Part shown: positions 1 through 64,000 of the stretch, in pieces
Layout of the letters: each line of letters opens with the position of its first letter
Numbering within the stretch: the stretch's first letter is position 1
From: Promethearchaeia archaeon
GTDB lineage: Archaea; Asgardarchaeota; Lokiarchaeia; Sigyniarchaeales; SOKP01
Assembly (NCBI GenBank): GCA_029856045.1
Contig: JAHQWG010000046.1
Location: 1 to 64,000, forward strand
Direction: 5' to 3'
DNA: 64,000 bases
Position numbers and translations under genes: made by a program
The notes under the pieces: generated by a model
The model's database searches: none
Told to the model about the DNA's origin: nothing
Seen by the model: the letters and a program-made list of their open reading frames with translations, nothing else

Positions 1-1
1 A

Positions 2-853
2 ATGTTTTCAAAATTCTTTGACAATATGGACCCAATACCATTTCACTTACATCAGAGTGATGAACTTGCTGCTCTTGTTGGACAAAAAGGAAAACCAGAA
101 AGTTATTATTATCCTAAACAACTAAATAATCATTCTGGATACTTTCCCTATACTTATTTTGGTTTAAATCCAGGAACAACTAAAGATGATGTAAAGTTAT
201 GCTTGAAAAATTGGGACAAAGGTGATAATGGTATATTAAATTTTTCAAAGTCTTATAAGCTTAAACTTGAAACTGGATGGGATGTCCCTCCAGGAGTTTT
301 ACATGCACCAGGATCACTTCTCACTTATGAACTTCAGAAAGCATCAGATGTATATGCAATGTTTCAATCATTAGCAGGGGATAATCTTATTCCTAAAGAA
401 CTACTTGTGAAAGACGTACCTGAAGAATATAAAAAAGATCTTGATTTCATAGTTGATATGATAGATTGGGAACTAAATCTGGATCCAGATTTTCATAATA
501 ATAGATTTTTAGAACCGAAACCTGTTAAGCCTATTGAAGAAATGAGAGAAGAAGGATATGAAGAATATTGGATTGTATATAATTCTGACTTCTTTGCTGC
601 AAAAGAATTAACCATACATCCAAAAAAATCGATTATAATAAAAGAAAAGGGTGCATATGGATTAATCGTGATTCAGGGGCAAGGGAAATTTGGAGTATTG
701 GATATTGAATCGCCTGCAATAATTAGGTTTGGGCAGATGACTAATGATGAATTATTTATTACTTTTAATGCTGCCCTTAGTGGAATTGAAATAAAAAATG
801 AAAGCAATTCAGATGACCTAGTAATTCTTAAACACATAGGACCTGAAGTTTAA
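2..853 (+). CDS. Cupin protein, mannose-6-phosphate isomerase-like (probably 5'-truncated by the window edge)
   Basis: Cupin metal motifs PFHLHQ...KPE and VPPGVLHAPG...YELQKASD. Confidence 0.65.
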   Translation: MFSKFFDNMDPIPFHLHQSDELAALVGQKGKPESYYYPKQLNNHSGYFPYTYFGLNPGTTKDDVKLCLKNWDKGDNGILNFSKSYKLKLETGWDVPPGVLHAPGSLLTYELQKASDVYAMFQSLAGDNLIPKELLVKDVPEEYKKDLDFIVDMIDWELNLDPDFHNNRFLEPKPVKPIEEMREEGYEEYWIVYNSDFFAAKELTIHPKKSIIIKEKGAYGLIVIQGQGKFGVLDIESPAIIRFGQMTNDELFITFNAALSGIEIKNESNSDDLVILKHIGPEV

Positions 854-899
854 TTCACTTGAAATATAAAATTTATGACCTTTAATTTTAGAAAATATC

Positions 900-1481
900 T
901 TATTTTATTTTTACAACTACAGTATTCGAAGCATTTTGCATAATTCTAAGTCTATTTCCCTTAATATCATAGTTCGCAATATACCCAACAATTAAATCAA
1001 TTAAAAATAGTAAGGTGCTTCCTCTTAAAAGGTTATTAATTGTATACTTTTCCTTGGATGTTGTTTCAAATGAATTCGCATCTACTGTTCTTAAGCCTAA
1101 AATCCACTTACCAATAGTCTGTCCTTTGTTATATGTTTCAAATAACCAATAATAACTAAAACCAACAATCCAATTAAATAAATCCATAAAGTCTGGAAGA
1201 AAAAAGTCTAATAAAGTCTGATTTCTGTTTATTGGGAATGGTAAAGAGATTATAAATCCAATTATGGTGATAAACATCATATCAACAATAAATGCGATTA
1301 AACGCTCCCAAGATCTAGGAAAAATTATTCCTTTTCCAGGAATTCTAGCACTTTTTTTAATGTTAATATAATATTCTTCTTTCTTTCGACGAATTCTTTC
1401 TTCTTCAGTTATTTCATAACCACAAACACAAAATTCAACTCCAGAATTTAATCGCGCTCCACACTTAGGACAATATTCCAT
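900..1481 (-). CDS. Zinc-ribbon plus RDD family membrane protein
   Basis: N-terminal CPKC-x10-CVC; RDD motifs WERLIAFIVD and GQTIGKWILGLRTV. Confidence 0.85.
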   Translation of the reverse strand: MEYCPKCGARLNSGVEFCVCGYEITEEERIRRKKEEYYINIKKSARIPGKGIIFPRSWERLIAFIVDMMFITIIGFIISLPFPINRNQTLLDFFLPDFMDLFNWIVGFSYYWLFETYNKGQTIGKWILGLRTVDANSFETTSKEKYTINNLLRGSTLLFLIDLIVGYIANYDIKGNRLRIMQNASNTVVVKIK

Positions 1482-1650
1482 TACATTTTATTCCTCTTTT
1501 AAAAACCTTATAATAATTCAATTTTATTTGAAATTTTAGTTTTATGATATAAAATTATTTGTAAAGAAATATTCGTCTAAAATTCAATGTCCATATTAAG
1601 TTTTTATTACAAAATCAAAAAAAAGGAAATTATATAAAAAAAAAATTTTT

Positions 1651-2226
1651 TTATTTAACTTTAATAACAACTGTTTTTGAAATATTTTGCATTATTCTTA
1701 AACGCTTTTTTTCATCACCAGAATTCGCTAAGATACCAATTATAAAATCAAATATTTGAAAACCAGTCCCTCTAAGAAGATTATTGATTGCATATTTGTC
1801 TGGTGTTGCTATAGCAAGTGTTTCCTCATCGACCGCCCTTAAACCTAACGCCATTTTTCCAATGGTTTGGCCTTTATTATAAGCTTCTAATAAAAAGAAA
1901 TACACAAACCCAATTAACCAGTTAATTAAATCGTTATATGGTAAATCAAAGGGGATACCCCAGCTCCATCTGGGAATTGGAAGAAAGATACTTATCGGCC
2001 AACCTATAGCGTTAATAATAAGGAGATCAATAATGAATGCAAAAAATCTATCCCAAAACTCTGCATATTTAACTTCTTTTACAGATTGTCCTTCTTGAAT
2101 TTGTGCAACAGTTTGAGAGCGAGATTCTTCTACTTTTTTTATTTTCTCCGAATTTATTTCAGATCCACATTTTGGACAAAATTTGAGATTTTCACGTATT
2201 TTTTCTCCACATTTTGGACATAACAT
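1651..2226 (-). CDS. Zinc-ribbon plus RDD family membrane protein (paralog of 900..1481)
   Basis: CPKC-x10-CPKC; WDRFFAFIID and GQTIGKMALGLRAV. Confidence 0.85.
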   Translation of the reverse strand: MLCPKCGEKIRENLKFCPKCGSEINSEKIKKVEESRSQTVAQIQEGQSVKEVKYAEFWDRFFAFIIDLLIINAIGWPISIFLPIPRWSWGIPFDLPYNDLINWLIGFVYFFLLEAYNKGQTIGKMALGLRAVDEETLAIATPDKYAINNLLRGTGFQIFDFIIGILANSGDEKKRLRIMQNISKTVVIKVK

Positions 2227-2407
2227 TTTTAATTATCCTCTAAATTCTTATTTGGATAGAAATTATGAAACATATTAAACTTATTATAGTCCAATATTAA
2301 TCAAATTCAAATTTTGTGTATATATTTAACCTTAATAGAGAAATTTTTATTAAAAAATAATCCTTATAAAATAAAATTTTTAAAATATTTTTAATTAGAG
2401 AAGAATT

Positions 2408-2653
2408 ATGATGAGAAAGATTCCCGTATCTATTGTTGGCGTAAGAAATTTATTTTCTAGTTTAATTCAAGGCATATTTAGTGAAGGGAAAGGATTACTT
2501 CATAAAAATTTAGCTGGATATAAATTCTCAGATATAGAGATAGTATCAGCTATCGATATTGATTCAAGAAAAGTAGGGAAGAATCTTTCTAAAGCAATTT
2601 TTGCTGAGCCCAATGTTGCCTTAAAATTTAATTTGGATATATTTAAAATTTGA
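2408..2653 (+). pseudogene. ino1: Truncated myo-inositol-1-phosphate synthase (N-terminal remnant)
   Basis: IPVSIVGVRNLFSSLIQG...DIEIVSAIDIDSRKVGKNLSKAIFAEPN resembles the Ino1 N-terminus (IVGVGNCASSLVQG...AFDVD..KVGKDLSEAIF); only 81 aa and the Rossmann Gly is replaced by Arg. Confidence 0.75.
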
Positions 2654-2678
2654 GAGCTTTCAACAATAAAATTAAATT

Positions 2679-3809
2679 TTATTTACTAGAGTTATTATTT
2701 AAAGAAGGAACAAATTCAAACGTTTTAAGCAGTATTTTTTTTGCATCATGAAAAGCAGATGTATCAATTGCAGTATTTAAATCCATATAAGATTTTAATT
2801 CATTTTTATATTTCTCAATAAATTGGTCCATGAATAACTGCGTACCTTTTTTAAAAAAATTGGTACTCTTATTCACTGTAAGTAGAATAGCAAATCCATA
2901 TTCTCTATTATATTCTAAAATTATTTCTCGATCTTTTAATATTATCGAAGTAATCTGGTCTTTTGCAGTACTAAATTCTGAGAGAATATGATTTATTCCG
3001 ATAAGAACAGCCCCCTTTATGGTTGAAGTATCTTTTCTCTCTCTTTTTTCAAAATCATAACTAAACAACATTATCCCCGATTTATGAAAAACTACAAATT
3101 CATAAGCAGTATTGAAGAATGTTAAATATTTAGTATAATATTTTAAAAAAACATAGAAACTAAAAAGAACTCCAATCCAATTAAACAAAAGAGAAAAACT
3201 TGAAAATAAATACGGATTTAAATATTGTAGAATTAGATAAGATATTATCATTAAAATAATCATTGTATTAGGAATTACATAATAAACCCTTAATCTTCTC
3301 TTTTTTATTTCAAATTTTAATACAGATAAAAAATTATAATTAAGTTTTAGAAGAATAAAAATTAAGAGAATTAGTCCGCTAATAAGGTAATTAAAACTTA
3401 TTTCTACTTCATAGTATGAAAGTGAATCAAATATTGCTGTAGAAATAATGAAAGTTTCATTCAGAAGAGTAAGTGAAATAATGTAGCCACTTAGGATAAA
3501 AATTATTAAATTAAGAAATATATTAAATCTTTTAAGAGAGAAAGTCTCAATTCCAATAACTATCAAAATTCCAGAACATATAAGTAAATTGGAACTCATT
3601 CTCCATAACAAAAGTGTAAAGTCTTCATTAAAAAATGCTATTAAACTAAGATATTTAAGTAAGGGATAGATAATTCCATAATTAATAAGAAAAATAGTTG
3701 ATACAAAGAGGAATTTAATTTTTAAATTATGAAATCTCTTTATGTGAGAATAAATTGTTATAACTGAGATAACTATACTTAAAATTACTCCGATTAAATA
3801 AATGATCAT
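2679..3809 (-). CDS. Multi-pass (~7 TM) membrane protein with C-terminal longin/roadblock-like domain
   Basis: About 7 hydrophobic segments in aa 1-230, then a soluble domain FVVFHKSGIMLFSYDF...GAVLIGINHILSE...FAILLTVNK...FMDQFIEKY. Confidence 0.6.
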   Translation of the reverse strand: MIIYLIGVILSIVISVITIYSHIKRFHNLKIKFLFVSTIFLINYGIIYPLLKYLSLIAFFNEDFTLLLWRMSSNLLICSGILIVIGIETFSLKRFNIFLNLIIFILSGYIISLTLLNETFIISTAIFDSLSYYEVEISFNYLISGLILLIFILLKLNYNFLSVLKFEIKKRRLRVYYVIPNTMIILMIISYLILQYLNPYLFSSFSLLFNWIGVLFSFYVFLKYYTKYLTFFNTAYEFVVFHKSGIMLFSYDFEKRERKDTSTIKGAVLIGINHILSEFSTAKDQITSIILKDREIILEYNREYGFAILLTVNKSTNFFKKGTQLFMDQFIEKYKNELKSYMDLNTAIDTSAFHDAKKILLKTFEFVPSLNNNSSK

Positions 3810-4023
3810 CTTTCTTTACGTAATTGGACTACTTTACAATATTATGATAGATTTCTATATATTATTAAGATATATCATATATTTAAATAAATGCATTATA
3901 AATTTTTTTATAGCTTTAATCATTTTTATTCTAAATTGCTAAAAGACAAAAGATTTTTGAGTGTTTTCATTAAAAAAAATATTAAAATTTTAAAATGAAT
4001 TAAAAAAATTAAAAAATTTCATC

Positions 4024-4968
4024 ATGAAAGTTGCAATTACAGGAATATCATCCTTTCTTGCATCAGAATTAGTTCCTTCAATCGAGTCTGATAAAGAAAT
4101 TACTGAGATTTTAGGATTAGACATAATAGTCCCCAAATATACTTCATCAAAGATCAAATTCGTTAAAAGAGATGTCCGAGATAAGAAAATATTTGAAGAT
4201 TTAAAAGGATATGATGCAATCATACATCTAGCGTTTATTGTAAGTCCAATATCTAATAGGAGAGAGATGTATTCCATAAATTTGGATGGAAGTAAAAATG
4301 TTTTCAATTGCGCAATAAAAGCTGGTGTTAAAAAAATTATTCATGCAAGCTCAATTGCTGCCTATGGTGCTTTTCCAGAAAACCCAATTCCTATTACAGA
4401 AGAACATCCAATTAGATTAATGAAAAAACATTTTTATTATAATGAAACAAAATATTATGTAGAAAAATATCTGGATGAGCTTTCAAAAAAATACCCAGAT
4501 GTAATTATTACAAGAATTCGTCCTAGTATTTTTTTAGGTCCCAATATTAACAATTTCTTTCGAACTTATTTTCTTGGTAAAAGAATTTATACATTTTCGC
4601 CAGATGTTTTGGTGCAATTTACTTGGATTAATGATGTTACGGAAGCCTTTTATTTAGCTTTAAAGAAAGATGTCTCTGGAGCATTTAATATTGGAGGTGA
4701 TAACCCTATAAGTTCAAAGCAAATTGCTGAAAGATTAGGTATTAAATGTGTTAAATTCCCATACTATTTTGGATTATTCTTAATAAACACTTTATATAAA
4801 CTTCATATACTAAGAAATTTAACACCTGGTTGGATACGTGCTACAAGATATCCAATAATTGTTGATTCAAGCAGGGCAAAACGAATTTTGGGCTGGACTC
4901 CAAAATATGATACTTATGGATCTGTAAAAGCGTTATATGATGCTCTTAAGGAGAGTGGAGAAATTTAA
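4024..4968 (+). CDS. NAD-dependent epimerase/dehydratase (extended SDR)
   Basis: VAITGISSFLA, IIHLAF, SSIAAYG, YNETK (YxxxK). Confidence 0.9.
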   Translation: MKVAITGISSFLASELVPSIESDKEITEILGLDIIVPKYTSSKIKFVKRDVRDKKIFEDLKGYDAIIHLAFIVSPISNRREMYSINLDGSKNVFNCAIKAGVKKIIHASSIAAYGAFPENPIPITEEHPIRLMKKHFYYNETKYYVEKYLDELSKKYPDVIITRIRPSIFLGPNINNFFRTYFLGKRIYTFSPDVLVQFTWINDVTEAFYLALKKDVSGAFNIGGDNPISSKQIAERLGIKCVKFPYYFGLFLINTLYKLHILRNLTPGWIRATRYPIIVDSSRAKRILGWTPKYDTYGSVKALYDALKESGEI

Positions 4969-4973
4969 AAATT

Positions 4974-6035
4974 TTATTTTGATTTCTTTTTTCCTTCGAG
5001 GATAGCCATTCCCATTTCAATCACCTTGTTATAGGGCTCCTCTCCGTCTTTTCTTAATTGTAAAGTTATCGCTTCCTCAGGACAAACTCTATAACATAGT
5101 CCGCAACCAAGGCATTTTTCTCTATTTACAATAGCAATATCTTCTAGATCGATTGCTCCAACTGGACATCTTTCCACACAGGATCCACAACCAATACATT
5201 TTTCTGGATCAATAATTGATTCAAACATTGCATTCATATATTTATGTTTATCGTGCCCCATTTTTGTTATCCCTTGCATAGATGCGCAACAGCAAGGACA
5301 ACAATTGCATATATTAGATAAATGTTTAGAATTAGCACTAGCATGAACCAAACCAGCCTCATCAGCTTCTTCTATAATTTTTATTGCTTCCTCTGCTGTT
5401 ATTTCTCGACCTATACCATTTTCGATATAATATTCTGCTGCTACTCCGAAGCTAAGGCATGTCTCTATAGGATAATCACAGCCTTCTCCATTTAACCTCG
5501 CTTCCTTACGGCAAATACAATCCGTGACAGAAATTATTCTAGCTTTTTTAATGCTCTCCTTAAGTTTATGATATGGGTAGAGAGTAGTGTTTATAGGGAT
5601 TGTTTCATCTACTGGAATAACTTTAAAACCTGGAACATTGCTAACACCAATTTCATTTAAATATGCAGTATCATAATATTCTTTATACAATTTGGCAAGT
5701 TCCTTATCGATTTTTTTAACGGAGTATTCATATAAACCGATCATGAAAGGTGCAGCATTATAAAGCGTTCTTCCTTCCCGGTGAACTCGAAAGATAAGTC
5801 CTTTTTTCGCCAAATGCTCAAATTTTTCTTCCAATTCTTTTTCTTCCAGATTATGTCGTCGCGTTATTCGAGCAACTGTTTCTGGAATGTGTGTTAACAA
5901 AGGAACCAATTTTGCTTCATTATCTGTAAAAAGTTTCTTTAATATCTTAATTTCTATTCCAGATGGTGTTTTGGGAAAACCTAATGGGAATTGATCTAAA
6001 AATTCTTGTAACTTCTCATAAACTTCTTCATTCAA
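4974..6035 (-). CDS. Fe-S protein: N-terminal wHTH-like region, Cys-rich core, C-terminal 2x[4Fe-4S] ferredoxin domain
   Basis: CICR, CDYPIETC, ICNCCPCCC, CIGCGSCVERCP, CLGCGLCYRVCP. Confidence 0.85.
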   Translation of the reverse strand: MNEEVYEKLQEFLDQFPLGFPKTPSGIEIKILKKLFTDNEAKLVPLLTHIPETVARITRRHNLEEKELEEKFEHLAKKGLIFRVHREGRTLYNAAPFMIGLYEYSVKKIDKELAKLYKEYYDTAYLNEIGVSNVPGFKVIPVDETIPINTTLYPYHKLKESIKKARIISVTDCICRKEARLNGEGCDYPIETCLSFGVAAEYYIENGIGREITAEEAIKIIEEADEAGLVHASANSKHLSNICNCCPCCCASMQGITKMGHDKHKYMNAMFESIIDPEKCIGCGSCVERCPVGAIDLEDIAIVNREKCLGCGLCYRVCPEEAITLQLRKDGEEPYNKVIEMGMAILEGKKKSK

Positions 6036-7843
6036 GCTTTTTTTACACCGCGTTTATATTGTAAATTCATACTATATAAAATAAAAAAATCAAAAATAAA
6101 ATTATAGACAAATAAAAGAGGAAAAAAATAAGCATTCAATAAGAATCCTAATAAAGTTAAATCCCTGACTTTCCTTTTTTCATGAATTATTTTAGGGAAT
6201 AATTTAGTTATCAATTTTTTTTCATTTTTCTCACTAACAATTCCCTTTCGGTTGAATCCTTGTTGATATTGATTTATTCTAACTAAAGAGCGGAAATCTC
6301 TATAAATCCAAATAAACCAGCCAGCTATATAATCTTTTGAATTAAGTGTGCGAATTGTGTATTCAATGGTGTGAACTTGTTTTTCCTCACTAAATTTAAC
6401 TTGTTTATTCCAACCCTGTTTAAATCCATATTTTGCACCAGCTCCAAATTCTGTAAATATCCAGGGTTTTTTTGGTGATAAAGACCTCATAGCGTCTGCC
6501 ATAAAATTAAGTTGATTAACTCTCGCATAATACCATCCAAGATAAACATTTACTGCAGCAATATCAGCCTTCCTATGAGTTAAATCAATGAAAAACTTAT
6601 ATGAAACATAGGTTACAAGTCTTGTATCATCATGCATTCTTACCCATTCCATTAAACGCCTCATGAATCGTGAGCAGTTTGGTTGTTGGATTGGAATTTC
6701 GTTTCCTACACTCCACCAGATAACACTTGGATGATTATAATCCCTCTTAATTAATTTTTTTAACATTTTCGCAGCTAACTTAAATGTCTTAGGATTTCTA
6801 AAATCACAAAAGCCCCAAAGAGGAATTTCCTCTAAAATTAATATCCCTAACTTATCAGCTGCATTCATTAGTTTTTCATCATGAGAGTAATGAGCTGTTC
6901 TTAAAGCATTGAATCCGAAAGATTTCATATTCTTGATATCTTCTTCACGCTTTTCATAAGGAATAGTTCTTCCATACGGTATATATTCCTCGTGTAAGGA
7001 AGCGCCTTTAATTTTAATTCTTTTTTTATTTAAATAAAGATAAATACCCTTGGTTTCGATTTGTCTGATTCCAAATTTGGTTTCAAATAAAATTTCTTTA
7101 TTTTTTCCGTTATCTATTGATTCTAAAACCAATTTATATAATTTTGGTGAATCTGGAGACCATAATTTAGGATTAATTAATGTAATTTCAATAAAATTTT
7201 GATTTGGTTTAATTCCAGAAATTATTGGCATGTTTTCATTTTTCTCATTTGGTTCAATTATAGACCATTTGAAATTTAAAGACCCTTTAATTCTGTAAGA
7301 AATCTGAATTATGGCTTTCTTTCGTGAGGGTAGAAGCGTCTTAATTCTTACTTTCTCTAATCGATTTTTCTTTAAAATAATTAAATTGACATCCCGATAA
7401 ATACCACCCCAATTAAACCAATCAAAAAATAGACCAGGAATTCCATCTTTTCTTCTAATATTATCTACTCTAACTACTAAAAAATTAGATTTAACTTTTA
7501 ATAGAGTTGTTTTTTTAATTTTAAATCTAAAGGGAAGAAAACCTCCTTCATTATCACCAAGAAATTCATTATTTAACCATACTTCAGTGAAATAATTACT
7601 TCCTTCGAATTCAATAAAAACATCCACATCCTTAATCTGTTGATCAAAATCAAATAGAAAATAATGCCAAAAAATACCCTCAAAATTCTCATACGCTTTC
7701 AGAATGTTAAAACTAATAGGGATTTTTATTTCAATTAAACTCTTTTTAGATTCAAAATTTTCATATTTAAACCAATTTTGATTCCTACCAATATCTTCTT
7801 TATCAACTTCACAAAACCAATTCCCATTTAAAGAGATTTTCAT
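6032..7843 (-). CDS. Glycoside hydrolase family 2 (beta-glucuronidase/beta-galactosidase-like)
   Basis: DWFNWGGIYRDV, LRTAHY, NHPSVIWWSVGNE (acid/base), TEFGA (nucleophile). Confidence 0.9.
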   Translation of the reverse strand: MKISLNGNWFCEVDKEDIGRNQNWFKYENFESKKSLIEIKIPISFNILKAYENFEGIFWHYFLFDFDQQIKDVDVFIEFEGSNYFTEVWLNNEFLGDNEGGFLPFRFKIKKTTLLKVKSNFLVVRVDNIRRKDGIPGLFFDWFNWGGIYRDVNLIILKKNRLEKVRIKTLLPSRKKAIIQISYRIKGSLNFKWSIIEPNEKNENMPIISGIKPNQNFIEITLINPKLWSPDSPKLYKLVLESIDNGKNKEILFETKFGIRQIETKGIYLYLNKKRIKIKGASLHEEYIPYGRTIPYEKREEDIKNMKSFGFNALRTAHYSHDEKLMNAADKLGILILEEIPLWGFCDFRNPKTFKLAAKMLKKLIKRDYNHPSVIWWSVGNEIPIQQPNCSRFMRRLMEWVRMHDDTRLVTYVSYKFFIDLTHRKADIAAVNVYLGWYYARVNQLNFMADAMRSLSPKKPWIFTEFGAGAKYGFKQGWNKQVKFSEEKQVHTIEYTIRTLNSKDYIAGWFIWIYRDFRSLVRINQYQQGFNRKGIVSEKNEKKLITKLFPKIIHEKRKVRDLTLLGFLLNAYFFPLLFVYNFIFDFFILYSMNLQYKRGVKKA

Positions 7844-7952
7844 AATTATCTGCTATTGAAAGAAATAAAATTATCAACTTTATATAGAATTAAATATCCT
7901 AAAATTAATTAATATACAATAATATTATTCAACAAAAAAAATTAAATAGAAA

Positions 7953-8915
7953 TTGTTTGTAATGGAAAAAAAAGAAAGGATTTTTTTAACTCAAATCATC
8001 AGTCTTGTAATATTAGTTGTTCTTATTTTGGTAATTTTATCAACCCCTTCTCTTTTTGAATTCACTTGGAACGAAATGTTGAGGGATCTTATACCTGGAG
8101 CAGAATATTTCTTTCGGATTGTCACTGAATTAGGAGGTACTTACGTTTATTTTGCAATCTTTTTCATTGTATTTTGGGGGATTAATAAAAATGGTGCTAA
8201 ATCTTTATTTATTATTTATATATCATCAAATTTTGTGAATTGGTATGCGAAATCAATAATTGCAAATGAAAGACCTCCTCAATCTGAATGGATTCTAATT
8301 GGAGCATCTCATCTAAGCACACCTAGTGGACATGCTATGAGTTCAAGTGTTTTTTGGGGATTCTCTGCCATGCAAATTAAAAAATGGTTAATGTGGATTA
8401 TCTCTGTAATCATAATCATTCTTGTTGGATTATCTAGAATATACCTCGGGGTTCATTGGTTAGGAGATATTCTTACCGGATGGCTTTTTGGTACAATTAT
8501 ACTTATTCTGATCTGGATATTCGATGAACCTCTACGTTCTCGTTTAACAAGATATAAACCATTCATTATTTATCTTGGAATGGCTATTTTTGGTTTTATT
8601 GTAATGATTCTCACTGAAATATTCTTTTCTCAAACATCTAACTTTGGAACTCCCGGTGGACAAATGATTGGTTTAGGAATAGGACTCGCACTTGAAAATA
8701 AATATGTGGATTTTAAAACAAACCACGAATCTGGTGAAAAATGGCGAGTAGCTTTAAGGGTATTGATTGGATTAATTATAATTCTAATCATCTTTTTAGG
8801 TTTAGATGCAATAATTCCATCGGAAATCTTTTGGTTAGTTGCAATTGAATATATAGTGTTGTTTATTGTGGGAATATTCCTCTGGCCATTGATATTTAAA
8901 AAAATTGGCTTGTGA
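7953..8915 (+). CDS. PAP2 family membrane phosphatase
   Basis: KSIIANERP, PSGH and SRIYLGVHWLGD motifs; multiple TM helices. Confidence 0.9.
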   Translation: MFVMEKKERIFLTQIISLVILVVLILVILSTPSLFEFTWNEMLRDLIPGAEYFFRIVTELGGTYVYFAIFFIVFWGINKNGAKSLFIIYISSNFVNWYAKSIIANERPPQSEWILIGASHLSTPSGHAMSSSVFWGFSAMQIKKWLMWIISVIIIILVGLSRIYLGVHWLGDILTGWLFGTIILILIWIFDEPLRSRLTRYKPFIIYLGMAIFGFIVMILTEIFFSQTSNFGTPGGQMIGLGIGLALENKYVDFKTNHESGEKWRVALRVLIGLIIILIIFLGLDAIIPSEIFWLVAIEYIVLFIVGIFLWPLIFKKIGL

Positions 8916-8943
8916 TTTAATAATAATAAAAAAGAAATAAGAG

Positions 8944-9044
8944 GGCCTAGTAGGGGAATTGAACCCCTATCTAAGGATTCACAGTCCTCAATAATAATCA
9001 TTGAGCAATGAATACTCATTTCTAACCGTTGTACAAACTAGGCC
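8944..9044 (-). tRNA. tRNA-His(GUG) with encoded G-1 and a 28-nt intron at non-canonical position 22/23 (intron 8994..9021)
   Basis: Minus strand: G-GCCTAGT...ACTAGGC-C acceptor; anticodon arm GAGGA-CTGTGAA-TCCTT; T arm AGGGG-TTCAATT-CCCCT; the D stem GTAC/GTAT forms only after removing 28 nt. Confidence 0.9.
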
Positions 9045-9076
9045 ATTTTTTGAAAAGTAATGGATGAAAGCTAGGA

Positions 9077-9089
9077 TTTTTAATCTTTC
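9077..9089 (-). promoter_or_regulatory. Candidate BRE/TATA promoter of tRNA-His
   Basis: Minus strand GAAAG-ATTAAAAA, ~33-45 nt upstream of G-1. Confidence 0.4.
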
Positions 9090-9182
9090 ATTCTAAAAAA
9101 AATTTGCGTGAAAATTTAAAGAAAAAAATAAAATTAAAAATATAAGATTATTATTTTCCTTCTTCAAAAAGAAAAAAAAATA

Positions 9183-10049
9183 TTAATAGTTCCTTGGAAG
9201 TTGCATAATTTCTTTGGCTTCATCCAAATCTGCGATTTCCCGATCCAATTCTTTTGCTAGGCGAACACATTTTTCTACCATTTGTTTATTACTCTCAGCA
9301 AGTATCCCCTTCGAAATATAAATATTATCTTCTAAACCACATCTTACATTACCTCCTAAAAGGATAGCTTGAGTAATTAACCGCCATTGATGTCTGCCAA
9401 TCCCAGTGATACACCATGTAGCCCTTGGAATCTTTTCGATAAGATTCTTCATATACATGAGATTTTCCATTGTTGGAGCCGCTCCTCCTAACACGCCTAG
9501 TACAATATTATAATTTAAAGGATCATGGAAATGTCCTTGGTCCCTTACAAAGAGGATATTATTTATTTGTCCAACGTCATATACTTCAAATTCAGGGGCG
9601 GTTCCCGCTTCTTTAAATGTATCTCCAAAATGTCCCAAAGTTTCAAATTTATTTGGAAATATAATTTCCTTTAAAATTGTTGTTCCTCTTGCAAGAGCAA
9701 AATTCATTGATCCAGAATTTAGGGAACCCATATCAGGTTTGCATATAGGTATATGTCCCAGTCTTTGCTCAAGAGTCATGCCTGGAGCCCCCCCAGTAGA
9801 TAAACATAGAAGTACATCACATTTTTCTTTTACTCTTTTGACAATGTCCTGAAACACTTCAGGAGAAGCAGTTGGTGTGCCATCAGGCATTCTAGCATGT
9901 ATATGGACCATTGTAGCCCCAGCTTCATAACAAGCATAAGCGTCATTTGCTAATTCTTCCGGAGTATGTGGAAGCGCTGGATTTTGTGCTCGCGAAGTGA
10001 GTGAACCAGTCAAAGCGCAAGTTATAACTAATTTTTCCAATATTATCAC
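9183..10049 (-). CDS. kce: Beta-keto acid cleavage enzyme (Kce/BKACE, DUF849); likely start TTG at 10040
   Basis: ITCALTG, NPALPHTPEE, HIH metal motif, STGG, RCGLEDN. Confidence 0.9.
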   Translation of the reverse strand: MIILEKLVITCALTGSLTSRAQNPALPHTPEELANDAYACYEAGATMVHIHARMPDGTPTASPEVFQDIVKRVKEKCDVLLCLSTGGAPGMTLEQRLGHIPICKPDMGSLNSGSMNFALARGTTILKEIIFPNKFETLGHFGDTFKEAGTAPEFEVYDVGQINNILFVRDQGHFHDPLNYNIVLGVLGGAAPTMENLMYMKNLIEKIPRATWCITGIGRHQWRLITQAILLGGNVRCGLEDNIYISKGILAESNKQMVEKCVRLAKELDREIADLDEAKEIMQLPRNY

Positions 10050-10253
10050 CTTATGATTTCAAATTTTTTGAGTTAAATTTCGTTATTTAAATTAAGAATT
10101 TTTTGTTGTTAGATTTATTTTTTCTTTTATTTCATATAAATATTGTCTTGTTTTATCTGGTTAAAATTAAGGTTGCATTAAAATTCTGTTTATTAGGCAC
10201 TCAACTTTTTACTAGATAACAGAACTAATTAAAAATAAAAAATAAAAAAACAA

Positions 10254-11213
10254 TTATATTGGTCTGAAATATTCAATATCCGTAATTCTCTTTCTTGGTT
10301 TATCTTTAAAAACAGCTTCAACTCTCATTCCCGGTTTCAACTTTTTTGGATCGCTTTCTTTTATTATGTGCACTATTTCTGTGTTAGAGCCATCAAGTGT
10401 GATTAATGCATAAGCAAAGGGTGGTTCTAAAGGCATAACGGGAGTAGAATGTGATACAACTGTAAAACCCTTAACTGAGCCTTGATTACTAACTTCAACC
10501 CACTCATCCATTTTTTCAAAGCAATTAAAGCATATCATCTTGGGCGGAACATAGACCTTACCACACTTTGGGCACTTAACCCCCATGATTTTATTATTTT
10601 TACCAATTTCAGTTATAAATTTTTCAACATAAGCTCCAGCGACATGCTTATAAGGAACCTTTATTCTGCCTCTAAATACTTTCTCTTCAATATCTTCAAC
10701 CATTTTTTCAACCTTTTTTGGTTTTGGCTTTTCTCTAATTATTTTATAATATGGAATATCTCCTAAATTACCTTCTCTTACTTCTTTGAAAACTGCTTTA
10801 ACTCGCATCCCAACCCTTAATTTTGTATGATCTACCTCATCAATGAAATGCATAGTATAAGTATCGACACCATCTAATTTAAACAATCCATATCCGTAAG
10901 GAAAAGGTCTTAATCCCCCTGTTTGAGGATCTACAAAAGGATAATTAACCACAGTAAATCCTACTAAAGTTCCAGTGTCATATAATTCAATAAGTCGTGT
11001 CATTTCCACCATACAATCCGCGCAGACTGCTCGAGGTGGGAAATATACTTTTCCACATTGTGGGCATTTACTTCCGTGTAATTTTTTATTCTCCTTTAGT
11101 TCTTTAAAAAATTGAACTGATAATTTCCCCATAGAATATCTGTAAGGAAGGTCAGTTTTCCACTTAATTTGAAATACTTTTTCTTTATCTTTACCTCTAC
11201 TCATGATAATCAC
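10254..11213 (-). CDS. Tandem DUF35 protein (two Zn-ribbon + OB-fold units); likely start ATG at 11204
   Basis: CPQCGKVYFPPRAVCADC...RVGMRVKAVF and CPKCGKVYVPPKMICFNC...KPGMRVEAVF. Confidence 0.9.
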   Translation of the reverse strand: MIIMSRGKDKEKVFQIKWKTDLPYRYSMGKLSVQFFKELKENKKLHGSKCPQCGKVYFPPRAVCADCMVEMTRLIELYDTGTLVGFTVVNYPFVDPQTGGLRPFPYGYGLFKLDGVDTYTMHFIDEVDHTKLRVGMRVKAVFKEVREGNLGDIPYYKIIREKPKPKKVEKMVEDIEEKVFRGRIKVPYKHVAGAYVEKFITEIGKNNKIMGVKCPKCGKVYVPPKMICFNCFEKMDEWVEVSNQGSVKGFTVVSHSTPVMPLEPPFAYALITLDGSNTEIVHIIKESDPKKLKPGMRVEAVFKDKPRKRITDIEYFRPI

Positions 11214-11214
11214 C

Positions 11215-12381
11215 TCAAAGATTCCTTTCCTTGGAAAGAATCATTATTTCAGTCCATAAACTCCCACCAAATCCCATTCCTAAAGCTTTTTCTACATCAG
11301 GAACTTGTCGTTTTTCTCCTCGACCCATAACTTGGATTGCAGCCTCTGCAACACGGATTAATGCCGTTGCACCAATGGGATTAGTACTCAATACACCTCC
11401 TGATGGATTAACAGGTAATTCTCCACTCATTTGAGTAATACCCTCATCCAGTAATTTTCCACCTTCTCCAAATTTGCAAAAACCTAATGCTTCAGTCCAA
11501 GCAAGCTCACTCCAAGAAGTGGGTTCATATATTTCTGCAACATCCAAATCTTTTACCGGATCTGTGATTCCAACCTTTTTATAAGCTTTTTTAGATGCAA
11601 TTGTTGCAGTTGGAAGATCGAACATTGCTTCATCAGTACCATAAGTGTAATAATGGGCAGTTTCTACAGCCTGAATCCATGCAGGATTATCGGTAATGTT
11701 TCTAGTTTCTTCTTCGTTGGCATAAATAACTGCACATGCACCCTCGCTCTGCGGACAACAATCATGAAGCCTTAATGGATACGAAATAGTTTGGGATTTC
11801 ATAACATCTTCGACTGTAAGATTAGGCATTTTTAAATGAGCAAATGGATTATTCGCAGCGTTTCGACGATTTTTTACGGTAACCCTTGCAGCTTGTTCAG
11901 GAGTTATTCCGTATTTATGTTGATACATACTGGCCATAAGAGCCAGAGGACCTAAGGCTCCTGCTAAAGAGGGTCTTTCCCATACTGGATCGAAAGCTGT
12001 GATTATTCCTGTTGTTGCTCCGCCTTCTTGTAACTTCTCCCAGCCTATAATTAATACTTTATTATATATTCCTGATGCCACATTATGGTATCCGCATATT
12101 GCTAATGATGATCCTGTAGTTCCTCCTGTTGCAACCTTAACAACTGGTTTTAAATAGCCTGGTGCCGCATCTATTCCACACCACATCTCCGAAAAGTTAA
12201 TTCCTTCAAAATGATCCATATTTCCGATTATTACTGCATCTATATCAGCAGGCATAAGTTGAGCATCATCAAGAGCCATTCTTACGGCCTCATATATCAT
12301 TTCAGGGATATTAACATCCCTTCTTTTGCTTCTATGCTTTGTTTGTCCTATACCTACTATTGCAACATCATGTTTTCCCAT
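11215..12381 (-). CDS. Thiolase-fold protein, Ltp3-like retro-aldolase (no catalytic Cys)
   Basis: IVGIGQTK, KVATGGTTGSS in place of CASG, GWEK, AEIYEP, VNPSGGVLSTNPIGATA. Confidence 0.8.
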   Translation of the reverse strand: MGKHDVAIVGIGQTKHRSKRRDVNIPEMIYEAVRMALDDAQLMPADIDAVIIGNMDHFEGINFSEMWCGIDAAPGYLKPVVKVATGGTTGSSLAICGYHNVASGIYNKVLIIGWEKLQEGGATTGIITAFDPVWERPSLAGALGPLALMASMYQHKYGITPEQAARVTVKNRRNAANNPFAHLKMPNLTVEDVMKSQTISYPLRLHDCCPQSEGACAVIYANEEETRNITDNPAWIQAVETAHYYTYGTDEAMFDLPTATIASKKAYKKVGITDPVKDLDVAEIYEPTSWSELAWTEALGFCKFGEGGKLLDEGITQMSGELPVNPSGGVLSTNPIGATALIRVAEAAIQVMGRGEKRQVPDVEKALGMGFGGSLWTEIMILSKERNL

Positions 12382-12384
12382 ATT

Positions 12385-13536
12385 CTATACACCTCCATCA
12401 TTTCCAAATATTAGAACACAGTTTCCTTGGGAACAAATTCCATTCATTCCATTTGCTAATCCAATTTTAGCATTCGGGATCTGTCTTTTATCTGCTTTAC
12501 CCATTAATTGCAGAGCAATTTCAGCTACCCGAATTAAACCATTTGCCATGGTTGGATTACTTGATAGAACACCTCCCGAAGGATTAACAGGTATATTTCC
12601 AGTCATTTCAGTTTCACCACTTTCAATAAATTTTCCACCTTCTCCTTTCCCACAGAATCCTAATGCTTCGTAACTCATCAATTCATGATATGAAAACATA
12701 TCATAGACTTCTGCTACATCAATTTCTCTGATTGGATCAGTAATTCCAGCCATTTTATAAGCTTCTTTAGCAGCTAATTCTAGTCCAATTAGATCCGTCA
12801 TTGTTCTATGCCCTAAATAATAAGCATCAGTACAACTACCGTATCCCATAAGCCAAACAGGTGAGTCTGTAAATTTTTTAGCAATCTCTTCTTTTGTTAA
12901 AAGCATTGCAACTGCACCATCAGAGAGTGGTGGTAAATCAAGTTCTTTTAAAGGATATGCTATCATTGGAGAGAAAAGGACATCTTCAATAGTAATTGCT
13001 TCTTGTAAATGTGCATATGGGTTATTGAGTGCATTTTTTCGATTCTTTATAACAACCTTAGCTGCTTGCTCCTCTGTAATTCCATACTTATTTACATACA
13101 TATTAGCCATTAAACCGGCAGCAGATATTTGATCTAATCCTAAAGCTCTTTGATAAAATGGATCAAAAATGGAATTATTTATAAGATATTGATCTCCTTC
13201 AGAACATTTGCAGTGGGATACAACCATAACTGTATCATAATACTCTGAAAGAATTCTCATAGCTCCATATATATATGCAAAAGCTCCATCTCCCGAAACT
13301 CTTGATTCTGATTTTCCAATAGCTCCCACTGCATCTATAATCGCCATATTAGCGATGGTCCTTCCATCGTTGAAATCGTTAGAGCTTGTTATAATGCTTC
13401 CAATATCATCTTTTGTGATCCCTAGATCATCCATAAGCTTCTTAACAACCTCAAAAACAAGTTCTGAATATGTCTGATCGATTTTATCTGCTTCATATTT
13501 TGTTTGGGCAATTCCTACAATTGCTACTTTATCCAT
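12385..13536 (-). CDS. Thiolase-fold protein, Ltp4-like retro-aldolase partner (no catalytic Cys)
   Basis: LGITKDDIG...SSNDFNDGR...IDAVGA...ESRVSGDGAFA; AEVYDMF; VNPSGGVLSSNP. Confidence 0.8.
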   Translation of the reverse strand: MDKVAIVGIAQTKYEADKIDQTYSELVFEVVKKLMDDLGITKDDIGSIITSSNDFNDGRTIANMAIIDAVGAIGKSESRVSGDGAFAYIYGAMRILSEYYDTVMVVSHCKCSEGDQYLINNSIFDPFYQRALGLDQISAAGLMANMYVNKYGITEEQAAKVVIKNRKNALNNPYAHLQEAITIEDVLFSPMIAYPLKELDLPPLSDGAVAMLLTKEEIAKKFTDSPVWLMGYGSCTDAYYLGHRTMTDLIGLELAAKEAYKMAGITDPIREIDVAEVYDMFSYHELMSYEALGFCGKGEGGKFIESGETEMTGNIPVNPSGGVLSSNPTMANGLIRVAEIALQLMGKADKRQIPNAKIGLANGMNGICSQGNCVLIFGNDGGV

Positions 13537-13578
13537 ATATTATAACCTCTATTTGGATTTGAAATTTAATATATCAAA

Positions 13579-13602
13579 TCATAGAAATTTCAATTTCTAT
13601 GA
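13579..13602. promoter_or_regulatory. Perfect 11-bp inverted repeat (candidate operator or 5'-UTR hairpin)
   Basis: TCATAGAAATT-TC-AATTTCTATGA in the divergent intergenic region. Confidence 0.5.
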
Positions 13603-13881
13603 GTTTCAAATAATTTGTAGTGATTAGAATTTTCATTTATCCAAGTCGAAATTAATTTTAATATATTATTTTAAAATTAAATAATTAGATAAGAGTTAAA
13701 AAATTTATAAAGTTTTCAACTTAAGCATAATGAATTTTTAACATTTTTAAAATAACATTAGTTTAAATAAAAAAATATCTAAATTCAGCCTTTTATTATA
13801 TTCTTAAAAAAAAGAAAAATAGAAGTAATAAAAAATAAAATAGATATTAGAAAATAAGGAAAGAAACCAAGTAAATTTAAA

Positions 13882-14703
13882 ATGAATGAATTTAATTTTC
13901 AAGATATCCTTTATGAGAAGGAGGATAACGGTATTTGCACGGTTACTTTTAACAGACCTGAAAGAAGAAATGCAGTGACTTACTTAACCTTTTTCGAAAT
14001 TCATAAGGTATTAGAAGATATGGAAAAGGATAAAAATGCTAAGGTCTTAATAGTAACTGGAAACGAAGAGGGTAATGCCTTCACATCAGGTGGTTATTTT
14101 GACCCAAAAATTTTTAAAAATCTAAAGGATGAAATTAAGCAAGAAATCGATTTAATGGATATTGCTCAAAAAAAATTATGTATGAAACTATGGAAATTTG
14201 ATAAGCCAGTCATTGCAGCAATTAATGGATTAGCCATAGGAGGAGGAATAACAATGCCCTTAGCAGGTGCTGATCTAATTTTTATGGCTGAAGATGCATG
14301 GTTAGGATTTTATTTTGGAAAGAGAGCCATTATACCCGAATTTGGAGCCAATTTTATTTTACCATTTTATTTAGGGTTTCAAAAAGCAAAAGAAATTGTA
14401 TATTTTGGCGAAAAAATATATGCTCAAGAAGCTTATGAACTTGGACTTGTAAATAAAGTCTTACCTAAGGAGAAACTAATTCCCTACACTCGAGAACAAG
14501 CTTTACGACTGATTCCTCCCAAGGGTCCATGTTTATCAATAAAATTAATGAAAAAAACCATGCATTCTTATTTCCTTGAGATCATAGATAAGACTTTAGA
14601 TTTAGAAAATAGAGGACTTAGAAAAGCTTTTACTTCATATGATTTTAGAGAATCGATGAACGCACTTAAAGAAAAAAGAGAACCAGCATTTAAAGGGAAA
14701 TAA
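13882..14703 (+). CDS. Enoyl-CoA hydratase/isomerase family protein
   Basis: TFNRPERRNA, KPVIAAINGLAIGGG, IIPEFG, EKREPAFKGK. Confidence 0.9.
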   Translation: MNEFNFQDILYEKEDNGICTVTFNRPERRNAVTYLTFFEIHKVLEDMEKDKNAKVLIVTGNEEGNAFTSGGYFDPKIFKNLKDEIKQEIDLMDIAQKKLCMKLWKFDKPVIAAINGLAIGGGITMPLAGADLIFMAEDAWLGFYFGKRAIIPEFGANFILPFYLGFQKAKEIVYFGEKIYAQEAYELGLVNKVLPKEKLIPYTREQALRLIPPKGPCLSIKLMKKTMHSYFLEIIDKTLDLENRGLRKAFTSYDFRESMNALKEKREPAFKGK

Positions 14704-14862
14704 ATTAATTCAATTGAAAACTTAAAATTTTTATTTCTAATTATTGAATTCTATAAATATAAAATGGAAATGCGATCGAATTTTGGAAAAAAAGTTCATT
14801 TATTTGGATTTTTTAAAAAAAATATTAAAATGAGAATTAATTAAAAAGTATTAAAATTAAGA

Positions 14863-15273
14863 GTGAAAAAAATGAAAATATTGACTGAAGAATGGGTTGA
14901 AGCTTTTGGTAAAGCAATTAATGATAATCCAAATTATAAACCGTCGGCGCTTACCTGGGAAGGTGATATGCTTCTTATAATTGAACCTAGTGGGAAATTG
15001 GATCATGAAGTCAGGGTATTTATTGGACTCTACCATGGTGAATGTACAGGGACTAGACTATTAAAAGAAGGAGAAGAGGTAGACACTCCATATATTCTAT
15101 CTGGTCCTTATGATAATTTTGTGAGAGTTATGAATAAAGAATTTGATCCTATTCAAGGAGTCATGTCTGGTAAGCTAAAACTAACTGGTGATATGGCAAA
15201 ATTGATGAGACATGTTCAAGCAGCTAAAGAAATTGTGAACAGTCTCCAAATGTTCGAAACAGAATTTTTATAA
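14863..15273 (+). CDS. SCP2 sterol/lipid-binding domain protein
   Basis: FDPIQGVMSGKLKLTGDMAKLM C-terminal signature. Confidence 0.85.
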   Translation: MKKMKILTEEWVEAFGKAINDNPNYKPSALTWEGDMLLIIEPSGKLDHEVRVFIGLYHGECTGTRLLKEGEEVDTPYILSGPYDNFVRVMNKEFDPIQGVMSGKLKLTGDMAKLMRHVQAAKEIVNSLQMFETEFL

Positions 15274-15344
15274 AAAACAAAAGAATTTTCATTTAACGTT
15301 TTATTTTTTTAATAGAACAAAAAAAAACCTCATAGGTAAAAAAG

Positions 15345-16544
15345 ATGTGGTACTTTTATAGTCCTAATATTATATATGGTGAGGATGCACTAAATTTTTT
15401 AGAAAATATTCCGGGAGATAAATGTTTTATTGTCACTGATAAAGTAATGGAGGAGTTGGGTTATTTAAAAATTTTAACAGATAAACTGGAAAAATACGGA
15501 AAACAGTATAATGTATATAATGGAGTACTCCCTGATCCTCGAGAAACTTACGTAGCAGAAGCAAGAGAAATGTGCAATTCTTATACTCCCGATTTAATTC
15601 TTGCTTTAGGAGGAGGTTCGGTTATGGATGTTGCAAAAATGGTTTGGTGCTTCTATGAATTTCCAGAGCTTTCACTTGATGATATCCATCCATTTAGACC
15701 CGACCTTCATAATATAGGCAAAAAAGCAAAATTAATAGCCATACCAACAACTTCAGGAACTGGAGCAGAAACAACATATGCCGCACTTATATCAAAATTT
15801 GAAAATGATCTCTGGAAAAAGTTTTTATATGCTCATAAAGGAATAGTTCCTACATATGCTATATTAGATCCAGTTTTTCCCGTAGGAATGCCTTCTAATT
15901 TAACTGCTGATACAGGTTTTGATGCATTAGCCCATGCGATTGAAGGAATGGTCTCTGTTTGGAGAAATGAGTTCAGTGATGCATTAGGAGTTAAAGCTAT
16001 TGAATTGGTTTTTAAATATCTGCCAATTGCCATTAGAGAAGGTAAGAATATGGAAGCTAGAGATTACATGCATCAAGCTGCAACTATGGCTGGATTAGCC
16101 TTTGGTAATGGAAATCTTCATATAGGACATGGAATGGGTCATAGTTTGGGAGCAATTTTTCATATTCCTCATGGAAGGGCAGTTGGTGTTGTGCTTAGTT
16201 ATGTTACACAATTCTGTTTAAATAATCCTGATGAAAAAGATAAATCTTTAGAAATTTATGCAAAATTAGCGAAACAGTTAGGATGGTCAAACTGGGATGA
16301 AGATAATAAAAAGGCAGCCTTTACTGTAATCGAGAAAATTAAAGAACTCCAAAAAGAAGTCGGAATTCCGAATAATATTCAAGATTTAGGAATTTCTCGT
16401 GAAGATTTTGATAAGAATTTAGATATGCTAATAACTTTATGTTATGAAGATGCAACTATTGGAATGGTCCCAAGAAGCGTAAATCCAGAGATATTTAAAA
16501 ATTTATTTACATATGCTTATAACGGGAAAGATATCGATTTTTAA
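15345..16544 (+). CDS. Iron-containing alcohol dehydrogenase
   Basis: GGGSVMDVAK, IPTTSGTG, DALAHAIE, GHGMGH, HIPHG. Confidence 0.92.
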   Translation: MWYFYSPNIIYGEDALNFLENIPGDKCFIVTDKVMEELGYLKILTDKLEKYGKQYNVYNGVLPDPRETYVAEAREMCNSYTPDLILALGGGSVMDVAKMVWCFYEFPELSLDDIHPFRPDLHNIGKKAKLIAIPTTSGTGAETTYAALISKFENDLWKKFLYAHKGIVPTYAILDPVFPVGMPSNLTADTGFDALAHAIEGMVSVWRNEFSDALGVKAIELVFKYLPIAIREGKNMEARDYMHQAATMAGLAFGNGNLHIGHGMGHSLGAIFHIPHGRAVGVVLSYVTQFCLNNPDEKDKSLEIYAKLAKQLGWSNWDEDNKKAAFTVIEKIKELQKEVGIPNNIQDLGISREDFDKNLDMLITLCYEDATIGMVPRSVNPEIFKNLFTYAYNGKDIDF

Positions 16545-16636
16545 ATAATTTTATTTTATTTTTTCCTTTTTTATCCATAATTGTAAATTCCCATCAAAAA
16601 GACAAAAAATAAAAATTAAAACAGAAATATCTTTTT

Positions 16637-18190
16637 ATGCAAGAAAAAATTTTTGATGAGAACCGAGATATTTCTACTTATGAAGTTATTGTGATTGGTG
16701 CTGGGCTTGGTGGACTCGGTGCTGCTTGTCAACTTGCTCTTTTAGATAAAAAAGTTTTGTTGCTCGAAAAGCACAATGTACCTGGAGGATTCGCAACTTC
16801 TTTTGTTAGGGGTCGATTTGAGTTTGAAGGAGCCTTACATGAATTAAGTGATATTGGGAATGAAACCAATAAAGGAGGTCTTTATAGATATTTAGAGAAA
16901 ATTGGGATACTCCCCGAGAAACTTAAGTTCAATTATGTTCCAGAGTTTTATCGCAGTGTGTTTTACGATGGATATGATGTTACCATTCCATTCGGTGTTG
17001 AGGAATATACTAATAAATTGATAGAACTATTTCCTGCCGAAAAGAAGGGAATAGAAGAATTTATGGAAATGGTTCAAGCAGTGTTAGCGGGGATTCAGTA
17101 TGTTGCATCTAAAGGTGGTAAATTTTCACAAGGTGAAATCCTTAAAGAACATCCATGGCTTGCACGCGTCTCAGGTATCACGCTTCAAGAACTTTTCGAT
17201 AAATTCTTCAAAGACCAAAAATTAAAGTGTTTAATAGCTCAACTATGGGGATATCTTGGTTTACCAGCGAATAGAATAAATGCATATGCATATATTGCAA
17301 TGTTAATATTTTATTTGAAATGGGGAGCAGCCTTTCCCATAGGACGATCTCATGCATTAACAAGTGCTATGATAAAATCCTTTGAAGATTTAGGAGGAAA
17401 AGCAAGGTTCAATGCCTTGGTGAATCGTATCCTTGTGGAAAATGGACGAGTTGCTGGTGTTGAACTCCTTAATGGAGAAATTTATCACAGTAAGGCAGTT
17501 ATATCAAATGTCAATCCGATATGCACAGCAATGAAAATGATACCACAAGAAATTGTGCCAGAAAGTTATAAAAAGAGAATTTACGCTCCAGAAATCGGAG
17601 TCTCTGGATTTTCAGTTTATATTGGATTAAATGCATCGCATAAAGAATTGGGATTTAATACTCATGAAACTTTTATTAATGAAACCTACGATACGGTACA
17701 AGCTTTCGAGACCTTCAGAAAATTAGAATCACCACAATATTTGGTTGCAGCATGCTATAATCACATTGATGAAACTATATCTCCTCCTGGAACAACACAA
17801 CTTGTTCTCACCACTCTCCAAATGGGCAAAATTTGGCAGAGTGTTTCTCCCGATCAATACCACAATATTAAAGATGATCTCGCGGATAAAATGATTGCGA
17901 TGGTGGAAAAATATCTCTGCTCAGATATACGCGATTACATTGAAGTAGCAGAAGCAGCAACCCCTCTTACATATTATCGATACTCAAAAAATATAGAAGG
18001 TGCTATTTATGGATATACTCAAGACATCATGAATGGTCCAATGCTTCGATTAAAAAGCAGAGGAGCCATTCCCGGACTATATCAAGCAGGTGCTTGGACA
18101 AACTTTGGTGGAGGATATTCAACTACAATTATGGGTGGCAGAATTGCCGCTGGAATGTATCTAAATGATATTAGGGAGGGAAAGTGGTAA
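16637..18190 (+). CDS. FAD-dependent oxidoreductase, phytoene desaturase/retinol saturase family
   Basis: IGAGLGGL, EKHNVPGG..TSFVRGRFEFE, ATPLTYYRY..N.EGAIYG, GLYQAGAW. Confidence 0.85.
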   Translation: MQEKIFDENRDISTYEVIVIGAGLGGLGAACQLALLDKKVLLLEKHNVPGGFATSFVRGRFEFEGALHELSDIGNETNKGGLYRYLEKIGILPEKLKFNYVPEFYRSVFYDGYDVTIPFGVEEYTNKLIELFPAEKKGIEEFMEMVQAVLAGIQYVASKGGKFSQGEILKEHPWLARVSGITLQELFDKFFKDQKLKCLIAQLWGYLGLPANRINAYAYIAMLIFYLKWGAAFPIGRSHALTSAMIKSFEDLGGKARFNALVNRILVENGRVAGVELLNGEIYHSKAVISNVNPICTAMKMIPQEIVPESYKKRIYAPEIGVSGFSVYIGLNASHKELGFNTHETFINETYDTVQAFETFRKLESPQYLVAACYNHIDETISPPGTTQLVLTTLQMGKIWQSVSPDQYHNIKDDLADKMIAMVEKYLCSDIRDYIEVAEAATPLTYYRYSKNIEGAIYGYTQDIMNGPMLRLKSRGAIPGLYQAGAWTNFGGGYSTTIMGGRIAAGMYLNDIREGKW

Positions 18191-18194
18191 AATC

Positions 18195-19382
18195 ATGATG
18201 GAAGATATTAAAAAATATCAAAAAGCCGAAAAATTAAAAAAATGGCGAGATCAAGTCGAACCAATACCTTGGTATTACGATGGGCTAGAAAATCTGTGCA
18301 ACCGACTCCATCCCCAGCAACAACTGCTAAAAATCACCGACATAGAACAACTCTCAAGAGATACTAAATTGTTTCGATTAGTTTCCGCAAATCCTAAGCA
18401 ATTAATAGCACCATTTCGTGCCGGTCAATATATTGGTCTTACAATAGAAATAAATGGTGTCCGAACAAGTCGCCCATATTCGCTTGTATCATCCCCGAAT
18501 CAATTAGCATACTATGAATTGGGTATTAAAAAAAAAGAGGAAGGATTTGTAAGCCCATACTTATTTGAAAATATTAAAATTGGAGATATTCTTGAAGCCA
18601 CCGAACCCTTGGGAAACCTTTACTATAATCGACTCTTCCATGGGATAAACTTAGTATTTATTGCAGGTGGTTCCGGTTGTACACCTTTTATCTCAATGTT
18701 GCGAGATATTTCAGAGCGAGAGATTCCTCTTAATGTCTGGATGTTATTCGGGTGCTTAACTGAGGAAGATATTTTATTTCGAAATGTATTAGAAGATATC
18801 CAAAAACGACGATCAAATATCAAAGTTGTAAATATTCTATCGGAAGCATGTTCTGAATGGACCGGAGAATCCGGATTTATCTCTAAAGACAAGATTTTAA
18901 AAGTAATTGGCTCCATCGAGAAAAAATTCTTTTATATTGTTGGGAATCGACCAATGTATCATTTTGTTTTAGATGAATTAAAAGAATTGGGTGTCCCACA
19001 ACATCGTATCGCACATGAGGCGTTCGGAGTGCCAGATGACATAACTCAGATTATGGGATGGCCAGCAGAGATTGATACATCTAAAAAAGTTCAAATTACT
19101 ATTGATTTTAGGCGATATGGAAAGATCGAACAAAAAGTATTTGAAGCATCATGTACAGAGCCCATATTAAACAGTCTCGAACGCGCAGAACTAAAAGAAC
19201 TCGAAATTAAAAGTGGGTGTCGTTCTGGGGAATGTGCTCTCTGCAGGACAAAACTTGTATCCGGTAAAATTTTTATACCACCTGAAGTAACAACCAGAGA
19301 GGCCGATAAAGACTATAATTTTATCCACCCATGTATATCTTATCCACTCACCGACATTCACTTAAATTTAAATGAAACCTAA
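18195..19382 (+). CDS. FNR-type reductase with C-terminal [2Fe-2S] ferredoxin (PaaE/KshB-like architecture)
   Basis: FRAGQY, RPYSLVS, GFVS, IAGGSGCTPF, CRSGECALC...C; ATG at 18195 just after the upstream stop. Confidence 0.85.
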   Translation: MMEDIKKYQKAEKLKKWRDQVEPIPWYYDGLENLCNRLHPQQQLLKITDIEQLSRDTKLFRLVSANPKQLIAPFRAGQYIGLTIEINGVRTSRPYSLVSSPNQLAYYELGIKKKEEGFVSPYLFENIKIGDILEATEPLGNLYYNRLFHGINLVFIAGGSGCTPFISMLRDISEREIPLNVWMLFGCLTEEDILFRNVLEDIQKRRSNIKVVNILSEACSEWTGESGFISKDKILKVIGSIEKKFFYIVGNRPMYHFVLDELKELGVPQHRIAHEAFGVPDDITQIMGWPAEIDTSKKVQITIDFRRYGKIEQKVFEASCTEPILNSLERAELKELEIKSGCRSGECALCRTKLVSGKIFIPPEVTTREADKDYNFIHPCISYPLTDIHLNLNET

Positions 19383-19538
19383 AGCTTTTCTTTTTTATTT
19401 CTTTTTTTAATCGTTTTTCAATTGAGATCAAAATTAAGAAAAAAGTGATTCAAATTATCAAGTTTTAAATTTAATTTGATCTAATAATATAGTATTATCT
19501 TTTTTTAATTACTAAAAATAAAAAATGATGATTTAAAA

Positions 19539-21236
19539 GTGAGTGTAGAAAAATTTTGGTTAAAATCATATGATAAACATGTCCCTGAAACCCTAACCTA
19601 TTCAAATGATGATGTCGGAACCGCTTTGAGCAAAGCGATGAATAGATTTCCAGATAGAATTGCTTGTCATTTCATGGATTATGCGATGACTTATAAAGAA
19701 TTAATGGAATTATCTCAAATATTTGCCTCGTTTTTGCAAAAAAATGGTTTAAAAAAGGGTGATGTTGTTTCTGTAAATCTTGCTAATATGCCCCAATACT
19801 TAATCGCTGTTTTTGGGACTTATCTAGCAGGTGGTACTGTTGCTGGATGCTCTCCCCTCTTAAGTGCTGATGAAATGGCTTTTCAATTAAACGATAGTAG
19901 TGCAAAATTTCTAGTCACTATGGATATTATTTACGCAAAAAGAATGCCCCAAATTCTGGATAATTTACCAAAACTCGAAGTTATCATTCCTACAAATATT
20001 TCGGAATATATGGGGTTCTCTAGTTTTAAAGTATTTATGGGCAAGTTAATAAAAAAAATCCCAAAGGGGAAAATGAACCCATGGCCAGGAAAAAAAATTG
20101 TTCCTTTTCAAGAAGTAATGACCACTCCAATCGATATAAAAAAAGTTGAAATTGACCCTAAAAAAGATTTAGCGTTAATTCAATATACAGGTGGGACCAC
20201 TGGAACTCCCAAAGGAACTGAAATTACACATTTTAATTGGATAGCGAATATGCATCAATTTGATGTATGGCTCAAGAGAGAAATAGGAACTGATGTTGTT
20301 CTTTGTGCTTTTCCTTATTTCCATATCGCCGGATTCTTTGTTGGGTTATTCTTAACGTATATTTCAGCCTCATCTATTATTATAGCAAATCCACGTGACA
20401 CAGATCACATTATACATGAAATGATTGATAAAAAAATTACTGTTTTTGGAAATGTGCCTACTTTATTTTTAATGGTTCAAAGTAATCCAAAATCTAAGGA
20501 AATCCCAGATGAAATATTAGATAACATTACTTTATATGTCTCTGGAGCTGCACCCTTTCCAGCTGAAGCAGTTAGAGATTTTGAAAAAGATTTTCATTCG
20601 GCAAATAAATTCGTAGAGGTTTATGGTATGACCGAAACTGCAGTTTTGGCTACGGTAAATCCTGCATTAGGAAAGAAGAAGATTGGAAGTGTTGGACTCC
20701 CATTACCCGATACAGAGATAAAACTTGTGGATGTAGAAACTGGAGAACAGGTTGAACTCGGTAACCCTGGTGAAGTATTGATAAAAGGACCACAAGTAGC
20801 ACGAGGATATCATAATAAACCTGATGCTACAGCAGTAACTTTCACTGAGGGTTGGATTCACACGGGAGATGTTGGTATTTTTGATGAAGAAGGATATTTA
20901 AGAATAGTTGACCGCACAAAAGACATGCTGAGTGTAAGTGGATTTAAGGTTTATAGTGTGCACGTTGAAGATGTAATGACTAAACATCCAGACATACAAT
21001 TAATGGCAATTATTGGACTCCCTGATAAAGACAGACCTGGAAGCGAAATTGTGAAAGCTGTAATTCAATTAAAAGAAGGAATTGAAGCAAGCGATAAAGT
21101 GAAAGAAAATATTAAGAAATTTGCACAGGAGAATCTGGCAAAGTATGAAGTTCCAAAACAATGGGATTTCCGTGATGAACTCCCATTAACATCAATTGGT
21201 AAAGTGCTGAAAAGAGCACTTAGAGAAGAAAAGTAA
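19539..21236 (+). CDS. Long-chain fatty acid-CoA ligase
   Basis: QYTGGTTGTPKG, YGMTE, TGD, RIVDRTKD, GKVLKR. Confidence 0.92.
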   Translation: MSVEKFWLKSYDKHVPETLTYSNDDVGTALSKAMNRFPDRIACHFMDYAMTYKELMELSQIFASFLQKNGLKKGDVVSVNLANMPQYLIAVFGTYLAGGTVAGCSPLLSADEMAFQLNDSSAKFLVTMDIIYAKRMPQILDNLPKLEVIIPTNISEYMGFSSFKVFMGKLIKKIPKGKMNPWPGKKIVPFQEVMTTPIDIKKVEIDPKKDLALIQYTGGTTGTPKGTEITHFNWIANMHQFDVWLKREIGTDVVLCAFPYFHIAGFFVGLFLTYISASSIIIANPRDTDHIIHEMIDKKITVFGNVPTLFLMVQSNPKSKEIPDEILDNITLYVSGAAPFPAEAVRDFEKDFHSANKFVEVYGMTETAVLATVNPALGKKKIGSVGLPLPDTEIKLVDVETGEQVELGNPGEVLIKGPQVARGYHNKPDATAVTFTEGWIHTGDVGIFDEEGYLRIVDRTKDMLSVSGFKVYSVHVEDVMTKHPDIQLMAIIGLPDKDRPGSEIVKAVIQLKEGIEASDKVKENIKKFAQENLAKYEVPKQWDFRDELPLTSIGKVLKRALREEK

Positions 21237-21240
21237 TAAT

Positions 21241-21290
21241 ATTTTATTTCTTTAATTTCTTTCTTTTTTTTTTTAATTCTTTATTTTGTT
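21241..21290 (+). terminator. Oligo-T tract, likely archaeal terminator after the acyl-CoA ligase
   Basis: Long T runs immediately after the stop codon. Confidence 0.45.
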
Positions 21291-21425
21291 ATTTACAAAG
21301 CAAATTTTTTTTATTTAGCCCTCTTATACTTTAAAAAAGAGAGCACTTATTTGTAATCATAAAAAATTAAAAAATCTATAAAAAACACAATTATTTGAAA
21401 AATTCTGCTAAATCTTAAAGAAATT

Positions 21426-21758
21426 TTGAAAAAAAAAGCTGAAAGAAAAAGAAAATTACTTTCATCTTTGGAGTCTCTAATAGATCAATTAAAAAATCTT
21501 GGAGCATTAAAAATCATTCTTTTTGGTTCACTTGTAAGAGATGAAATAGATGTAGATAGTGATCTCGATTTATTTGTAATCATGCCTTCAAATATGACCG
21601 GAAAGAAATGGATGAATTTAATATACAGTGAAGTTGAAAGGGGAATTTCATCAGATATAATTGTGTTTAATCTTGAAGAATTTAATAAAAATTTACCTTA
21701 TAGTTCTTTTTTGGAGAACATTATTAACTCAGGAAGAGTTGTATATGAAAAAACCTAA
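21426..21758 (+). CDS. Minimal nucleotidyltransferase (MNT)
   Basis: ILFGSLVR...DSDLDL; 110 aa; overlaps the HEPN gene. Confidence 0.88.
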   Translation: MKKKAERKRKLLSSLESLIDQLKNLGALKIILFGSLVRDEIDVDSDLDLFVIMPSNMTGKKWMNLIYSEVERGISSDIIVFNLEEFNKNLPYSSFLENIINSGRVVYEKT

Positions 21759-22161
21759 TAAAGAAGAAGCATTGAGATGGTTTACTCAAGCAAAGGATGA
21801 ATTTATTGATGCAGATGATTTGAGAAAAAGAGAGCGTTTTTATCTTGCCCTATTTCATTTCCAACAGGCAGCAGAAAAGGCAGTTAAAGCTTTTTTATAT
21901 TTAAAAGTGAAATCCATAGAAGTTTTTTTTACAAATTCCATTAATGATTTACTAAAAGTAGCAATTGAAATCGACACAGAATTCAAGGAAATCGAATCCG
22001 TGAAGAAGTTAGACCAATACTATATCCCAACACGATATCCAAACGGACTTCCCGGGGGAATACCTTCTAGATATTTCGATGATCCTAAAGAAGCAAAGAA
22101 TGCAATGCTACTGGCTAAGAAATTGATTGATCTGGTTGAAAAAAAAATGAAACAAGAATAG
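21745..22161 (+). CDS. HEPN domain protein of an MNT-HEPN pair
   Basis: ALFHFQQAAEKAVKA, YYIPTRYP; ATG at 21745. Confidence 0.88.
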   Translation: MKKPNKEEALRWFTQAKDEFIDADDLRKRERFYLALFHFQQAAEKAVKAFLYLKVKSIEVFFTNSINDLLKVAIEIDTEFKEIESVKKLDQYYIPTRYPNGLPGGIPSRYFDDPKEAKNAMLLAKKLIDLVEKKMKQE

Positions 22162-22247
22162 AGGGATATTTCGAATGTGTATTAATATTGATAAAAAGGA
22201 AAAAAAGAAATGATTAAATTAATAATCATTTAATGAATCTTTAAACT

Positions 22248-23687
22248 TTAACTATTAATTTCTTCTTGTTTTTTAGCAATAGAAAGTTTGAATCCTTCAG
22301 GAAATGGAGATTTATAAGGACTATCTTTAGTAACTTCCTCAAATTCCAATTTTGCTTGATCAACTAATTCGAGATTGCTCATGAATTCTATAGCAGATAA
22401 TGCTAATATTTTTGCTGCTGTTAACATACCCTTATGACCAATACTCATACCTGACGTGCAAACATTTTGCCAAGAGTGTTGTGGAGAACCCATAATTTGA
22501 CAAGTTGTAGCAAATTCACCCAATGGCGTGACTCTTGATACATCAGAAACATCTGAAGAGCCAGGCATAATTTTTCCTTTGCCGATTCCAGGAATTATAA
22601 ATGTGTTTAAGGGTTGACTAAAAATTTGTTGAGCCATTTTTTGAAAATTCGGAGGAATTAAACTTTTAAAAGCATCCATTGAACCAGACGGTAACGTTTT
22701 TTTGAGCTTCTCTGCAAATTCTCTATCTTTCTCATCAAATTTAGGACTACCAACCTTTTTCATTTTAGAAAGAATTACAGCTCCAACTGCATCATTACGT
22801 AAAGGATTGTATGTTCCTCCTAAAAAATCTATTTCCATTTTAGTTTCTGTCATTAATGCCGCACCTTCAGCTATTTTAATTACGCGTTTATAAAGTTTCT
22901 CAACCGAATGACGCTCAGGTGCTCTGATAAAGTAATACACTTCTGCTTCATCCGGTACAACATTTGGGGCTTTACCTCCATTTGTAATTACATAATGAAC
23001 TCTAGCTTCAGGTATCATATGTTCTCGCATATAATTAACACCAACATTCATAAGTTCTACAGCATCTAATGCACTGCGCCCATTTTGTGGATCAAAAGCT
23101 GCATGAGCTGTACGACCGTGGAATCTAAATTTTACATAATTTATTGCCAAAAGTGACACATCAGTTAATGCATTCATAAAAGCAGGATGCCATGTTAGAG
23201 AAATATCTACGTCTTTAAATGCTCCTGCATTTATCATATAACCCTTGCTGTTAAATTTTTCCTCCGCGGGACAGCCATAATATCTAATAGTTCCTTCAGC
23301 ATCTCCAGCAATAATTGCATTTTTTACTGCTAAAACGGCTCCCAAAGAACCTGTTCCTAGTAAATTATGCCCGCAACCATGGCCCGGTGCTCCTTCCTTA
23401 AATGGTTTTTTTATTGGTTCAGTAATTTGACTTAAACCTGGTAAAGCATCATATTCGCCTAAAATAGCAATCACAGGCTTCTTATTACCATAGCTAGCAA
23501 TAAATGCTGTAGGCATACCTGCTACATTTTTTTCAACTGAAAAACCCTCCTCTTCTAATGTTTTAATTAAAAGATTTGTGGATTTAAATTCTTGAAATCC
23601 TACTTCTGCAAATTCCCAAATTCGATTACTAATATCTATTAATCTTTGCCGATTTTCTTCAATCCAATTAGCATATTTTTTTGACAA
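22248..23687 (-). CDS. M20 amidohydrolase, AbgB-like
   Basis: GEYDALPGL, GHGCGHN, GCPAEE, GRSALDAVELMN, GSSDV. Confidence 0.9.
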   Translation of the reverse strand: MSKKYANWIEENRQRLIDISNRIWEFAEVGFQEFKSTNLLIKTLEEEGFSVEKNVAGMPTAFIASYGNKKPVIAILGEYDALPGLSQITEPIKKPFKEGAPGHGCGHNLLGTGSLGAVLAVKNAIIAGDAEGTIRYYGCPAEEKFNSKGYMINAGAFKDVDISLTWHPAFMNALTDVSLLAINYVKFRFHGRTAHAAFDPQNGRSALDAVELMNVGVNYMREHMIPEARVHYVITNGGKAPNVVPDEAEVYYFIRAPERHSVEKLYKRVIKIAEGAALMTETKMEIDFLGGTYNPLRNDAVGAVILSKMKKVGSPKFDEKDREFAEKLKKTLPSGSMDAFKSLIPPNFQKMAQQIFSQPLNTFIIPGIGKGKIMPGSSDVSDVSRVTPLGEFATTCQIMGSPQHSWQNVCTSGMSIGHKGMLTAAKILALSAIEFMSNLELVDQAKLEFEEVTKDSPYKSPFPEGFKLSIAKKQEEINS

Positions 23688-23772
23688 ATTTATTCCTTTT
23701 TTTTTTTAAGTGCTTTTCTAATAAAAAAAAAATTAAAAAAAATATATATATTTTTTATTAAATTGAATTTTA

Positions 23773-25086
23773 CTATTCTTTCTTAGTTTTATGCTCGTAA
23801 ATTTTTGGATCAAGTGTTAAAAACGGTATTATTCCTACCATTGAAAGGATTGCCATAAATATAAAAACAACTGAATAAATAAGATAAGTATCTGAAGTAA
23901 TCCCTGACATTGAGTCTAATATTATTCCAGTGAGAGATAACCCTAATATTGTCCCCATATTAACAAACGAAGCACTTAGAGCAAAGTAAGAACTCCGCAA
24001 CTCTTTATATTCTCTTGAATATCCACTAGCAATTGAACCAAAACTCGAGTGAATCATACCACTCCCAAGTCCTACTATAAATACAAAAATTAATAGTACT
24101 ACTACAGGAACAGGAATTATTAATAAAATTAAAGAACCTGTTACAACGGCTAATGCTAAATAATAAGAAAGTTTTCTTGTTTTTAAATCAGCAATGTAAC
24201 CTCCTAGTAAAGCCCCCGATAGAATGCCTACTCCTACAATTGAGGATATGAAAGCTTGTGGTTCATATAAATTAATATCCGCTTCTAACATTTCAAGTGT
24301 AGCACCTTCAGCCCCAACCAAACCGCCACGGATTAAAATAAAAAGGGAAATAACCGAAAATAAAACACCATCAATAATCGCCATAAAAAACGAAAAACTA
24401 AATAGTCTCCAGTTTTCTCCTTTAACGAGTATTAATTTAAGATTCCTAAAGAAATTTACTTCTTTCGGTTTCTCAACATGTTCAATATAAAGAACAAATA
24501 TTCCAAAGAGTATAGTTAAAATTCCTATTAAAATAAATATTAGATTTAATGGCATTATTAACATAAGAACTAAAATTACTGGACCACCAAGCACAATTCC
24601 TGCAGATCTAAATCCCCATGTAAACCCTTGAGTACGACCTAATTGTTCTTTAGGAGTAATATCGAGAATAAATCCATCTATCACAGTATCTGACATAGCT
24701 ATTCCGAACATAGAAAAAAAGCCCACTATTGAAATAATTACAATAGATGAGCTAGGATTCGCAGTAATAAGAAAAGGCATTAATATCCAAACTAATCCAG
24801 CAAAAGTTAATCCTGCAATAATCCAAGGTTTCCTTCTTCCTAATTTTTTAATACCATACTTATCAGTTAAACCACCAAAAATTATTTTGAGTATGAAAGG
24901 GATCCCAACTATTGATCCTATGAATGCAATAGTAGAAGCTTCTACCGAACCTAGTATTGTTAGTATATAAATAGGAATAATAACTGCTAAAACACTTTGG
25001 GTTATTCCTTGTATCAAATAAAGCAGCGAGAAAATTAGAATATAACTGTTTTTAAATTGATATTCTTGTTTTTCCATAATATACAC
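23773..25086 (-). CDS. MFS transporter
   Basis: ~12 TM helices; LTDKYGIKKLGRRKPW. Confidence 0.85.
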   Translation of the reverse strand: MYIMEKQEYQFKNSYILIFSLLYLIQGITQSVLAVIIPIYILTILGSVEASTIAFIGSIVGIPFILKIIFGGLTDKYGIKKLGRRKPWIIAGLTFAGLVWILMPFLITANPSSSIVIISIVGFFSMFGIAMSDTVIDGFILDITPKEQLGRTQGFTWGFRSAGIVLGGPVILVLMLIMPLNLIFILIGILTILFGIFVLYIEHVEKPKEVNFFRNLKLILVKGENWRLFSFSFFMAIIDGVLFSVISLFILIRGGLVGAEGATLEMLEADINLYEPQAFISSIVGVGILSGALLGGYIADLKTRKLSYYLALAVVTGSLILLIIPVPVVVLLIFVFIVGLGSGMIHSSFGSIASGYSREYKELRSSYFALSASFVNMGTILGLSLTGIILDSMSGITSDTYLIYSVVFIFMAILSMVGIIPFLTLDPKIYEHKTKKE

Positions 25087-25668
25087 TTATTTTTTTGATA
25101 AAACTTTTAAAATGTTATTAAAATCTCATCTCGATTAAATTTAAGTATTTTGTTTATTAGTGTGTACTAGATTTACCTTTATACAAAAAAGTAAAAGATT
25201 ATTTGTTGAAACTATCAATTAATTGTTATTCTTGGAAAAAGCATAAGAAGTCCAAGCAGTAAAATTAAAAAAAGGAATACCATAATCTCCATTAGAATAT
25301 GAAAGTCAACCGTTTGGTTACCCAATTGATGAGCCAGAACGCACATATCGTCTCCCAGCTACACGAAAACCATTAGATAAATTAGTTTCATATTAGACGT
25401 CTAAATTTAATATATATAAATTAAAAAAAATAGAAAGTTGTGAATTAGTTTCTCATTTTTATTCAATGCTAAAATTATATAATTATATTCAATCAATTTT
25501 TAGATAGTTTAATTAAAAAAAAATGTGTAAATCAAATGCAATATGTGAAAAAACTTTCTAAAACTTCTGAATTATTATAAAATTTTTTTCAAATTAACCC
25601 AATAACTTTAATTTCAAATTTAAATATTTAAATAATGCAATTCTATGTATTCTCTCGATAACTTTTTT

Positions 25669-26814
25669 TCAATCAATAATATTATTTATAACAAGAGTTG
25701 ATATATGCTGAATTTTTTTATCTAAATTTATTTTATGCGCTATATAACGAAGATTAAAAATACAGAAAGGACAAGAAGACATGATATTTTCACTTTTTGA
25801 TTCCTTAATGATTTCTGCACCAATTTTTCGAGATAAATCTTTATCAATTGAGCGAACTCCCGATCCCGCCCCACAACAATAGGCATTTTCTCGATTTTGG
25901 GAAAGTTCATCAATAATAATTCCACATTCGCTCAAAATGTCTCTTGGTTCCTTATATAGCCCAGCTTTTCTTCCCAATCGACAAGAATCATGAAAGGTAA
26001 AAGTGTCGCCAACCTTTTTTAATTTTATTTTACCTTCTCCTATGAGAGCATGAATTATCTGAACAATATGAAATACTTCAAAATCCATTTCGCCAAACAA
26101 TCTGGGATAATATGTTGAAAAACAACGATAACAACCAGCACATGGTACAATAATTCTTTTTATTCCCAATTTTTTAAATTTGTTAATATTTTCCTCGAAA
26201 ATTCTTTTTGCAATATCAATTTTCCCACAATTATAAGGATAAATTCCACAACAGAACTCATCTTTTAATATCATAAAATCTTCGCCAGCTTTTTTCAACA
26301 ACTTATAGGAATCACTGGCACTCTCTTTAACCAAAAAAGAGGGAAGGCAACCAACATATAAAAGTGTATCAGAAGGATGGTCCTCAAATTTTTCTGAATC
26401 TCTAAATTCCTCCGGTATCCATTCAAGTCGCTTCTCTGGATCTCCATTAACAGAATTTCTCTTTTCGAGAATTCCATTAATAATAACATTATGCTTATCT
26501 AAAGGTCCCAAATTCTTATTTACCAATTCGATCTTTGAATCCGCAATAATATCAGAGATTTTTATTTCCTCTGGACAAACTTCTTCACATCGACCGCATT
26601 CCGTACAATAATAAATACTTTGGATTTCATCTTGTAATATTTCCTTTTCATTAAGTAATTTATTGATAATTTGCAGCCTTGTTAATGGAGAATACAAGCG
26701 ATTTTCAGTAGAATAATAAGTGCAACAAACTTCTAAACACGCTTCACACTCCGTACAGGTTGAAATATCTTCCAACATTTGTTTTTTATTTATTATATTT
26801 TCCTTTTCAGACAT
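25669..26814 (-). CDS. Fe-S oxidoreductase, HdrD/GlpC-like (2x[4Fe-4S] + two CCG domains)
   Basis: CTECEACLEVC, CTECGRCEEVCP, FCCG, HDSC...CCGAG...CPFC; likely start MSEKE at 26814. Confidence 0.85.
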   Translation of the reverse strand: MSEKENIINKKQMLEDISTCTECEACLEVCCTYYSTENRLYSPLTRLQIINKLLNEKEILQDEIQSIYYCTECGRCEEVCPEEIKISDIIADSKIELVNKNLGPLDKHNVIINGILEKRNSVNGDPEKRLEWIPEEFRDSEKFEDHPSDTLLYVGCLPSFLVKESASDSYKLLKKAGEDFMILKDEFCCGIYPYNCGKIDIAKRIFEENINKFKKLGIKRIIVPCAGCYRCFSTYYPRLFGEMDFEVFHIVQIIHALIGEGKIKLKKVGDTFTFHDSCRLGRKAGLYKEPRDILSECGIIIDELSQNRENAYCCGAGSGVRSIDKDLSRKIGAEIIKESKSENIMSSCPFCIFNLRYIAHKINLDKKIQHISTLVINNIID

Positions 26815-27379
26815 TACTTTTAACCTCTTTAACAATATAATCCAAGAGTTTTTTTCCTGCTGTTTGCAAATCACCTGAATTATCAACATTAGAATCGGCT
26901 ATATCTAAATATTGGTTTTTCCGGGCTCTTTCAAGCCTTTCTTGAAGCTCTTTAGAATCCTCCCTCTCACGTTCCTTAATTCTCTGAGCAGTAATCTCAA
27001 AAGGAACATACACAAATATTATTCTCAAAAAATTATATTTCTTTTTTGCCTCTTCTAAAATTCTCCGACTAACATTCACAAAAACTGAATATCCCGCTTC
27101 AATCTTCTCCATTATATCCTTTTGCACCCCATAAGACTTATTATACGTTCTCCAATGAAAAACAAACTCCCCTCTGTTTAACATATCTAAAAATTCATCC
27201 TCAGTTATTGAAATGAAATCTTCTGTGTCGGGAGATGGAGGGCGGGTAATATATCTCTTAGGAACAATAAGTGGAGTTAATTCTTTTGGGTAATTATTCA
27301 ACACTTCTTTTATTAAAGAATCTTTACCAGAACCAGAATTTCCAACTATAAAAAAGAGTTTACCGCCGATTTCACACAC
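26807..27379 (-). CDS. phnN: Ribose 1,5-bisphosphate phosphokinase PhnN-like (guanylate kinase family)
   Basis: VGNSGSGKDSL, RYITRP, HWRTYNKSYG, VNVSR, DNSGDL. Confidence 0.75.
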   Translation of the reverse strand: MCEIGGKLFFIVGNSGSGKDSLIKEVLNNYPKELTPLIVPKRYITRPPSPDTEDFISITEDEFLDMLNRGEFVFHWRTYNKSYGVQKDIMEKIEAGYSVFVNVSRRILEEAKKKYNFLRIIFVYVPFEITAQRIKEREREDSKELQERLERARKNQYLDIADSNVDNSGDLQTAGKKLLDYIVKEVKSNV

Positions 27380-27464
27380 CTATTTATTATTAGTATTAGA
27401 ATAAAATAATGATTTCTAAAGAAAATATAATGAACTATACCTTATTTATATTTCAAAACATAAG
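27374..27464. repeat. ~91-bp direct repeat, copy 1
   Basis: ACACACCTATTTA...TTAGAATAAAATAATGATT...GAACTATACCTTATTTATATTTCAAAACATAAG; near-identical to 31612..31702. Confidence 0.9.
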
Positions 27465-27785
27465 TATTATTCGCTGAAATATTAAATTTTATTCAAGAAA
27501 TTTTAAAATAATTTTAAATTTCATCATTTTTTTGATACAAATCAGTTTTCAAGAGTTTTAGAGTCTTTACAAATTGGATGTTCTACTATTTTATTTTGAA
27601 CTTCCTTAAAAATATAATTTTTTTTTTTTTTACCCATTAGACAGTTTAAAGAGGACTTTTCAATCTTTTCTGGAGAATTTTTTAAAATTTTGTGGAGAAT
27701 AGGGTTGAATTTCCGATAATTACTTATTTATGTAATTTTTTGAAATTTCTTTAATTGACTTCTCTTTATCCTCATTTTGATTTTT

Positions 27786-29057
27786 TTATTTAATTCCGTA
27801 AAGTACTACTGCTTTATTAAATTCTGATTTTATTAATTTGGGTATTTCAATTTTCTCTATTAGATTTTCAAAATTTATTTCTTGAACGTTCCAGTTTTTT
27901 ATTTTCTTAATTAATGAATCAAACGTTCCAAATTTCTTTTTATTTTTAAATGTATCTTGTAACGCAAATACTCCACCCTTTTTCAATACTCGGAAAGATT
28001 CTTTTAATACTTTTGTTTTATCTTTAATGTCTCGTACTTCATGAAATACGAAATTACTTACAATTGCATCAAATTCTCCATCATTAAAAGGTAAATTTGA
28101 TGCACTTGCTTTTTGAAAAATAATATCTCCTGCAACTCCTTCAATCTTCGCATTCCTTTCACATATAAGTTTCGAATAATTCCAACCCTTCCCCCAGTAA
28201 TCAATTCCATACAATTTTGATTCAGGATGATTTTTCGCTAATCTTATCGCAAGCGCTCCATTTCCAGTGCCAATATCAAGTGCTTTACCTATACCATTCC
28301 AAAGTAATTTTTCAATAACGAGGTCCCAAATTTTATATTGTAATTCTTTATCATTCTTTGAGAACTGGTAATACAAGTAAAACAGATAGAGAAATGCCAA
28401 GAAAAATATTGCTGTTAATACCCATAAAATTATTCTTACAATTAAAAATAATGGAAATATGGATATAATAAAAAGAACTAACATAATCACTAAAATTGGA
28501 TATAATAAGTTCCTTGGTACCCAATTTCCATAATCTACCGATTCCTTAATCATTGTATGTTTATTATATTTTTTAATTTTGGGAAAGATCGCATTTACTC
28601 TCATTTTATAATCGATATATTCTTCTCCAAATTTCTTAATACAATAATCCTCTTCTTTTTTTATCATTATTTTAAAAATAATATAATAAAATAGTGGAAT
28701 AAAAAATAAAATCCAACTATTAAAAAGACAAACTATACCAGGAATGATGAATAATATAAATCCAGAATATAATGGATGTCTCACATATGCAAAAGTTCCG
28801 GTTGTCACTAATTTACCTGAATTATATGCTTTATTAATTACAAATAGAGTCTTAAAATAGATAATTAATCCAATAATAATAAGACAAAGTCCAATTATTA
28901 TCATTATAATACCATTTATTGGAAGTAGAAAAGCGGGATAAAAGTAAAAATGAATAAAAACAAACAAAATAATAAACGGAATTAAAAATAATAACATCTG
29001 AAAACTTACTCCCCAAACAGTCATTTCTTTGTTTATTTCTTTGGACTTATTGCTCAA
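27786..29057 (-). CDS. Fusion of ICMT/PEMT-family membrane methyltransferase and class I SAM methyltransferase
   Basis: LVTTGTFAYVRHPLY...EE...FGEEY; then VDYGNWVP...ALDIGTGNG...LPFNDGEFDAIVSNFVFHEV. Confidence 0.85.
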   Translation of the reverse strand: MSNKSKEINKEMTVWGVSFQMLLFLIPFIILFVFIHFYFYPAFLLPINGIIMIIIGLCLIIIGLIIYFKTLFVINKAYNSGKLVTTGTFAYVRHPLYSGFILFIIPGIVCLFNSWILFFIPLFYYIIFKIMIKKEEDYCIKKFGEEYIDYKMRVNAIFPKIKKYNKHTMIKESVDYGNWVPRNLLYPILVIMLVLFIISIFPLFLIVRIILWVLTAIFFLAFLYLFYLYYQFSKNDKELQYKIWDLVIEKLLWNGIGKALDIGTGNGALAIRLAKNHPESKLYGIDYWGKGWNYSKLICERNAKIEGVAGDIIFQKASASNLPFNDGEFDAIVSNFVFHEVRDIKDKTKVLKESFRVLKKGGVFALQDTFKNKKKFGTFDSLIKKIKNWNVQEINFENLIEKIEIPKLIKSEFNKAVVLYGIK

Positions 29058-29086
29058 AATTATTATAACCCTAAAAAATTGCTATT

Positions 29087-29746
29087 TTACTTTAATTTTT
29101 TACCTTCTATTGCTAACAAATTTCTTTTAGTAAATTCCGTCTTTCTAATTATAAAAGGAAGATATCTTCCAACTCTTTTTTTATATTCTTCATATTCCTT
29201 ACCAAATGTCTTTAAAAGAAATTTTTCCTCATCTCTAGCTTTTGAATCGAAAGTAATTATGTTTACCACAGCAATAAATAGATTTAGAAAATTTGGAATT
29301 ACTAGAAAATATCCAATTAAAATCAAAAAGACTCCAAATACGATAGGATTTCTCATAACTGTATAAATTCCAGAAGTAATCAGCTGCGTTTCTTCCTTAG
29401 GGAATTCAATTCTAAAATTAATACCAAGCGCGATTAATCCCAATGTTCCAAAAATGAGCGATATTATTAAGAGAACCATCCCAATTATAACAAACAAATC
29501 TTGGAAGAAAAACTCAATCATCAAAAAATTTTTTATGTAATCATCAAAAATAAAATATAAAATAACGTAAATTAGCCAAATCATTATTGAAACTGAAGTG
29601 AGTCTAGTTAATAACGATGCCTCTTCATGGGTGCCATGTGGATCCATACCTTTTCTATTAACTAAAACCATGGGAACTATCATCCCAAGTAAGAATAATG
29701 CAATTACAATAATAAAAAATATTTTTATAAAAATTTTATCAATCAT
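29087..29746 (-). CDS. ICMT/PEMT-family membrane methyltransferase
   Basis: LITSGIYTVMRNPI, EEKFLLKTFGKEYEEYKKRVGRY. Confidence 0.85.
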   Translation of the reverse strand: MIDKIFIKIFFIIVIALFLLGMIVPMVLVNRKGMDPHGTHEEASLLTRLTSVSIMIWLIYVILYFIFDDYIKNFLMIEFFFQDLFVIIGMVLLIISLIFGTLGLIALGINFRIEFPKEETQLITSGIYTVMRNPIVFGVFLILIGYFLVIPNFLNLFIAVVNIITFDSKARDEEKFLLKTFGKEYEEYKKRVGRYLPFIIRKTEFTKRNLLAIEGKKLK

Positions 29747-29759
29747 TAATCTATCTCTT

Positions 29760-30320
29760 TTAAAAAAATATAAGATATCTCGGCACTTTTTTTTTATATT
29801 CTAAATAAGACTCCCCATATTGCTCTTTAAGCCTTTTTTCTTCTCCCAATATACCAAAATGCGCACACGTAACAGAAATCATAAGAATAATTATTGATAG
29901 CCATGATCCTATCATAAAACAGAGCCCTAAAAACATAATATCTAAAGAGAGTTGCTGAGGATTACGAGAAACTTTATATAATCCCGTAGTAATTGGTTTC
30001 CCAAGAGGAACCCTTTTAAAATTGTATATTGCGACGTGCAATAAAACTTGGCTTATTGAGAATAATATCACTCCAATTATAAATTCAATAGCCCCAATTT
30101 TTAATGGTGTGAGAAATATTAATATGATATTAACAAGTCCAAAAATTTTCCCAGAAACAGTAAAAATTATTTGTTTTCTCATCCAATCTGATCTATCGAA
30201 GAGTCTTTTAACAACTTCTTTTGGACACAATTTTAAGTGAATCATCTGTAACATTACATGTAAAATAAAAAATAACCATCCATTTAAAAAACCTATTTGA
30301 AGGATAGGAAAAAATTCCAT
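29760..30320 (-). CDS. ICMT/PEMT-family membrane methyltransferase
   Basis: ITTGLYKVSRNPQ, EEKRLKEQYGESYLEYKKKVPRY. Confidence 0.85.
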   Translation of the reverse strand: MEFFPILQIGFLNGWLFFILHVMLQMIHLKLCPKEVVKRLFDRSDWMRKQIIFTVSGKIFGLVNIILIFLTPLKIGAIEFIIGVILFSISQVLLHVAIYNFKRVPLGKPITTGLYKVSRNPQQLSLDIMFLGLCFMIGSWLSIIILMISVTCAHFGILGEEKRLKEQYGESYLEYKKKVPRYLIFF

Positions 30321-30704
30321 TATAATAAAACCTTATTAATCTTATTTAATATATAAAGACAAAAAATATTGCTCAGCAATATCTTTTATTTAATCTAATT
30401 TATTAAATATCTTTTAAATTATTTAAATATTTAGACTCAACTAATTTGTTTAAAATAAAATTAAAGGATATAGGCCTTAAATATAATTCTATTAAAATAT
30501 GAGATTAAATTTCTAATTATTATATTAAAAATATGAGAATTATCCAAAAAGATTAAAGAAAATGAATTATGTTTTTTCCAGTTTATTTTTAAAAATTTCC
30601 AATTTATTCTTAAAAGTTGCTAAAATCTTTAAGATCCCTAATTTCTGAGATTTTATTATTAATTTATACTTTATTCAATTTTGAATTATACAAAGATATA
30701 AATC

Positions 30705-31597
30705 GATTTATACAAATGTATAAACTTGTGAAAAATGATAAAAACCCATTTTAAAGAGTCAAAAATAAATAAATTTACCTAAATCCTCTTCAATTAAATA
30801 ACTACGATTTTTGCCCGGCGGAAGCTTATTATACGCCAAATACAAGGTTGTTAATCCGTGCAAATTCTTAAGCCCCTTTATTTCAGTAATTTGATTACCG
30901 GCTAATAATATTTCTCTTATGCTCTTGAGCTCGCTTAACCCTTCCATTTCGGTAATTTGATTGCCTGAAAGTTCCAACTCCCACAAACTCTTCAGATTAT
31001 CAAGACCTTCAATCTTTGAAATCCGGTTGTCAAAAAGATTTAATTGTATTAGATTTTCTAAAGAGTCCAGCCCTTTAATCTCGGTAATTTGGTTTCCGCT
31101 GAGATCTAAATTTGTTAAATTTTTTAGGTTATCTAGCCCTTTAATCTCGGTAATCTGGTTACCGCCAAGATGTAAAACCCTCAGATTGGTGAGAGCATCA
31201 AGCCCCTCAATCTCGGTAATTTTATTTACTGAAAGGTTCAGCTTTCTTAAATTCCCTAGATTTTCCAGTCCCGTAATTTTAGTTATAGAATTGCCAGTTA
31301 ATTGTAAATAGTTGAGGTTTTTTAAAGAATTCAGCTCCTCTATAGATTCTATTCGATCAGAAGCCAGCCATAATTCTTCAAGACTTTCCAACTCGGCCAG
31401 ACCCTTTATTTTCGAAATGTTCCTAATCCGCTCCCTCGATATTGCCAGTTCACGACCGTTTCTTTTGGTCATAAATCGTTTTCCATTTACAATAACAAAT
31501 TGCTCATTTTGCTCTATACTTTTCAAATTTTTCTCACTAAGATATAATATATTATTTCCCAAATATAAATAATTAAAGACAGAGAGATTATTGATGT
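30705..31597. repeat. Duplicated LRR gene with flanks, copy 1 (copy 2 at 33575..34462)
   Basis: GATTTATACAAATGTATAAACTTGTGAAAAATGATA...AAATTTACCTAAATCCTCTTCAATTAAATA at both loci, offset 2870; upstream flanks also match. Confidence 0.9.
30759..31562 (-). CDS. Leucine-rich repeat protein, SDS22-like (copy 1; start uncertain)
   Basis: 22-aa repeats LxxLxLxxNxITEIKGLxxLxN. Confidence 0.9.
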   Translation of the reverse strand: MGNNILYLSEKNLKSIEQNEQFVIVNGKRFMTKRNGRELAISRERIRNISKIKGLAELESLEELWLASDRIESIEELNSLKNLNYLQLTGNSITKITGLENLGNLRKLNLSVNKITEIEGLDALTNLRVLHLGGNQITEIKGLDNLKNLTNLDLSGNQITEIKGLDSLENLIQLNLFDNRISKIEGLDNLKSLWELELSGNQITEMEGLSELKSIREILLAGNQITEIKGLKNLHGLTTLYLAYNKLPPGKNRSYLIEEDLGKFIYF

Positions 31598-31611
31598 TTA
31601 AATTCCAATAT

Positions 31612-31702
31612 ACACACCTATTTAATATTAATATTAGAATAAAATAATGATTTTTAAAGAAAATATAATGAACTATACCTTATTTATATTTCAAAACATA
31701 AG
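31612..31702. repeat. ~91-bp direct repeat, copy 2
   Basis: Near-identical to 27374..27464. Confidence 0.9.
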
Positions 31703-31798
31703 ACTCATTTTTAGAAAACTTAAACTTTAAAAAATAACATGTTGATTTATAATAATACAATTTAATTAAATTGTTAAAATCAATAAGTGATGAAATAA

Positions 31799-33517
31799 AT
31801 GAGTGAAAAACAGTTTTGGCGTAAAAGTTGGGATCCAGGCGTAACTGATTTAGACCCAAAAGTCTGGGAAATTTCATACCCTGAAGCCATTAGACCAGTT
31901 TTCGAACTTTACCCTAATCAATTAGCCTTAGAATTTTTAGGCATAGAAATAACATTTAAAGAATTAGATGAATATTCAAATCAATTTGCTAATATGCTCA
32001 TTGAACATGGTTTTAAAGTAGGTGATATCGTCGGACTTAATCTAGTGAATACTCCGCAATATGTTATAGCATGGCTTGGAACATTGAAGGCGGGTTGTGT
32101 TGTCTCAGGAGTAAGCCCTTTATTATCATCGGAACAGATGGAGTACCAAATTAATGATTTAGGTTCAGCAGGGAATAAAGTTGCATTAGTCACTCTTGAT
32201 GCTATTTTTGAACATCGTTTAAAGCCAATTTCTTCTAAACTGCCACAATTGGAATTAGTAATAGCAACAAACGTAGCAGATTTCTTACCAAAAATCAAAC
32301 AAGTCTTAGGAAAATTATTGAAAAAGGTTCCAAAAGGTAAGGTGACGCCTCTTGAAGGTAAAAAAGTCATCAATTTTATGGATGTCCTAGATACTTACTC
32401 CACAGAATTGCCTGACGTTAAAATAACTCCAGATGACTTAGCTTACATCCAATATACCGGAGGAACTACGGGTCCTCCTAAAGGTGCTATGTTAACTTAT
32501 CGTAGCTCTATGGCTGATTTATTAATCGTTCAGCACTGGCTCAACTGGGATGATACGAGAGGTACAGGCATTGCCGTGTCAGGATTCCCTTTCTTTCATA
32601 TAGCGGGCTTATTTTTTTGCTTGAATTGCGTCTATCTTGGCTGGACTCAACTATTGATACCAAATCCAAGAGATACAAATCACATATGCAAAGTTATTGA
32701 AAAATATAAGCCAACTGCCTATGTAAATGTGCCTTCCTTGTATCAAATTTTATTAAAAAATCCAAAATTTAAACAGTTAGATCATTCAAATTGCGAAGCT
32801 TGTATTTCCGCTGCTGCTCCATTTCCAGTTGAAAGCCAAAAAGAATTTGAATCAATAGTTGGGAAAGGTAAATTAATTGAGGCATATGGAATGACAGAAT
32901 GCTCGCCTTTAACAACAATGAATCCCTCAAAAGGTAAGAAAAAGTTAGGATCAATTGGTTTACCTTACCAGAATTTGGATCTTAAATTGGTGGATCCATC
33001 TACAGGAAAAGAAGTGCCTTTAGGTGAGCCAGGAGAGATTCTTGTAAAAGGACCTATGGTGATGAAAGGATATTTAAACAAACCTGAAGAAACTAAAAAA
33101 GCAATTGATTCTGATGGGTACATACACACCGGGGATGTTGCAGTCTTCGATGAAGAGGGATATCTAAGGATTGTGGACAGAACTAAAGACATGATAATTG
33201 TAGGTGGGTTTAAAGTATTTAGTACTAAGTTAGAGGATACATTGATGAAACATCCAGCTATTGGAATGATCGCTACGATTGGTATTCCGAATCCTGAACG
33301 ACCAGGTTCCGAATTAGTTAAAGCCTATATACAACTTGACCCTGATTATCCATATGATGGCAATGAAGAAAAATTAAAGGAAGATATTACCAAATTTGCG
33401 AAGGAAAAATGTGCCCCTTATGAAGTCCCAAAAATTATAGAAATCTCCGAGGAATTGCCACTTACAGTTATTGGTAAGGTAGATAAAAAGCGATTGCGAA
33501 AAGAAGTAAAAGGATAA
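31799..33517 (+). CDS. Long-chain fatty acid-CoA ligase
   Basis: QYTGGTTGPPKG, YGMTE, HTGD, GKVDKK. Confidence 0.92.
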   Translation: MSEKQFWRKSWDPGVTDLDPKVWEISYPEAIRPVFELYPNQLALEFLGIEITFKELDEYSNQFANMLIEHGFKVGDIVGLNLVNTPQYVIAWLGTLKAGCVVSGVSPLLSSEQMEYQINDLGSAGNKVALVTLDAIFEHRLKPISSKLPQLELVIATNVADFLPKIKQVLGKLLKKVPKGKVTPLEGKKVINFMDVLDTYSTELPDVKITPDDLAYIQYTGGTTGPPKGAMLTYRSSMADLLIVQHWLNWDDTRGTGIAVSGFPFFHIAGLFFCLNCVYLGWTQLLIPNPRDTNHICKVIEKYKPTAYVNVPSLYQILLKNPKFKQLDHSNCEACISAAAPFPVESQKEFESIVGKGKLIEAYGMTECSPLTTMNPSKGKKKLGSIGLPYQNLDLKLVDPSTGKEVPLGEPGEILVKGPMVMKGYLNKPEETKKAIDSDGYIHTGDVAVFDEEGYLRIVDRTKDMIIVGGFKVFSTKLEDTLMKHPAIGMIATIGIPNPERPGSELVKAYIQLDPDYPYDGNEEKLKEDITKFAKEKCAPYEVPKIIEISEELPLTVIGKVDKKRLRKEVKG

Positions 33518-33574
33518 AAATAAAATATTAAATTATTTTTTCAAATATTCTTTTTTTTATTTTTATTGGTAATT

Positions 33575-34462
33575 GATTTATACAAATGTATAAACTTGTG
33601 AAAAATGATAGAAACCCATTTTAAAGAGTCAAAAATAAATAAATTTACCTAAATCCTCTTCAATTAAATAAATACGATTTTCTTCTCGCGGAAGCTTATT
33701 ATACATCAATCCCAAGGTTGTTAATCCGTGCAAATTCTTAAGCCCCTTTATTTCAGTAATTTGGTTATGGGTTAGTATTATTTCTCTTATGCTCTTGAGC
33801 TCGCTTAACCCTTCCATTTCGGTAATTTGATTGCCTGAAAGATCTAACTCCCATAAATTCTTCAGATTATCAAGCCCTTCAATCTTAGAAATTCGGTTGT
33901 CAGAAAGATTTAACACATCCAGATTTTTTAAAGAGTTCAGTCCCTTAATCTCGGTAATCTGGTTGCCGTCAAGGTATAGGTTCTCCAATTTTCTGAGAGC
34001 GTCAAGCCCTTTAATCTCGGTAATTCGGTTGTTGCCAAGGTTTAAAATCTTTAAATTGGTGAGAGAATCCAGCCCATCAATCTCGGTAATTCTATTTGAG
34101 ACCCACAAATATGTTAAATTTTGAAGGTGTTCCAGCCCCGTGATTCTTGTCACAGGATTGCCCGTTAATCGTAAAGATTTAAGATTTCTTAAAGAATCCA
34201 GCCCCTCAATAACTTTTATCTCATCAGAATTCAACAATAACTCTTCAAGATTTTCTAATTCAGTCAGACCCTTTATCTTCGAGGTGCTCGTAATCCGTTG
34301 ATCCGATATTGCCAATTTGCGACCGTTTTTCTTGGTCATGAATCGTTTTCCATTTACAATAACAAATTGTTCGGAGCTCATGTTTTGCAAATTCATCTCA
34401 CTATATATATAATATATTATTTCACAAATATAAATAATTTAAGACAGAAAGATTACTGATGT
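33575..34462. repeat. Duplicated LRR gene with flanks, copy 2
   Basis: Matches 30705..31597. Confidence 0.9.
33629..34396 (-). CDS. Leucine-rich repeat protein, SDS22-like (copy 2)
   Basis: 22-aa LRRs; C-terminus YLIEEDLGKFIYF identical to copy 1. Confidence 0.9.
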   Translation of the reverse strand: MNLQNMSSEQFVIVNGKRFMTKKNGRKLAISDQRITSTSKIKGLTELENLEELLLNSDEIKVIEGLDSLRNLKSLRLTGNPVTRITGLEHLQNLTYLWVSNRITEIDGLDSLTNLKILNLGNNRITEIKGLDALRKLENLYLDGNQITEIKGLNSLKNLDVLNLSDNRISKIEGLDNLKNLWELDLSGNQITEMEGLSELKSIREIILTHNQITEIKGLKNLHGLTTLGLMYNKLPREENRIYLIEEDLGKFIYF

Positions 34463-34767
34463 AATATTTATTGAGCCTAGTCTTCGTCTTCGCGTTCGGA
34501 TAAATATAAATACCCTCCAACCCACGGGATATGGAGCATATCGCAAGATTTTTTTCTCTTTTACAATTTTTCAGTCTTTCCTCAATTGTATAATCTTTAT
34601 TAATTAATATCTTTTATGTGTTGTTTGAACACAAGATAGTGAGATTTGGATATTTTAAATGAAATATATCGTGAAAAATTAGTCCTAATATTGCAAATAT
34701 AAAGATTTATAAAATAATTAGATGCAATAATATTATACAAAAATTTAATAAAAAATATTATACAAAA

Positions 34768-36501
34768 GTGTTAAAGATGTCAGAAACTTATAAATCGAGA
34801 TTTTGGAAGAAAAATTGGGATCCCGGTATGGAAGATATAGACCCCAAAGAATTTGAGACGACTTTTGTTGCTATGATGAAAACAGCATTTGATGATTATC
34901 CAGATAACATTGCTTTAGGGTTTTTGGGAGTAGACATAACTTTCAGAGAGTTGGATAAATATACTAATCAATTTGCCAACATGCTAATTGAGAATGGCTT
35001 TAAAAAAGGTGATGTTGTTGGTATATGTTTACCAAATACACCAGAATATATAATAAGTTTACTTGGAACATTGAAAGCAGGGTGTATCGTTTCTGGAGTA
35101 TCTCCGCTTCTTTCAGCGGCACAAATACAATATCAACTAAATGATTTAGGATCGGGTGGAAAAAAAGTAGCACTTGTCACGCTAGACGCCATATTCGCTG
35201 GGCATATAGTCAAGATTGCCTCAAAAATACCGCAACTGAAATTAATTATAACAACAAGTGTGGCTGGTTTTTTACCAAAAATTAAACAGGTTTTAGGAAA
35301 ATTGCTTGGTAAGGTACCTAAAGGTAAAGTAACTCCTTTACCTGAAAAGATTGTTATTGGTATGCACAAAGATGTTCTAATGAATTATTCTATTGATCCA
35401 ATACATGTTAAATTAACTCCTGATGATATAGGTTGGATTCAATATACAGGTGGGACAACGGGTCCTCCAAAAGGAGCTATTTTAACTCATAGAAATTGCG
35501 CTTCGAATATTTTATGCATTATACGATGGCTAGATTGGGAGTTGGGAAAAGGTGTCCTATTAAGTGGTTTTCCAATGTTCCATATTGCCGGTCTTACAGT
35601 TGCTGAAGGTGCGCTGTGTTATGGTTTTGGTCAAGTATTAATTCCAAATCCAAGAGACACAGATCATATAGTAAAAGAAATGGGTAAGTATAAACCAACC
35701 AACTTAGTAAATGTGCCTTCTTTATTTCAGATGTTAATTAAAAATCCGAAATTTAAAGAAATTGACCATTCAGCTTTAGGAACCTGTATATCTGCCGCTG
35801 CTCCCTTTCCTGCCGCTAGTGCGGAAGAACTAGAAAGCGTCATAGGAAAAGGAAAGCTGCTTGAGCTTTATGGTATGACTGAAACTTCACCAGTTTCAAC
35901 TATGAATCCTTCTAAAGGTAATAAGAAATTGGGGACAGTTGGAATGCCGTTTTTAAATGTAGACTTAAAGCTGGTGGATCCGGCAACTGGAGAGGAAGTT
36001 CCTTTGGGAGAACCTGGCGAAATTTGTGTTAAAGGTCCTTTAGTAATGCAAGGTTATTACAACAAACCAGAAGAGACTAAAAAAGCAATTGACAAAGATC
36101 AATATATGCATACGGGGGATGTTGGATTAATGGATACGGATGGTTATATTAGGATTGTTGATCGTACGAAAGATATGATCATTGTGGGCGGCTTTAAAGT
36201 ATTTTCTAGCAAAGTTGAGGACATATTAGTTAAACATCCAGCAATCAATACTCTTGCGTTAATTGGAATGTCCAATCCGGAGCGACCCGGTTCAGAGATA
36301 GTAAAAGCATTTATTCAACTCAACCCTGATTATACATATGATGGCAATGAAGAAGCATTGAAGGAAGATATTACGAAATTTGCAAAAGAAAAATTAAGTC
36401 CCTATGAGGTCCCAAAAGTTATTGAGATTTCCAAGGAATTACCACTTACAGTTATTGGAAAGGTAGATAAAAAGCGATTGCGAAAAGAAGCAAAAGAATA
36501 G
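34768..36501 (+). CDS. Long-chain fatty acid-CoA ligase (close paralog of 31799..33517)
   Basis: QYTGGTTGPPKG, YGMTE, ELPLTVIGKVDKKRLRKE. Confidence 0.92.
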   Translation: MLKMSETYKSRFWKKNWDPGMEDIDPKEFETTFVAMMKTAFDDYPDNIALGFLGVDITFRELDKYTNQFANMLIENGFKKGDVVGICLPNTPEYIISLLGTLKAGCIVSGVSPLLSAAQIQYQLNDLGSGGKKVALVTLDAIFAGHIVKIASKIPQLKLIITTSVAGFLPKIKQVLGKLLGKVPKGKVTPLPEKIVIGMHKDVLMNYSIDPIHVKLTPDDIGWIQYTGGTTGPPKGAILTHRNCASNILCIIRWLDWELGKGVLLSGFPMFHIAGLTVAEGALCYGFGQVLIPNPRDTDHIVKEMGKYKPTNLVNVPSLFQMLIKNPKFKEIDHSALGTCISAAAPFPAASAEELESVIGKGKLLELYGMTETSPVSTMNPSKGNKKLGTVGMPFLNVDLKLVDPATGEEVPLGEPGEICVKGPLVMQGYYNKPEETKKAIDKDQYMHTGDVGLMDTDGYIRIVDRTKDMIIVGGFKVFSSKVEDILVKHPAINTLALIGMSNPERPGSEIVKAFIQLNPDYTYDGNEEALKEDITKFAKEKLSPYEVPKVIEISKELPLTVIGKVDKKRLRKEAKE

Positions 36502-36578
36502 AAAATATAAAATTTAATTATTTTTCAAAAAATTTTTTTTTTATTATTACCAAATTTTAATCAAAAATAGGTTTCACT

Positions 36579-37463
36579 CTATTTTATTTTCTCCAAGAGG
36601 TTTTCTGTATTGTTATATAAAATATCTTGTTTTTGTTCATTAGAGATTGGTAGAGTTAATATCTTATCGATTTCGATTTGAATTGGGGATGTTATGGGTG
36701 CGTCAGAGCCAAATAGAAGTCGTTTATGACCGACTGTTCGAATTAAACTTAATATTGCAAAACTGACTGAACATGAAGTTTCAAAAAAGATATTTCTATA
36801 TTGTTTTAAGCTTATACCTACATCTATAGCATATTCCATGCAAAATCCGGCATGCCCAACGATAATTCTTAAATTTGGAAATTGTTTTGCAAGTTTTGCC
36901 ATATCCCTAGTGGATATTCCGCTAAAAAAGGGTGTTTTGGGAGTGGAGTGAATATAAAAGATCAATTTTTTATCATATTCTTGCATAAATGAAACTAATT
37001 TAATTATATCTTTAGGGATCTTTATTAAGTGAATACCTGAATGTATTTTTACGCCACAAAACCCTTTTTTAAAATGGTCTTCTAAAATTTTATAATCGGT
37101 GTCTTCTTCTTTAGGTTGAATTTTTGGATTGAACCAAAATACTTTAAAAAATCTCTCTGGAGCTTTCTTAGCAATGTCTATAATATCTTGATGATCTAAT
37201 TGACCTCCCTCTGCAAGACTTTTGCGAAATTCAAGCATCTTCTCGAGTTTTTGTTCTTCATTTAATTCGTTTGATTCACTATCAGCTAATTTTAAGTGAG
37301 CTGTTGGTCTAGCTCTCCTATTAGTTGTTGTGATTAATGCTTTTTCCACTTGAAATCGATCCATATATTCAATTATATCCTTGCTAGGTTTCATAAATGT
37401 TCCGTAGCTATGGAGGTGTGCATCAAATATTTTAAAAGATGTGGGATTTATCAAATAATACAA
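36579..37463 (-). CDS. Amidohydrolase superfamily TIM-barrel protein
   Basis: DAHLH, GVKIH, IH, GHAG, LLFGSD. Confidence 0.85.
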   Translation of the reverse strand: MYYLINPTSFKIFDAHLHSYGTFMKPSKDIIEYMDRFQVEKALITTTNRRARPTAHLKLADSESNELNEEQKLEKMLEFRKSLAEGGQLDHQDIIDIAKKAPERFFKVFWFNPKIQPKEEDTDYKILEDHFKKGFCGVKIHSGIHLIKIPKDIIKLVSFMQEYDKKLIFYIHSTPKTPFFSGISTRDMAKLAKQFPNLRIIVGHAGFCMEYAIDVGISLKQYRNIFFETSCSVSFAILSLIRTVGHKRLLFGSDAPITSPIQIEIDKILTLPISNEQKQDILYNNTENLLEKIK

Positions 37464-37602
37464 CTTTTTTCTTAGATGGTATTATTTCTTAAAAATTAGC
37501 CTAGTTAATTAAATTTTTTGAACAATTAAGGAGATTTGAAAATTTAAGTTTTAATTAATTTTTTTTATTAATAAGTTTTTTATTTTAAATAGAAATTAAT
37601 CA

Positions 37603-38592
37603 GTGAAAAGTATGAATGACGTTAAGTATAAGATAATCGATTCTTTGTGTTATGTCCCAACTGAAGAAGTTTTTGTTGATCTTTTAGTGTCATTGCCACC
37701 TCAGATGGCAAGATATTTAAGAGATGTTTTTGGTCCAAGGGTTGCTCCTTTGTTGGGTATTTCAGCTGAAGAACTCTACAATTTGAAGACATCAAAGAAT
37801 GCATTTGAACTTAAAAACGCCCTTAAGCCTTATTTACCGAAAATAAGGAAATTAACTTCAACTTTAAATGATTTTGTCGTGCAGCTCGATAAAATGGGAG
37901 TTGAAAAAGCGGTTATTTTTAATCTAGATGAAGAAACACCAAGTGGAATTGCTGGTCTTCCTAATGATTATTATGCTGGGATTGTTAAAGAGTATCCAAA
38001 TAAATTCATTGGATTTGCTGGTATTGATCCTTTAAAAGGAATGGATGCTGTAAGAGAGATTAAAAGATCTTATGATTTGGGTCTTAGAGGTGTGGCTGTT
38101 CGGCCATTTATGTTCCAAATACCACCGACTCATGCGAAAATGTATCCAATTTATTCTACATGCGTAGAGCTTGATATACCTATTTGGTTTCATCTTTCTA
38201 TAAATTTTTCGACTAATTCGATGGAAGTTGAGAGACCAATCTATTTAGATATAGTTTGTCAGGATTTTCCTGAATTAAAAATTATTGCAGGACATGGTGG
38301 TTGGCCTTGGGTGAATGAACTGGTTGCCGTTGCATGGCGCAATCCAAATATGTATATTGACATTGCTTCTTACGTTCCTAAGTATCTAGGAATGAAAGGG
38401 ACGGGATGGGAACCACTTATTAATTTAGGAAATTCAATTCTACAAGATAAAATTTTGTTTGGTTCAACTTGGCTTTTTATGGGCTTATCAATTAAACAGT
38501 TAGCGGATGGTGTTATGGAATTACCTCTAAAGGAAGAGGTTAAAAAGAAATGGTTATATAGCAATGCTGCGAAACTTTTAGGCATTGAGTAA
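37603..38592 (+). CDS. Amidohydrolase_2 family protein
   Basis: FIGFAGIDP, PIWFH, IAGHGGWPW, KILFGS; the N-terminal HxH is absent (DSLCY). Confidence 0.85.
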   Translation: MKSMNDVKYKIIDSLCYVPTEEVFVDLLVSLPPQMARYLRDVFGPRVAPLLGISAEELYNLKTSKNAFELKNALKPYLPKIRKLTSTLNDFVVQLDKMGVEKAVIFNLDEETPSGIAGLPNDYYAGIVKEYPNKFIGFAGIDPLKGMDAVREIKRSYDLGLRGVAVRPFMFQIPPTHAKMYPIYSTCVELDIPIWFHLSINFSTNSMEVERPIYLDIVCQDFPELKIIAGHGGWPWVNELVAVAWRNPNMYIDIASYVPKYLGMKGTGWEPLINLGNSILQDKILFGSTWLFMGLSIKQLADGVMELPLKEEVKKKWLYSNAAKLLGIE

Positions 38593-38659
38593 TAGATTCT
38601 TTTAAAATTTTTTTAAAAAAATAAAAATTAATAATAAAAAAATCAATTTAGAGTTTATT

Positions 38660-40705
38660 TTATACTAGGTATTCTATTTCGGTTTGAACACGAATATCTC
38701 TAGATGAGCTTCCAACAAGAATTTTAAATATTCCCCCCTCTGCTTTCCACGAGTTGTTTATCTCGTCAAAAAAAGAAAGATCTTTCTTTTCTAGTACAAA
38801 TATAACTGTCTGTTTTTCACCTGCCTCCAGTTGAATTTTCTTAAACCCTTTTAATTCTTTTAACGGTCTTTCTACACTACACTCAACATCTTGAACATAT
38901 AATTGAACAACTTCTGCTCCAGCGCGATCACCCGAGTTAGTAATATCGACTAATACCGTAAATTTTTCATCTCCTGATACTGTTTCTTTGCTGATCTTAA
39001 GATTCTCATAGCTAAAAGTTGTATATGATAAACCATGACCAAAAGGAAAGAGGGGATCAATCTTTTTTGTGTCAAAATGTCGGTATCCAACAAAAATACC
39101 TTCATCATAATAAACTTTTTCATTGCCAGGATAAGTTCTTTTTGAAACATGTGCTGGTGAATCTGAAAGTTTTTTTGGGAATGTTATTGGAAGTTTTCCT
39201 GATGGATTAATGTCTCCAAATATGATATCTGCGATAGCATTTCCTGCTTCTTGTCCTGCATACCAAGCTTCAACAACGGCAGGTACATTTTCTATCCAGC
39301 CATCCATAGCGATAGGGCTACCATTGATTAGAAAAACTATTGTTTTGGGATTTTCTTGAGCAGTCTTGTTAATAAGTTCAATTTGCTCAGGAGAGAGTTC
39401 AAGCTTAATTTTGTCCTTACCTTCTCTATCTCCATATTTTTTATGATTGAGTCCCGCAAAAACAATGGCTACATCTGCCTCTGATGGTAGATCTATAATT
39501 TCCACTTTATTACTACATTTTTCCTTCAGTCCTTGAAACGGTGTGATTTCATAAAATGTTCGAATCATTGAACTACCGCCTCCAAAAGCCATTTTCTTAT
39601 CTGCATTAGGTCCTAGAACAGCCAATTTTTTGATTTTCTCGATATCTAAGGGCAATAGATTTTCTTTGTTCTTTAGAAGCACTATTCCTTCTTCAGATAT
39701 TTTTCGGGCTACAATCTGATGTTCAGGGGTATTTCTACTGCCCGGTGGGATTAAACTCTCATCATCAAGAAGACCGGTAAGAAACATTACTCTTAATAAT
39801 CTTTTCACATTCTCATCAAGTGAATCTTCCATAAAATTTCCTGCTATAAGCGCCTCTCTTAATCTTTTTACCTTATATTTGATGGGGTATGGCATCTCGA
39901 GTGTCATCCCAGCGTTTATACAACTTTCGGTTTTTAAAATATGTCTAGTTGCAAGCCAGTCACTTACTACAAAACCTCTAAAACCCCATTCTTCCATCAG
40001 CCTTTCTTTTAATATGTTTTTATTTTCGCAGCCAAATATACCATTAACTTTGTTATAGCAAGCCATAATAGACCATACATCCGCTTCCCGAACAACAGCC
40101 TCAAATCCGGGAAGATATATCTCTTGAAGCGCCCTTTCACTTACTTCAGCACTGACTTTAAATCTATTTAATTCTTGATTATTACATACATAATGTTTCA
40201 CACATGCCGCAATTCTCTGACTTTGAATTCCTTTAACAACGGGAACGGCCGTTTTTATGTTTAAATGAGGATCTTCTGTTTGATATTCAAAAGTTCTTCC
40301 ATTGAGCGGAGTTCTATCAATATTTATACCTGGGGCAAGGAGCATATGATATCCGACATCTCTTACTTCTTGCGCTATAGCTACTCCGAATTGCTCAGAT
40401 AACTCTGGGTTCCAAGTGGCAGTCCTACAAATAGCAGTAGGGAAGTAAGTAGTTTTTTTTATAAAAAAAGTCCCTAAAGCTCCCACACCATGGGGTCCAT
40501 CAGTCATTTTGAATTTTGGGAGATTTAATCTTTTTATTCGTTTAGTAAAAAAAAGTCTTGTTCCAGAACATATCTTGAACTTTTCTTCTAAAGTTAATCG
40601 TCCTAAAAGATCTTCCACTCTTTTTTCCAGATCCAGGTTGCTATCCATAAATGGTAGTTTTGCAATATCTTCCTTAAATAAATCTTTATCCATATTTATT
40701 TTCAC
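38660..40705 (-). CDS. Glycoside hydrolase family 3 beta-glucosidase
   Basis: MTDGPHG, GRTFEY, CVKHY, FVVSDW, FPFGHGLSYT, C-terminal Fn3-like domain. Confidence 0.92.
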   Translation of the reverse strand: MKINMDKDLFKEDIAKLPFMDSNLDLEKRVEDLLGRLTLEEKFKICSGTRLFFTKRIKRLNLPKFKMTDGPHGVGALGTFFIKKTTYFPTAICRTATWNPELSEQFGVAIAQEVRDVGYHMLLAPGINIDRTPLNGRTFEYQTEDPHLNIKTAVPVVKGIQSQRIAACVKHYVCNNQELNRFKVSAEVSERALQEIYLPGFEAVVREADVWSIMACYNKVNGIFGCENKNILKERLMEEWGFRGFVVSDWLATRHILKTESCINAGMTLEMPYPIKYKVKRLREALIAGNFMEDSLDENVKRLLRVMFLTGLLDDESLIPPGSRNTPEHQIVARKISEEGIVLLKNKENLLPLDIEKIKKLAVLGPNADKKMAFGGGSSMIRTFYEITPFQGLKEKCSNKVEIIDLPSEADVAIVFAGLNHKKYGDREGKDKIKLELSPEQIELINKTAQENPKTIVFLINGSPIAMDGWIENVPAVVEAWYAGQEAGNAIADIIFGDINPSGKLPITFPKKLSDSPAHVSKRTYPGNEKVYYDEGIFVGYRHFDTKKIDPLFPFGHGLSYTTFSYENLKISKETVSGDEKFTVLVDITNSGDRAGAEVVQLYVQDVECSVERPLKELKGFKKIQLEAGEKQTVIFVLEKKDLSFFDEINNSWKAEGGIFKILVGSSSRDIRVQTEIEYLV

Positions 40706-40723
40706 CTAAATTTAAGATTTCAT

Positions 40724-42754
40724 TTAATCTTTATATTCAATTTCTCCTTTTTGATGAATATTTCTTGACGAACTTCCAATGAGAATGTTAAAAAATCCCT
40801 TCTCAACTGTCCAGCAGGAAGTTTTTTCATTAAAAAAGGAGAGATCGCTTTTTTCTATTTCAAATTCAATGGTCTTTTTTTCGCTAGAGTTCAATTGAAC
40901 CTTTTTAAAACCTTTTAGTTCTTTTAATGACCTTTCTACACTGCACTCAACATCTTGAACATATAATTGGACAACTTCTGCTCCGGTGCGATTACCAGAG
41001 TTTGTGATATCGACTGACACGGTGAATTTATCATCTCCGGATATCGTTTTCTTGTCGATTTTAAGATTATCATATGCAAAAGTAGTATAGGATAAACCAT
41101 AACCAAAAGGAAAGAGAGGTTCAATATTCTTCGTATCAAAATGGCGATATCCAACAAAAATACCTTCATCATAATAAACTTTTTCATTACCGGGATAAGT
41201 TCTTGTTGATACATGCGCTGGCGAATCTGATAATTTCTTAGGAAATGTTATTGGTAATTTTCCTGAGGGGTTTACATCTCCAAAAAGAATATTTGCAATA
41301 GCGTTTCCTGCTTCCTGTCCAGCATACCAGGCTTCAATAACTGCAGGTATATTTTCTATCCAACCAACCATATTAACAGGGCTGCCACTAATAAGAACAA
41401 CTATTGTTTTGGGATTTTCTTGCACAGTTTTTTTAATCAATTCAATTTGTTCTGAAGGAAGATCAAATGAATCCCTATCAAAATGTTCGCTATCCATCCC
41501 TTCTTCATGATTAAGTCCAGCAAAAACAATAACTAAATCCGCTTCTGATGGTGAATTAATTATATCAACCTTATCTCTACATTTATTTTTCAATCCCTGA
41601 AGAGGCGTAATTTCATAAGGGGGTCGAATCTGTGAGCTGCCACCACCCTCTGCCATTTCTTTATCTGCATTTGGTCCGATTACTGCAATTTTTTTGAGTG
41701 TGTTTATATTTAAAGGAAGCAGATTATCTTTATTTTTTAAAAGAACAATTCCCTCTTCAGCTATTTTACGAGATATAGTTTGATGTTCGGGAGTATTTCT
41801 ACTACCCGGTGGGATTAAACTCTCATCATCAAGAAGACTGGTAAGAAGCATCACACGTAGTAATCTTTTTATGTTCTCATTAAGTGTTTCTTCAGTATAT
41901 TTTCCTTCTAATAAAGCTTGATTTAATTTTTTTTTTTTATATTTTATTTGTACAGGCATCTCGAGAGTTAATCCGGCGTTTATACAGCTTTCAGTGCTCG
42001 TTATTTTAGCTGTTGCGATCCAATCTGAAACAACGAAACCTCTAAAACCCCATTCTTCCATTAACCTTTCTTTTATTAAATTTTTATTTTCACACCCGTA
42101 AATGCCATTAACCTTGTTATAACAACCCATAAAGGACCATGCATCAGCTTCGCGAACCGTCGCCTCAAAAGCAGGAAGATAGATCTCTTGAAGAGCTCTT
42201 TCACTTACTTCAGAACTGACTGTGAATCTATTTATTTCTTGATTATTGCATATATAATGCTTCACACACGCCGCAATTTTCTGACTCTGAACACCTCTTA
42301 CAACGGGAACTGCCATTTTTTTATTAAGATATGGATCTTCAGTTTGATATTCAAAATTTCTTCCACAGAGTGGAGTTCTATGAATATTTACGCCAGGTCC
42401 GAGAATCATATGGTATCCAATTTCTCTTACTTCTTGAGCTAAAGCCACTCCGAATTGTTCAGATAACTCCGGGTTCCAGGTTGCAGCCCTACAAATGGCT
42501 GTAGGGAAATAAGTGCATTCCGCATTATTTGAGCTATGAGGCCCAATACCATGAGGTCCATCTGTCATTTTGAAAGATTTTATTCCAAGTCTCTTTATTG
42601 GTCTAGTAAAAAAATTTTTGGTTCCTGAACAGAGAGAAAATTTTTCTTTCAGTGTCAATCTTCCTAAAAGATCTTCAACTCTTTTTTCTAGATCCAGATT
42701 ACTATCCATAAAAGGCAGTGTTTTCAGTTCATTATTAAGAATTTTCTCATTCAT
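40724..42754 (-). CDS. Glycoside hydrolase family 3 beta-glucosidase (tandem paralog)
   Basis: MTDGPHG, GRNFEY, CVKHY, FVVSDW, FPFGYGLSYT. Confidence 0.92.
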   Translation of the reverse strand: MNEKILNNELKTLPFMDSNLDLEKRVEDLLGRLTLKEKFSLCSGTKNFFTRPIKRLGIKSFKMTDGPHGIGPHSSNNAECTYFPTAICRAATWNPELSEQFGVALAQEVREIGYHMILGPGVNIHRTPLCGRNFEYQTEDPYLNKKMAVPVVRGVQSQKIAACVKHYICNNQEINRFTVSSEVSERALQEIYLPAFEATVREADAWSFMGCYNKVNGIYGCENKNLIKERLMEEWGFRGFVVSDWIATAKITSTESCINAGLTLEMPVQIKYKKKKLNQALLEGKYTEETLNENIKRLLRVMLLTSLLDDESLIPPGSRNTPEHQTISRKIAEEGIVLLKNKDNLLPLNINTLKKIAVIGPNADKEMAEGGGSSQIRPPYEITPLQGLKNKCRDKVDIINSPSEADLVIVFAGLNHEEGMDSEHFDRDSFDLPSEQIELIKKTVQENPKTIVVLISGSPVNMVGWIENIPAVIEAWYAGQEAGNAIANILFGDVNPSGKLPITFPKKLSDSPAHVSTRTYPGNEKVYYDEGIFVGYRHFDTKNIEPLFPFGYGLSYTTFAYDNLKIDKKTISGDDKFTVSVDITNSGNRTGAEVVQLYVQDVECSVERSLKELKGFKKVQLNSSEKKTIEFEIEKSDLSFFNEKTSCWTVEKGFFNILIGSSSRNIHQKGEIEYKD

Positions 42755-42992
42755 ATAATTATACTCAAGTCTTTAAGCATATTAAATTAATAATATATTT
42801 AATTCAATAAACAAATAAAATATTCTTAAATTTCATCTTTATATTTGGTTAATCTGGTTTGTTATTATATTGGAAAAAAGGGATTTTAACAAAATCTCCG
42901 AGATTATAGAAATTTCTGAGAAATTTGCAAATTTTATTTGATATTAATTATTTTAGTTGTATAAGGAAATTATAATGACTCCGTTTTGAAAA

Positions 42993-44483
42993 ATGACTGT
43001 AAATAATGTTGAAGATCCATCAAAAGAACATTTTTTGTATTCAATTTTAAATCCGAAAAGCTTATGCTTTTTTGGTGCGAATAATAATTTACTTAAGACG
43101 ATGGGCTCATTTCAATTATGGAATATTATTACTGAAGGTTTTAAAGGAAATATATATCCAATTCATCTGAGAGAAGAGAGAGTTTTAGGATTAAAAGCAT
43201 ATAAATCAGTATTAGACTTACCAGAGATTCCAGATTTGGCAATGATTGTTATACCTACGAGTCATATTCCTAAAGTAATGGAAGAATGTGGTCAAAAGGG
43301 CATAAAGCAATTGATAATAACATCTGGAGGTTTTCGTGAAATTGGTCCCGAGGGGAAGAGGTTTTCTCAACAAATAGATGAAATTGCTGGAAAATATAAT
43401 ATGAGGTTTATTGGTCCTAATTGTTTAGGAGTCTATAATGGTTGGTATCAACCAGAAAATGATAAAAACAAACTTAATACATTTTGGATTTATAAATTAC
43501 CAGAAAGAGGGACAATTTCAATAGCCAGTCAATCCGGTACTGTAGCATCTCATTTATTCTGGTATGCTGAAGACATTGGGACTAAAATAGGTCAATCAAT
43601 TTCTTTAGGGAATTCAAATAATATTGATATCGTGGATTGCTTAGAATATTTCAAAAATGACCCTCATACAGATGTGATAGGGTTATATATTGAAGAGATA
43701 AAGCATGGTAAAGAGTTTATAAGTATAGCAAAAGAAATAACTCCAAAAAAGCCAATTGTTGCAATTTATGCGGGTGGGACTGAAGCAGCATTTAGAGCGA
43801 TTGGTAGTCATACGGGGTCAATTGCTGGTAATGATATTATTTATGAAACTGTGTTCAAAGAAACTGGAATTATATCAACAACTTCGGTAACAAATTTCTT
43901 GCACTATTTAAGAGTGTTATCTCATGGTATATTTCCAAAAGGGAATAGAATTGCTATTATTTCAGATTCTGGGGGTGCCAGTGCAATGATGGCAAAATCT
44001 ACAGAAAGATATGGATTACAAGTTCCTGAATTTTCGAATAAATTACAATCTGAAATAAGCAAGGTTTTAAGTGATATCTCATATCCAAATAATCCTGTAG
44101 ATTTAACATTTAATTTAAATCAATATAATCTATACATTAAAGTACCAAAATTACTGATGAAATCTGGAGAAATCGATGGGATTATGATTTACGGTGCATT
44201 TGGTATTGATGAATTTATTGAAGTTATGGAAAAAGCGGGATTTAACACGGATTTTTTTTCGGAATTGGGAACTTCTATGTCGGGAGTTTATTTAAAACCA
44301 ATTCGGAAATTATCGCGTAAATATTCTATTCCTATATTTTATGTGGGACCACAAGGTTATTCCGACCGTTGGATAAGAGAATTTATTGCTTTAGATATGC
44401 CAATATTTGATTTATGGGATCTTCCTGCAAAATGCATGAAAATTCTCTGTCAATATTCCCAATATCGTCAAAAAGTTGTTTGA
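42993..44483 (+). CDS. Acyl-CoA synthetase (NDP-forming) alpha subunit
   Basis: IGPNCLG, SQSG, SLGN, SHTGSIAG (phospho-His), NPVDLT. Confidence 0.88.
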   Translation: MTVNNVEDPSKEHFLYSILNPKSLCFFGANNNLLKTMGSFQLWNIITEGFKGNIYPIHLREERVLGLKAYKSVLDLPEIPDLAMIVIPTSHIPKVMEECGQKGIKQLIITSGGFREIGPEGKRFSQQIDEIAGKYNMRFIGPNCLGVYNGWYQPENDKNKLNTFWIYKLPERGTISIASQSGTVASHLFWYAEDIGTKIGQSISLGNSNNIDIVDCLEYFKNDPHTDVIGLYIEEIKHGKEFISIAKEITPKKPIVAIYAGGTEAAFRAIGSHTGSIAGNDIIYETVFKETGIISTTSVTNFLHYLRVLSHGIFPKGNRIAIISDSGGASAMMAKSTERYGLQVPEFSNKLQSEISKVLSDISYPNNPVDLTFNLNQYNLYIKVPKLLMKSGEIDGIMIYGAFGIDEFIEVMEKAGFNTDFFSELGTSMSGVYLKPIRKLSRKYSIPIFYVGPQGYSDRWIREFIALDMPIFDLWDLPAKCMKILCQYSQYRQKVV

Positions 44484-44590
44484 TTTGATTTTCAATTTGA
44501 TTAATTTGTTCAATAATTAATTAAATTTTTAAATATAAGTTGTGTAAAATTATTAATATTAATTTTAATTATTAACAAATTTGATAAACA

Positions 44591-46381
44591 ATGAGTGATG
44601 AAATTAAAGAATATTGGATGGAAAATTGGCCAAAAGAAGTGCCAAGACATATAGATTATGACGAGATTTCATTAGGAGAACTCCTAAGAAGAACATCTAC
44701 TAAATATCCCGATTCAAATGCAATATATTTTGAAGGTTTCCGAATGACATATAAAGAACTTGATGAGGCAGTTGATAAATTCGCAACTGGTTTATCTAAA
44801 TTAGGTATTAAGGAAGATGATGTGGTGCTTATCGATTTGCCAAATATGCCCCAATTTGTGATATGTTTTTACGCAGTTGCTCGTCTTGGTGCTATAGCAA
44901 ATCCCATAATTCCATTAAACCGTTTTACAGAGATTTTACATCAGGCAAATGATTCAAAAGGAAAAGTATTGATAATACTTGATATATTATTTGAAGAGCA
45001 TCTTGAAGGTAAAGATTTAAGCAAAATGGAAAATTTAGAACATATAATTATTACAGGAGTAGCAGAATATCTGCCAAAAATTAAGGCAAAATTAGGAACT
45101 CTGTTAGGAAAAGTGCCAAGAATGAAAAATTGGCCTGAGCAAGTTGAAGATATTAAATGTCATAAATTTCAGGACATTTTACAAAATGGTACTCCAATAA
45201 ATATACCCGCAATAAAAATAAATCCAAAGGAGGATATTGGTGTTTTAATTTATACTGGTGGAACTACTGGTTTACCCAAAGGTGTGATGTTATCTCATTA
45301 CAATCTAACAGTAAATGCTGAACAAGGAAATACTTGGGCGACAAAACAATTACCAGAATTAGAGGACACTCCTGGAATAGGTGGTATGGTTGTTATTTTA
45401 CCCCTAGCACATCTTTTTGCTTTATCAGTTGCAATGAATATTGGTATTTTTATGGGATACCAATTAATTCTTTTTATAACGCCACCAAAGGAAAAAATGT
45501 CAAAGATATTGGATATTATCAAAAAAGAAAAAGCTACATTTATCCCGGGAGTCCCAACTCTTTGGAACGCAATTAATTTAGACCCGAACTCTAGTAATTA
45601 TAAAAATAAGCTCACTTCATTTATTGCATGTTTGAGTGGGGCAGCGCCTTTACCTGCTGAAGTTAAACATAAATTTGAAGAATTAACAGGTTCCTTAATA
45701 ATTGAAGGATTCGGCATGAGTGAAACGAGTCCCATATTAACTGTCACCCCTTTTCCCCCATTATATCGCACGAATACAGTCGGCTTTCCTGTGAGTGATA
45801 CATTAATAAAGATTGTCGACGTTGAAACTGGCACTAAAATATTGCCTCAATGTCCTCATACAGAGCCATATTGTACAGAGAAGTGCGGAATTGAAGAATC
45901 AGAGAGATATATTGGTGAAATATGTGGTAATGGTCCACAAGTTATGTTGGGTTATTATAATCGAGAAGAAGCAACTAAAAATGCACTTCGAAAAGATTCG
46001 AAAGATAGAGTATGGTATTTCACGAGCGATATTGGTTGCATAGACGGAGAAGGACACCTACGTATTAAGGATCGAAAACGGGATATGATAAAATATAAAG
46101 GACATGCTGTTTTCCCAAGAGAAGTAGAGGATATACTTTACATGAATCCCGCTGTGAATGAAGTTGGAGTTGTTGGAGTTCCAGACCCTGATGTGGGTGA
46201 AAATATCAAGGCATTTATATCTTTAAAAGAAGAATATGTTGGCAAGGTTACAAAAGAAGATTTAATGGAATGGGCTAAGGAAAATATCTCAGCCTTTAAA
46301 TATCCAAGGATTATAGAAGTTGTAGAAGAATTGCCAAAATCGGTAGTAGGCAAAATTCTCAGAAGAGAATTAAGAGAATAA
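44591..46381 (+). CDS. Long-chain fatty acid-CoA ligase with a Cys/His-rich insertion
   Basis: YTGGTTGLPKG, EGFGMSE, TSDIG, GKILRR. Confidence 0.9.
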   Translation: MSDEIKEYWMENWPKEVPRHIDYDEISLGELLRRTSTKYPDSNAIYFEGFRMTYKELDEAVDKFATGLSKLGIKEDDVVLIDLPNMPQFVICFYAVARLGAIANPIIPLNRFTEILHQANDSKGKVLIILDILFEEHLEGKDLSKMENLEHIIITGVAEYLPKIKAKLGTLLGKVPRMKNWPEQVEDIKCHKFQDILQNGTPINIPAIKINPKEDIGVLIYTGGTTGLPKGVMLSHYNLTVNAEQGNTWATKQLPELEDTPGIGGMVVILPLAHLFALSVAMNIGIFMGYQLILFITPPKEKMSKILDIIKKEKATFIPGVPTLWNAINLDPNSSNYKNKLTSFIACLSGAAPLPAEVKHKFEELTGSLIIEGFGMSETSPILTVTPFPPLYRTNTVGFPVSDTLIKIVDVETGTKILPQCPHTEPYCTEKCGIEESERYIGEICGNGPQVMLGYYNREEATKNALRKDSKDRVWYFTSDIGCIDGEGHLRIKDRKRDMIKYKGHAVFPREVEDILYMNPAVNEVGVVGVPDPDVGENIKAFISLKEEYVGKVTKEDLMEWAKENISAFKYPRIIEVVEELPKSVVGKILRRELRE

Positions 46382-46704
46382 CAACTTTATTTTTTCCTTT
46401 TTTTTATTTTTAACGCTTTTGTAAAAGTCATAATTCTCTTTTACAATATTCACATATTTTATTTAATATAAGTAGTTTATTTATTCTTAACATAAATATT
46501 TCTAAAATAAGATTCTTTTACGGTCTTTACAATAATTATAATTGAGTTAAGATAACATATAATGTTTGGATAAAATTTATTAAAGAAAAAATCGAATTAT
46601 TAAAGCTTTTAAATAACAATTAAACTTAAATTTTCTATAATACACATCAGTCTTGGAATTTTAACTATACATATTAATTTTAAATAAAGAGTTATTTTTT
46701 TTTA

Positions 46705-46730
46705 TTAGATATAACTAAAAGTTTTAAATA
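46705..46730 (+). promoter_or_regulatory. DtxR-family operator-like palindrome overlapping BRE, next to the TATA box of feoAB-dtxR
   Basis: TTAG-ATATAA-CTAA at 46705-46718 followed by AAG-T-TTTAAATA (46723-46730), ~32 nt before the feoA start. Confidence 0.6.
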
Positions 46731-46761
46731 CTAGAAAAATTAAATATTAAATGGAGATACA

Positions 46762-47001
46762 TTGAATAAGATGATTACTTTAGATATTTTACAAAATAAT
46801 AAAGAAATTATTGTTCGCATGGTTCATGCTGGTTGGCGTGCAAAGACAAGATTAGCGAATCTTGGAATAGTCCCTGGTACTAAAGTGAAAAAATTAAGAT
46901 CCGCGCCGTTATTTGGTCCCGTTCAAATTAAAGTGAAAGGATCTGATTTAGTTATTGGAAGAGGATTAGCTAGAAAAATTTTAGGAGAACTGGTTTCATA
47001 A
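46762..47001 (+). CDS. feoA: Ferrous iron transport protein A
   Basis: RLANLGIVPGTKV...APLFGPVQIKVKGSDLVIGR. Confidence 0.92.
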   Translation: MNKMITLDILQNNKEIIVRMVHAGWRAKTRLANLGIVPGTKVKKLRSAPLFGPVQIKVKGSDLVIGRGLARKILGELVS

Positions 47002-47138
47002 TTTAATGAGTATTAGATTAATAAAATAATCCATTTTTCCGTATCATATTTATAATATTAAATTCAAATTGATCTCCACTATATGAGTAATTTTAAAATA
47101 ATTTAAGTTAATTTTAGAAAAAAATAACATGATAAGAT

Positions 47139-49118
47139 TTGACAGAAAGAAAAATAATAAATATTGCATTAGCTGGAAATGCAAATGTAGGAAAATCGGT
47201 AATTTTTAATCAACTTACTGGAATGAAGCAGTGTATTGGAAATTGGCCAGGAAAGACTGTAGAGAAATGTGAAGGAAATCTAACTTTTTTAAATTATAAT
47301 TTTAATATAGTTGATCTTCCTGGAATTTACTCATTATCTACTTATTCAATCGAAGAGATTATTTCGAGGGAATTTTTAATTGGTGAAAATGTTGATTTAA
47401 TTATAAATGTAATAGATGGTACAAATCTAGAGAGAAATTTGTTTTTTACAGCCCAGCTGATTGGTTTAAAATTACCTATGATTATTGCGGTTAATCAAAT
47501 GGATTTAGTTAGAAAAAGAGACATAATGATAGACTTCAAAAAGCTAGAAGAATTATTCAAAGTACCAGTTATGCCTGTTATTGCGGTTCATGGTCGAGGG
47601 ATCCATGAATTATTAGAGAAAGCCATTATAATGTATGAAAATAGACTTCTAATACCTAATGAAGATATTTTTAAATTTGGCAAAGAAGTAGAAGATAAAG
47701 TTGAACAATTAATAAAAGAAATTGAAAATAACCAAAAGGAGTTAAGAAGTATAAAATATCCAACTAGGTTCTTGGCTGTTAAGATTTTAGAGGGAGATGA
47801 AGATTTAGTTAATAAAGTTAAGAAATTCAAACCAGAGATTATTCATCTTTCAAAGCAAGGTAGAAGCGAGCTTGAAGATTTACACGGAGAAGATATTACT
47901 ACGATTATTTCAGCAGAAATATACAATAAAATTCATGATATCATGCACCAATCGGTGATTAAAAGTCAAATACCGAAAAAAGTAACTTGGGCAGATAAAT
48001 TGGATCATATTACAACGCATTCGATATTTGGATATGCTATATTATTCCTTATTTTAATTTGTTCAATTTGGATAGTATTTACTATAGCTGAAATTTTAGG
48101 AGGATTAATTGACGGAATTTATGATTTTCTAACACCAATAGTATATGATTTATTTGGTGACACTATATGGACAAACATCTTCTGGGACGGAGGAATAGCA
48201 AGTTTATTTGGAGGGATAAGTGGAGTACTAATTATAGTTATACCTTTTTTCTTAATTATTGAGATTCTCCAAGACTCAGGTTATTTACCAAGAGCCGCTT
48301 TTATGATGGATAAAATGATGCATCAGCTAGGTGTGCACGGGAAAGCAATAATTCCATTAATTCTCGGTTTTGGATGTAATGTTCCGGCTTGCACCGGTTG
48401 TAGAATAATGGAAACTGAGAGAGAGAAAAGAATTACTGCATTTTTAACAACAATGATTCCTTGTGCAGCAGTTATGACCGTAGTCTTAGGATTGGTTGGC
48501 AGATATCTTGGATTTCAATATGTTGCAATTTTGTATGGAATAAATTTTGCAGTTATAATTTTATTTGGAAAAATTGCATCAAAAAAATTACCTGGAGAAA
48601 GTACTGAATTAATTATGGAGATGCATGAATTTAGAACGCCAAATGTAAAAGTTATTTTATTGCAAACATGGGTTAGAACTAAGGATTTTGTTTATACAGC
48701 GATGCCTTTAATAATTGTGCTTGGAATAATTATGGAGATCATGATAATGTTTAATTTATTAGTAACAATTAATGTAATTCTTTGGCCAATAACTGTATTA
48801 TGGTTAGGATTGCCAATAGAAACTGGTATTTTTTTAATTTATGGAATAGCAAGAAAAGAATTAACCCTTGTATTACTCGAAACTTTTGCACTTGAGATTT
48901 CAGGAATTCCATTAATTGAATTTATGACACAAATTCAAATGTTTGTATTTTCTCTAGTAACTATGTTATATATTCCATGTATTGCAACAATAATAGTATT
49001 AAAAAAAGAAACAGGTTGGAAATTTGCACTTAAAGTTGCACTCGCAGAAATCGGATTTGCAATTTTATTAGGAGGTATTGTTAATTGGGGGTACATTTTT
49101 ATAACCGGAGGAGGTTAA
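47139..49118 (+). CDS. feoB: Ferrous iron transport protein B
   Basis: GNANVGKS, GNWPGKTVE, DLPGIYS, GFGCNVPA, LYIPC. Confidence 0.95.
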   Translation: MTERKIINIALAGNANVGKSVIFNQLTGMKQCIGNWPGKTVEKCEGNLTFLNYNFNIVDLPGIYSLSTYSIEEIISREFLIGENVDLIINVIDGTNLERNLFFTAQLIGLKLPMIIAVNQMDLVRKRDIMIDFKKLEELFKVPVMPVIAVHGRGIHELLEKAIIMYENRLLIPNEDIFKFGKEVEDKVEQLIKEIENNQKELRSIKYPTRFLAVKILEGDEDLVNKVKKFKPEIIHLSKQGRSELEDLHGEDITTIISAEIYNKIHDIMHQSVIKSQIPKKVTWADKLDHITTHSIFGYAILFLILICSIWIVFTIAEILGGLIDGIYDFLTPIVYDLFGDTIWTNIFWDGGIASLFGGISGVLIIVIPFFLIIEILQDSGYLPRAAFMMDKMMHQLGVHGKAIIPLILGFGCNVPACTGCRIMETEREKRITAFLTTMIPCAAVMTVVLGLVGRYLGFQYVAILYGINFAVIILFGKIASKKLPGESTELIMEMHEFRTPNVKVILLQTWVRTKDFVYTAMPLIIVLGIIMEIMIMFNLLVTINVILWPITVLWLGLPIETGIFLIYGIARKELTLVLLETFALEISGIPLIEFMTQIQMFVFSLVTMLYIPCIATIIVLKKETGWKFALKVALAEIGFAILLGGIVNWGYIFITGGG

Positions 49119-49122
49119 TAAA

Positions 49123-49575
49123 TTGGAAAAAGTTGATAATCGGTTAAAAAAAATACCGGAGAGTCAGCAAAGATATCTCGACGGAATTTATCTAATTTCA
49201 AAGACCAAGAAGGCAGGTTGGGTTTCAAACAAAGAGATTAAAGAATTTTTAAAGGTGCAACCATCATCCGTAACAAATATGCTGCGTCAGTTAAAAGAAG
49301 GTGGGTATATATCATGGACACCAAGAAAAGGGATCAGACTTACTAAAGAGGGTAAAAAAGTCGCAATGAGATTAGAACAGATCGATTCTCTTTTAAGGGA
49401 TTTCTTTTCAACGATTTTAAAAATAAAAGATGAGGAATTAGTAAATTCTTTATCCTGCGATATTGAACACCATATCTTTGAGCAGGAGGAAATGGTTTAT
49501 CAAAACTTAAAAAAATTTATAGAAAATAAAGAAAAAATCCTTAAATTTTTGGAAGAATTAGATGACTCAGAGTAA
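49123..49575 (+). CDS. DtxR/MntR family metal-dependent regulator
   Basis: YLDGIY, VQPSSVTNML, IRLTKEG, CDIEHH; directly after feoB. Confidence 0.88.
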   Translation: MEKVDNRLKKIPESQQRYLDGIYLISKTKKAGWVSNKEIKEFLKVQPSSVTNMLRQLKEGGYISWTPRKGIRLTKEGKKVAMRLEQIDSLLRDFFSTILKIKDEELVNSLSCDIEHHIFEQEEMVYQNLKKFIENKEKILKFLEELDDSE

Positions 49576-49660
49576 TTCCTCCAATTTAGGATTCTATTAA
49601 ATTAAGATTTAAATACTAAATTACAATTTAAATATTTATGAAATTAAAAGGAAGATCTGT

Positions 49661-50419
49661 ATGACAGTAAATTTAGAAAAAAAGATTGAATATATAAAAA
49701 ATGCTTTTAAAAATTTTAAAAATTATATCGAGTTAGAAGATTTTAAGAATTATCTTTTTTTTACTCTAAATGCTCCAACAGGAATTATAATTACACCAAC
49801 TATGAATTTTGGGAAAAATCCGAATGTAACACTTGGGTACGATCCATTCAGAAAGATATATTTCACAAAACTCCAGACGAACTTATTTGTCAATTCTGAA
49901 ATAATTATTTATTATGCAAGCAAACCACTAACAGATAAATTAATTTTGAAAAAAGAGGACAAATTTTTTGATAATTATTTGACAGCAAATGAAAAAGAAA
50001 TTGCTTTCGCTGGGAGAGAAAAGTTTCTATTTATAAAAAAATCAACAGGAATCGAGAATGATAAAGAAAAAAGTAAAATTGAATTTGAAATAGATAATTA
50101 CTTTGATGAAATGGAAAGTTTTATTAGCTCAACCTCCCTTCCATTCATTTTTCTTTTAGAAGGAAGCACCAATGACGACCCAGATCTATTATTTACATTT
50201 AATATTAAACCATCTCTAAATTTATCAAATAAAATTGTATATTATATTGATTGCTTTTTAGATAAAGAGCAAAAATTAAGAGAGATTAATTATATCAAAC
50301 AAGATGAGAATTTGGAATTAACATTTATGAAGGATTTTAAAGATATTGGGCACTCTGAGCTATTTAAATCTATATTTGATTTGTTGCTTAAAATCAAATC
50401 TTTTAATATTCCAAGTTAA
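49661..50419 (+). CDS. Hypothetical protein
   Basis: 252-aa ORF with its own intergenic flanks; no motif recognised. Confidence 0.6.
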   Translation: MTVNLEKKIEYIKNAFKNFKNYIELEDFKNYLFFTLNAPTGIIITPTMNFGKNPNVTLGYDPFRKIYFTKLQTNLFVNSEIIIYYASKPLTDKLILKKEDKFFDNYLTANEKEIAFAGREKFLFIKKSTGIENDKEKSKIEFEIDNYFDEMESFISSTSLPFIFLLEGSTNDDPDLLFTFNIKPSLNLSNKIVYYIDCFLDKEQKLREINYIKQDENLELTFMKDFKDIGHSELFKSIFDLLLKIKSFNIPS

Positions 50420-50661
50420 TTTCAGTTTTCATCATATTTTTTCAAAAAATTTTTAATATATTAAATGGTTAATTTGGAAATATTTATGTGTTATTTATCA
50501 GACATGATTTATTCTTTAAAATTAGGAATTTTATTATTAATTTCTCATCTTCTATTAACCAATTAAGGTATATCGACATAAATATTTATATTAAATTAGG
50601 ATTTTAATAATATTTATATTAATTTCATTACAATAGTTGTTAAAATAACAGAGGTATGTGA

Positions 50662-50871
50662 ATGAGGATTATAACAATTAACCTTCCACACAGATATTTA
50701 GATGCTATTCAATGTTTAATAAAGCTAGGTTATTATCCCTCGCGAAGTGAAGCTATAAGAATAGCACTTCGTGAATTTTTGGGTAATGAGATAGAAATGT
50801 TTTCGAAACTAGAGAAAGGTTATTTTGAAAAGATGAAAAGAGCTCAATTGCAATCAATGATTGAATTATAA
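50662..50871 (+). CDS. Ribbon-helix-helix (CopG-like) regulator
   Basis: MRIITINLP...LGYYPSRSEAIRIALREFL; GAGGT RBS upstream. Confidence 0.85.
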   Translation: MRIITINLPHRYLDAIQCLIKLGYYPSRSEAIRIALREFLGNEIEMFSKLEKGYFEKMKRAQLQSMIEL

Positions 50872-50910
50872 GAACAGCAAAATTAATCATTTTTTATTTT
50901 ATTTTTTATT

Positions 50911-51771
50911 TTATAAGAATTGCAAAAATTCTCCTACTTTATTTTTAATTTTTTTAACAATCTTTGGATCATATTTTCTGGCGATATATTCCCTTAATGC
51001 GGTAAGATGATCGTTTGAAATTTTCGGTTGCATTAGTTCATCTGAGAGTTTGGCAATTAAATCGACATCATAAATATTTTTTACTTGTTTTAAAAGATCG
51101 ACAATTTTATTTGCTTGAATAAGAAATTTTTCAATTTCCTTTTTAATAATAATGTTTTGACCTTGAACATCTATAATGTCAAGAGCCTTTTTGACAATTT
51201 CCTCTTCAAATTTTAATTTACTTCTCCATGGACTCTGAATAACAATGCCTGATGGATCAATTAATAGTGATTTATCTTCTGTTAATTCTATCGCATCATA
51301 AGTCTTAAATTCAATAGAAGATATATTACCTGTCTTATTTAATTGAGTAGGTATGAATTTAGGAAATAATTCATTTATAGAGTCTGTTAAATCAGGAATT
51401 TCTTTTCGTATTAAAATATATATTGGATAATTAAAAATATACCCATGAAGGAGATTATAAAGAATATATGTACCCCATTTCTTAAGAATATCATTTATTG
51501 AAAATTTTGTAATAATTTCTTCAGTAATTTCTACTTCTTCCTCCTCAATAGGCATATCGAATTGAAAATCAATTTTTTCATACCCTTTAACTATGGCATT
51601 ATTATCTAGAAATAGAATAAATGGATGTTTATCGCATACCAATCCCTTAGAAACTTGGACTTTTATGTTTCCAAATTTTTTTTGTTGAAATAATGTTTGA
51701 GGGAGTTTTATTATTTTTTCGGAAGAACACATAGGACATTTAACATTAATTTCTTTATACTGTCCAGACAT
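50911..51771 (-). CDS. Hypothetical protein with N-terminal zinc-ribbon-like domain
   Basis: CPMC...VCDKHPFILFLD. Confidence 0.6.
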   Translation of the reverse strand: MSGQYKEINVKCPMCSSEKIIKLPQTLFQQKKFGNIKVQVSKGLVCDKHPFILFLDNNAIVKGYEKIDFQFDMPIEEEEVEITEEIITKFSINDILKKWGTYILYNLLHGYIFNYPIYILIRKEIPDLTDSINELFPKFIPTQLNKTGNISSIEFKTYDAIELTEDKSLLIDPSGIVIQSPWRSKLKFEEEIVKKALDIIDVQGQNIIIKKEIEKFLIQANKIVDLLKQVKNIYDVDLIAKLSDELMQPKISNDHLTALREYIARKYDPKIVKKIKNKVGEFLQFL

Positions 51772-51960
51772 AATTTAGGATTTGTATTTTAAAATAAAAT
51801 ACAATTTATATTAACTAGTAGAATAAATAATTATTTATTGATTTTGAAATAAAATTATTATTATTTCAAATATGAATATAATCATGAGGATCTCTAACTT
51901 AAGTATTAAAGAGTTAATAATTCCATATTTGCTATTTGAGATTAAAAAAGAGGGTAGAAA

Positions 51961-52857
51961 TTGAGGTTTGGAATCCAACCAGTTAGTTTTCATAGTGTTA
52001 TTGGACAAATGAAAGATTCGAGAAATGTTTTGAAATTCGATTTTACTAAGATTGTTATAGATGCAGTCAAACGAGGTTATAGACATATTGAACTTACTCT
52101 TGACATGCATTACGTGTTACCCGAAGTATTTCAGAAAAAAGATATTGAAAATTTAATAGAAATCAAAGAAGAGCATAATATATCTTATTCGGTGCATCTT
52201 CCACTTTGGTCGATTGAACCAAGTAGTCCAAATCGTTATATTAGAAAAGGATCAACTGACTGTTTGATAGATGCAGTAAAGATGGCTGAACCATTAGATC
52301 CGGAAGTATATGTTTTACATGCAACTGGGGCATTAGCAGCAGAATTTTCACGTATAGAAATACCTGAACGATATAAAAAAATTGTATTAAACATGATTTC
52401 TGATTATGGAGTGAGTGCAATAAATCGTATGATTAAAGAAACGAATTTGGATCCAAGTAAACTTGCCCTTGAAACGATAGAATTCCCTCTTGAAAATACA
52501 CTTGACCAAATCAAGAAGATTAAAGGTGTAAAATTATGTATTGATACGGGACATGTTTTAGCGAAATATCCTGGTGATTATGACTTATTTGAACTCACTA
52601 AAAAATATATAGATATTACCAGTGAATTTCATTTACATGATGGATATAATTTTCCTAACAGAATAAAGGGTAAAAAAATAGAAGATCATATTGCTTTGGG
52701 TGAAGGAGAATTGCCAATAAAATTTTTAAAACTGTTATATGAGAAGCATTTTCAAGGACCCATTGTTTTTGAATTAAATTTTAATCAAGCAAGAAAGTCT
52801 TTAGAATTTATAAGAAAACATGTACCAGAAATTGATATTGATTTTAATGACCAATAA
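51961..52857 (+). CDS. Xylose isomerase-like/AP endonuclease 2 TIM-barrel metalloenzyme
   Basis: HIEL, SVHLP, VLHA, ALETI, CIDTGH, FHLHD, DHIALGEG, VFE. Confidence 0.8.
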   Translation: MRFGIQPVSFHSVIGQMKDSRNVLKFDFTKIVIDAVKRGYRHIELTLDMHYVLPEVFQKKDIENLIEIKEEHNISYSVHLPLWSIEPSSPNRYIRKGSTDCLIDAVKMAEPLDPEVYVLHATGALAAEFSRIEIPERYKKIVLNMISDYGVSAINRMIKETNLDPSKLALETIEFPLENTLDQIKKIKGVKLCIDTGHVLAKYPGDYDLFELTKKYIDITSEFHLHDGYNFPNRIKGKKIEDHIALGEGELPIKFLKLLYEKHFQGPIVFELNFNQARKSLEFIRKHVPEIDIDFNDQ

Positions 52858-52878
52858 AAAAAGAATTAAGATGTTATT

Positions 52879-54387
52879 ATGTGTAGTTCAAAATCAAAAT
52901 TAAAAGGATTATTTTCAATATTATTATTCTTACCATTAATTATCTTTTTAAATACTGATATTGCTATTTTTAATATTAATCTAGTCTTAATTGCGGCAGA
53001 ATTTGATTTAGGCGCAAAATTTGCAGTTCCTGGATTAATTTCGGGATTATATTACATAGTTCTTGCTGTTTTTACATTAATTGCTGGTTATTTTTCTGAT
53101 ATATTTAAGCGAAAATGGCTACTAATTACTGCAGGTGGAATTTGGGCAGTTTCAGAAATTTTTACAGCCTTTTCAATCAATATTGTTATGTTAAGTATTT
53201 TTAGAATAACTGCTGCAATTGGAATTGGAGCAGCAAGCCCAATTTCGATAAGTTTATTGGCAGATATATTTTCTTCCGAGAAGAGAGGGACTTCATTTGC
53301 TTGGTGGAGCCTTGCAACAACTTTTGGTGGACTTCTTGGGGGTGTCTTTTCATTAGTAGTTAATGTTATTCCGTATGATTTCCCCGAAAATTGGTCTTTA
53401 GTGCAAAAAATTAGTTTTATTAAGTTGAATTACCCAGTAGAAATGACCTATTGGCGTTTACCTTTTTTATGGGCAGGATTGATTGGGGTTTGCTTAGTTT
53501 TTCTTTGTTTTTTAATTAAAGAACCGAAAAGAGCCAGTAAAGAAAGTATATTAAAAGGGATATTATCGGACGAGAAAATTGATTATTCTCGCTCTTATCG
53601 AATAAAGATAAATGATTTGAAAAAAATTTTTACTAAACGTTCTAATTTCTGGTTGATTATAAATTTTGTAGATACGATTTTATATGGATTTTTATTAACA
53701 TATATCATAACATACATAACGATTGAGGTTGGATTTTCTCTAACAGATATTACTTCAATTGTAATGTTATTAGTTTTTCTTTTACCAATCATAATTTCAA
53801 TGTTTGCTGGACAGTTTTATTTTGCTAGATTAGGTGATAAAAAAGTATCTAAAGGAGATCCGGCAGGTCGAGTTAAAGTTGCTATTATATGTGGTTTAGT
53901 TCATATTCCATTTTTATTTTTTGGGTTTTTATTTTATCCTAATGTATCGCATTTAACTTTTTTTAAGGGAACTCTAGATCTATCTAATGTGTTGCCACTA
54001 TTTTGGATAGTACTCATAATAATGAGTCTAACAATTGGAGTAGGCATGTTTTTCGAATTTGGGATAGGTCCCTGTTGGTTTTCCAGTATGGTGGATGTAA
54101 ATTTACCGGAACATCGAGGTACTGCATATGCTATGGCAGCTATGATGGATGCAATTGGAAGGGCTTTAGGACCAATAATAGGTGGGTTATTGGTTGATCA
54201 CTACACAAGTATTGGAGAGATCTATCCTTTCGGCACGACTATAGTAATTTCTATATTATCTTTTGGTATAATTTCGGGGCTCTTATGGCTTCCCATCTAT
54301 AAATATTGTAATAAAGATTTTGCTGAAATTGGGGCAATATTAGAACAAAGGGCTGAAGAACTTAAAAAACAATCAGTTACAAAGTAA
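52879..54387 (+). CDS. MFS transporter (spinster-like)
   Basis: GYFSDIFKRK, LLADIFSSEKRG, VNLPEHRGTA; ~12 TM helices. Confidence 0.85.
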   Translation: MCSSKSKLKGLFSILLFLPLIIFLNTDIAIFNINLVLIAAEFDLGAKFAVPGLISGLYYIVLAVFTLIAGYFSDIFKRKWLLITAGGIWAVSEIFTAFSINIVMLSIFRITAAIGIGAASPISISLLADIFSSEKRGTSFAWWSLATTFGGLLGGVFSLVVNVIPYDFPENWSLVQKISFIKLNYPVEMTYWRLPFLWAGLIGVCLVFLCFLIKEPKRASKESILKGILSDEKIDYSRSYRIKINDLKKIFTKRSNFWLIINFVDTILYGFLLTYIITYITIEVGFSLTDITSIVMLLVFLLPIIISMFAGQFYFARLGDKKVSKGDPAGRVKVAIICGLVHIPFLFFGFLFYPNVSHLTFFKGTLDLSNVLPLFWIVLIIMSLTIGVGMFFEFGIGPCWFSSMVDVNLPEHRGTAYAMAAMMDAIGRALGPIIGGLLVDHYTSIGEIYPFGTTIVISILSFGIISGLLWLPIYKYCNKDFAEIGAILEQRAEELKKQSVTK

Positions 54388-54518
54388 AAATCTTTGAATT
54401 TGTTGATAAAATTGAGAGATATCTTAAAGCCAAACTCCCAAGATATCGATAATTTCTAAAATCAATAAATATCATACGGAATAATAACAAAACCATAAGA
54501 TTTTAGATATAATTATTA

Positions 54519-55328
54519 TTAAATTCCTTTCGAAAAAAGATTCTTATGACATGAACAACATGGAATTCCAATTTTTATTTCATTTTGTAAATTATTGTCA
54601 ATTACTTTAGATTTTTTAATTATTTCTAACAAGTTTTCCCTTATTTTTATCAGATCAGGGTTATTACTTAAATAAAACTTTTTTAAATATGAAATATGAT
54701 TTTCTCTCTTACAAATTGGGCAGATTAAAAATAAATTTAAAAACTTTTGATAATATTTTCTTTTTTTACCTCTTAGTTTTTTCTCTAACTTAATAAAACT
54801 TGATTCTGAACCGAGGTTTTCAAGAATTTTACTTGCTAATTGGGTTAGTATAATTTTCTTTTTGATTCCAATATGAGAGGATAATAGAAAAAATTTTTCA
54901 ATTTGGTTGTCCTCAACAAATAGATTGATTTTATTATATAGTTCATCATGGATTATATCAGATTTATATCCTACTAAAAAGATTGGAATGTTATTGGTAT
55001 TATTTTTAATAATTCTTATCCAATAATACAAATTATTGAATAAATCATCTTCTGAAGCATCAAAAAACAGTAAGCACCCTTTAGCACCTCTGAAAAAGTT
55101 GGGGTATATTGAACGAAATCTATAGCTTCCATTTATATCCCAAATAGTCATTTTTAAGATATCTTCGTGTTCATTTGAACATTTTACAACTTTAATTGAA
55201 ACACCTATGGTTAAAGAAGATGTGTTATCAAAAGAATTTGAATATTGATCTATACTATTAAAAAAATCAAATTTACCAGAATTATATGATCCAACTGCTA
55301 TAACTTTAGAAATATATAATCCTGGCAT
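54519..55328 (-). CDS. Rab-like small GTPase with degenerate motifs and a C-terminal Cys-rich domain
   Basis: TIGV, IWDINGSYRFRSIYPNFFRGAKGCLLFFD; G1 GSYNSGKF; G4 GYKSD; CPIC...CCSC. Confidence 0.8.
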   Translation of the reverse strand: MPGLYISKVIAVGSYNSGKFDFFNSIDQYSNSFDNTSSLTIGVSIKVVKCSNEHEDILKMTIWDINGSYRFRSIYPNFFRGAKGCLLFFDASEDDLFNNLYYWIRIIKNNTNNIPIFLVGYKSDIIHDELYNKINLFVEDNQIEKFFLLSSHIGIKKKIILTQLASKILENLGSESSFIKLEKKLRGKKRKYYQKFLNLFLICPICKRENHISYLKKFYLSNNPDLIKIRENLLEIIKKSKVIDNNLQNEIKIGIPCCSCHKNLFSKGI

Positions 55329-55537
55329 ATTATATCCACGCGAATTAACTTAAAACATTTATAATACTTAACTCCAATCAAATTAATAAACATTTAACTA
55401 TAAAAATTTTAAGATTTTATTCATTTAATTGTTATCTTTGAAGTAATTCCTAATTTAATTGATTTTAATCATTAACAATTATTAATTTATATTCAAAAAT
55501 AATTTTTAAGCAATTTAATATAATAAAAAAAATAAGT

Positions 55538-56869
55538 TTAAAATTCAATTTTTGGAAAAATATGTTCTTCTTTACGTAATGGTTTGTACTTGAAGAATCG
55601 ACGTGATTCGCTATCTTCCAGCACTAGATTAGACCCACCGCCATGGACCATACAGTAAGGGTCAAGTATACCTATAGGGACGCTATACTGCCTAATGAAT
55701 CCACGGCCACCCATAGTTCGAAAACAGTGCACAGCCGCCTCAAAAGCTAATTCTGACGCAGCAACTTTTAAACCCATTGTTTGCTGAGCCATTAATTTTC
55801 CGCTTCCCAATTCTGGATATTTATCTATTTCTCTCGCGTAATTAATTAATGCTGCAATTAATAAATTTAGTTCCCGAATATTTTTAGAAATTGGGAATCT
55901 AATAACTTGATATTGGTGTAACTTTTTCTCAAATTGTTTTCTCTGAAGAGCATATGTGTGTGAATATAATAGTTTCTTCATTGCGTCACCAAGCGCTTCT
56001 GCACTAATGACAAGGCGTTCTTCTGTGAGCTGGTGGAACATTATATCCATACCTGAACCTTTTAGCATATTCTCTATAGGAATTTCTACTTTATCAAATA
56101 TTAAACGACTTACAAATGCATCTGTCATTCCGTAGGTTCTAACTCTACTCGCTTTAAAATTCTCTAACTGTTGATTTTCAGTGTCAACAATAATTGCTCC
56201 GATTGAGCCTTTATTAACTCGACCGTATAAAATTAAATATTTACAAATCATACCATTTGTTATAAAGACTTTTTTACCTTTTGCAATAACTTTATCTCCT
56301 TGGGTTTGGAGATTTAATTCCATTCTTGCGATATCACTACCTGCGTTAAATTCAGTCATAGCGGACGCACCAACTTCTCCATCCCCTGCAACAGGAACTA
56401 AGAATGTTTCCCATTGATATTCATTTGCTTTATAAGAAACGGGATTGCAATAAAGTGTACCTCCCGCTAAACGTCCCATTTCAATACTCCAATTCCCAGC
56501 TATATATCTTTCGCTTTTTTCTGACCATCTTCCACCGCATAGAGCAAAAGCGATGAGGATATTCCTCATTATTCTCCCAACTTCGTATTTTTCAGGATAA
56601 AGAACCGTGCTATAATATCCTTTCTCTGCCAATTTTTTCATTATTTTAATTACAATATCTTTTTTTTTATCTTGAGTTGGTTCCTCCACAAGATAATTTA
56701 ATTCTTCCAAAGTCCTCAAATCTTTATCAAGTTCTTTTTCTAAGAAATCATAAAAAGTAGCCAAAAATTCCTTTTCTTGCACGTTTAATAATGGGTTATT
56801 TAATAAGTCTAATTCTGGAACATATTTTTGTATTTGAATTGGTTTAAAGTCTCTTAATCTTGTATCCAT
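55538..56869 (-). CDS. Acyl-CoA dehydrogenase family protein (divergent)
   Basis: AMTEFNAGSD, GKKVFITNG, EERL, RKQFEKKL..YQ, TMGGRGF. Confidence 0.85.
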   Translation of the reverse strand: MDTRLRDFKPIQIQKYVPELDLLNNPLLNVQEKEFLATFYDFLEKELDKDLRTLEELNYLVEEPTQDKKKDIVIKIMKKLAEKGYYSTVLYPEKYEVGRIMRNILIAFALCGGRWSEKSERYIAGNWSIEMGRLAGGTLYCNPVSYKANEYQWETFLVPVAGDGEVGASAMTEFNAGSDIARMELNLQTQGDKVIAKGKKVFITNGMICKYLILYGRVNKGSIGAIIVDTENQQLENFKASRVRTYGMTDAFVSRLIFDKVEIPIENMLKGSGMDIMFHQLTEERLVISAEALGDAMKKLLYSHTYALQRKQFEKKLHQYQVIRFPISKNIRELNLLIAALINYAREIDKYPELGSGKLMAQQTMGLKVAASELAFEAAVHCFRTMGGRGFIRQYSVPIGILDPYCMVHGGGSNLVLEDSESRRFFKYKPLRKEEHIFPKIEF

Positions 56870-57005
56870 AATGATTTACACGTTTTTTATTAATTATAAA
56901 TAAATAAGGTTGATTTTAAGATACCATTATATAAAACGTATATAAAAATTAAAATTTAATTCTAAAAAGAAAAGTTGAATGAAAGAAAGAAGAATAAATT
57001 TATTA

Positions 57006-59402
57006 TTATAATGAACACTCTGTTCGGGCAATAATATCGTCTTGTGCATTTTGCGATAATTCGGTAAACAAAACAGAATAACCTGCAATTCTTACAACCA
57101 AACCTCTATATTCATCTGGATTTTTTTGAGCATCAAGGAGAATTTTTTTTCCAACAACATTGAATTGTACCTGGAAACCACCATCAGGTCCAAAAAATGT
57201 TCTTATCAGAGCCGGAAATAATTCTAGCTTTAAAGAATTCGGATGAAATGTCAAAATAAGCGAATTTCCGTTAGTCATTAAATGATTCTGAAGTTTACTG
57301 ACCGAATTAAGAATAGCTGTGGGACCATTTTTATCCATGCCATTTGAAGGGCAGAGACTAGTTGAAAGGACATCCCTTGATTTTCTTCCATTAGCAGAAG
57401 CACCTGTAAAGAAACCAAAAGCTAAATGAAATGATGTTGAGTAGAAACCAGGATTAAATTTTCCACCTCGATAATTTGTATGCTTTGTAATTTCATCACA
57501 ATATACTTTTACCACATCCATAGCAATTTGGTCAACATAATCATCATCATTGCCAAATTTTGGAACTTTATTAATAAATAACTGCCTCCATTCTTCTCCT
57601 TTTCTTCCTTGATAGGTTCCTCTATAATTCTTTCTGAGCATTTCCACTAAATCTTCAAATGGGAGAATATTTTCTTCAAAAACAAATTTCTTAATTACTG
57701 CAAGACTATCCACTACCGTAGCAAAGCCAACTAATTGTGGTCCAGTAAAGTCATATACTGCACCACCATTTGTTATATCAAGTCCTCGTTCAATACAATC
57801 ATCTGTAGTTGCAGATAAAAATGGCTGAGGATTAAGTTCGGAAATTGCTTTATCAAGGGCATTCATAGTTGAAACCATAAAATTAACAAAATATTTCATT
57901 TGATTAACAAATGCATCCCAAAGATCATCATAACTAGCAATTTTTTTATCATTTTTATATCCATATTCCCTTCTAGTAAACATATCAATTCCATTTGCTA
58001 ATGCTAATTCTAAACATTTTACGACATTAATTTGGTTTGCATTGGTTGACCCAAATGATTTATGTGGATGTTGCGGTTCAACACAGCCGATTGGCGCATA
58101 TTCACGAGCATCTTCAAGTGTAAAACCAAGATTTACAAGTCCTTTTATCATTACTTGATCATTAAATAAAGCAATACTTGCGCCCGATTTTATGGATTCT
58201 CCAACTTTAAAAAGAAAATCTTCTGGTGTCTCTTTATGAATTCGAACGGAAAAAGTTGGTTGAACAGTTTTTAAATTAGTATATGCGTCTAATAAGAGGT
58301 ATGATAATTCATTTGTTGCATCGTTTCCCTCACTGTCAACTCCTCCTATCGTTAAATTTTCTGCTATTGGGGGTCCTTCAGCAGCAACAATACCTTTACT
58401 TAGAAGATAATTCCACAATGTTGTTAATTTTAAAAAAAATAATTCAATTAGAAATTGTACTTCATCATTTGAAATTTCTCTTTCGCTTGTATCTTTTAAA
58501 TAATATGGGTATAAATATTGATCTAATCGGCCAATACTTATTGCAAAGCCACCATCTTCCAAGCCAGATATTAAATGAGTAAAATAAATAAGTTGAAGAG
58601 CCTCTTTAAATGACTTTGGTGGATTTTCAGAAATATTGTAACAAATTTCAGAAATTTCAAGAAGTTCTTCTTGACGTTTAGAATTTAATTCATTTTTCGC
58701 TAAATCTTTAGCTAAATTTGAAAATCTTTGAATAAAAGATCTTACTGTATTACAAACAATTATAACAGACTGTAAAAAAATTCTTTTTTTGGTATTTTCT
58801 GGAGTCGAATCAGAAAAATTCTTCATTTTTTCCTCAGCTTTTTGAATTAGACCATTTATTCCATATTTCAAAACATTTTCATGTCCAGGAAAAAAATGAC
58901 CAATGCCATTGGAAAGTTCGGTATCAACAATAAAAACAAGTTTTTCCATCATATCTATTTCATCAGAATTTAAATAAGTTAGAAACCTTGCTCGAACAGT
59001 ATGTTCTTCATTTTTCCAATAAGGAATTATCTCTTCCTTTAGGAATTTTCTCTCTTCATTCGATATGATAAGTGGTTGTACAGGACGACTCTCATAAGTA
59101 TCACAATCTTGTTCAATTGTATCAACTCGAATTTCGGGATATAATGGAGTTCCTACAAATTTAGTCGTTCGGTTACCAACAATAAATTCATTATCCCAAA
59201 TAATTATAGTCATATTAGATAAATAATGTTCCATAGCTTTTGCGAATCGAATTATTGGATTTTCTCCTTTTGTTTTTTTATATGATTCCGTGATTAATTT
59301 AGCTCTTTCCATACAAATTTCTTTCGATTGCTTCACAACTTTTTTTCTCATTTCTAGAGTTCTTTGCTTATAATTTAAATGGGAAACTTGTTCTAACTGC
59401 AA
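57006..59402 (-). CDS. Glycyl radical enzyme (PFL2/eliminase-type)
   Basis: SIGRLDQYLYPYY, IGCVEP, PKFGNDDDYVD, QFNVV, LVVRIAGYS. Confidence 0.92.
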   Translation of the reverse strand: MQLEQVSHLNYKQRTLEMRKKVVKQSKEICMERAKLITESYKKTKGENPIIRFAKAMEHYLSNMTIIIWDNEFIVGNRTTKFVGTPLYPEIRVDTIEQDCDTYESRPVQPLIISNEERKFLKEEIIPYWKNEEHTVRARFLTYLNSDEIDMMEKLVFIVDTELSNGIGHFFPGHENVLKYGINGLIQKAEEKMKNFSDSTPENTKKRIFLQSVIIVCNTVRSFIQRFSNLAKDLAKNELNSKRQEELLEISEICYNISENPPKSFKEALQLIYFTHLISGLEDGGFAISIGRLDQYLYPYYLKDTSEREISNDEVQFLIELFFLKLTTLWNYLLSKGIVAAEGPPIAENLTIGGVDSEGNDATNELSYLLLDAYTNLKTVQPTFSVRIHKETPEDFLFKVGESIKSGASIALFNDQVMIKGLVNLGFTLEDAREYAPIGCVEPQHPHKSFGSTNANQINVVKCLELALANGIDMFTRREYGYKNDKKIASYDDLWDAFVNQMKYFVNFMVSTMNALDKAISELNPQPFLSATTDDCIERGLDITNGGAVYDFTGPQLVGFATVVDSLAVIKKFVFEENILPFEDLVEMLRKNYRGTYQGRKGEEWRQLFINKVPKFGNDDDYVDQIAMDVVKVYCDEITKHTNYRGGKFNPGFYSTSFHLAFGFFTGASANGRKSRDVLSTSLCPSNGMDKNGPTAILNSVSKLQNHLMTNGNSLILTFHPNSLKLELFPALIRTFFGPDGGFQVQFNVVGKKILLDAQKNPDEYRGLVVRIAGYSVLFTELSQNAQDDIIARTECSL

Positions 59403-59638
59403 TTTAAATCACTAAAAATCGTCAAATTTTTATTTTAATTTAATAGATTAAATAAAACTATATAATTAATTGAATAAATAATTCTCGAAGATAAATATAT
59501 TTAATATATATATCAAAAATTGGTTGAAGATAAAAGAGTTTTTCACTAAAAATTTTAAAAATTTGATTAGTAGAAATATAACTGCTAATGTGAAAGGAAA
59601 GGGAAAAAAAAAGAGATTAAATAAATTTATTAATTTAA

Positions 59639-60232
59639 CTATAAAGTAAATCCTTCAGGTAATTCTGATTCGGGTGTTCCTACTGGGACCCACGAGATAT
59701 CCATAATAGTGTATGTTGGTTTTTTTGTTTGAAAGATTGGTAATACTCGCATACCAATCTTTGGTTCACCTACTGAAAGATAACCCATAAAGATTGTGCA
59801 TACATCTTTGAATTCCACATTAATAAATTTAATTGGCTTTTTTAATGTATTAAAGGCGCCTGATCGTTCAGTAATTATAAAAGAGTGTATCATTGCCGTT
59901 TTCTTTGCTATATCAGTTATATCTATTACCGTATTTTTTCTAAGACAATCAGGACAATAAATTCTGAATGGCATAAATATGGAATCTTTTGATTCACATT
60001 TAGGATTATCACATCTTGAAGCCATTAATTTTCCTTTACTAAGTGATTCAAAAAATATTGCTTCTCCGCCATAGCTATGAATATAAGTCATGTCTCGTGG
60101 ATTAGTTATTCCACATAGTTTTCCATTATCATCAAATATAGGTGTGTTAGGCTCTATTATATGAAATTTACCTTTAATTTTGTATCTGCCATTTTTTACG
60201 GAAACCCGTCCAACATCATTTTCGCTTTTCAT
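59639..60232 (-). CDS. DUF35-like Zn-ribbon/OB-fold protein
   Basis: FFESLSKGKLMASRCDNPKC...PFRIYCPDC...PKIGMRV. Confidence 0.85.
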   Translation of the reverse strand: MKSENDVGRVSVKNGRYKIKGKFHIIEPNTPIFDDNGKLCGITNPRDMTYIHSYGGEAIFFESLSKGKLMASRCDNPKCESKDSIFMPFRIYCPDCLRKNTVIDITDIAKKTAMIHSFIITERSGAFNTLKKPIKFINVEFKDVCTIFMGYLSVGEPKIGMRVLPIFQTKKPTYTIMDISWVPVGTPESELPEGFTL

Positions 60233-60238
60233 GATTTT

Positions 60239-61660
60239 TTAATCCTCCTTTAGTAGATGATTTGGATGCATTAAAATTGTAGCAGTAACATGGGACCCGA
60301 CACCAGCGTGACTGATAGCTAATCCACGTTTAGCACCCTTAACTTGTAAATCAGTCCAGTCCTTAGGTTTTTCTCGACCAAATTTCTTCCATTTCTTTTC
60401 ATCACCGTGTATTTCAGCCCATCGATTCCATATATGATATCCGATTTCAGCAATTTGCATTAAGCCCGTTGCACCAACAGCATGCATACATCCAATTAAA
60501 CCTCCGGAAAGGTTGCTTGGTAAACGCCCAGGTTTGCCAGTTTTAGGATTTGTATGATAACCATCTCCAGATTCAATATAATCACGACCTTCACCATATG
60601 GACGAAGTCCCACATCTTCATATGATTGAATATCACTAATTGTAAATGCATCATGTAGTTCAATTACGTCCAGATCTTCGCATGGATCAACAACTCCTGT
60701 CATATTATATGCATAGTAAGATGCAATACGTGCAGCCAAAAAGCTAGAAAAACCGGGATATCGATCTCCTCCTGGAAATCTCTTTCCTAAATCATCATAT
60801 AGTCCAGGTTCCTCATTGGGTAATAGTGGTATTTTCATATCTCGCCGATCTGCTACACGTAGAGTATGACTTCCTGCACCTATCCAAATTCGTAAAGGAT
60901 TATCTGTAAGTTCATAAGCTGTTTTTTCATCACAAACAACTCCACAAGCAGCTCCTACGCTCATTAAACAACAATCTAAAACTCGAAGCGGATATGCTAC
61001 AACTGGCGAGTTAATTACATCTTCAACAGTAATTTTCATACCACCATGTGCATAGGGATTCATCCTTCCATACCCGCGATTTTTTACAGCAATTTCAGCC
61101 ATAGTTTTTCGAAAAGAATCTTCAGCTTTCCCAAATATTTGCCAATATCTCTGTGCCATAACAGCGTAATAACCTGTATATATATGACCGAGTGGTGTCT
61201 CCCAATCTTTATCTGCTGCACATGCAATCAGGTGATTTCCTTCATCAGTAGGAACTTCATCCATTCTTTCCCATCCCATAGCTAGAGCACAATCGCTGTA
61301 ACCAGAAGCTACTGCTTTAATAGCTTCCCAAATAGTTGAACCCCCTGTAGCTCCCCCTGTTTTTACTCCAATAGTACCAAGAGGATCTAGACCAAGCCGA
61401 TCATGAATAACTGCTTCTCCTAAAAGTTGATCTCCGAAATGATCCGCAAAATGCCCGTAATATGCAGTATGTATATATTGTTTTAATTCAGCAGGAGTCA
61501 TTTTTATAAAATCTGCCGCTGCAGTAAATGCTTCAATACATAGTTCTTCAGTTCGTAAAGTGGGAAAGGCACGACCAAATCTTGACATACCTGATGTTGC
61601 TAAATATACTGGTCGCGCCATTTTTGGAATCTTAAGTTGTTTATCACTAAATTTAATCAT
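60239..61660 (-). CDS. Thiolase-fold protein lacking the N-terminal catalytic Cys
   Basis: VKTGGATGG, GWERM, IELHDAF, NLSGGLIGCMHAVGATG. Confidence 0.85.
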   Translation of the reverse strand: MIKFSDKQLKIPKMARPVYLATSGMSRFGRAFPTLRTEELCIEAFTAAADFIKMTPAELKQYIHTAYYGHFADHFGDQLLGEAVIHDRLGLDPLGTIGVKTGGATGGSTIWEAIKAVASGYSDCALAMGWERMDEVPTDEGNHLIACAADKDWETPLGHIYTGYYAVMAQRYWQIFGKAEDSFRKTMAEIAVKNRGYGRMNPYAHGGMKITVEDVINSPVVAYPLRVLDCCLMSVGAACGVVCDEKTAYELTDNPLRIWIGAGSHTLRVADRRDMKIPLLPNEEPGLYDDLGKRFPGGDRYPGFSSFLAARIASYYAYNMTGVVDPCEDLDVIELHDAFTISDIQSYEDVGLRPYGEGRDYIESGDGYHTNPKTGKPGRLPSNLSGGLIGCMHAVGATGLMQIAEIGYHIWNRWAEIHGDEKKWKKFGREKPKDWTDLQVKGAKRGLAISHAGVGSHVTATILMHPNHLLKED

Positions 61661-61812
61661 TTAAACTCATCTTTTGTAGTTAGTTTGAATTTTTTTTAAA
61701 GTATGTAGTAAAATTAATGATTATATTAAAATTAAGTTAAAGAATTAGATTAATTATTCTTTGAATATTTAACTAATTATCTTTAAATCTTTTAAAAAGT
61801 TGAAAAGTTAAA

Positions 61813-63348
61813 ATGGTTGAAGTAGACACTTTTTTTTGGTGGAGTGATGAACAGAAAGAATTTGCGAAAAAAGTTGCTCAATTTGTAGAGGATAATTTAG
61901 AGGAAGCAGAATATTATTTTTGGAAGCAAAAATTCCCTCATTCAATAGTGAAAAAAGTTGCAAAAGAAGGCTTTTTTGGACCTGGCGTTCCAAAACAGTA
62001 TGGAGGATTGGGATTAGGAGCCACGGGAGGATGCATTGCAGCCGAACATTTAGGGAGTTTATATGCAGTTGGACATGTTTTTACAGTATCAATGTTGGCA
62101 GGATTAGAACAAATTTTAAGATTCGGTACCGAAGAACAAAAGGAGACATGGTTTCCCTCTGTTGCAAATGGCTCGGAGATAGGGGCAGTATGTATTACGG
62201 AACCATTTGCAGGGTCGGACGCGGCAAATGTTATGACAACGGCAACTAAAGATGGAGACGAGTGGGTTTTAAACGGTAAAAAGAGAATGATAACTGGTGC
62301 TGGAGTTGCTGATAGATATTTTGTATACGCTAAAACAAGCGACGATCCGGCAATCCGAAAGCAGTACGCACATATAACCAGTTTTGTGGTCAAAAAAGGC
62401 ACTCCAGGATTTAGTCTCGAAAAGATAAATCCTCTTATAGGTTTTGATAATGCTCCTAATGGTTATCTAGATTTTGATAACGTTAGGATCCCCGATTTCA
62501 ATAGGGTTGGTGAAGTAGGGAAAGGATGGGCTGTTATGATGGCAGCTTTAAATTTTGAGCGGTTGATTGGCTCTGCAGTTTTAATAGGCGGAGTTAAGGA
62601 TATCATCCAATTTATCTTCCACTATACTAAACGCAGAATTCAATTTAATAGGCCCATTAATCGTATTAGAAACATTCAGTTTGACATTGCTGATATCATC
62701 ACTAAATATAAAATGGCGAGGCTATACTCATATCACACTGCACATCAACTCGATTCTGGTATGGAGCCGATGATTGAAGCGTCAATTGCGAAGCTAATGA
62801 ACACTGAGTATCTTGTAGAAATAACAAGAAAAGCCATACAGATTTGCGGTGGTGACGCTCTTACCAAATTTTATCCCCTTGAAAGAATGTATAGAGAAGC
62901 GAAAATAGGTGAAATAGTCGCTGGAACTTCTGAAATCCAAAGATTGATTATATATCGCTTTTCGACAATGCTTCCGACGTGGAATAAATCTTTAAAATTC
63001 AGATGGAACGATGAGGTAAATGCTCCTTTAATATCAAAGAGAGATTCCAGGTTTAAAGGTTTAGAAATTAACGAAGAAAATTTATTAAAAGTTATTGCGC
63101 ATGATTATAAGATAAACCCTGGAATTTACATGACTTTAGATGATGTCAGAGAAGATATCGGGGGAAGTAGAGTGAAAATAAAGCAGGGTATTGAATCTCT
63201 TGAAAATCAAGGACTGATTGTTTGTCATCGGGATCGAAGCGGAAAGATTGGTCTTGTTAAGGCAACATATAAAGGACTTTCAAAAGCCTTTCCAAAAGAG
63301 TATTATAGATGGTTTCCTCCTTGGTATGATGAAGCAGACAAGTTTTAA
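61813..63348 (+). CDS. Acyl-CoA dehydrogenase with a C-terminal wHTH-like extension
   Basis: ITEPFAGSD, LNGKKRMIT, NFERL, RIQF, IQICGG, IVAGTSEIQR, then ~120 extra aa. Confidence 0.88.
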   Translation: MVEVDTFFWWSDEQKEFAKKVAQFVEDNLEEAEYYFWKQKFPHSIVKKVAKEGFFGPGVPKQYGGLGLGATGGCIAAEHLGSLYAVGHVFTVSMLAGLEQILRFGTEEQKETWFPSVANGSEIGAVCITEPFAGSDAANVMTTATKDGDEWVLNGKKRMITGAGVADRYFVYAKTSDDPAIRKQYAHITSFVVKKGTPGFSLEKINPLIGFDNAPNGYLDFDNVRIPDFNRVGEVGKGWAVMMAALNFERLIGSAVLIGGVKDIIQFIFHYTKRRIQFNRPINRIRNIQFDIADIITKYKMARLYSYHTAHQLDSGMEPMIEASIAKLMNTEYLVEITRKAIQICGGDALTKFYPLERMYREAKIGEIVAGTSEIQRLIIYRFSTMLPTWNKSLKFRWNDEVNAPLISKRDSRFKGLEINEENLLKVIAHDYKINPGIYMTLDDVREDIGGSRVKIKQGIESLENQGLIVCHRDRSGKIGLVKATYKGLSKAFPKEYYRWFPPWYDEADKF

Positions 63349-63502
63349 ACATTACTTTTTATCTTTTTTTTTATTTTTAGTATATATATTATAATTTTCA
63401 AATATATTAAAAGAGCTTTAAAACCTTTTTAATTCATAAAAAATTTATAAAATAAATCAATATATTCTAATTATTCCTTTTATCAATAAGTTTTTCATTT
63501 GA

Positions 63503-64000
63503 GTGAATGATTTGGAACATAACGTTGAAAAAAAAACCGAAGATAAGAAAAGATATCTTAGCGTAGATGTATTTAAAGGATTGACCATTGCTTTAATGGT
63601 TTTTGTAAATTCAGTCCAATTATTTGATAGTGTTCCTGCTTGGACTAAACACGCAGGAGATTATGGGCTTACCTATGCAGATCTTATTGCTCCATTCTTT
63701 GTTTTCATGATGGCACTCAATTTTAAAACATCATTTCAGCGTCGATTAGAACAAAAAGGAAGGTCAAAAACCTATATTCACTTTATACGGAGATATTTAA
63801 TACTTATTGGAGTTGGACTTCTAATAAGCATTAATGAGGATATGGGAGTTATTTATTTTAGATGGGGCACACTGCAAGTGCTTGGTATATCGGGTCTTAT
63901 ATTATTACCATTAATCGAATTAAAACCAGAGATAAGGTTGATTTTTGCATGTGTAGGTCTGGTTTTTTATCAAATTCTAATAGAAACCGAAGTGAGTGAA
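63503..64000 (+). CDS. Heparan-alpha-glucosaminide N-acetyltransferase-like membrane protein (3'-truncated; not in the ORF track)
   Basis: Translated by hand: KRYLSVDVFKGLTIALMVFVN...WTKHA...GLTYADLIAPFFVFMM...WGTLQVLG; start GTG 63503 or TTG 63512. Confidence 0.8.
   Translation, partial: MNDLEHNVEKKTEDKKRYLSVDVFKGLTIALMVFVNSVQLFDSVPAWTKHAGDYGLTYADLIAPFFVFMMALNFKTSFQRRLEQKGRSKTYIHFIRRYLILIGVGLLISINEDMGVIYFRWGTLQVLGISGLILLPLIELKPEIRLIFACVGLVFYQILIETEVSE

Follow-up and report, generated by a model that had tools for sequence, protein, structure and literature searches.

An Ltp4/Ltp3-type thiolase-fold pair with a tandem DUF35 protein and an adjoining BKACE gene: a candidate aldol-lyase module in an Asgard archaeon

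The window – a stretch of 64,000 nucleotides – comes from a Loki-type Asgard archaeon, an anaerobe of marine sediment, with an AT-rich genome (about 32% GC). Four minus-strand genes run from position 13536 to 9183 in the order thiolase-like A, thiolase-like B, tandem DUF35 and BKACE (kce), separated by 3, 1 and 204 nt, and further genes of interest lie on the plus strand:

9183..10049, minus strand: BKACE-family enzyme, 288 aa (PF05853, 344 bits)
10050..10253, minus strand: DUF35-kce spacer, 204 nt, read directly
10254..11213, minus strand: tandem DUF35 protein, 319 aa, with two zf-ChsH2 and two OB_ChsH2_C stretches (Pfam)
11215..12381, minus strand: B, Ltp3-type thiolase-fold subunit, 388 aa (Pfam, NCBIfam, tree, invariant residues)
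12385..13536, minus strand: A, Ltp4-type thiolase-fold subunit, 383 aa (Pfam, NCBIfam, motifs, tree, profile scores)
13882..14703, plus strand: divergent crotonase-fold gene, 273 aa (ECH_1, 167 bits)
14863..21236, plus strand: co-conserved arm encoding SCP2, an Fe-ADH, a CrtI-family flavoprotein, an FNR-[2Fe-2S] reductase and a long-chain-type acyl-CoA ligase (Pfam, NCBIfam)

The open reading frames agree with the original prediction of a tightly coupled thiolase-fold pair running into a double-DUF35 gene with kce following on the same strand, and the 1-3 nt gaps that it described were read directly as 3 and 1 nt. At the A-B junction the TAG stop of A is followed by 3 nt and the ATG of B, with GGAGGTG just 5′ of that ATG; at the B-DUF35 junction the TGA of B is followed by 1 nt and a GTG, and the likelier DUF35 start is an ATG 9 nt past this GTG, preceded by GAGGTGA. 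The likelier BKACE start is a TTG at 10040 behind AGGTGA. Four further runs, three of which come from other studies, yielded contigs that span kce, the spacer and the DUF35 gene as well as the DUF35 domain junction, all without indels.

Both A and B match Thiolase_N and Thiolase_C_1 (133 bits in A, 109 bits in B), and alignments to PDB structures together with a MAFFT table show that neither has the nucleophilic Cys, the acid/base Cys or the His of the GHP motif. The nucleophile loop reads VSGDGAFA in A and VATGGTTGSS in B, the HDCF motif is replaced by YDMF and YEPT, and GHP by SNP and TNP, respectively. Having lost these residues, the pair cannot act as thiolases, and the public annotation 'acetyl-CoA C-acetyltransferase' and the counting of Asgard ketothiolase/DUF35 pairs as fatty-acid synthesis potential (bioRxiv 10.1101/2024.07.05.601840) do little for a role as ordinary ketothiolase/DUF35 pairs in acetoacetyl-CoA formation, fatty-acid synthesis or beta-oxidation, which is most improbable for two subunits that also split off from the genome's own Cys-bearing paralogues. 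Archaeal ketothiolase complexes, exemplified by the acetoacetyl-CoA thiolase-HMG-CoA synthase-DUF35 complex and the fatty-acid synthase complex of S. acidocaldarius (bioRxiv 10.1101/2024.07.05.601840), share with this locus an SCP2-type thiolase fold and a DUF35 docking protein, but their thiolases retain both catalytic residues, Cys and His, and carry out Claisen chemistry, of which A and B are incapable. The best solved-structure match of both subunits is PDB 4YZO (172 bits for A, 168 bits for B), an uncharacterised 'putative acyl-CoA acyltransferase' that also lacks the nucleophilic Cys but, unlike A and B, retains the His of the HD motif; no description of its function was found in the literature searched.

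The resemblance to actinobacterial Ltp3 and Ltp4 that had been proposed from the N-termini holds in phylogeny, profile scores and sequence signatures alike. The reference proteins were taken from Nocardia farcinica, where the locus is syntenic with Rv3520c-Rv3523, and from S. clavuligerus, and they pass the NCBIfam cut-offs (PRK07937, 595/550 bits; PRK08313, 750/713 bits). In a tree with these references, A joins Ltp4 (98/100) and B joins Ltp3 (100/99), while Cys-bearing paralogues and an Ltp2-type protein (YDHF) fall outside both clades. Reciprocal profile scores agree, the A-type profile outscoring the B-type profile by 75 bits on Ltp4 references; A and Ltp4 have in common a 2-residue deletion plus DGA, and B and Ltp3 share AEIYxPxSW and NPIGA. 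Identity is about 29% between A and Ltp4 and about 40% between B and N. farcinica Ltp3. Both nonetheless remain below the NCBIfam cut-offs: A scores 290 bits against PRK08313 and 199 bits against PRK07937, and B scores 380 bits against PRK08313 (cut-off 514) and likewise misses the PRK07937 cut-off.

A Tyr in the E-x-Y motif had been claimed for both subunits together with the loss of Cys, and both features are present in A and B here, but only in B is the Tyr invariant. Tyr285 of B (E-x-Y-x-P) occurs in 19 of 19 B/Ltp3-type sequences, drawn from archaea, Thermodesulfobacteriota, Acidobacteriota, Chloroflexota, Spirochaetota and Actinomycetota, and is one of 45 invariant residues that also include H182, N334 and Y153. 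The corresponding position in A orthologues is Y, F, S, D or H – it is His in Ltp4 – and only 25 residues of A are invariant, this one not among them. The restriction of the invariant Tyr to B suggests that B is probably the catalytic subunit and A probably a non-catalytic partner. Between Asgard lineages B keeps 75-95% identity, a level that speaks for a constrained function, and its bacterial counterparts are 52-60% identical.

The DUF35 protein consists of two halves, D1 (about 10719-11213) and D2 (about 10254-10718), each with a Cys4 zinc ribbon and an OB fold and 40% identical to one another (E 2e-37). D1 clusters with the first stand-alone duf35 gene (SH-aLRT 96), and D2 with the second stand-alone duf35 and the bacterial upstream duf35 (86). 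Because the two units are separate genes in nearly all relatives, the tandem gene is a local fusion, found only in the window and the related loci L009, L010 and L040. The A-B arrangement itself is not due to chance, since A lies directly upstream of B in every locus with enough upstream flank among 80 related loci. A-B and two distinct DUF35 units are encoded together with 1-10 nt gaps in Asgard archaea and five bacterial phyla, a combination conserved among Asgard lineages and anaerobic bacteria.

The locus thus resembles the actinobacterial Ltp3-Ltp4-tandem-DUF35 system (M. tuberculosis Rv3523, Rv3522, Rv3521 type) in having adjoining Cys-less SCP2-thiolase-fold paralogues and two DUF35 domains. 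However, the gene order is A-B-DUF35 rather than DUF35-Ltp4-Ltp3, both zinc ribbons are intact whereas those of N. farcinica are degenerate, and the DUF35 fusions appear to have arisen separately; of the proposed tandem-DUF35 parallel, the two domains stand, but the equivalence of the fused genes is doubtful. No BKACE was found within the 20 kb and 11 kb fetched around two actinobacterial loci. The setting also differs: the actinobacterial system belongs to sterol catabolism, whereas the organism here is an anaerobic archaeon, with no steroid-ring catabolic genes in the window.

Upstream of A, the divergent crotonase-fold protein lacks both canonical hydratase Glu residues, the alignment showing GGGITM and GFYF at the places where two-Glu hydratases carry theirs; copies near the module in Asgard loci are 68-89% identical. 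The two-Glu hydratase that trails the module in other Asgard archaea has no orthologue in this genome. The adjacent arm – with NCBIfam matches to crtI_fam (145 bits, below cut-off), a PaaE-like reductase and long-chain ligase models – adjoins the module in most Asgard loci, and its ligase, flavoprotein and FNR trio is also present in two bacterial loci (L072 and L074). Genes for handling alcohols or aldehydes recur near modules: an Fe-ADH in this window, a Zn-ADH beside the second module of the genome, and aldehyde:ferredoxin oxidoreductase at other loci.

The BKACE protein matches PF05853 over its full length and has the HxH and GLED metal-site motifs, in common with the family that includes the 3-keto-5-aminohexanoate cleavage enzyme Kce. 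It differs in belonging to a separate, genus-restricted lineage, in reaching the cut-off of none of the four NCBIfam BKACE models that it matched (302 bits against the lysine-fermentation Kce equivalog, cut-off 382) and in having no lysine-fermentation genes nearby; in the PDB its best match is 3lot (223 bits), with Kce 2y7d at 214 bits. No carboxylase able to make a beta-keto acid is encoded near the module.

There is a substantial, if smaller than even, chance that kce lies beside the module without any functional tie to A, B and DUF35, transcribed on its own and brought here by a genus-level rearrangement. It is set off by the 204-nt spacer, which opens directly behind the DUF35 stop with an oligo-T tract (T runs of 7, 6 and 5), has a TTTATAT box about 90 nt 5′ of kce, and gave no match to any Rfam family; in so AT-rich a genome, the tract and box are weak evidence for a separate transcript. 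Its lineage is shared with L010 only, and L009, which belongs to a sister genome and is 95-98% identical over A, B and DUF35, carries other genes downstream. Against this, two other BKACE lineages flank the module at 29 other Asgard, one other archaeal and three bacterial loci, and the genome's second module is flanked in this way too; two of the five full BKACE copies in the genome adjoin its two modules. The three module-adjacent lineages, which occur in differing arrangements, also form a group (SH-aLRT 86) that excludes the genome's unlinked copies. Neighbourhood conservation with kce, proposed as a check, is seen as recurrent BKACE-module adjacency, though not for the particular paralogue in the window.

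On balance, we favour by a modest degree of confidence a module in which A, B and the DUF35 protein form an Ltp4/Ltp3-type aldol-lyase complex, with BKACE in the same pathway. By analogy with Ltp2-ChsH2(DUF35) and Sal-Shy(DUF35), the complex would centre on an A-B heterodimer flanked by two docked DUF35 domains, one per side, and would split a 3-hydroxyacyl-CoA into a short acyl-CoA and an aldehyde or ketone. The active site would lie in B, with Tyr285 as the base taking a proton from the beta-hydroxyl, and A would be a degenerate partner that shapes the pocket. Ltp2 and Sal, proven retro-aldolases, likewise combine a Cys-less thiolase fold, a DUF35 partner and a first-position motif Tyr, a residue proven to act as the catalytic base in TcLtp2 (YDHF) and CtSal (YDCY) (PMC12329534). 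They are homodimers, in contrast to the proposed heterodimer, and the Ltp2 structure 6ok1 scores only 86-101 bits against A and B. A published description presents Ltp3-Ltp4 as a heteromeric aldol-lyase that acts on C24-branched sterols (PMC6678751); since the literature searched held no biochemical demonstration of retro-aldolase activity for the Ltp3 and Ltp4 clades, the grounds for the proposed chemistry are genetic, together with the parallel to Ltp2 and Sal.

The same architecture could instead support other chemistry, as a decarboxylase, hydrolase, isomerase or biosynthetic aldol/Claisen-type condensing enzyme, and we regard this as unlikely but worth weighing. The known aldolases have a second catalytic residue, their general acid, that is missing here: Asn stands in place of Ltp2 Tyr344, and Sal Cys304 is replaced by Pro in B and by Met in A. 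TbSLP (YDCF), an SCP2-thiolase-like protein with Tyr for His, shows only slow malonyl-CoA decarboxylation (PMC12329534), and the adjoining crotonase is a non-canonical hydratase. Aldol chemistry is favoured by the invariant Tyr, the DUF35 partnership and the Ltp3/Ltp4 kinship, and the neighbours (ligases, acyl-CoA dehydrogenases, ETF, CoA transferases) are catabolic. Less probable still is that A and B are pseudoenzymes forming a scaffold or lipid/acyl-CoA-binding platform that organises the crotonase, BKACE or SCP2, as the loss of all canonical catalytic residues from both subunits and the docking role of DUF35 in archaeal ketothiolase-based complexes (bioRxiv 10.1101/2024.07.05.601840) might suggest; yet the 45 residues invariant across phyla include Tyr285 at a proven catalytic position, and Ltp2 and Sal, homologues without the nucleophilic Cys, are active enzymes (PMC12329534). 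The retro-aldolase reading thus seems to us the best one.

In this organism, the aldol-lyase module would be set in a lipid/acyl-CoA catabolic island with a CoA ligase, a CrtI-like flavoprotein and its reductase, SCP2 and an alcohol dehydrogenase, and BKACE would act in the same pathway by converting a beta-keto acid and acetyl-CoA to an acyl-CoA and acetoacetate. Sterol and hopanoid side chains, suggested at the outset as substrates, are unsupported; the CrtI-family flavoprotein, SCP2 and long-chain ligase loosely fit an isoprenoid or other lipid acid, and a 3-methyl-branched isoprenoid acyl-CoA is our leading, if distinctly tentative, guess. Whatever its substrate, the pair probably cuts carbon chains beyond the reach of ordinary beta-oxidation.

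Open reading frame (ORF) calling and direct reading of the junctions bear out the arrangement originally predicted at 13536-9183: four minus-strand genes, of which A, B and the DUF35 gene follow one another with small gaps, and kce, encoding a beta-keto acid cleavage enzyme (BKACE), comes next. The genes and the arm that diverges from A are as follows:

13536..12385, minus strand: A, 383 aa by ORF calling, thiolase fold (Pfam)
12381..11215, minus strand: B, 388 aa by ORF calling, thiolase fold (Pfam)
11213..10254, minus strand: tandem DUF35 protein, 319 aa, two zinc-ribbon plus OB (DUF35/ChsH2-type) units
10049..9183, minus strand: BKACE (kce), 288 aa, PF05853, 344 bits
divergent from A, plus strand: crotonase, SCP2 protein, Fe-ADH, CrtI-family flavoprotein, FNR-[2Fe-2S] reductase and long-chain-type CoA ligase (Pfam/NCBIfam)

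Three nucleotides separate the TAG stop of A from the ATG of B, which has GGAGGTG upstream, and a single nucleotide separates the TGA stop of B from a GTG of the DUF35 gene; the likelier start of the latter is an ATG 9 nt past this GTG, behind GAGGTGA. Both junctions are translationally coupled. The spacer between the DUF35 gene and kce is 204 nt long; it begins, right at the DUF35 stop, with runs of 7, 6 and 5 T and also contains a TTTATAT box, all of which are weak signals because the genome is 32% GC. Contigs of four other runs, three of them from other studies, extend without indels from kce through the spacer and across the full DUF35 gene, so both the fused DUF35 reading frame and its adjacency to kce are real. 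Just downstream of kce, a weak Rfam tRNA-clan match (14.8 bits) lies at 8951-9030 on the minus strand; ARAGORN reports no tRNA at 8800-9200.

We aligned A and B with SCP2-type thiolases of known structure and within a set of 53 sequences; neither protein has the N-terminal CxS-loop cysteine, the acid/base cysteine of HDCF or the histidine of GHP that mark a Cys-dependent SCP2-type thiolase. The nucleophile loop reads VSGDGAFA in A and VATGGTTGSS in B, the HDCF equivalent is YDMF (A) or YEPT (B), and the GHP equivalent is SNP (A) or TNP (B); the loss of the nucleophilic cysteine and the tyrosine in the E-x-Y motif thus hold for both window proteins, as had been proposed. Judged by these sequences, the units described here cannot be thiolases. 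In Ltp2 and Sal, which are DUF35-bound thiolase-fold aldolases, the tyrosine occupying this position of the motif has been proven to act as the base (PMC12329534). This first-motif tyrosine (YD[HC][FY] in the Ltp2/Sal type) is present in both A and B and is invariant in the B type only, with Y, F, S, D or H found among A orthologues. Invariant residues number 45 across B-type proteins (including Y285, H182, N334 and Y153) and 25 across A-type proteins. The second catalytic residue of Ltp2 and Sal has no match in the aligned A and B: the Tyr344 position of Ltp2 is Asn in both, and the Cys304 position of Sal is Pro in B and Met in A. Some B genes are themselves interrupted: the orthologues in two related Asgard loci, L034 (~10160-10195) and L043 (~8045-8080), carry a 30-nt insertion with in-frame stops within the invariant IGNM-DHFEG motif, at a point that falls between Asn54 and Met55 in B (window 12219/12220) and at which the window and a third locus, L016, have no insertion. 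A phylum search found two stops in each of four otherwise intact B genes.

All that is known of the Ltp3/Ltp4 type comes, to our knowledge, from the genetics of actinobacteria that degrade sterols. References were taken from plasmid-collection records that are in truth actinobacterial chromosomes, and were picked by NCBIfam cut-offs and Rv3520c synteny. In Nocardia farcinica, the gene for an Rv3520c-type F420 oxidoreductase (TIGR03559, 508 bits) is followed by those for a 340-aa tandem OB protein, then a PRK07937 member (595 bits) and last a PRK08313 member (750 bits); Streptomyces clavuligerus has the identical trio of tandem OB protein, PRK07937 member and PRK08313 member. This order matches Rv3520c-Rv3523, which identifies PRK07937 with the Ltp4 type and PRK08313 with the Ltp3 type. 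Ltp2 is represented by a PRK07855 member, 68 kb away, that carries YDHF. The actinobacterial loci have the same content as the window module – two adjoining paralogues with two DUF35 domains beside them – in a different gene order.

The best model for both window proteins is NF006180/PRK08313, on which B scores 380.5 and A 290.4 bits, both below the 514-bit cut-off (N. farcinica and S. clavuligerus Ltp3 score 750 and 713 bits); on NF005924/PRK07937, A scores 198.7 and B 119.1 bits, both below the cut-off of 419 bits (actinobacterial Ltp4 references reach 550-595 bits). A maximum-likelihood tree (LG+C20) unites A with its Asgard and bacterial orthologues, one paralogue from the same genome and both Ltp4 proteins in one clade (98/100), and B with its orthologues, the matching paralogue and both Ltp3 proteins in another (100/99), leaving the Cys-bearing paralogues of the genome and the Ltp2-type protein outside both. 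Because Ltp4 is a long branch, a caveat on the placement of the A clade, profile scores and loop signatures were used as two independent checks. With profiles built without actinobacterial sequences, the A-type score exceeds the B-type score by 75 bits for Ltp4 and the B-type score exceeds the A-type score by 114 bits for Ltp3, while unrelated paralogues score about equally on the two. The former nucleophile loop of both A and Ltp4 is shortened by 2 residues and contains DGA, and AEIYxPxSW and NPIGA are common to B and Ltp3. The likeness to Ltp3 and Ltp4, at first proposed from the N-termini, is therefore upheld by both tree and profiles, and A and B group with Ltp4 and Ltp3 rather than with Cys-bearing thiolases.

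The pair is widespread. B is 75-95% identical in MAGs labelled Promethearchaeota, Hermod-, Odin-, Jord- and Freyarchaeota, and 52-60% identical in Thermodesulfobacteriota (including the cultured Desulfatibacillum alkenivorans), Acidobacteriota, Chloroflexota and Leptospirales; A directly precedes B in every related locus with sufficient flank. B-like genes (E <= 1e-100) occur in 42 of 301 sampled Asgard genomes, concentrated in the family of the window genome (33/68) and one other (5/6), and at this threshold they were not found in several large families of the sample. The DUF35 component is usually encoded by two separate genes of ~162 and ~149 aa, which in Asgard come after B, and which in bacteria either do so too or bracket the A-B pair; among the related loci, the fused gene is confined to the window, L009, L010 and L040. 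The N-terminal half of the window protein (D1) groups with the first stand-alone gene (SH-aLRT 96) and the C-terminal half (D2) with the second and with the bacterial upstream gene (SH-aLRT 86); the actinobacterial halves place with neither. Nearly all relatives keep the two units as separate genes, so the fusion is local. The original prediction of an Ltp4-Ltp3 module thus stands for two thiolase-fold and two DUF35 units, but its tandem gene is a local variant that may not correspond to Rv3521, and locus comparison identifies two thiolase-fold proteins plus two distinct DUF35 subunits as the conserved feature. A literature search found no paper describing Ltp3/Ltp4-type modules in archaea or anaerobes.

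Beyond the window, at ~67500-80050 of the same contig (G000:C46; L116 3517-16043), lies a second Ltp4/Ltp3-type module whose proteins A2 and B2 are ~40% identical to A and B, in the order duf35-A2-B2-duf35. It is preceded by genes for a two-Glu crotonase, an acetyl-CoA-synthetase-like ligase, two CoA-transferase subunits, a BKACE and an NMO-type reductase, and followed by a Zn-ADH.

The window kce matches PF05853 over its full length (344 bits versus a cut-off of 24.8), with VHIHAR and GLED aligning with PDB 3lot, and reaches 302.2 bits on the lysine-fermentation Kce equivalog NF052387, below its 382-bit cut-off. The genome has five full BKACE genes, two of which adjoin its two modules; the second of these (contig 72889-73743) lies after the two CoA-transferase subunits and upstream of duf35-A2-B2-duf35 and the Zn-ADH. 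Within the fetched flanks, a BKACE occurs at 30 of 42 Asgard loci (the window counted) and 4 of 39 other loci, and it is absent from the DNA fetched around both actinobacterial loci. The BKACE tree resolves three lineages linked to the module. One, the window type, is confined to the window and L010. The second consists of 322-aa proteins; their genes sit downstream of the module in Thermodesulfobacteriota and in one other archaeal MAG, and in Asgard they lie upstream on the same strand as the module. The third, of 299-aa proteins, is encoded upstream and divergently in Asgard and includes the second module-adjacent copy of this genome. The association of BKACE with the module is thus recurrent, in at least three arrangements, but the window kce itself is genus-specific and is missing downstream in L009, a locus 95-98% identical over A, B and DUF35 with other genes in its place. 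No DUF35-BKACE fusion was found among proteins of at least 505 residues, or as a long open frame in 22 Thermodesulfobacteriota genomes (17 from one order), and a literature search returned no paper linking BKACE and DUF35.

The divergent arm accompanies the module in most Asgard loci, and the ligase-flavoprotein-reductase trio is also found with it in two bacterial loci (L072 and L074). The gene for the CrtI/carotenoid-isomerase-family flavoprotein overlaps that for the PaaE-like FNR-[2Fe-2S] reductase (16637-19382, plus strand), a pair conserved with the module in Asgard and 36-38% identical in L072 and L074. Further recurrent neighbours are acyl-CoA dehydrogenases, an OYE-type dienoyl-CoA-reductase-like protein, CoA transferases, aldehyde:ferredoxin oxidoreductase, MaoC and ETF. 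The window crotonase (13882-14703, plus strand) lacks both canonical hydratase Glu residues (GGGITM, GFYF) and, instead of being a hydratase, may belong to an isomerase, lyase or decarboxylase type; in other Asgard a two-Glu hydratase gene comes after the DUF35 genes, and this genome lacks an orthologue of it (best match 35% identical). We conclude that the operon was remodelled in this genus, with the DUF35 genes fused, the hydratase lost and a different BKACE added.

Elsewhere in the window, 59639-61660 (minus strand) encodes a 473-aa PRK06365-type thiolase-fold protein (670 bits, cut-off 695) that has KTGGATGG without the nucleophilic cysteine, HDAF, and a retained histidine; next comes a 197-aa protein that matches no Pfam or NCBIfam model, and 17 Asgard loci have this pair upstream of the module. 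The window also contains four dispersed genes for AMP-forming acyl-CoA ligases (19539, 31799, 34768 and 44591), and at 36579-42754 two Amidohydro_2 genes adjoin two GH3 glycosidases. The Amidohydro_2 family includes reversible aromatic-acid decarboxylases.

On balance we lean towards a heteromeric retro-aldolase in which B would be the catalytic subunit, as the best reading of the tyrosine that is the proven base in Ltp2 and Sal together with the kinship to Ltp3 and Ltp4. One weak point is that the known general acids of Ltp2 and Sal are not conserved here. Ltp3-Ltp4, described as an aldol-lyase, is required for degradation of C24-branched sterol side chains according to the genetics of Wilbrink 2012, as represented in the passage of PMC6678751 that cites it; in the scheme set out there, carboxylation, hydration and Ltp3-Ltp4 cleavage yield a carboxylate that has to be re-activated (PMC6678751). 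By our own reasoning this carboxylate would be a beta-keto acid, the substrate class of BKACE, and a chemical link between BKACE and the module is plausible. No carboxylase is encoded nearby, and the window holds no biotin carboxylase gene; the one hydantoinase-B-type gene elsewhere in the genome provides no evidence for carboxylation.

More speculatively, and in our estimate improbably, the module and BKACE could form the core of an undescribed oxygen-independent route, shared by Asgard and sediment anaerobes, for acyl chains on which beta-oxidation stalls, with 3-methyl-branched isoprenoid acids from phytol or archaeal lipids as the most attractive candidates. A hydratase would generate a tertiary 3-hydroxy-3-methylacyl-CoA, from which the Ltp4/Ltp3-type aldolase would release acetyl-CoA together with a methyl ketone (or with a beta-keto acid, if carboxylation came first), and BKACE would convert the beta-keto acid to the next acyl-CoA and acetoacetate without ATP. 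A literature search on how the phytol-derived C18 ketone might be degraded anaerobically turned up nothing usable.

As for the substrate of the favoured retro-aldolase, an isoprenoid or other lipid acid agrees loosely with the CrtI-like flavoprotein, SCP2 protein and ligase encoded beside the module. An aryl-propionyl-CoA substrate is a lesser alternative, and a hydroxycinnamate or phenylpropanoid, suggested by the GH3 and Amidohydro_2 genes at 36.5-42.8 kb, is of low probability. The sterol or hopanoid side chain first proposed is rejected as unsupported, with no steroid-ring catabolic genes detected in the window by Pfam or NCBIfam.

Public annotation labels these genes acetyl-CoA acetyltransferases, and the KT/DUF35 pairs of Asgard genomes have been taken, in a preprint that counts them, to indicate a potential for fatty-acid synthesis. 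With at least two such units in this genome predicted to be incapable of Claisen chemistry, Asgard metabolic reconstructions that count them as thiolases would be wrong on this point. The two-plus-two architecture is ancient and widespread in anaerobes, and offers many soluble orthologues for a first biochemical or structural characterisation. Its recurrent pairing with BKACE, with oxidoreductases for alcohols or aldehydes and with a CrtI-like flavoprotein suggests that difficult lipid chains in marine sediments are processed by an anaerobic pathway as yet unstudied.

Follow-up and report, generated by a model that had tools for sequence, protein, structure and literature searches.

The glycyl radical enzyme (GRE) encoded in the archaeal locus analyzed here is, as judged from profile scores, alignments and phylogeny, an orphan eliminase/isomerase-class member of the PFL2/glycerol-dehydratase subfamily that lies outside the characterized families. 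Most probably, it is a self-contained 1,2-eliminase/isomerase that was relocated, in this genus, into a separate, pre-existing acyl-CoA module; a joint pathway of the GRE and this module is not supported. The protein is an ortholog of a GRE that is kept by most members of one Asgard (Promethearchaeota/Loki-type) family. All PFL-like GREs of known function are bacterial, and the archaeal clades have been described as an open gap in a 2026 review (PMC13450708). The clade in question, which comprises more than 120 sequence clusters and combines an intact catalytic core with a distinctive pocket, is a clean, well-populated archaeal target.

The window comprises positions 1-64,000 of contig JAHQWG010000046.1 (assembly GCA_029856045.1) of a Promethearchaeia archaeon, and the locus spans positions 55538-63348. 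Open reading frame calls recovered all five genes that had been described from the sequence. Four of these are on the minus strand, namely those for a divergent acyl-CoA dehydrogenase (ACAD)-like protein (443 aa, 55538-56869), the GRE (798 aa with a TTG start, 57006-59402), a divergent DUF35 protein (197 aa, 59639-60232) and an SCP-x-type thiolase-fold protein without the nucleophilic Cys (473 aa, 60239-61660); a canonical three-domain ACAD (511 aa, 61813-63348) is transcribed divergently from the plus strand. The two non-coding gaps, 136 nt between the GRE and the ACAD-like gene (56870-57005) and 236 nt upstream of the GRE (59403-59638), have the lengths previously given.

The GRE contains the PFL-like barrel (PF02901, 673.6 bits) and the C-terminal glycyl radical domain (PF01228, 87.4 bits) that characterize the superfamily. 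The glycine motif R-I-A-G-Y, which begins at residue 771, matches the superfamily fingerprint RVxG[FWY]x6-8[FL]x4Qx2[IV]x2R (PMC13450708), with Ile replacing the Val that is present in 22 of the 121 orthologs. Across the alignment of these orthologs, Gly774, Cys440, Glu442 and His169 are invariant. The GCVEP loop begins at residue 439 and yields the Cys440-Val-Glu442 version of the CXE motif, a single Cys with a Glu two residues later, that defines GRE 1,2-eliminases and isomerases (PMC13450708). The earlier note had assigned the enzyme to this Cys-x-Glu type, and neither to the fumarate-adding enzymes nor to the true pyruvate formate-lyases, and the present analysis bears this out. The TTG start codon lines up with ATG in the orthologs and is preceded, 6-7 nt upstream, by a Shine-Dalgarno-like GTGA. 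By its sequence, the GRE looks catalytically competent.

Placement of the GRE within the superfamily was based on HMM scores, alignments and a tree. The only model it passed was the PFL2/glycerol-dehydratase subfamily model TIGR01774 (752.6 bits vs the cut-off of 678.2), and five equivalogs were missed by 440 to 560 bits; none of the curated equivalogs for HypD, CutC, PflD and the sulfopropanediol dehydratases was reached. Identity with HypD was rejected on the score of 558.5 bits against the NF043068 cut-off of 1100, and identity with CutC on 492.5 bits against 1050 for TIGR04394 and on the substrate loop, which reads G-I-G-H rather than the Asp-bearing G-G-D. A pyruvate formate-lyase was likewise rejected: the loop contains a single Cys instead of two adjacent ones, and TIGR01255 gave 164.8 bits vs 994. 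The true HypD of this genome is encoded on contig C51 and scores 1343.8 bits with NF043068. In the tree, for which the glycerol dehydratase (GD), YbiW, PflD, CutC and HypD references came either from annotated records or from the genome itself, the GRE formed its own clade with 100/100 support, in a polytomy with all five references. The earlier note had named membership in a characterized cluster as grounds for rejecting its reading of the GRE as uncharacterized; both the equivalog scores and the tree put the enzyme outside the characterized clusters that they cover. Literature searches returned no paper on this GRE clade.

The best-matching solved structures are those of the GD of Clostridium butyricum (DhaB1, 1r8w/1r9d; 589 bits for 1r8w), with which the GRE shares 39.7% identity, and of propanediol dehydratase (PD; 5i2a, 531 bits). 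The likeness to both includes the fold over the full length, the Gly loop, the GCVEPQ Cys loop with the catalytic Glu, and conserved equivalents of GD His164 (His169 in the GRE) and Glu435, all of which would fit a B12-independent glycerol or 1,2-propanediol dehydratase. However, the pockets differ: H281-S282 of GD is replaced by F286-A287, Y339 by Ala, W-H-D447 by S452-T453-N454 and N645 by His, and each of these replacements is conserved in the clade. The H281-S282 and W-H-D447 segments are common to GD, PD and 9rco, and Tyr339 of GD is Phe in the latter two. Because the GRE lacks the residues with which GD and PD hold the diol, its substrate should be a different one. Furthermore, the tree places the GRE in a separate archaeal clade rather than with GD, and the GRE locus, unlike that of C. 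butyricum, includes neither an adjacent activase nor a downstream alcohol or aldehyde dehydrogenase. On balance, a glycerol or propanediol dehydratase activity is distinctly unlikely.

The active-site set of the clade (His169, Phe286-Ala287, Ala347, His445, Thr453-Asn454 and His659) matches, at the level of aligned residues, no characterized GRE. Tentatively, and with rather less confidence than we attach to the relocation, we propose that the clade catalyzes radical elimination or isomerization of a substrate new to GREs and, in this genus, is perhaps also wired to an aldolase-type acyl-CoA module; if the substrate is indeed new, the enzyme would be the first PFL-like GRE from archaea to have its own function. 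The PFL2 of Archaeoglobus fulgidus (2f3o), the function of which is debated rather than established (PMC13450708), is also an archaeal single-Cys enzyme and shares with the GRE the x-A-I-S-x-G-R-x-D-Q-Y strand and the S-F-x-S-x-(D/N)-A segment past the Cys loop. It is nevertheless a poorer match than GD (495 bits vs 589), has Asp in the position of Asn454, and has GCVEI in place of GCVEPQ. The nearest Asgard paralogs outside the family (40-43% identity) are PFL2-like in the strand and the segment that the two enzymes share.

Asgard archaeal GREs with a single Cys, as well as PflD of Archaeoglobus, have been proposed to be alkyl- or benzylsuccinate synthases, and the Asgard enzymes have been read as hydrocarbon-activating in part from gene-type neighborhoods (PMC8163825). 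The same annotation could be extended to the GRE described here, which resembles those archaeal proteins, has a single loop Cys, and is flanked by thiolase, DUF35 and ACAD genes, that is, by the gene types that are found side by side in the bss/bbs toluene set (BssA; BbsAB thiolase/DUF35; BbsG ACAD). We consider such an assignment extremely improbable. The loop Cys is followed by Glu442, and the Cys-x-Glu motif is, to our knowledge, not a feature of X-succinate synthases. Benzylsuccinate synthase (4pkc, 267 bits) and MasD (9o8u, 260 bits) are among the weakest non-PFL structural matches, in contrast to GD, and the two gaps contain no Cys-rich small ORFs, in agreement with the previous observation that small fumarate-adding subunits are missing. 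The analogy to bss/bbs drawn in the earlier note is not upheld at the level of the partner proteins either: BbsB retains the nucleophilic Cys, which is missing from the thiolase-fold protein, and the latter scores 135.5 bits against the cut-off of 750 of the BbsB equivalog NF053628. The juxtaposition of these gene types is, moreover, limited to one genus. The hydrocarbon-like neighborhood thus seems to be a genus-level accident of gene order, which calls for caution in reading such contexts.

The mechanism can be modeled on glycerol dehydratase. By this analogy, an activase encoded elsewhere in the genome would put the radical on Gly774, from which it would move to Cys440; Cys440 would abstract a hydrogen from a carbon that bears a hydroxyl, which Glu442 would deprotonate, and His169 would protonate the neighboring leaving group. 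No activase was detected in the window, where the best radical-SAM score was 27.8 bits against the cut-off of 174. Four radical-SAM activases that pass TIGR02494 are encoded in the genome (contigs C44, C8, C29 and C51), each next to another GRE; none is on contig C46 and none is dedicated to the GRE under study, which is not part of an operon with a cognate activase. An activase does adjoin the GRE ortholog on L022, and it has no ortholog in this genome, the best match being 44% identical and already paired with another GRE. These findings weigh against a self-contained enzyme, and a relocated GRE that has lost its dedicated activase and is now decaying or silent would account for them. However, the gene has an uninterrupted reading frame that preserves all catalytic residues, and the dN/dS ratios of 0.15-0.18 against three relatives demonstrate that purifying selection has continued after relocation. 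In addition, five orthologs were examined in the tRNA synthetase/ScpB/SMC context, which is the likely ancestral one, and four of them also lack an adjacent activase; the four genome-encoded activases could act in trans. Decay of the gene is therefore very improbable.

Of the 61 sampled genomes of this Asgard family, 41 carry the GRE, 43 the ACAD-like gene and 26 the thiolase-like gene. By genus, the GRE is present in g1, g2, g4, g5 and g56, and it was not found in g3 or g54. It adjoins the ACAD-like gene in only four of these genomes, all of this genus, g1 (G000, G125, G144 and G164), as well as on contig L021, and adjoins the thiolase-like gene in three. The usual context is methyltransferase-GRE-class I tRNA synthetase-ScpB-SMC: some 30 other family genomes have the GRE beside the tRNA synthetase, ScpB and SMC genes, with the orthologs in this setting being 66-75% identical. 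In the genome analyzed here, the tRNA synthetase-ScpB-x-SMC block is on contig C27 and does not include a GRE. Conservation of the neighborhood was the check suggested by the earlier note, with failure set beforehand as a refutation; the context turned out to be confined to a single genus. Because the adjacency of the GRE and the module does not extend beyond this genus, the cluster logic fails, and the claim that the GRE feeds the thiolase, DUF35 and ACAD genes as one pathway is not supported. A more plausible scenario is a rearrangement in the ancestor of the genus, in which the GRE would have left its site beside the class I tRNA synthetase, ScpB and SMC genes and landed, bringing along its upstream region and its T-rich tail, within the three-gene module of the ACAD-like, Cys-less thiolase-fold and DUF35 proteins. 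We infer that the move was in this direction, from the tRNA synthetase/SMC site to the module.

The proposed pathway could still hold within this genus if the GRE was recruited after the relocation, such that its carbonyl product or a derived CoA ester passes to the Cys-less aldolase, the DUF35 protein and the ACADs. The chemistry would be suitable, given that GRE eliminases release aldehydes or ketones and the thiolase-fold aldolases Ltp2 and Sal use an aldehyde and an acyl-CoA (PMC12329534). Read-through is possible, as the four genes lie in the same orientation. Furthermore, the GRE-ACAD adjacency and a spacer of about 136-137 nt are retained in the four genomes of the genus and in a 79%-identical metagenome contig; the pairing has therefore survived some divergence, which counts against the relocation of a self-contained enzyme as the whole explanation. 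The same holds for co-occurrence in the family: the GRE accompanies the thiolase-like gene in 22 of 26 genomes, and the four that lack it are 71-81% complete. Yet the GRE and the module each occur without the other. In 19 genomes of the family, several of them 98-100% complete, the GRE is present and the thiolase-like gene is not. In G170, the thiolase-DUF35-ACAD arrangement is found in the same order and on the same strand as here, without the GRE, whereas in G144, of the same genus, the GRE-ACAD adjacency is retained and other genes replace the thiolase/DUF35 pair, which is absent from beside the GRE on L021 as well. Outside the family, the three examined contexts of the thiolase-like/DUF35 pair include no GRE. 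Within 55.5-63.3 kb, Pfam searches detected no CoA ligase, CoA transferase or acylating aldehyde dehydrogenase. Together with the regulatory autonomy suggested by the flanking regions described below, these observations make recruitment into a common pathway unlikely.

Relocation of an autonomous unit is consistent with the non-coding sequences around the GRE. Alignment of the sequences upstream of the GRE in G000, G144, L020 and L021, which represent three different upstream neighbors, shows that approximately 130-170 nt adjoining the start codon accompany the GRE irrespective of the gene that precedes it; this region likely consists of the GRE's own promoter and leader. No Rfam match was obtained for positions 55000-64000 at E<=1 and the predicted fold of the leader was indistinguishable from those of shuffled sequences (z=0.41), so there is no riboswitch clue to the substrate; there is also no credible small ORF in 59403-59638. 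The 136-nt spacer was aligned with those of G144, L020 and L021 and with the regions upstream of the ACAD gene in G162, G065 and G170. Directly after the GRE stop codon comes a T-rich run that resembles an archaeal terminator, followed by an AT-rich, TATA-like segment that is partly recognizable upstream of the ACAD-like gene in a GRE-less genome. The GRE thus appears to be transcribed independently, and the doubt previously expressed about co-transcription on account of the gaps is reinforced by the conserved upstream region and the T-rich tail.

The ACAD-like, thiolase-like and DUF35 genes form a conserved unit that occurs also without the GRE: wherever the thiolase-like gene is present, in 26 genomes of the family, the ACAD-like gene adjoins it, and the DUF35 gene is always directly downstream of the thiolase-like gene. 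The 443-aa protein matches only the middle and C-terminal ACAD domains in Pfam (41.6 and 58.4 bits), two of the three, and is therefore a divergent ACAD, as the earlier note had it; its best match among solved structures reaches only 87.6 bits. Both thiolase domains, N and C, are present in the 473-aa protein. Its alignment to 6esq, an archaeal thiolase, and to 7yvy and 7pxp confirmed the absence of the catalytic Cys residues: Gly occupies the position of the nucleophile, and HDCF is replaced by HDAF, with the His of the G-A-T-G motif retained. With both the nucleophilic and the acid/base Cys lost, this protein is not a thiolase by the standard mechanism and does not belong with the catalytic thiolases. 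It scores 669.7 bits with NF004982/PRK06365, against the cut-off of 695.

For the 197-aa protein, Pfam alone gave a weak zinc-ribbon match (E=0.048). Its identity as a DUF35 protein was secured by profile-profile comparison (hhalign) with Pfam-confirmed DUF35 proteins of the same and related genomes (97.7% probability, E=2e-12, 130 columns) and by four invariant Cys residues (C74, C79, C93 and C96). The protein consists of a zinc ribbon and an OB fold (zf-ChsH2 and OB_ChsH2_C), encoded beside an SCP-x-type thiolase fold, with an N-terminal extension of about 45 aa; an AlphaFold2 model from a 6-sequence alignment had a mean pLDDT of 49.8, too poor for a fold search. The 511-aa ACAD, confirmed as having all three domains, also has a C-terminal extension and neighbors the module only in this genus: its ortholog is beside the module in G144 (94% identity) and not in G162, G170 or G065.

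The trio probably constitutes a separate complex for handling acyl-CoA, with the thiolase fold performing a reaction other than thiolysis. The best precedent for the role of this fold would be aldol cleavage of the Ltp2/Sal type. Ltp2 itself lacks the thiolase nucleophile, and the module shares with the Ltp2-ChsH2(DUF35) and Sal-Shy steroid side-chain aldolases the SCP-x-type thiolase fold, the pairing with DUF35 and the acyl-CoA context. The similarity is weak, with the thiolase-fold protein giving 49 bits with 6ok1, and the module includes no fused MaoC hydratase. The thiolase-like/DUF35 pair is also found in contigs labeled Cytophagales, Thermoplasmatota and Marinimicrobia. A 417-aa Cytophagales gene, divergent from the thiolase-like gene, was considered as a counterpart of the ACAD-like gene and showed no similarity to it, so in that bacterial example the ACAD-like partner is outside the module. 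In contrast to the steroid-specific aldolases, the pair is 77-87% identical across contigs labeled as many bacterial and archaeal phyla, and this Cys-less thiolase-fold/DUF35 pair may prove a more rewarding object of study than the GRE.

The five genes that the earlier note placed in this region are all present exactly as described: on the minus strand, an ACAD-like ORF (443 aa; 55538-56869), the glycyl radical enzyme (GRE; 57006-59402), a DUF35 ORF (197 aa; 59639-60232) and a thiolase-fold ORF (60239-61660) and, on the plus strand, a three-domain ACAD (511 aa; 61813-63348). The intergenic gaps were measured at the claimed 136 and 236 nt; neither gap flanking the GRE contains small Cys-rich ORFs, in agreement with the reported lack of small fumarate-adding subunits. 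In Pfam searches, the GRE matched PFL-like at 673.6 bits and Gly_radical at 87.4 bits; the thiolase fold was confirmed as well, and so were the two ACADs, of which the 443-aa protein gave weak matches, to the middle and C-terminal ACAD domains only. In the 511-aa ACAD, the C-terminal domain match stops at residue 382, with about 125 residues beyond. A Ras/Roc-family small GTPase (54519-55328; Pfam Ras, 68.8 bits) is encoded directly downstream of the ACAD-like gene, a position kept in another genome of the genus (G144) and at the compared locus L020.

In the GRE, Gly774 lies within the glycine fingerprint, and a GCVEPQ loop supplies Cys440 and Glu442, the Cys-x-Glu motif that marks GRE 1,2-eliminases and isomerases (PMC13450708, a 2026 review). 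In glycerol dehydratase (GD), Glu435 is assigned the part of base and His164 that of acid (PMC13450708); His169 of the GRE aligns with the latter. Among solved structures, the GRE most resembles glycerol dehydratase 1r8w (589 bits) and propanediol dehydratase (PD) 5i2a (531 bits), followed by 9rco (507 bits) and Archaeoglobus PFL2 2f3o (495 bits); benzylsuccinate and methylalkylsuccinate synthases rank lower, at 267 and 260 bits. Of the NCBIfam models, TIGR01774, a subfamily model, is the only one whose cut-off the GRE clears (752.6 bits against 678.2); the protein scores 492-563 bits, against cut-offs of 1000-1109, on the equivalogs for both sulfopropanediol dehydratases, HypD, PflD and CutC. 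Compared with the Clostridium butyricum glycerol dehydratase (39.7% identity), the pocket differs: the G-H-S and W-H-D motifs common to GD, PD and 9rco are replaced by G-F-A and S-T-N, Tyr339 by Ala347, and Asn645 by His659. At the GD-pocket positions, the closest Asgard homologs beyond this family (40-43% identity) resemble PFL2. Across 121 aligned orthologs, Cys440, Glu442, His169, Gly774, His445, Thr453, Asn454 and His659 are invariant, and Ala287 is kept in 120. In the maximum likelihood tree, these proteins form a clade with 100/100 support and a long stem, which joins GD, YbiW, PflD, HypD and CutC in a polytomy. Taken together, the pocket residues, the failed equivalogs and the separate clade indicate that, within the eliminase/isomerase class, the GRE belongs to a clade that is uncharacterised and differs in its predicted pocket from every characterised member; the earlier class assignment and the earlier description of the enzyme as uncharacterised thus hold.

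Public data contain more than 120 sequence clusters of this GRE (66-94% identity), and wherever a source is named, the label is Asgard archaea; some of the names (Thor-, Hod- or Odinarchaeota) are at variance with our GTDB-based sample. That sample comprised 150 genomes drawn evenly from the phylum; identities of at least 64% occurred only in the GTDB family of the window (22 of its 25 genomes), other families yielding 37-43%.

The decisive test of the proposal that the GRE feeds its thiolase-fold, DUF35 and ACAD neighbours in one acyl-CoA pathway is the survey of neighbourhood conservation, for which we analyzed a sample of 61 genomes from the family. Of these, 41 yielded the GRE ortholog, 43 the ACAD-like gene and 26 the thiolase-like gene; in each of the 26, the ACAD-like and thiolase-like genes are neighbours. 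The GRE adjoins the ACAD-like gene in four genomes only, all of the window's genus (G000, the genome of the window, and G125, G144 and G164), and three genomes have it next to the thiolase-like gene; 19 further genomes encode both the GRE and the thiolase-like gene, separated by 1 Mb or placed on different contigs. In another 19, several of them 98-100% complete, the GRE is present and the thiolase-like gene was not found. Conversely, G170 encodes thiolase, DUF35 and ACAD in the order and strand of the window, minus the GRE, and G162 and G065 have a divergent form of this arrangement. The context DNA methyltransferase-GRE-class I tRNA synthetase-ScpB-x-SMC is shared by four orthologs (66-75% identity) that lie on long contigs; a fifth ortholog has this block too, but there an activase immediately follows the GRE. 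Contig C27 of the window's own genome retains tRNA synthetase-ScpB-x-SMC, with a DUF4256 gene and a spacer of about 0.7 kb at the expected GRE site. The gene order behind the proposed coupling is restricted to a single genus, and because the ancestral context is conserved and both partners occur independently, that coupling is contradicted; the GRE appears to be an orphan enzyme in an accidental neighbourhood.

Within the genus, G144 keeps the GRE-ACAD pair, preceded by two other thiolase-like and two DUF35-like genes (11380-14836 of L024, on contig C8) in place of the thiolase-like/DUF35 pair; G162 and G065 have both this cassette and the pair, separated by a few kb. A metagenome contig with 79% identity also retains GRE-ACAD, with an unrelated upstream gene. 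Several ACAD-like orthologs contain in-frame stop codons, six in G170:C3:108313-109566 and one or two in G180:C61:10187-11482, G129:C1:11559-12857 and G177:C7:44554-45840, suggesting that this partner is decaying in some lineages.

The flanks of the GRE are compatible with a self-contained cassette that would have its own promoter and terminator and would have been inserted upstream of the promoter of the ACAD-like gene. Approximately 130-170 nt upstream of the GRE start are conserved among G000, G144, L020 and the 79%-identical contig despite the differing upstream gene; this region has no Rfam match and no significant RNA fold. A T-rich run directly follows the stop codon and precedes an AT-rich, TATA-like segment; in G162, a genome lacking the GRE, parts of this segment can be recognised upstream of the ACAD-like gene. 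The dN/dS ratios of the GRE against three relatives are 0.15-0.18; therefore, the gene remained under selection after relocation. Its start codon is TTG (59400-59402), common to G000, G144 and L020, all of the same genus, and aligned with ATG in all orthologs examined outside it; a Shine-Dalgarno-like GTGA lies 6-7 nt upstream.

The thiolase-fold/DUF35 pair (59639-61660) is an unusually conserved, uncharacterised two-protein unit that is also found, and presumably functions, in contexts holding no GRE. The thiolase-fold member of the pair shares 77-87% identity with proteins on contigs bearing labels such as Thermoplasmata, Cytophagales, Planctomycetes, Gammaproteobacteria and Marinimicrobia, and is always followed by a DUF35 partner of 197-199 aa, with 66-67% identity between Asgard and Cytophagales or Thermoplasmatota. 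The DUF35 label stands: though the 197-aa protein has no significant Pfam match, its profile matches confirmed DUF35 proteins (97.7% probability, E=2e-12), and four Cys are invariant. As already noticed, the thiolase fold lacks its Cys: when aligned with the archaeal thiolase 6esq, the protein has Gly in place of the nucleophilic Cys and HDAF in place of the HDCF acid/base motif, which rules out the standard thiolase mechanism. By resemblance, the best functional precedent is offered by Ltp2 and Sal, thiolase-fold aldolases that bind DUF35 domains (PMC12329534). Just past the window, at C46:64628-66715 (L031 628-2715), there is a second set, encoding a thiolase fold (410 aa), a canonical DUF35 protein (163 aa) and an SCP2-domain protein (121 aa).

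No activase is encoded beside the GRE of the window, and no ortholog of the activase adjacent to the GRE of locus L022 was found in the genome of the window; given these absences, we assume activation in trans, by an activase that would be encoded elsewhere. A 38-aa ORF without Cys lies just upstream of the activase-adjacent GRE ortholog (L022 8754-8870; L023 558-674), and no counterpart was found in the window. Six GREs are present in the genome, along with four activases above the TIGR02494 cut-off; each activase adjoins a GRE other than that of the window (C51:20386-23562, C44:110134-113629, C8:26749-32663 and C29:22953-27425); the GRE at C27:263709-266108 also has no activase beside it. 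The C51 enzyme is a true HypD (1343.8 bits on the HypD equivalog, activase adjacent); the other four pass no equivalog, and those on C8 and C29 are paralogs with 71% identity.
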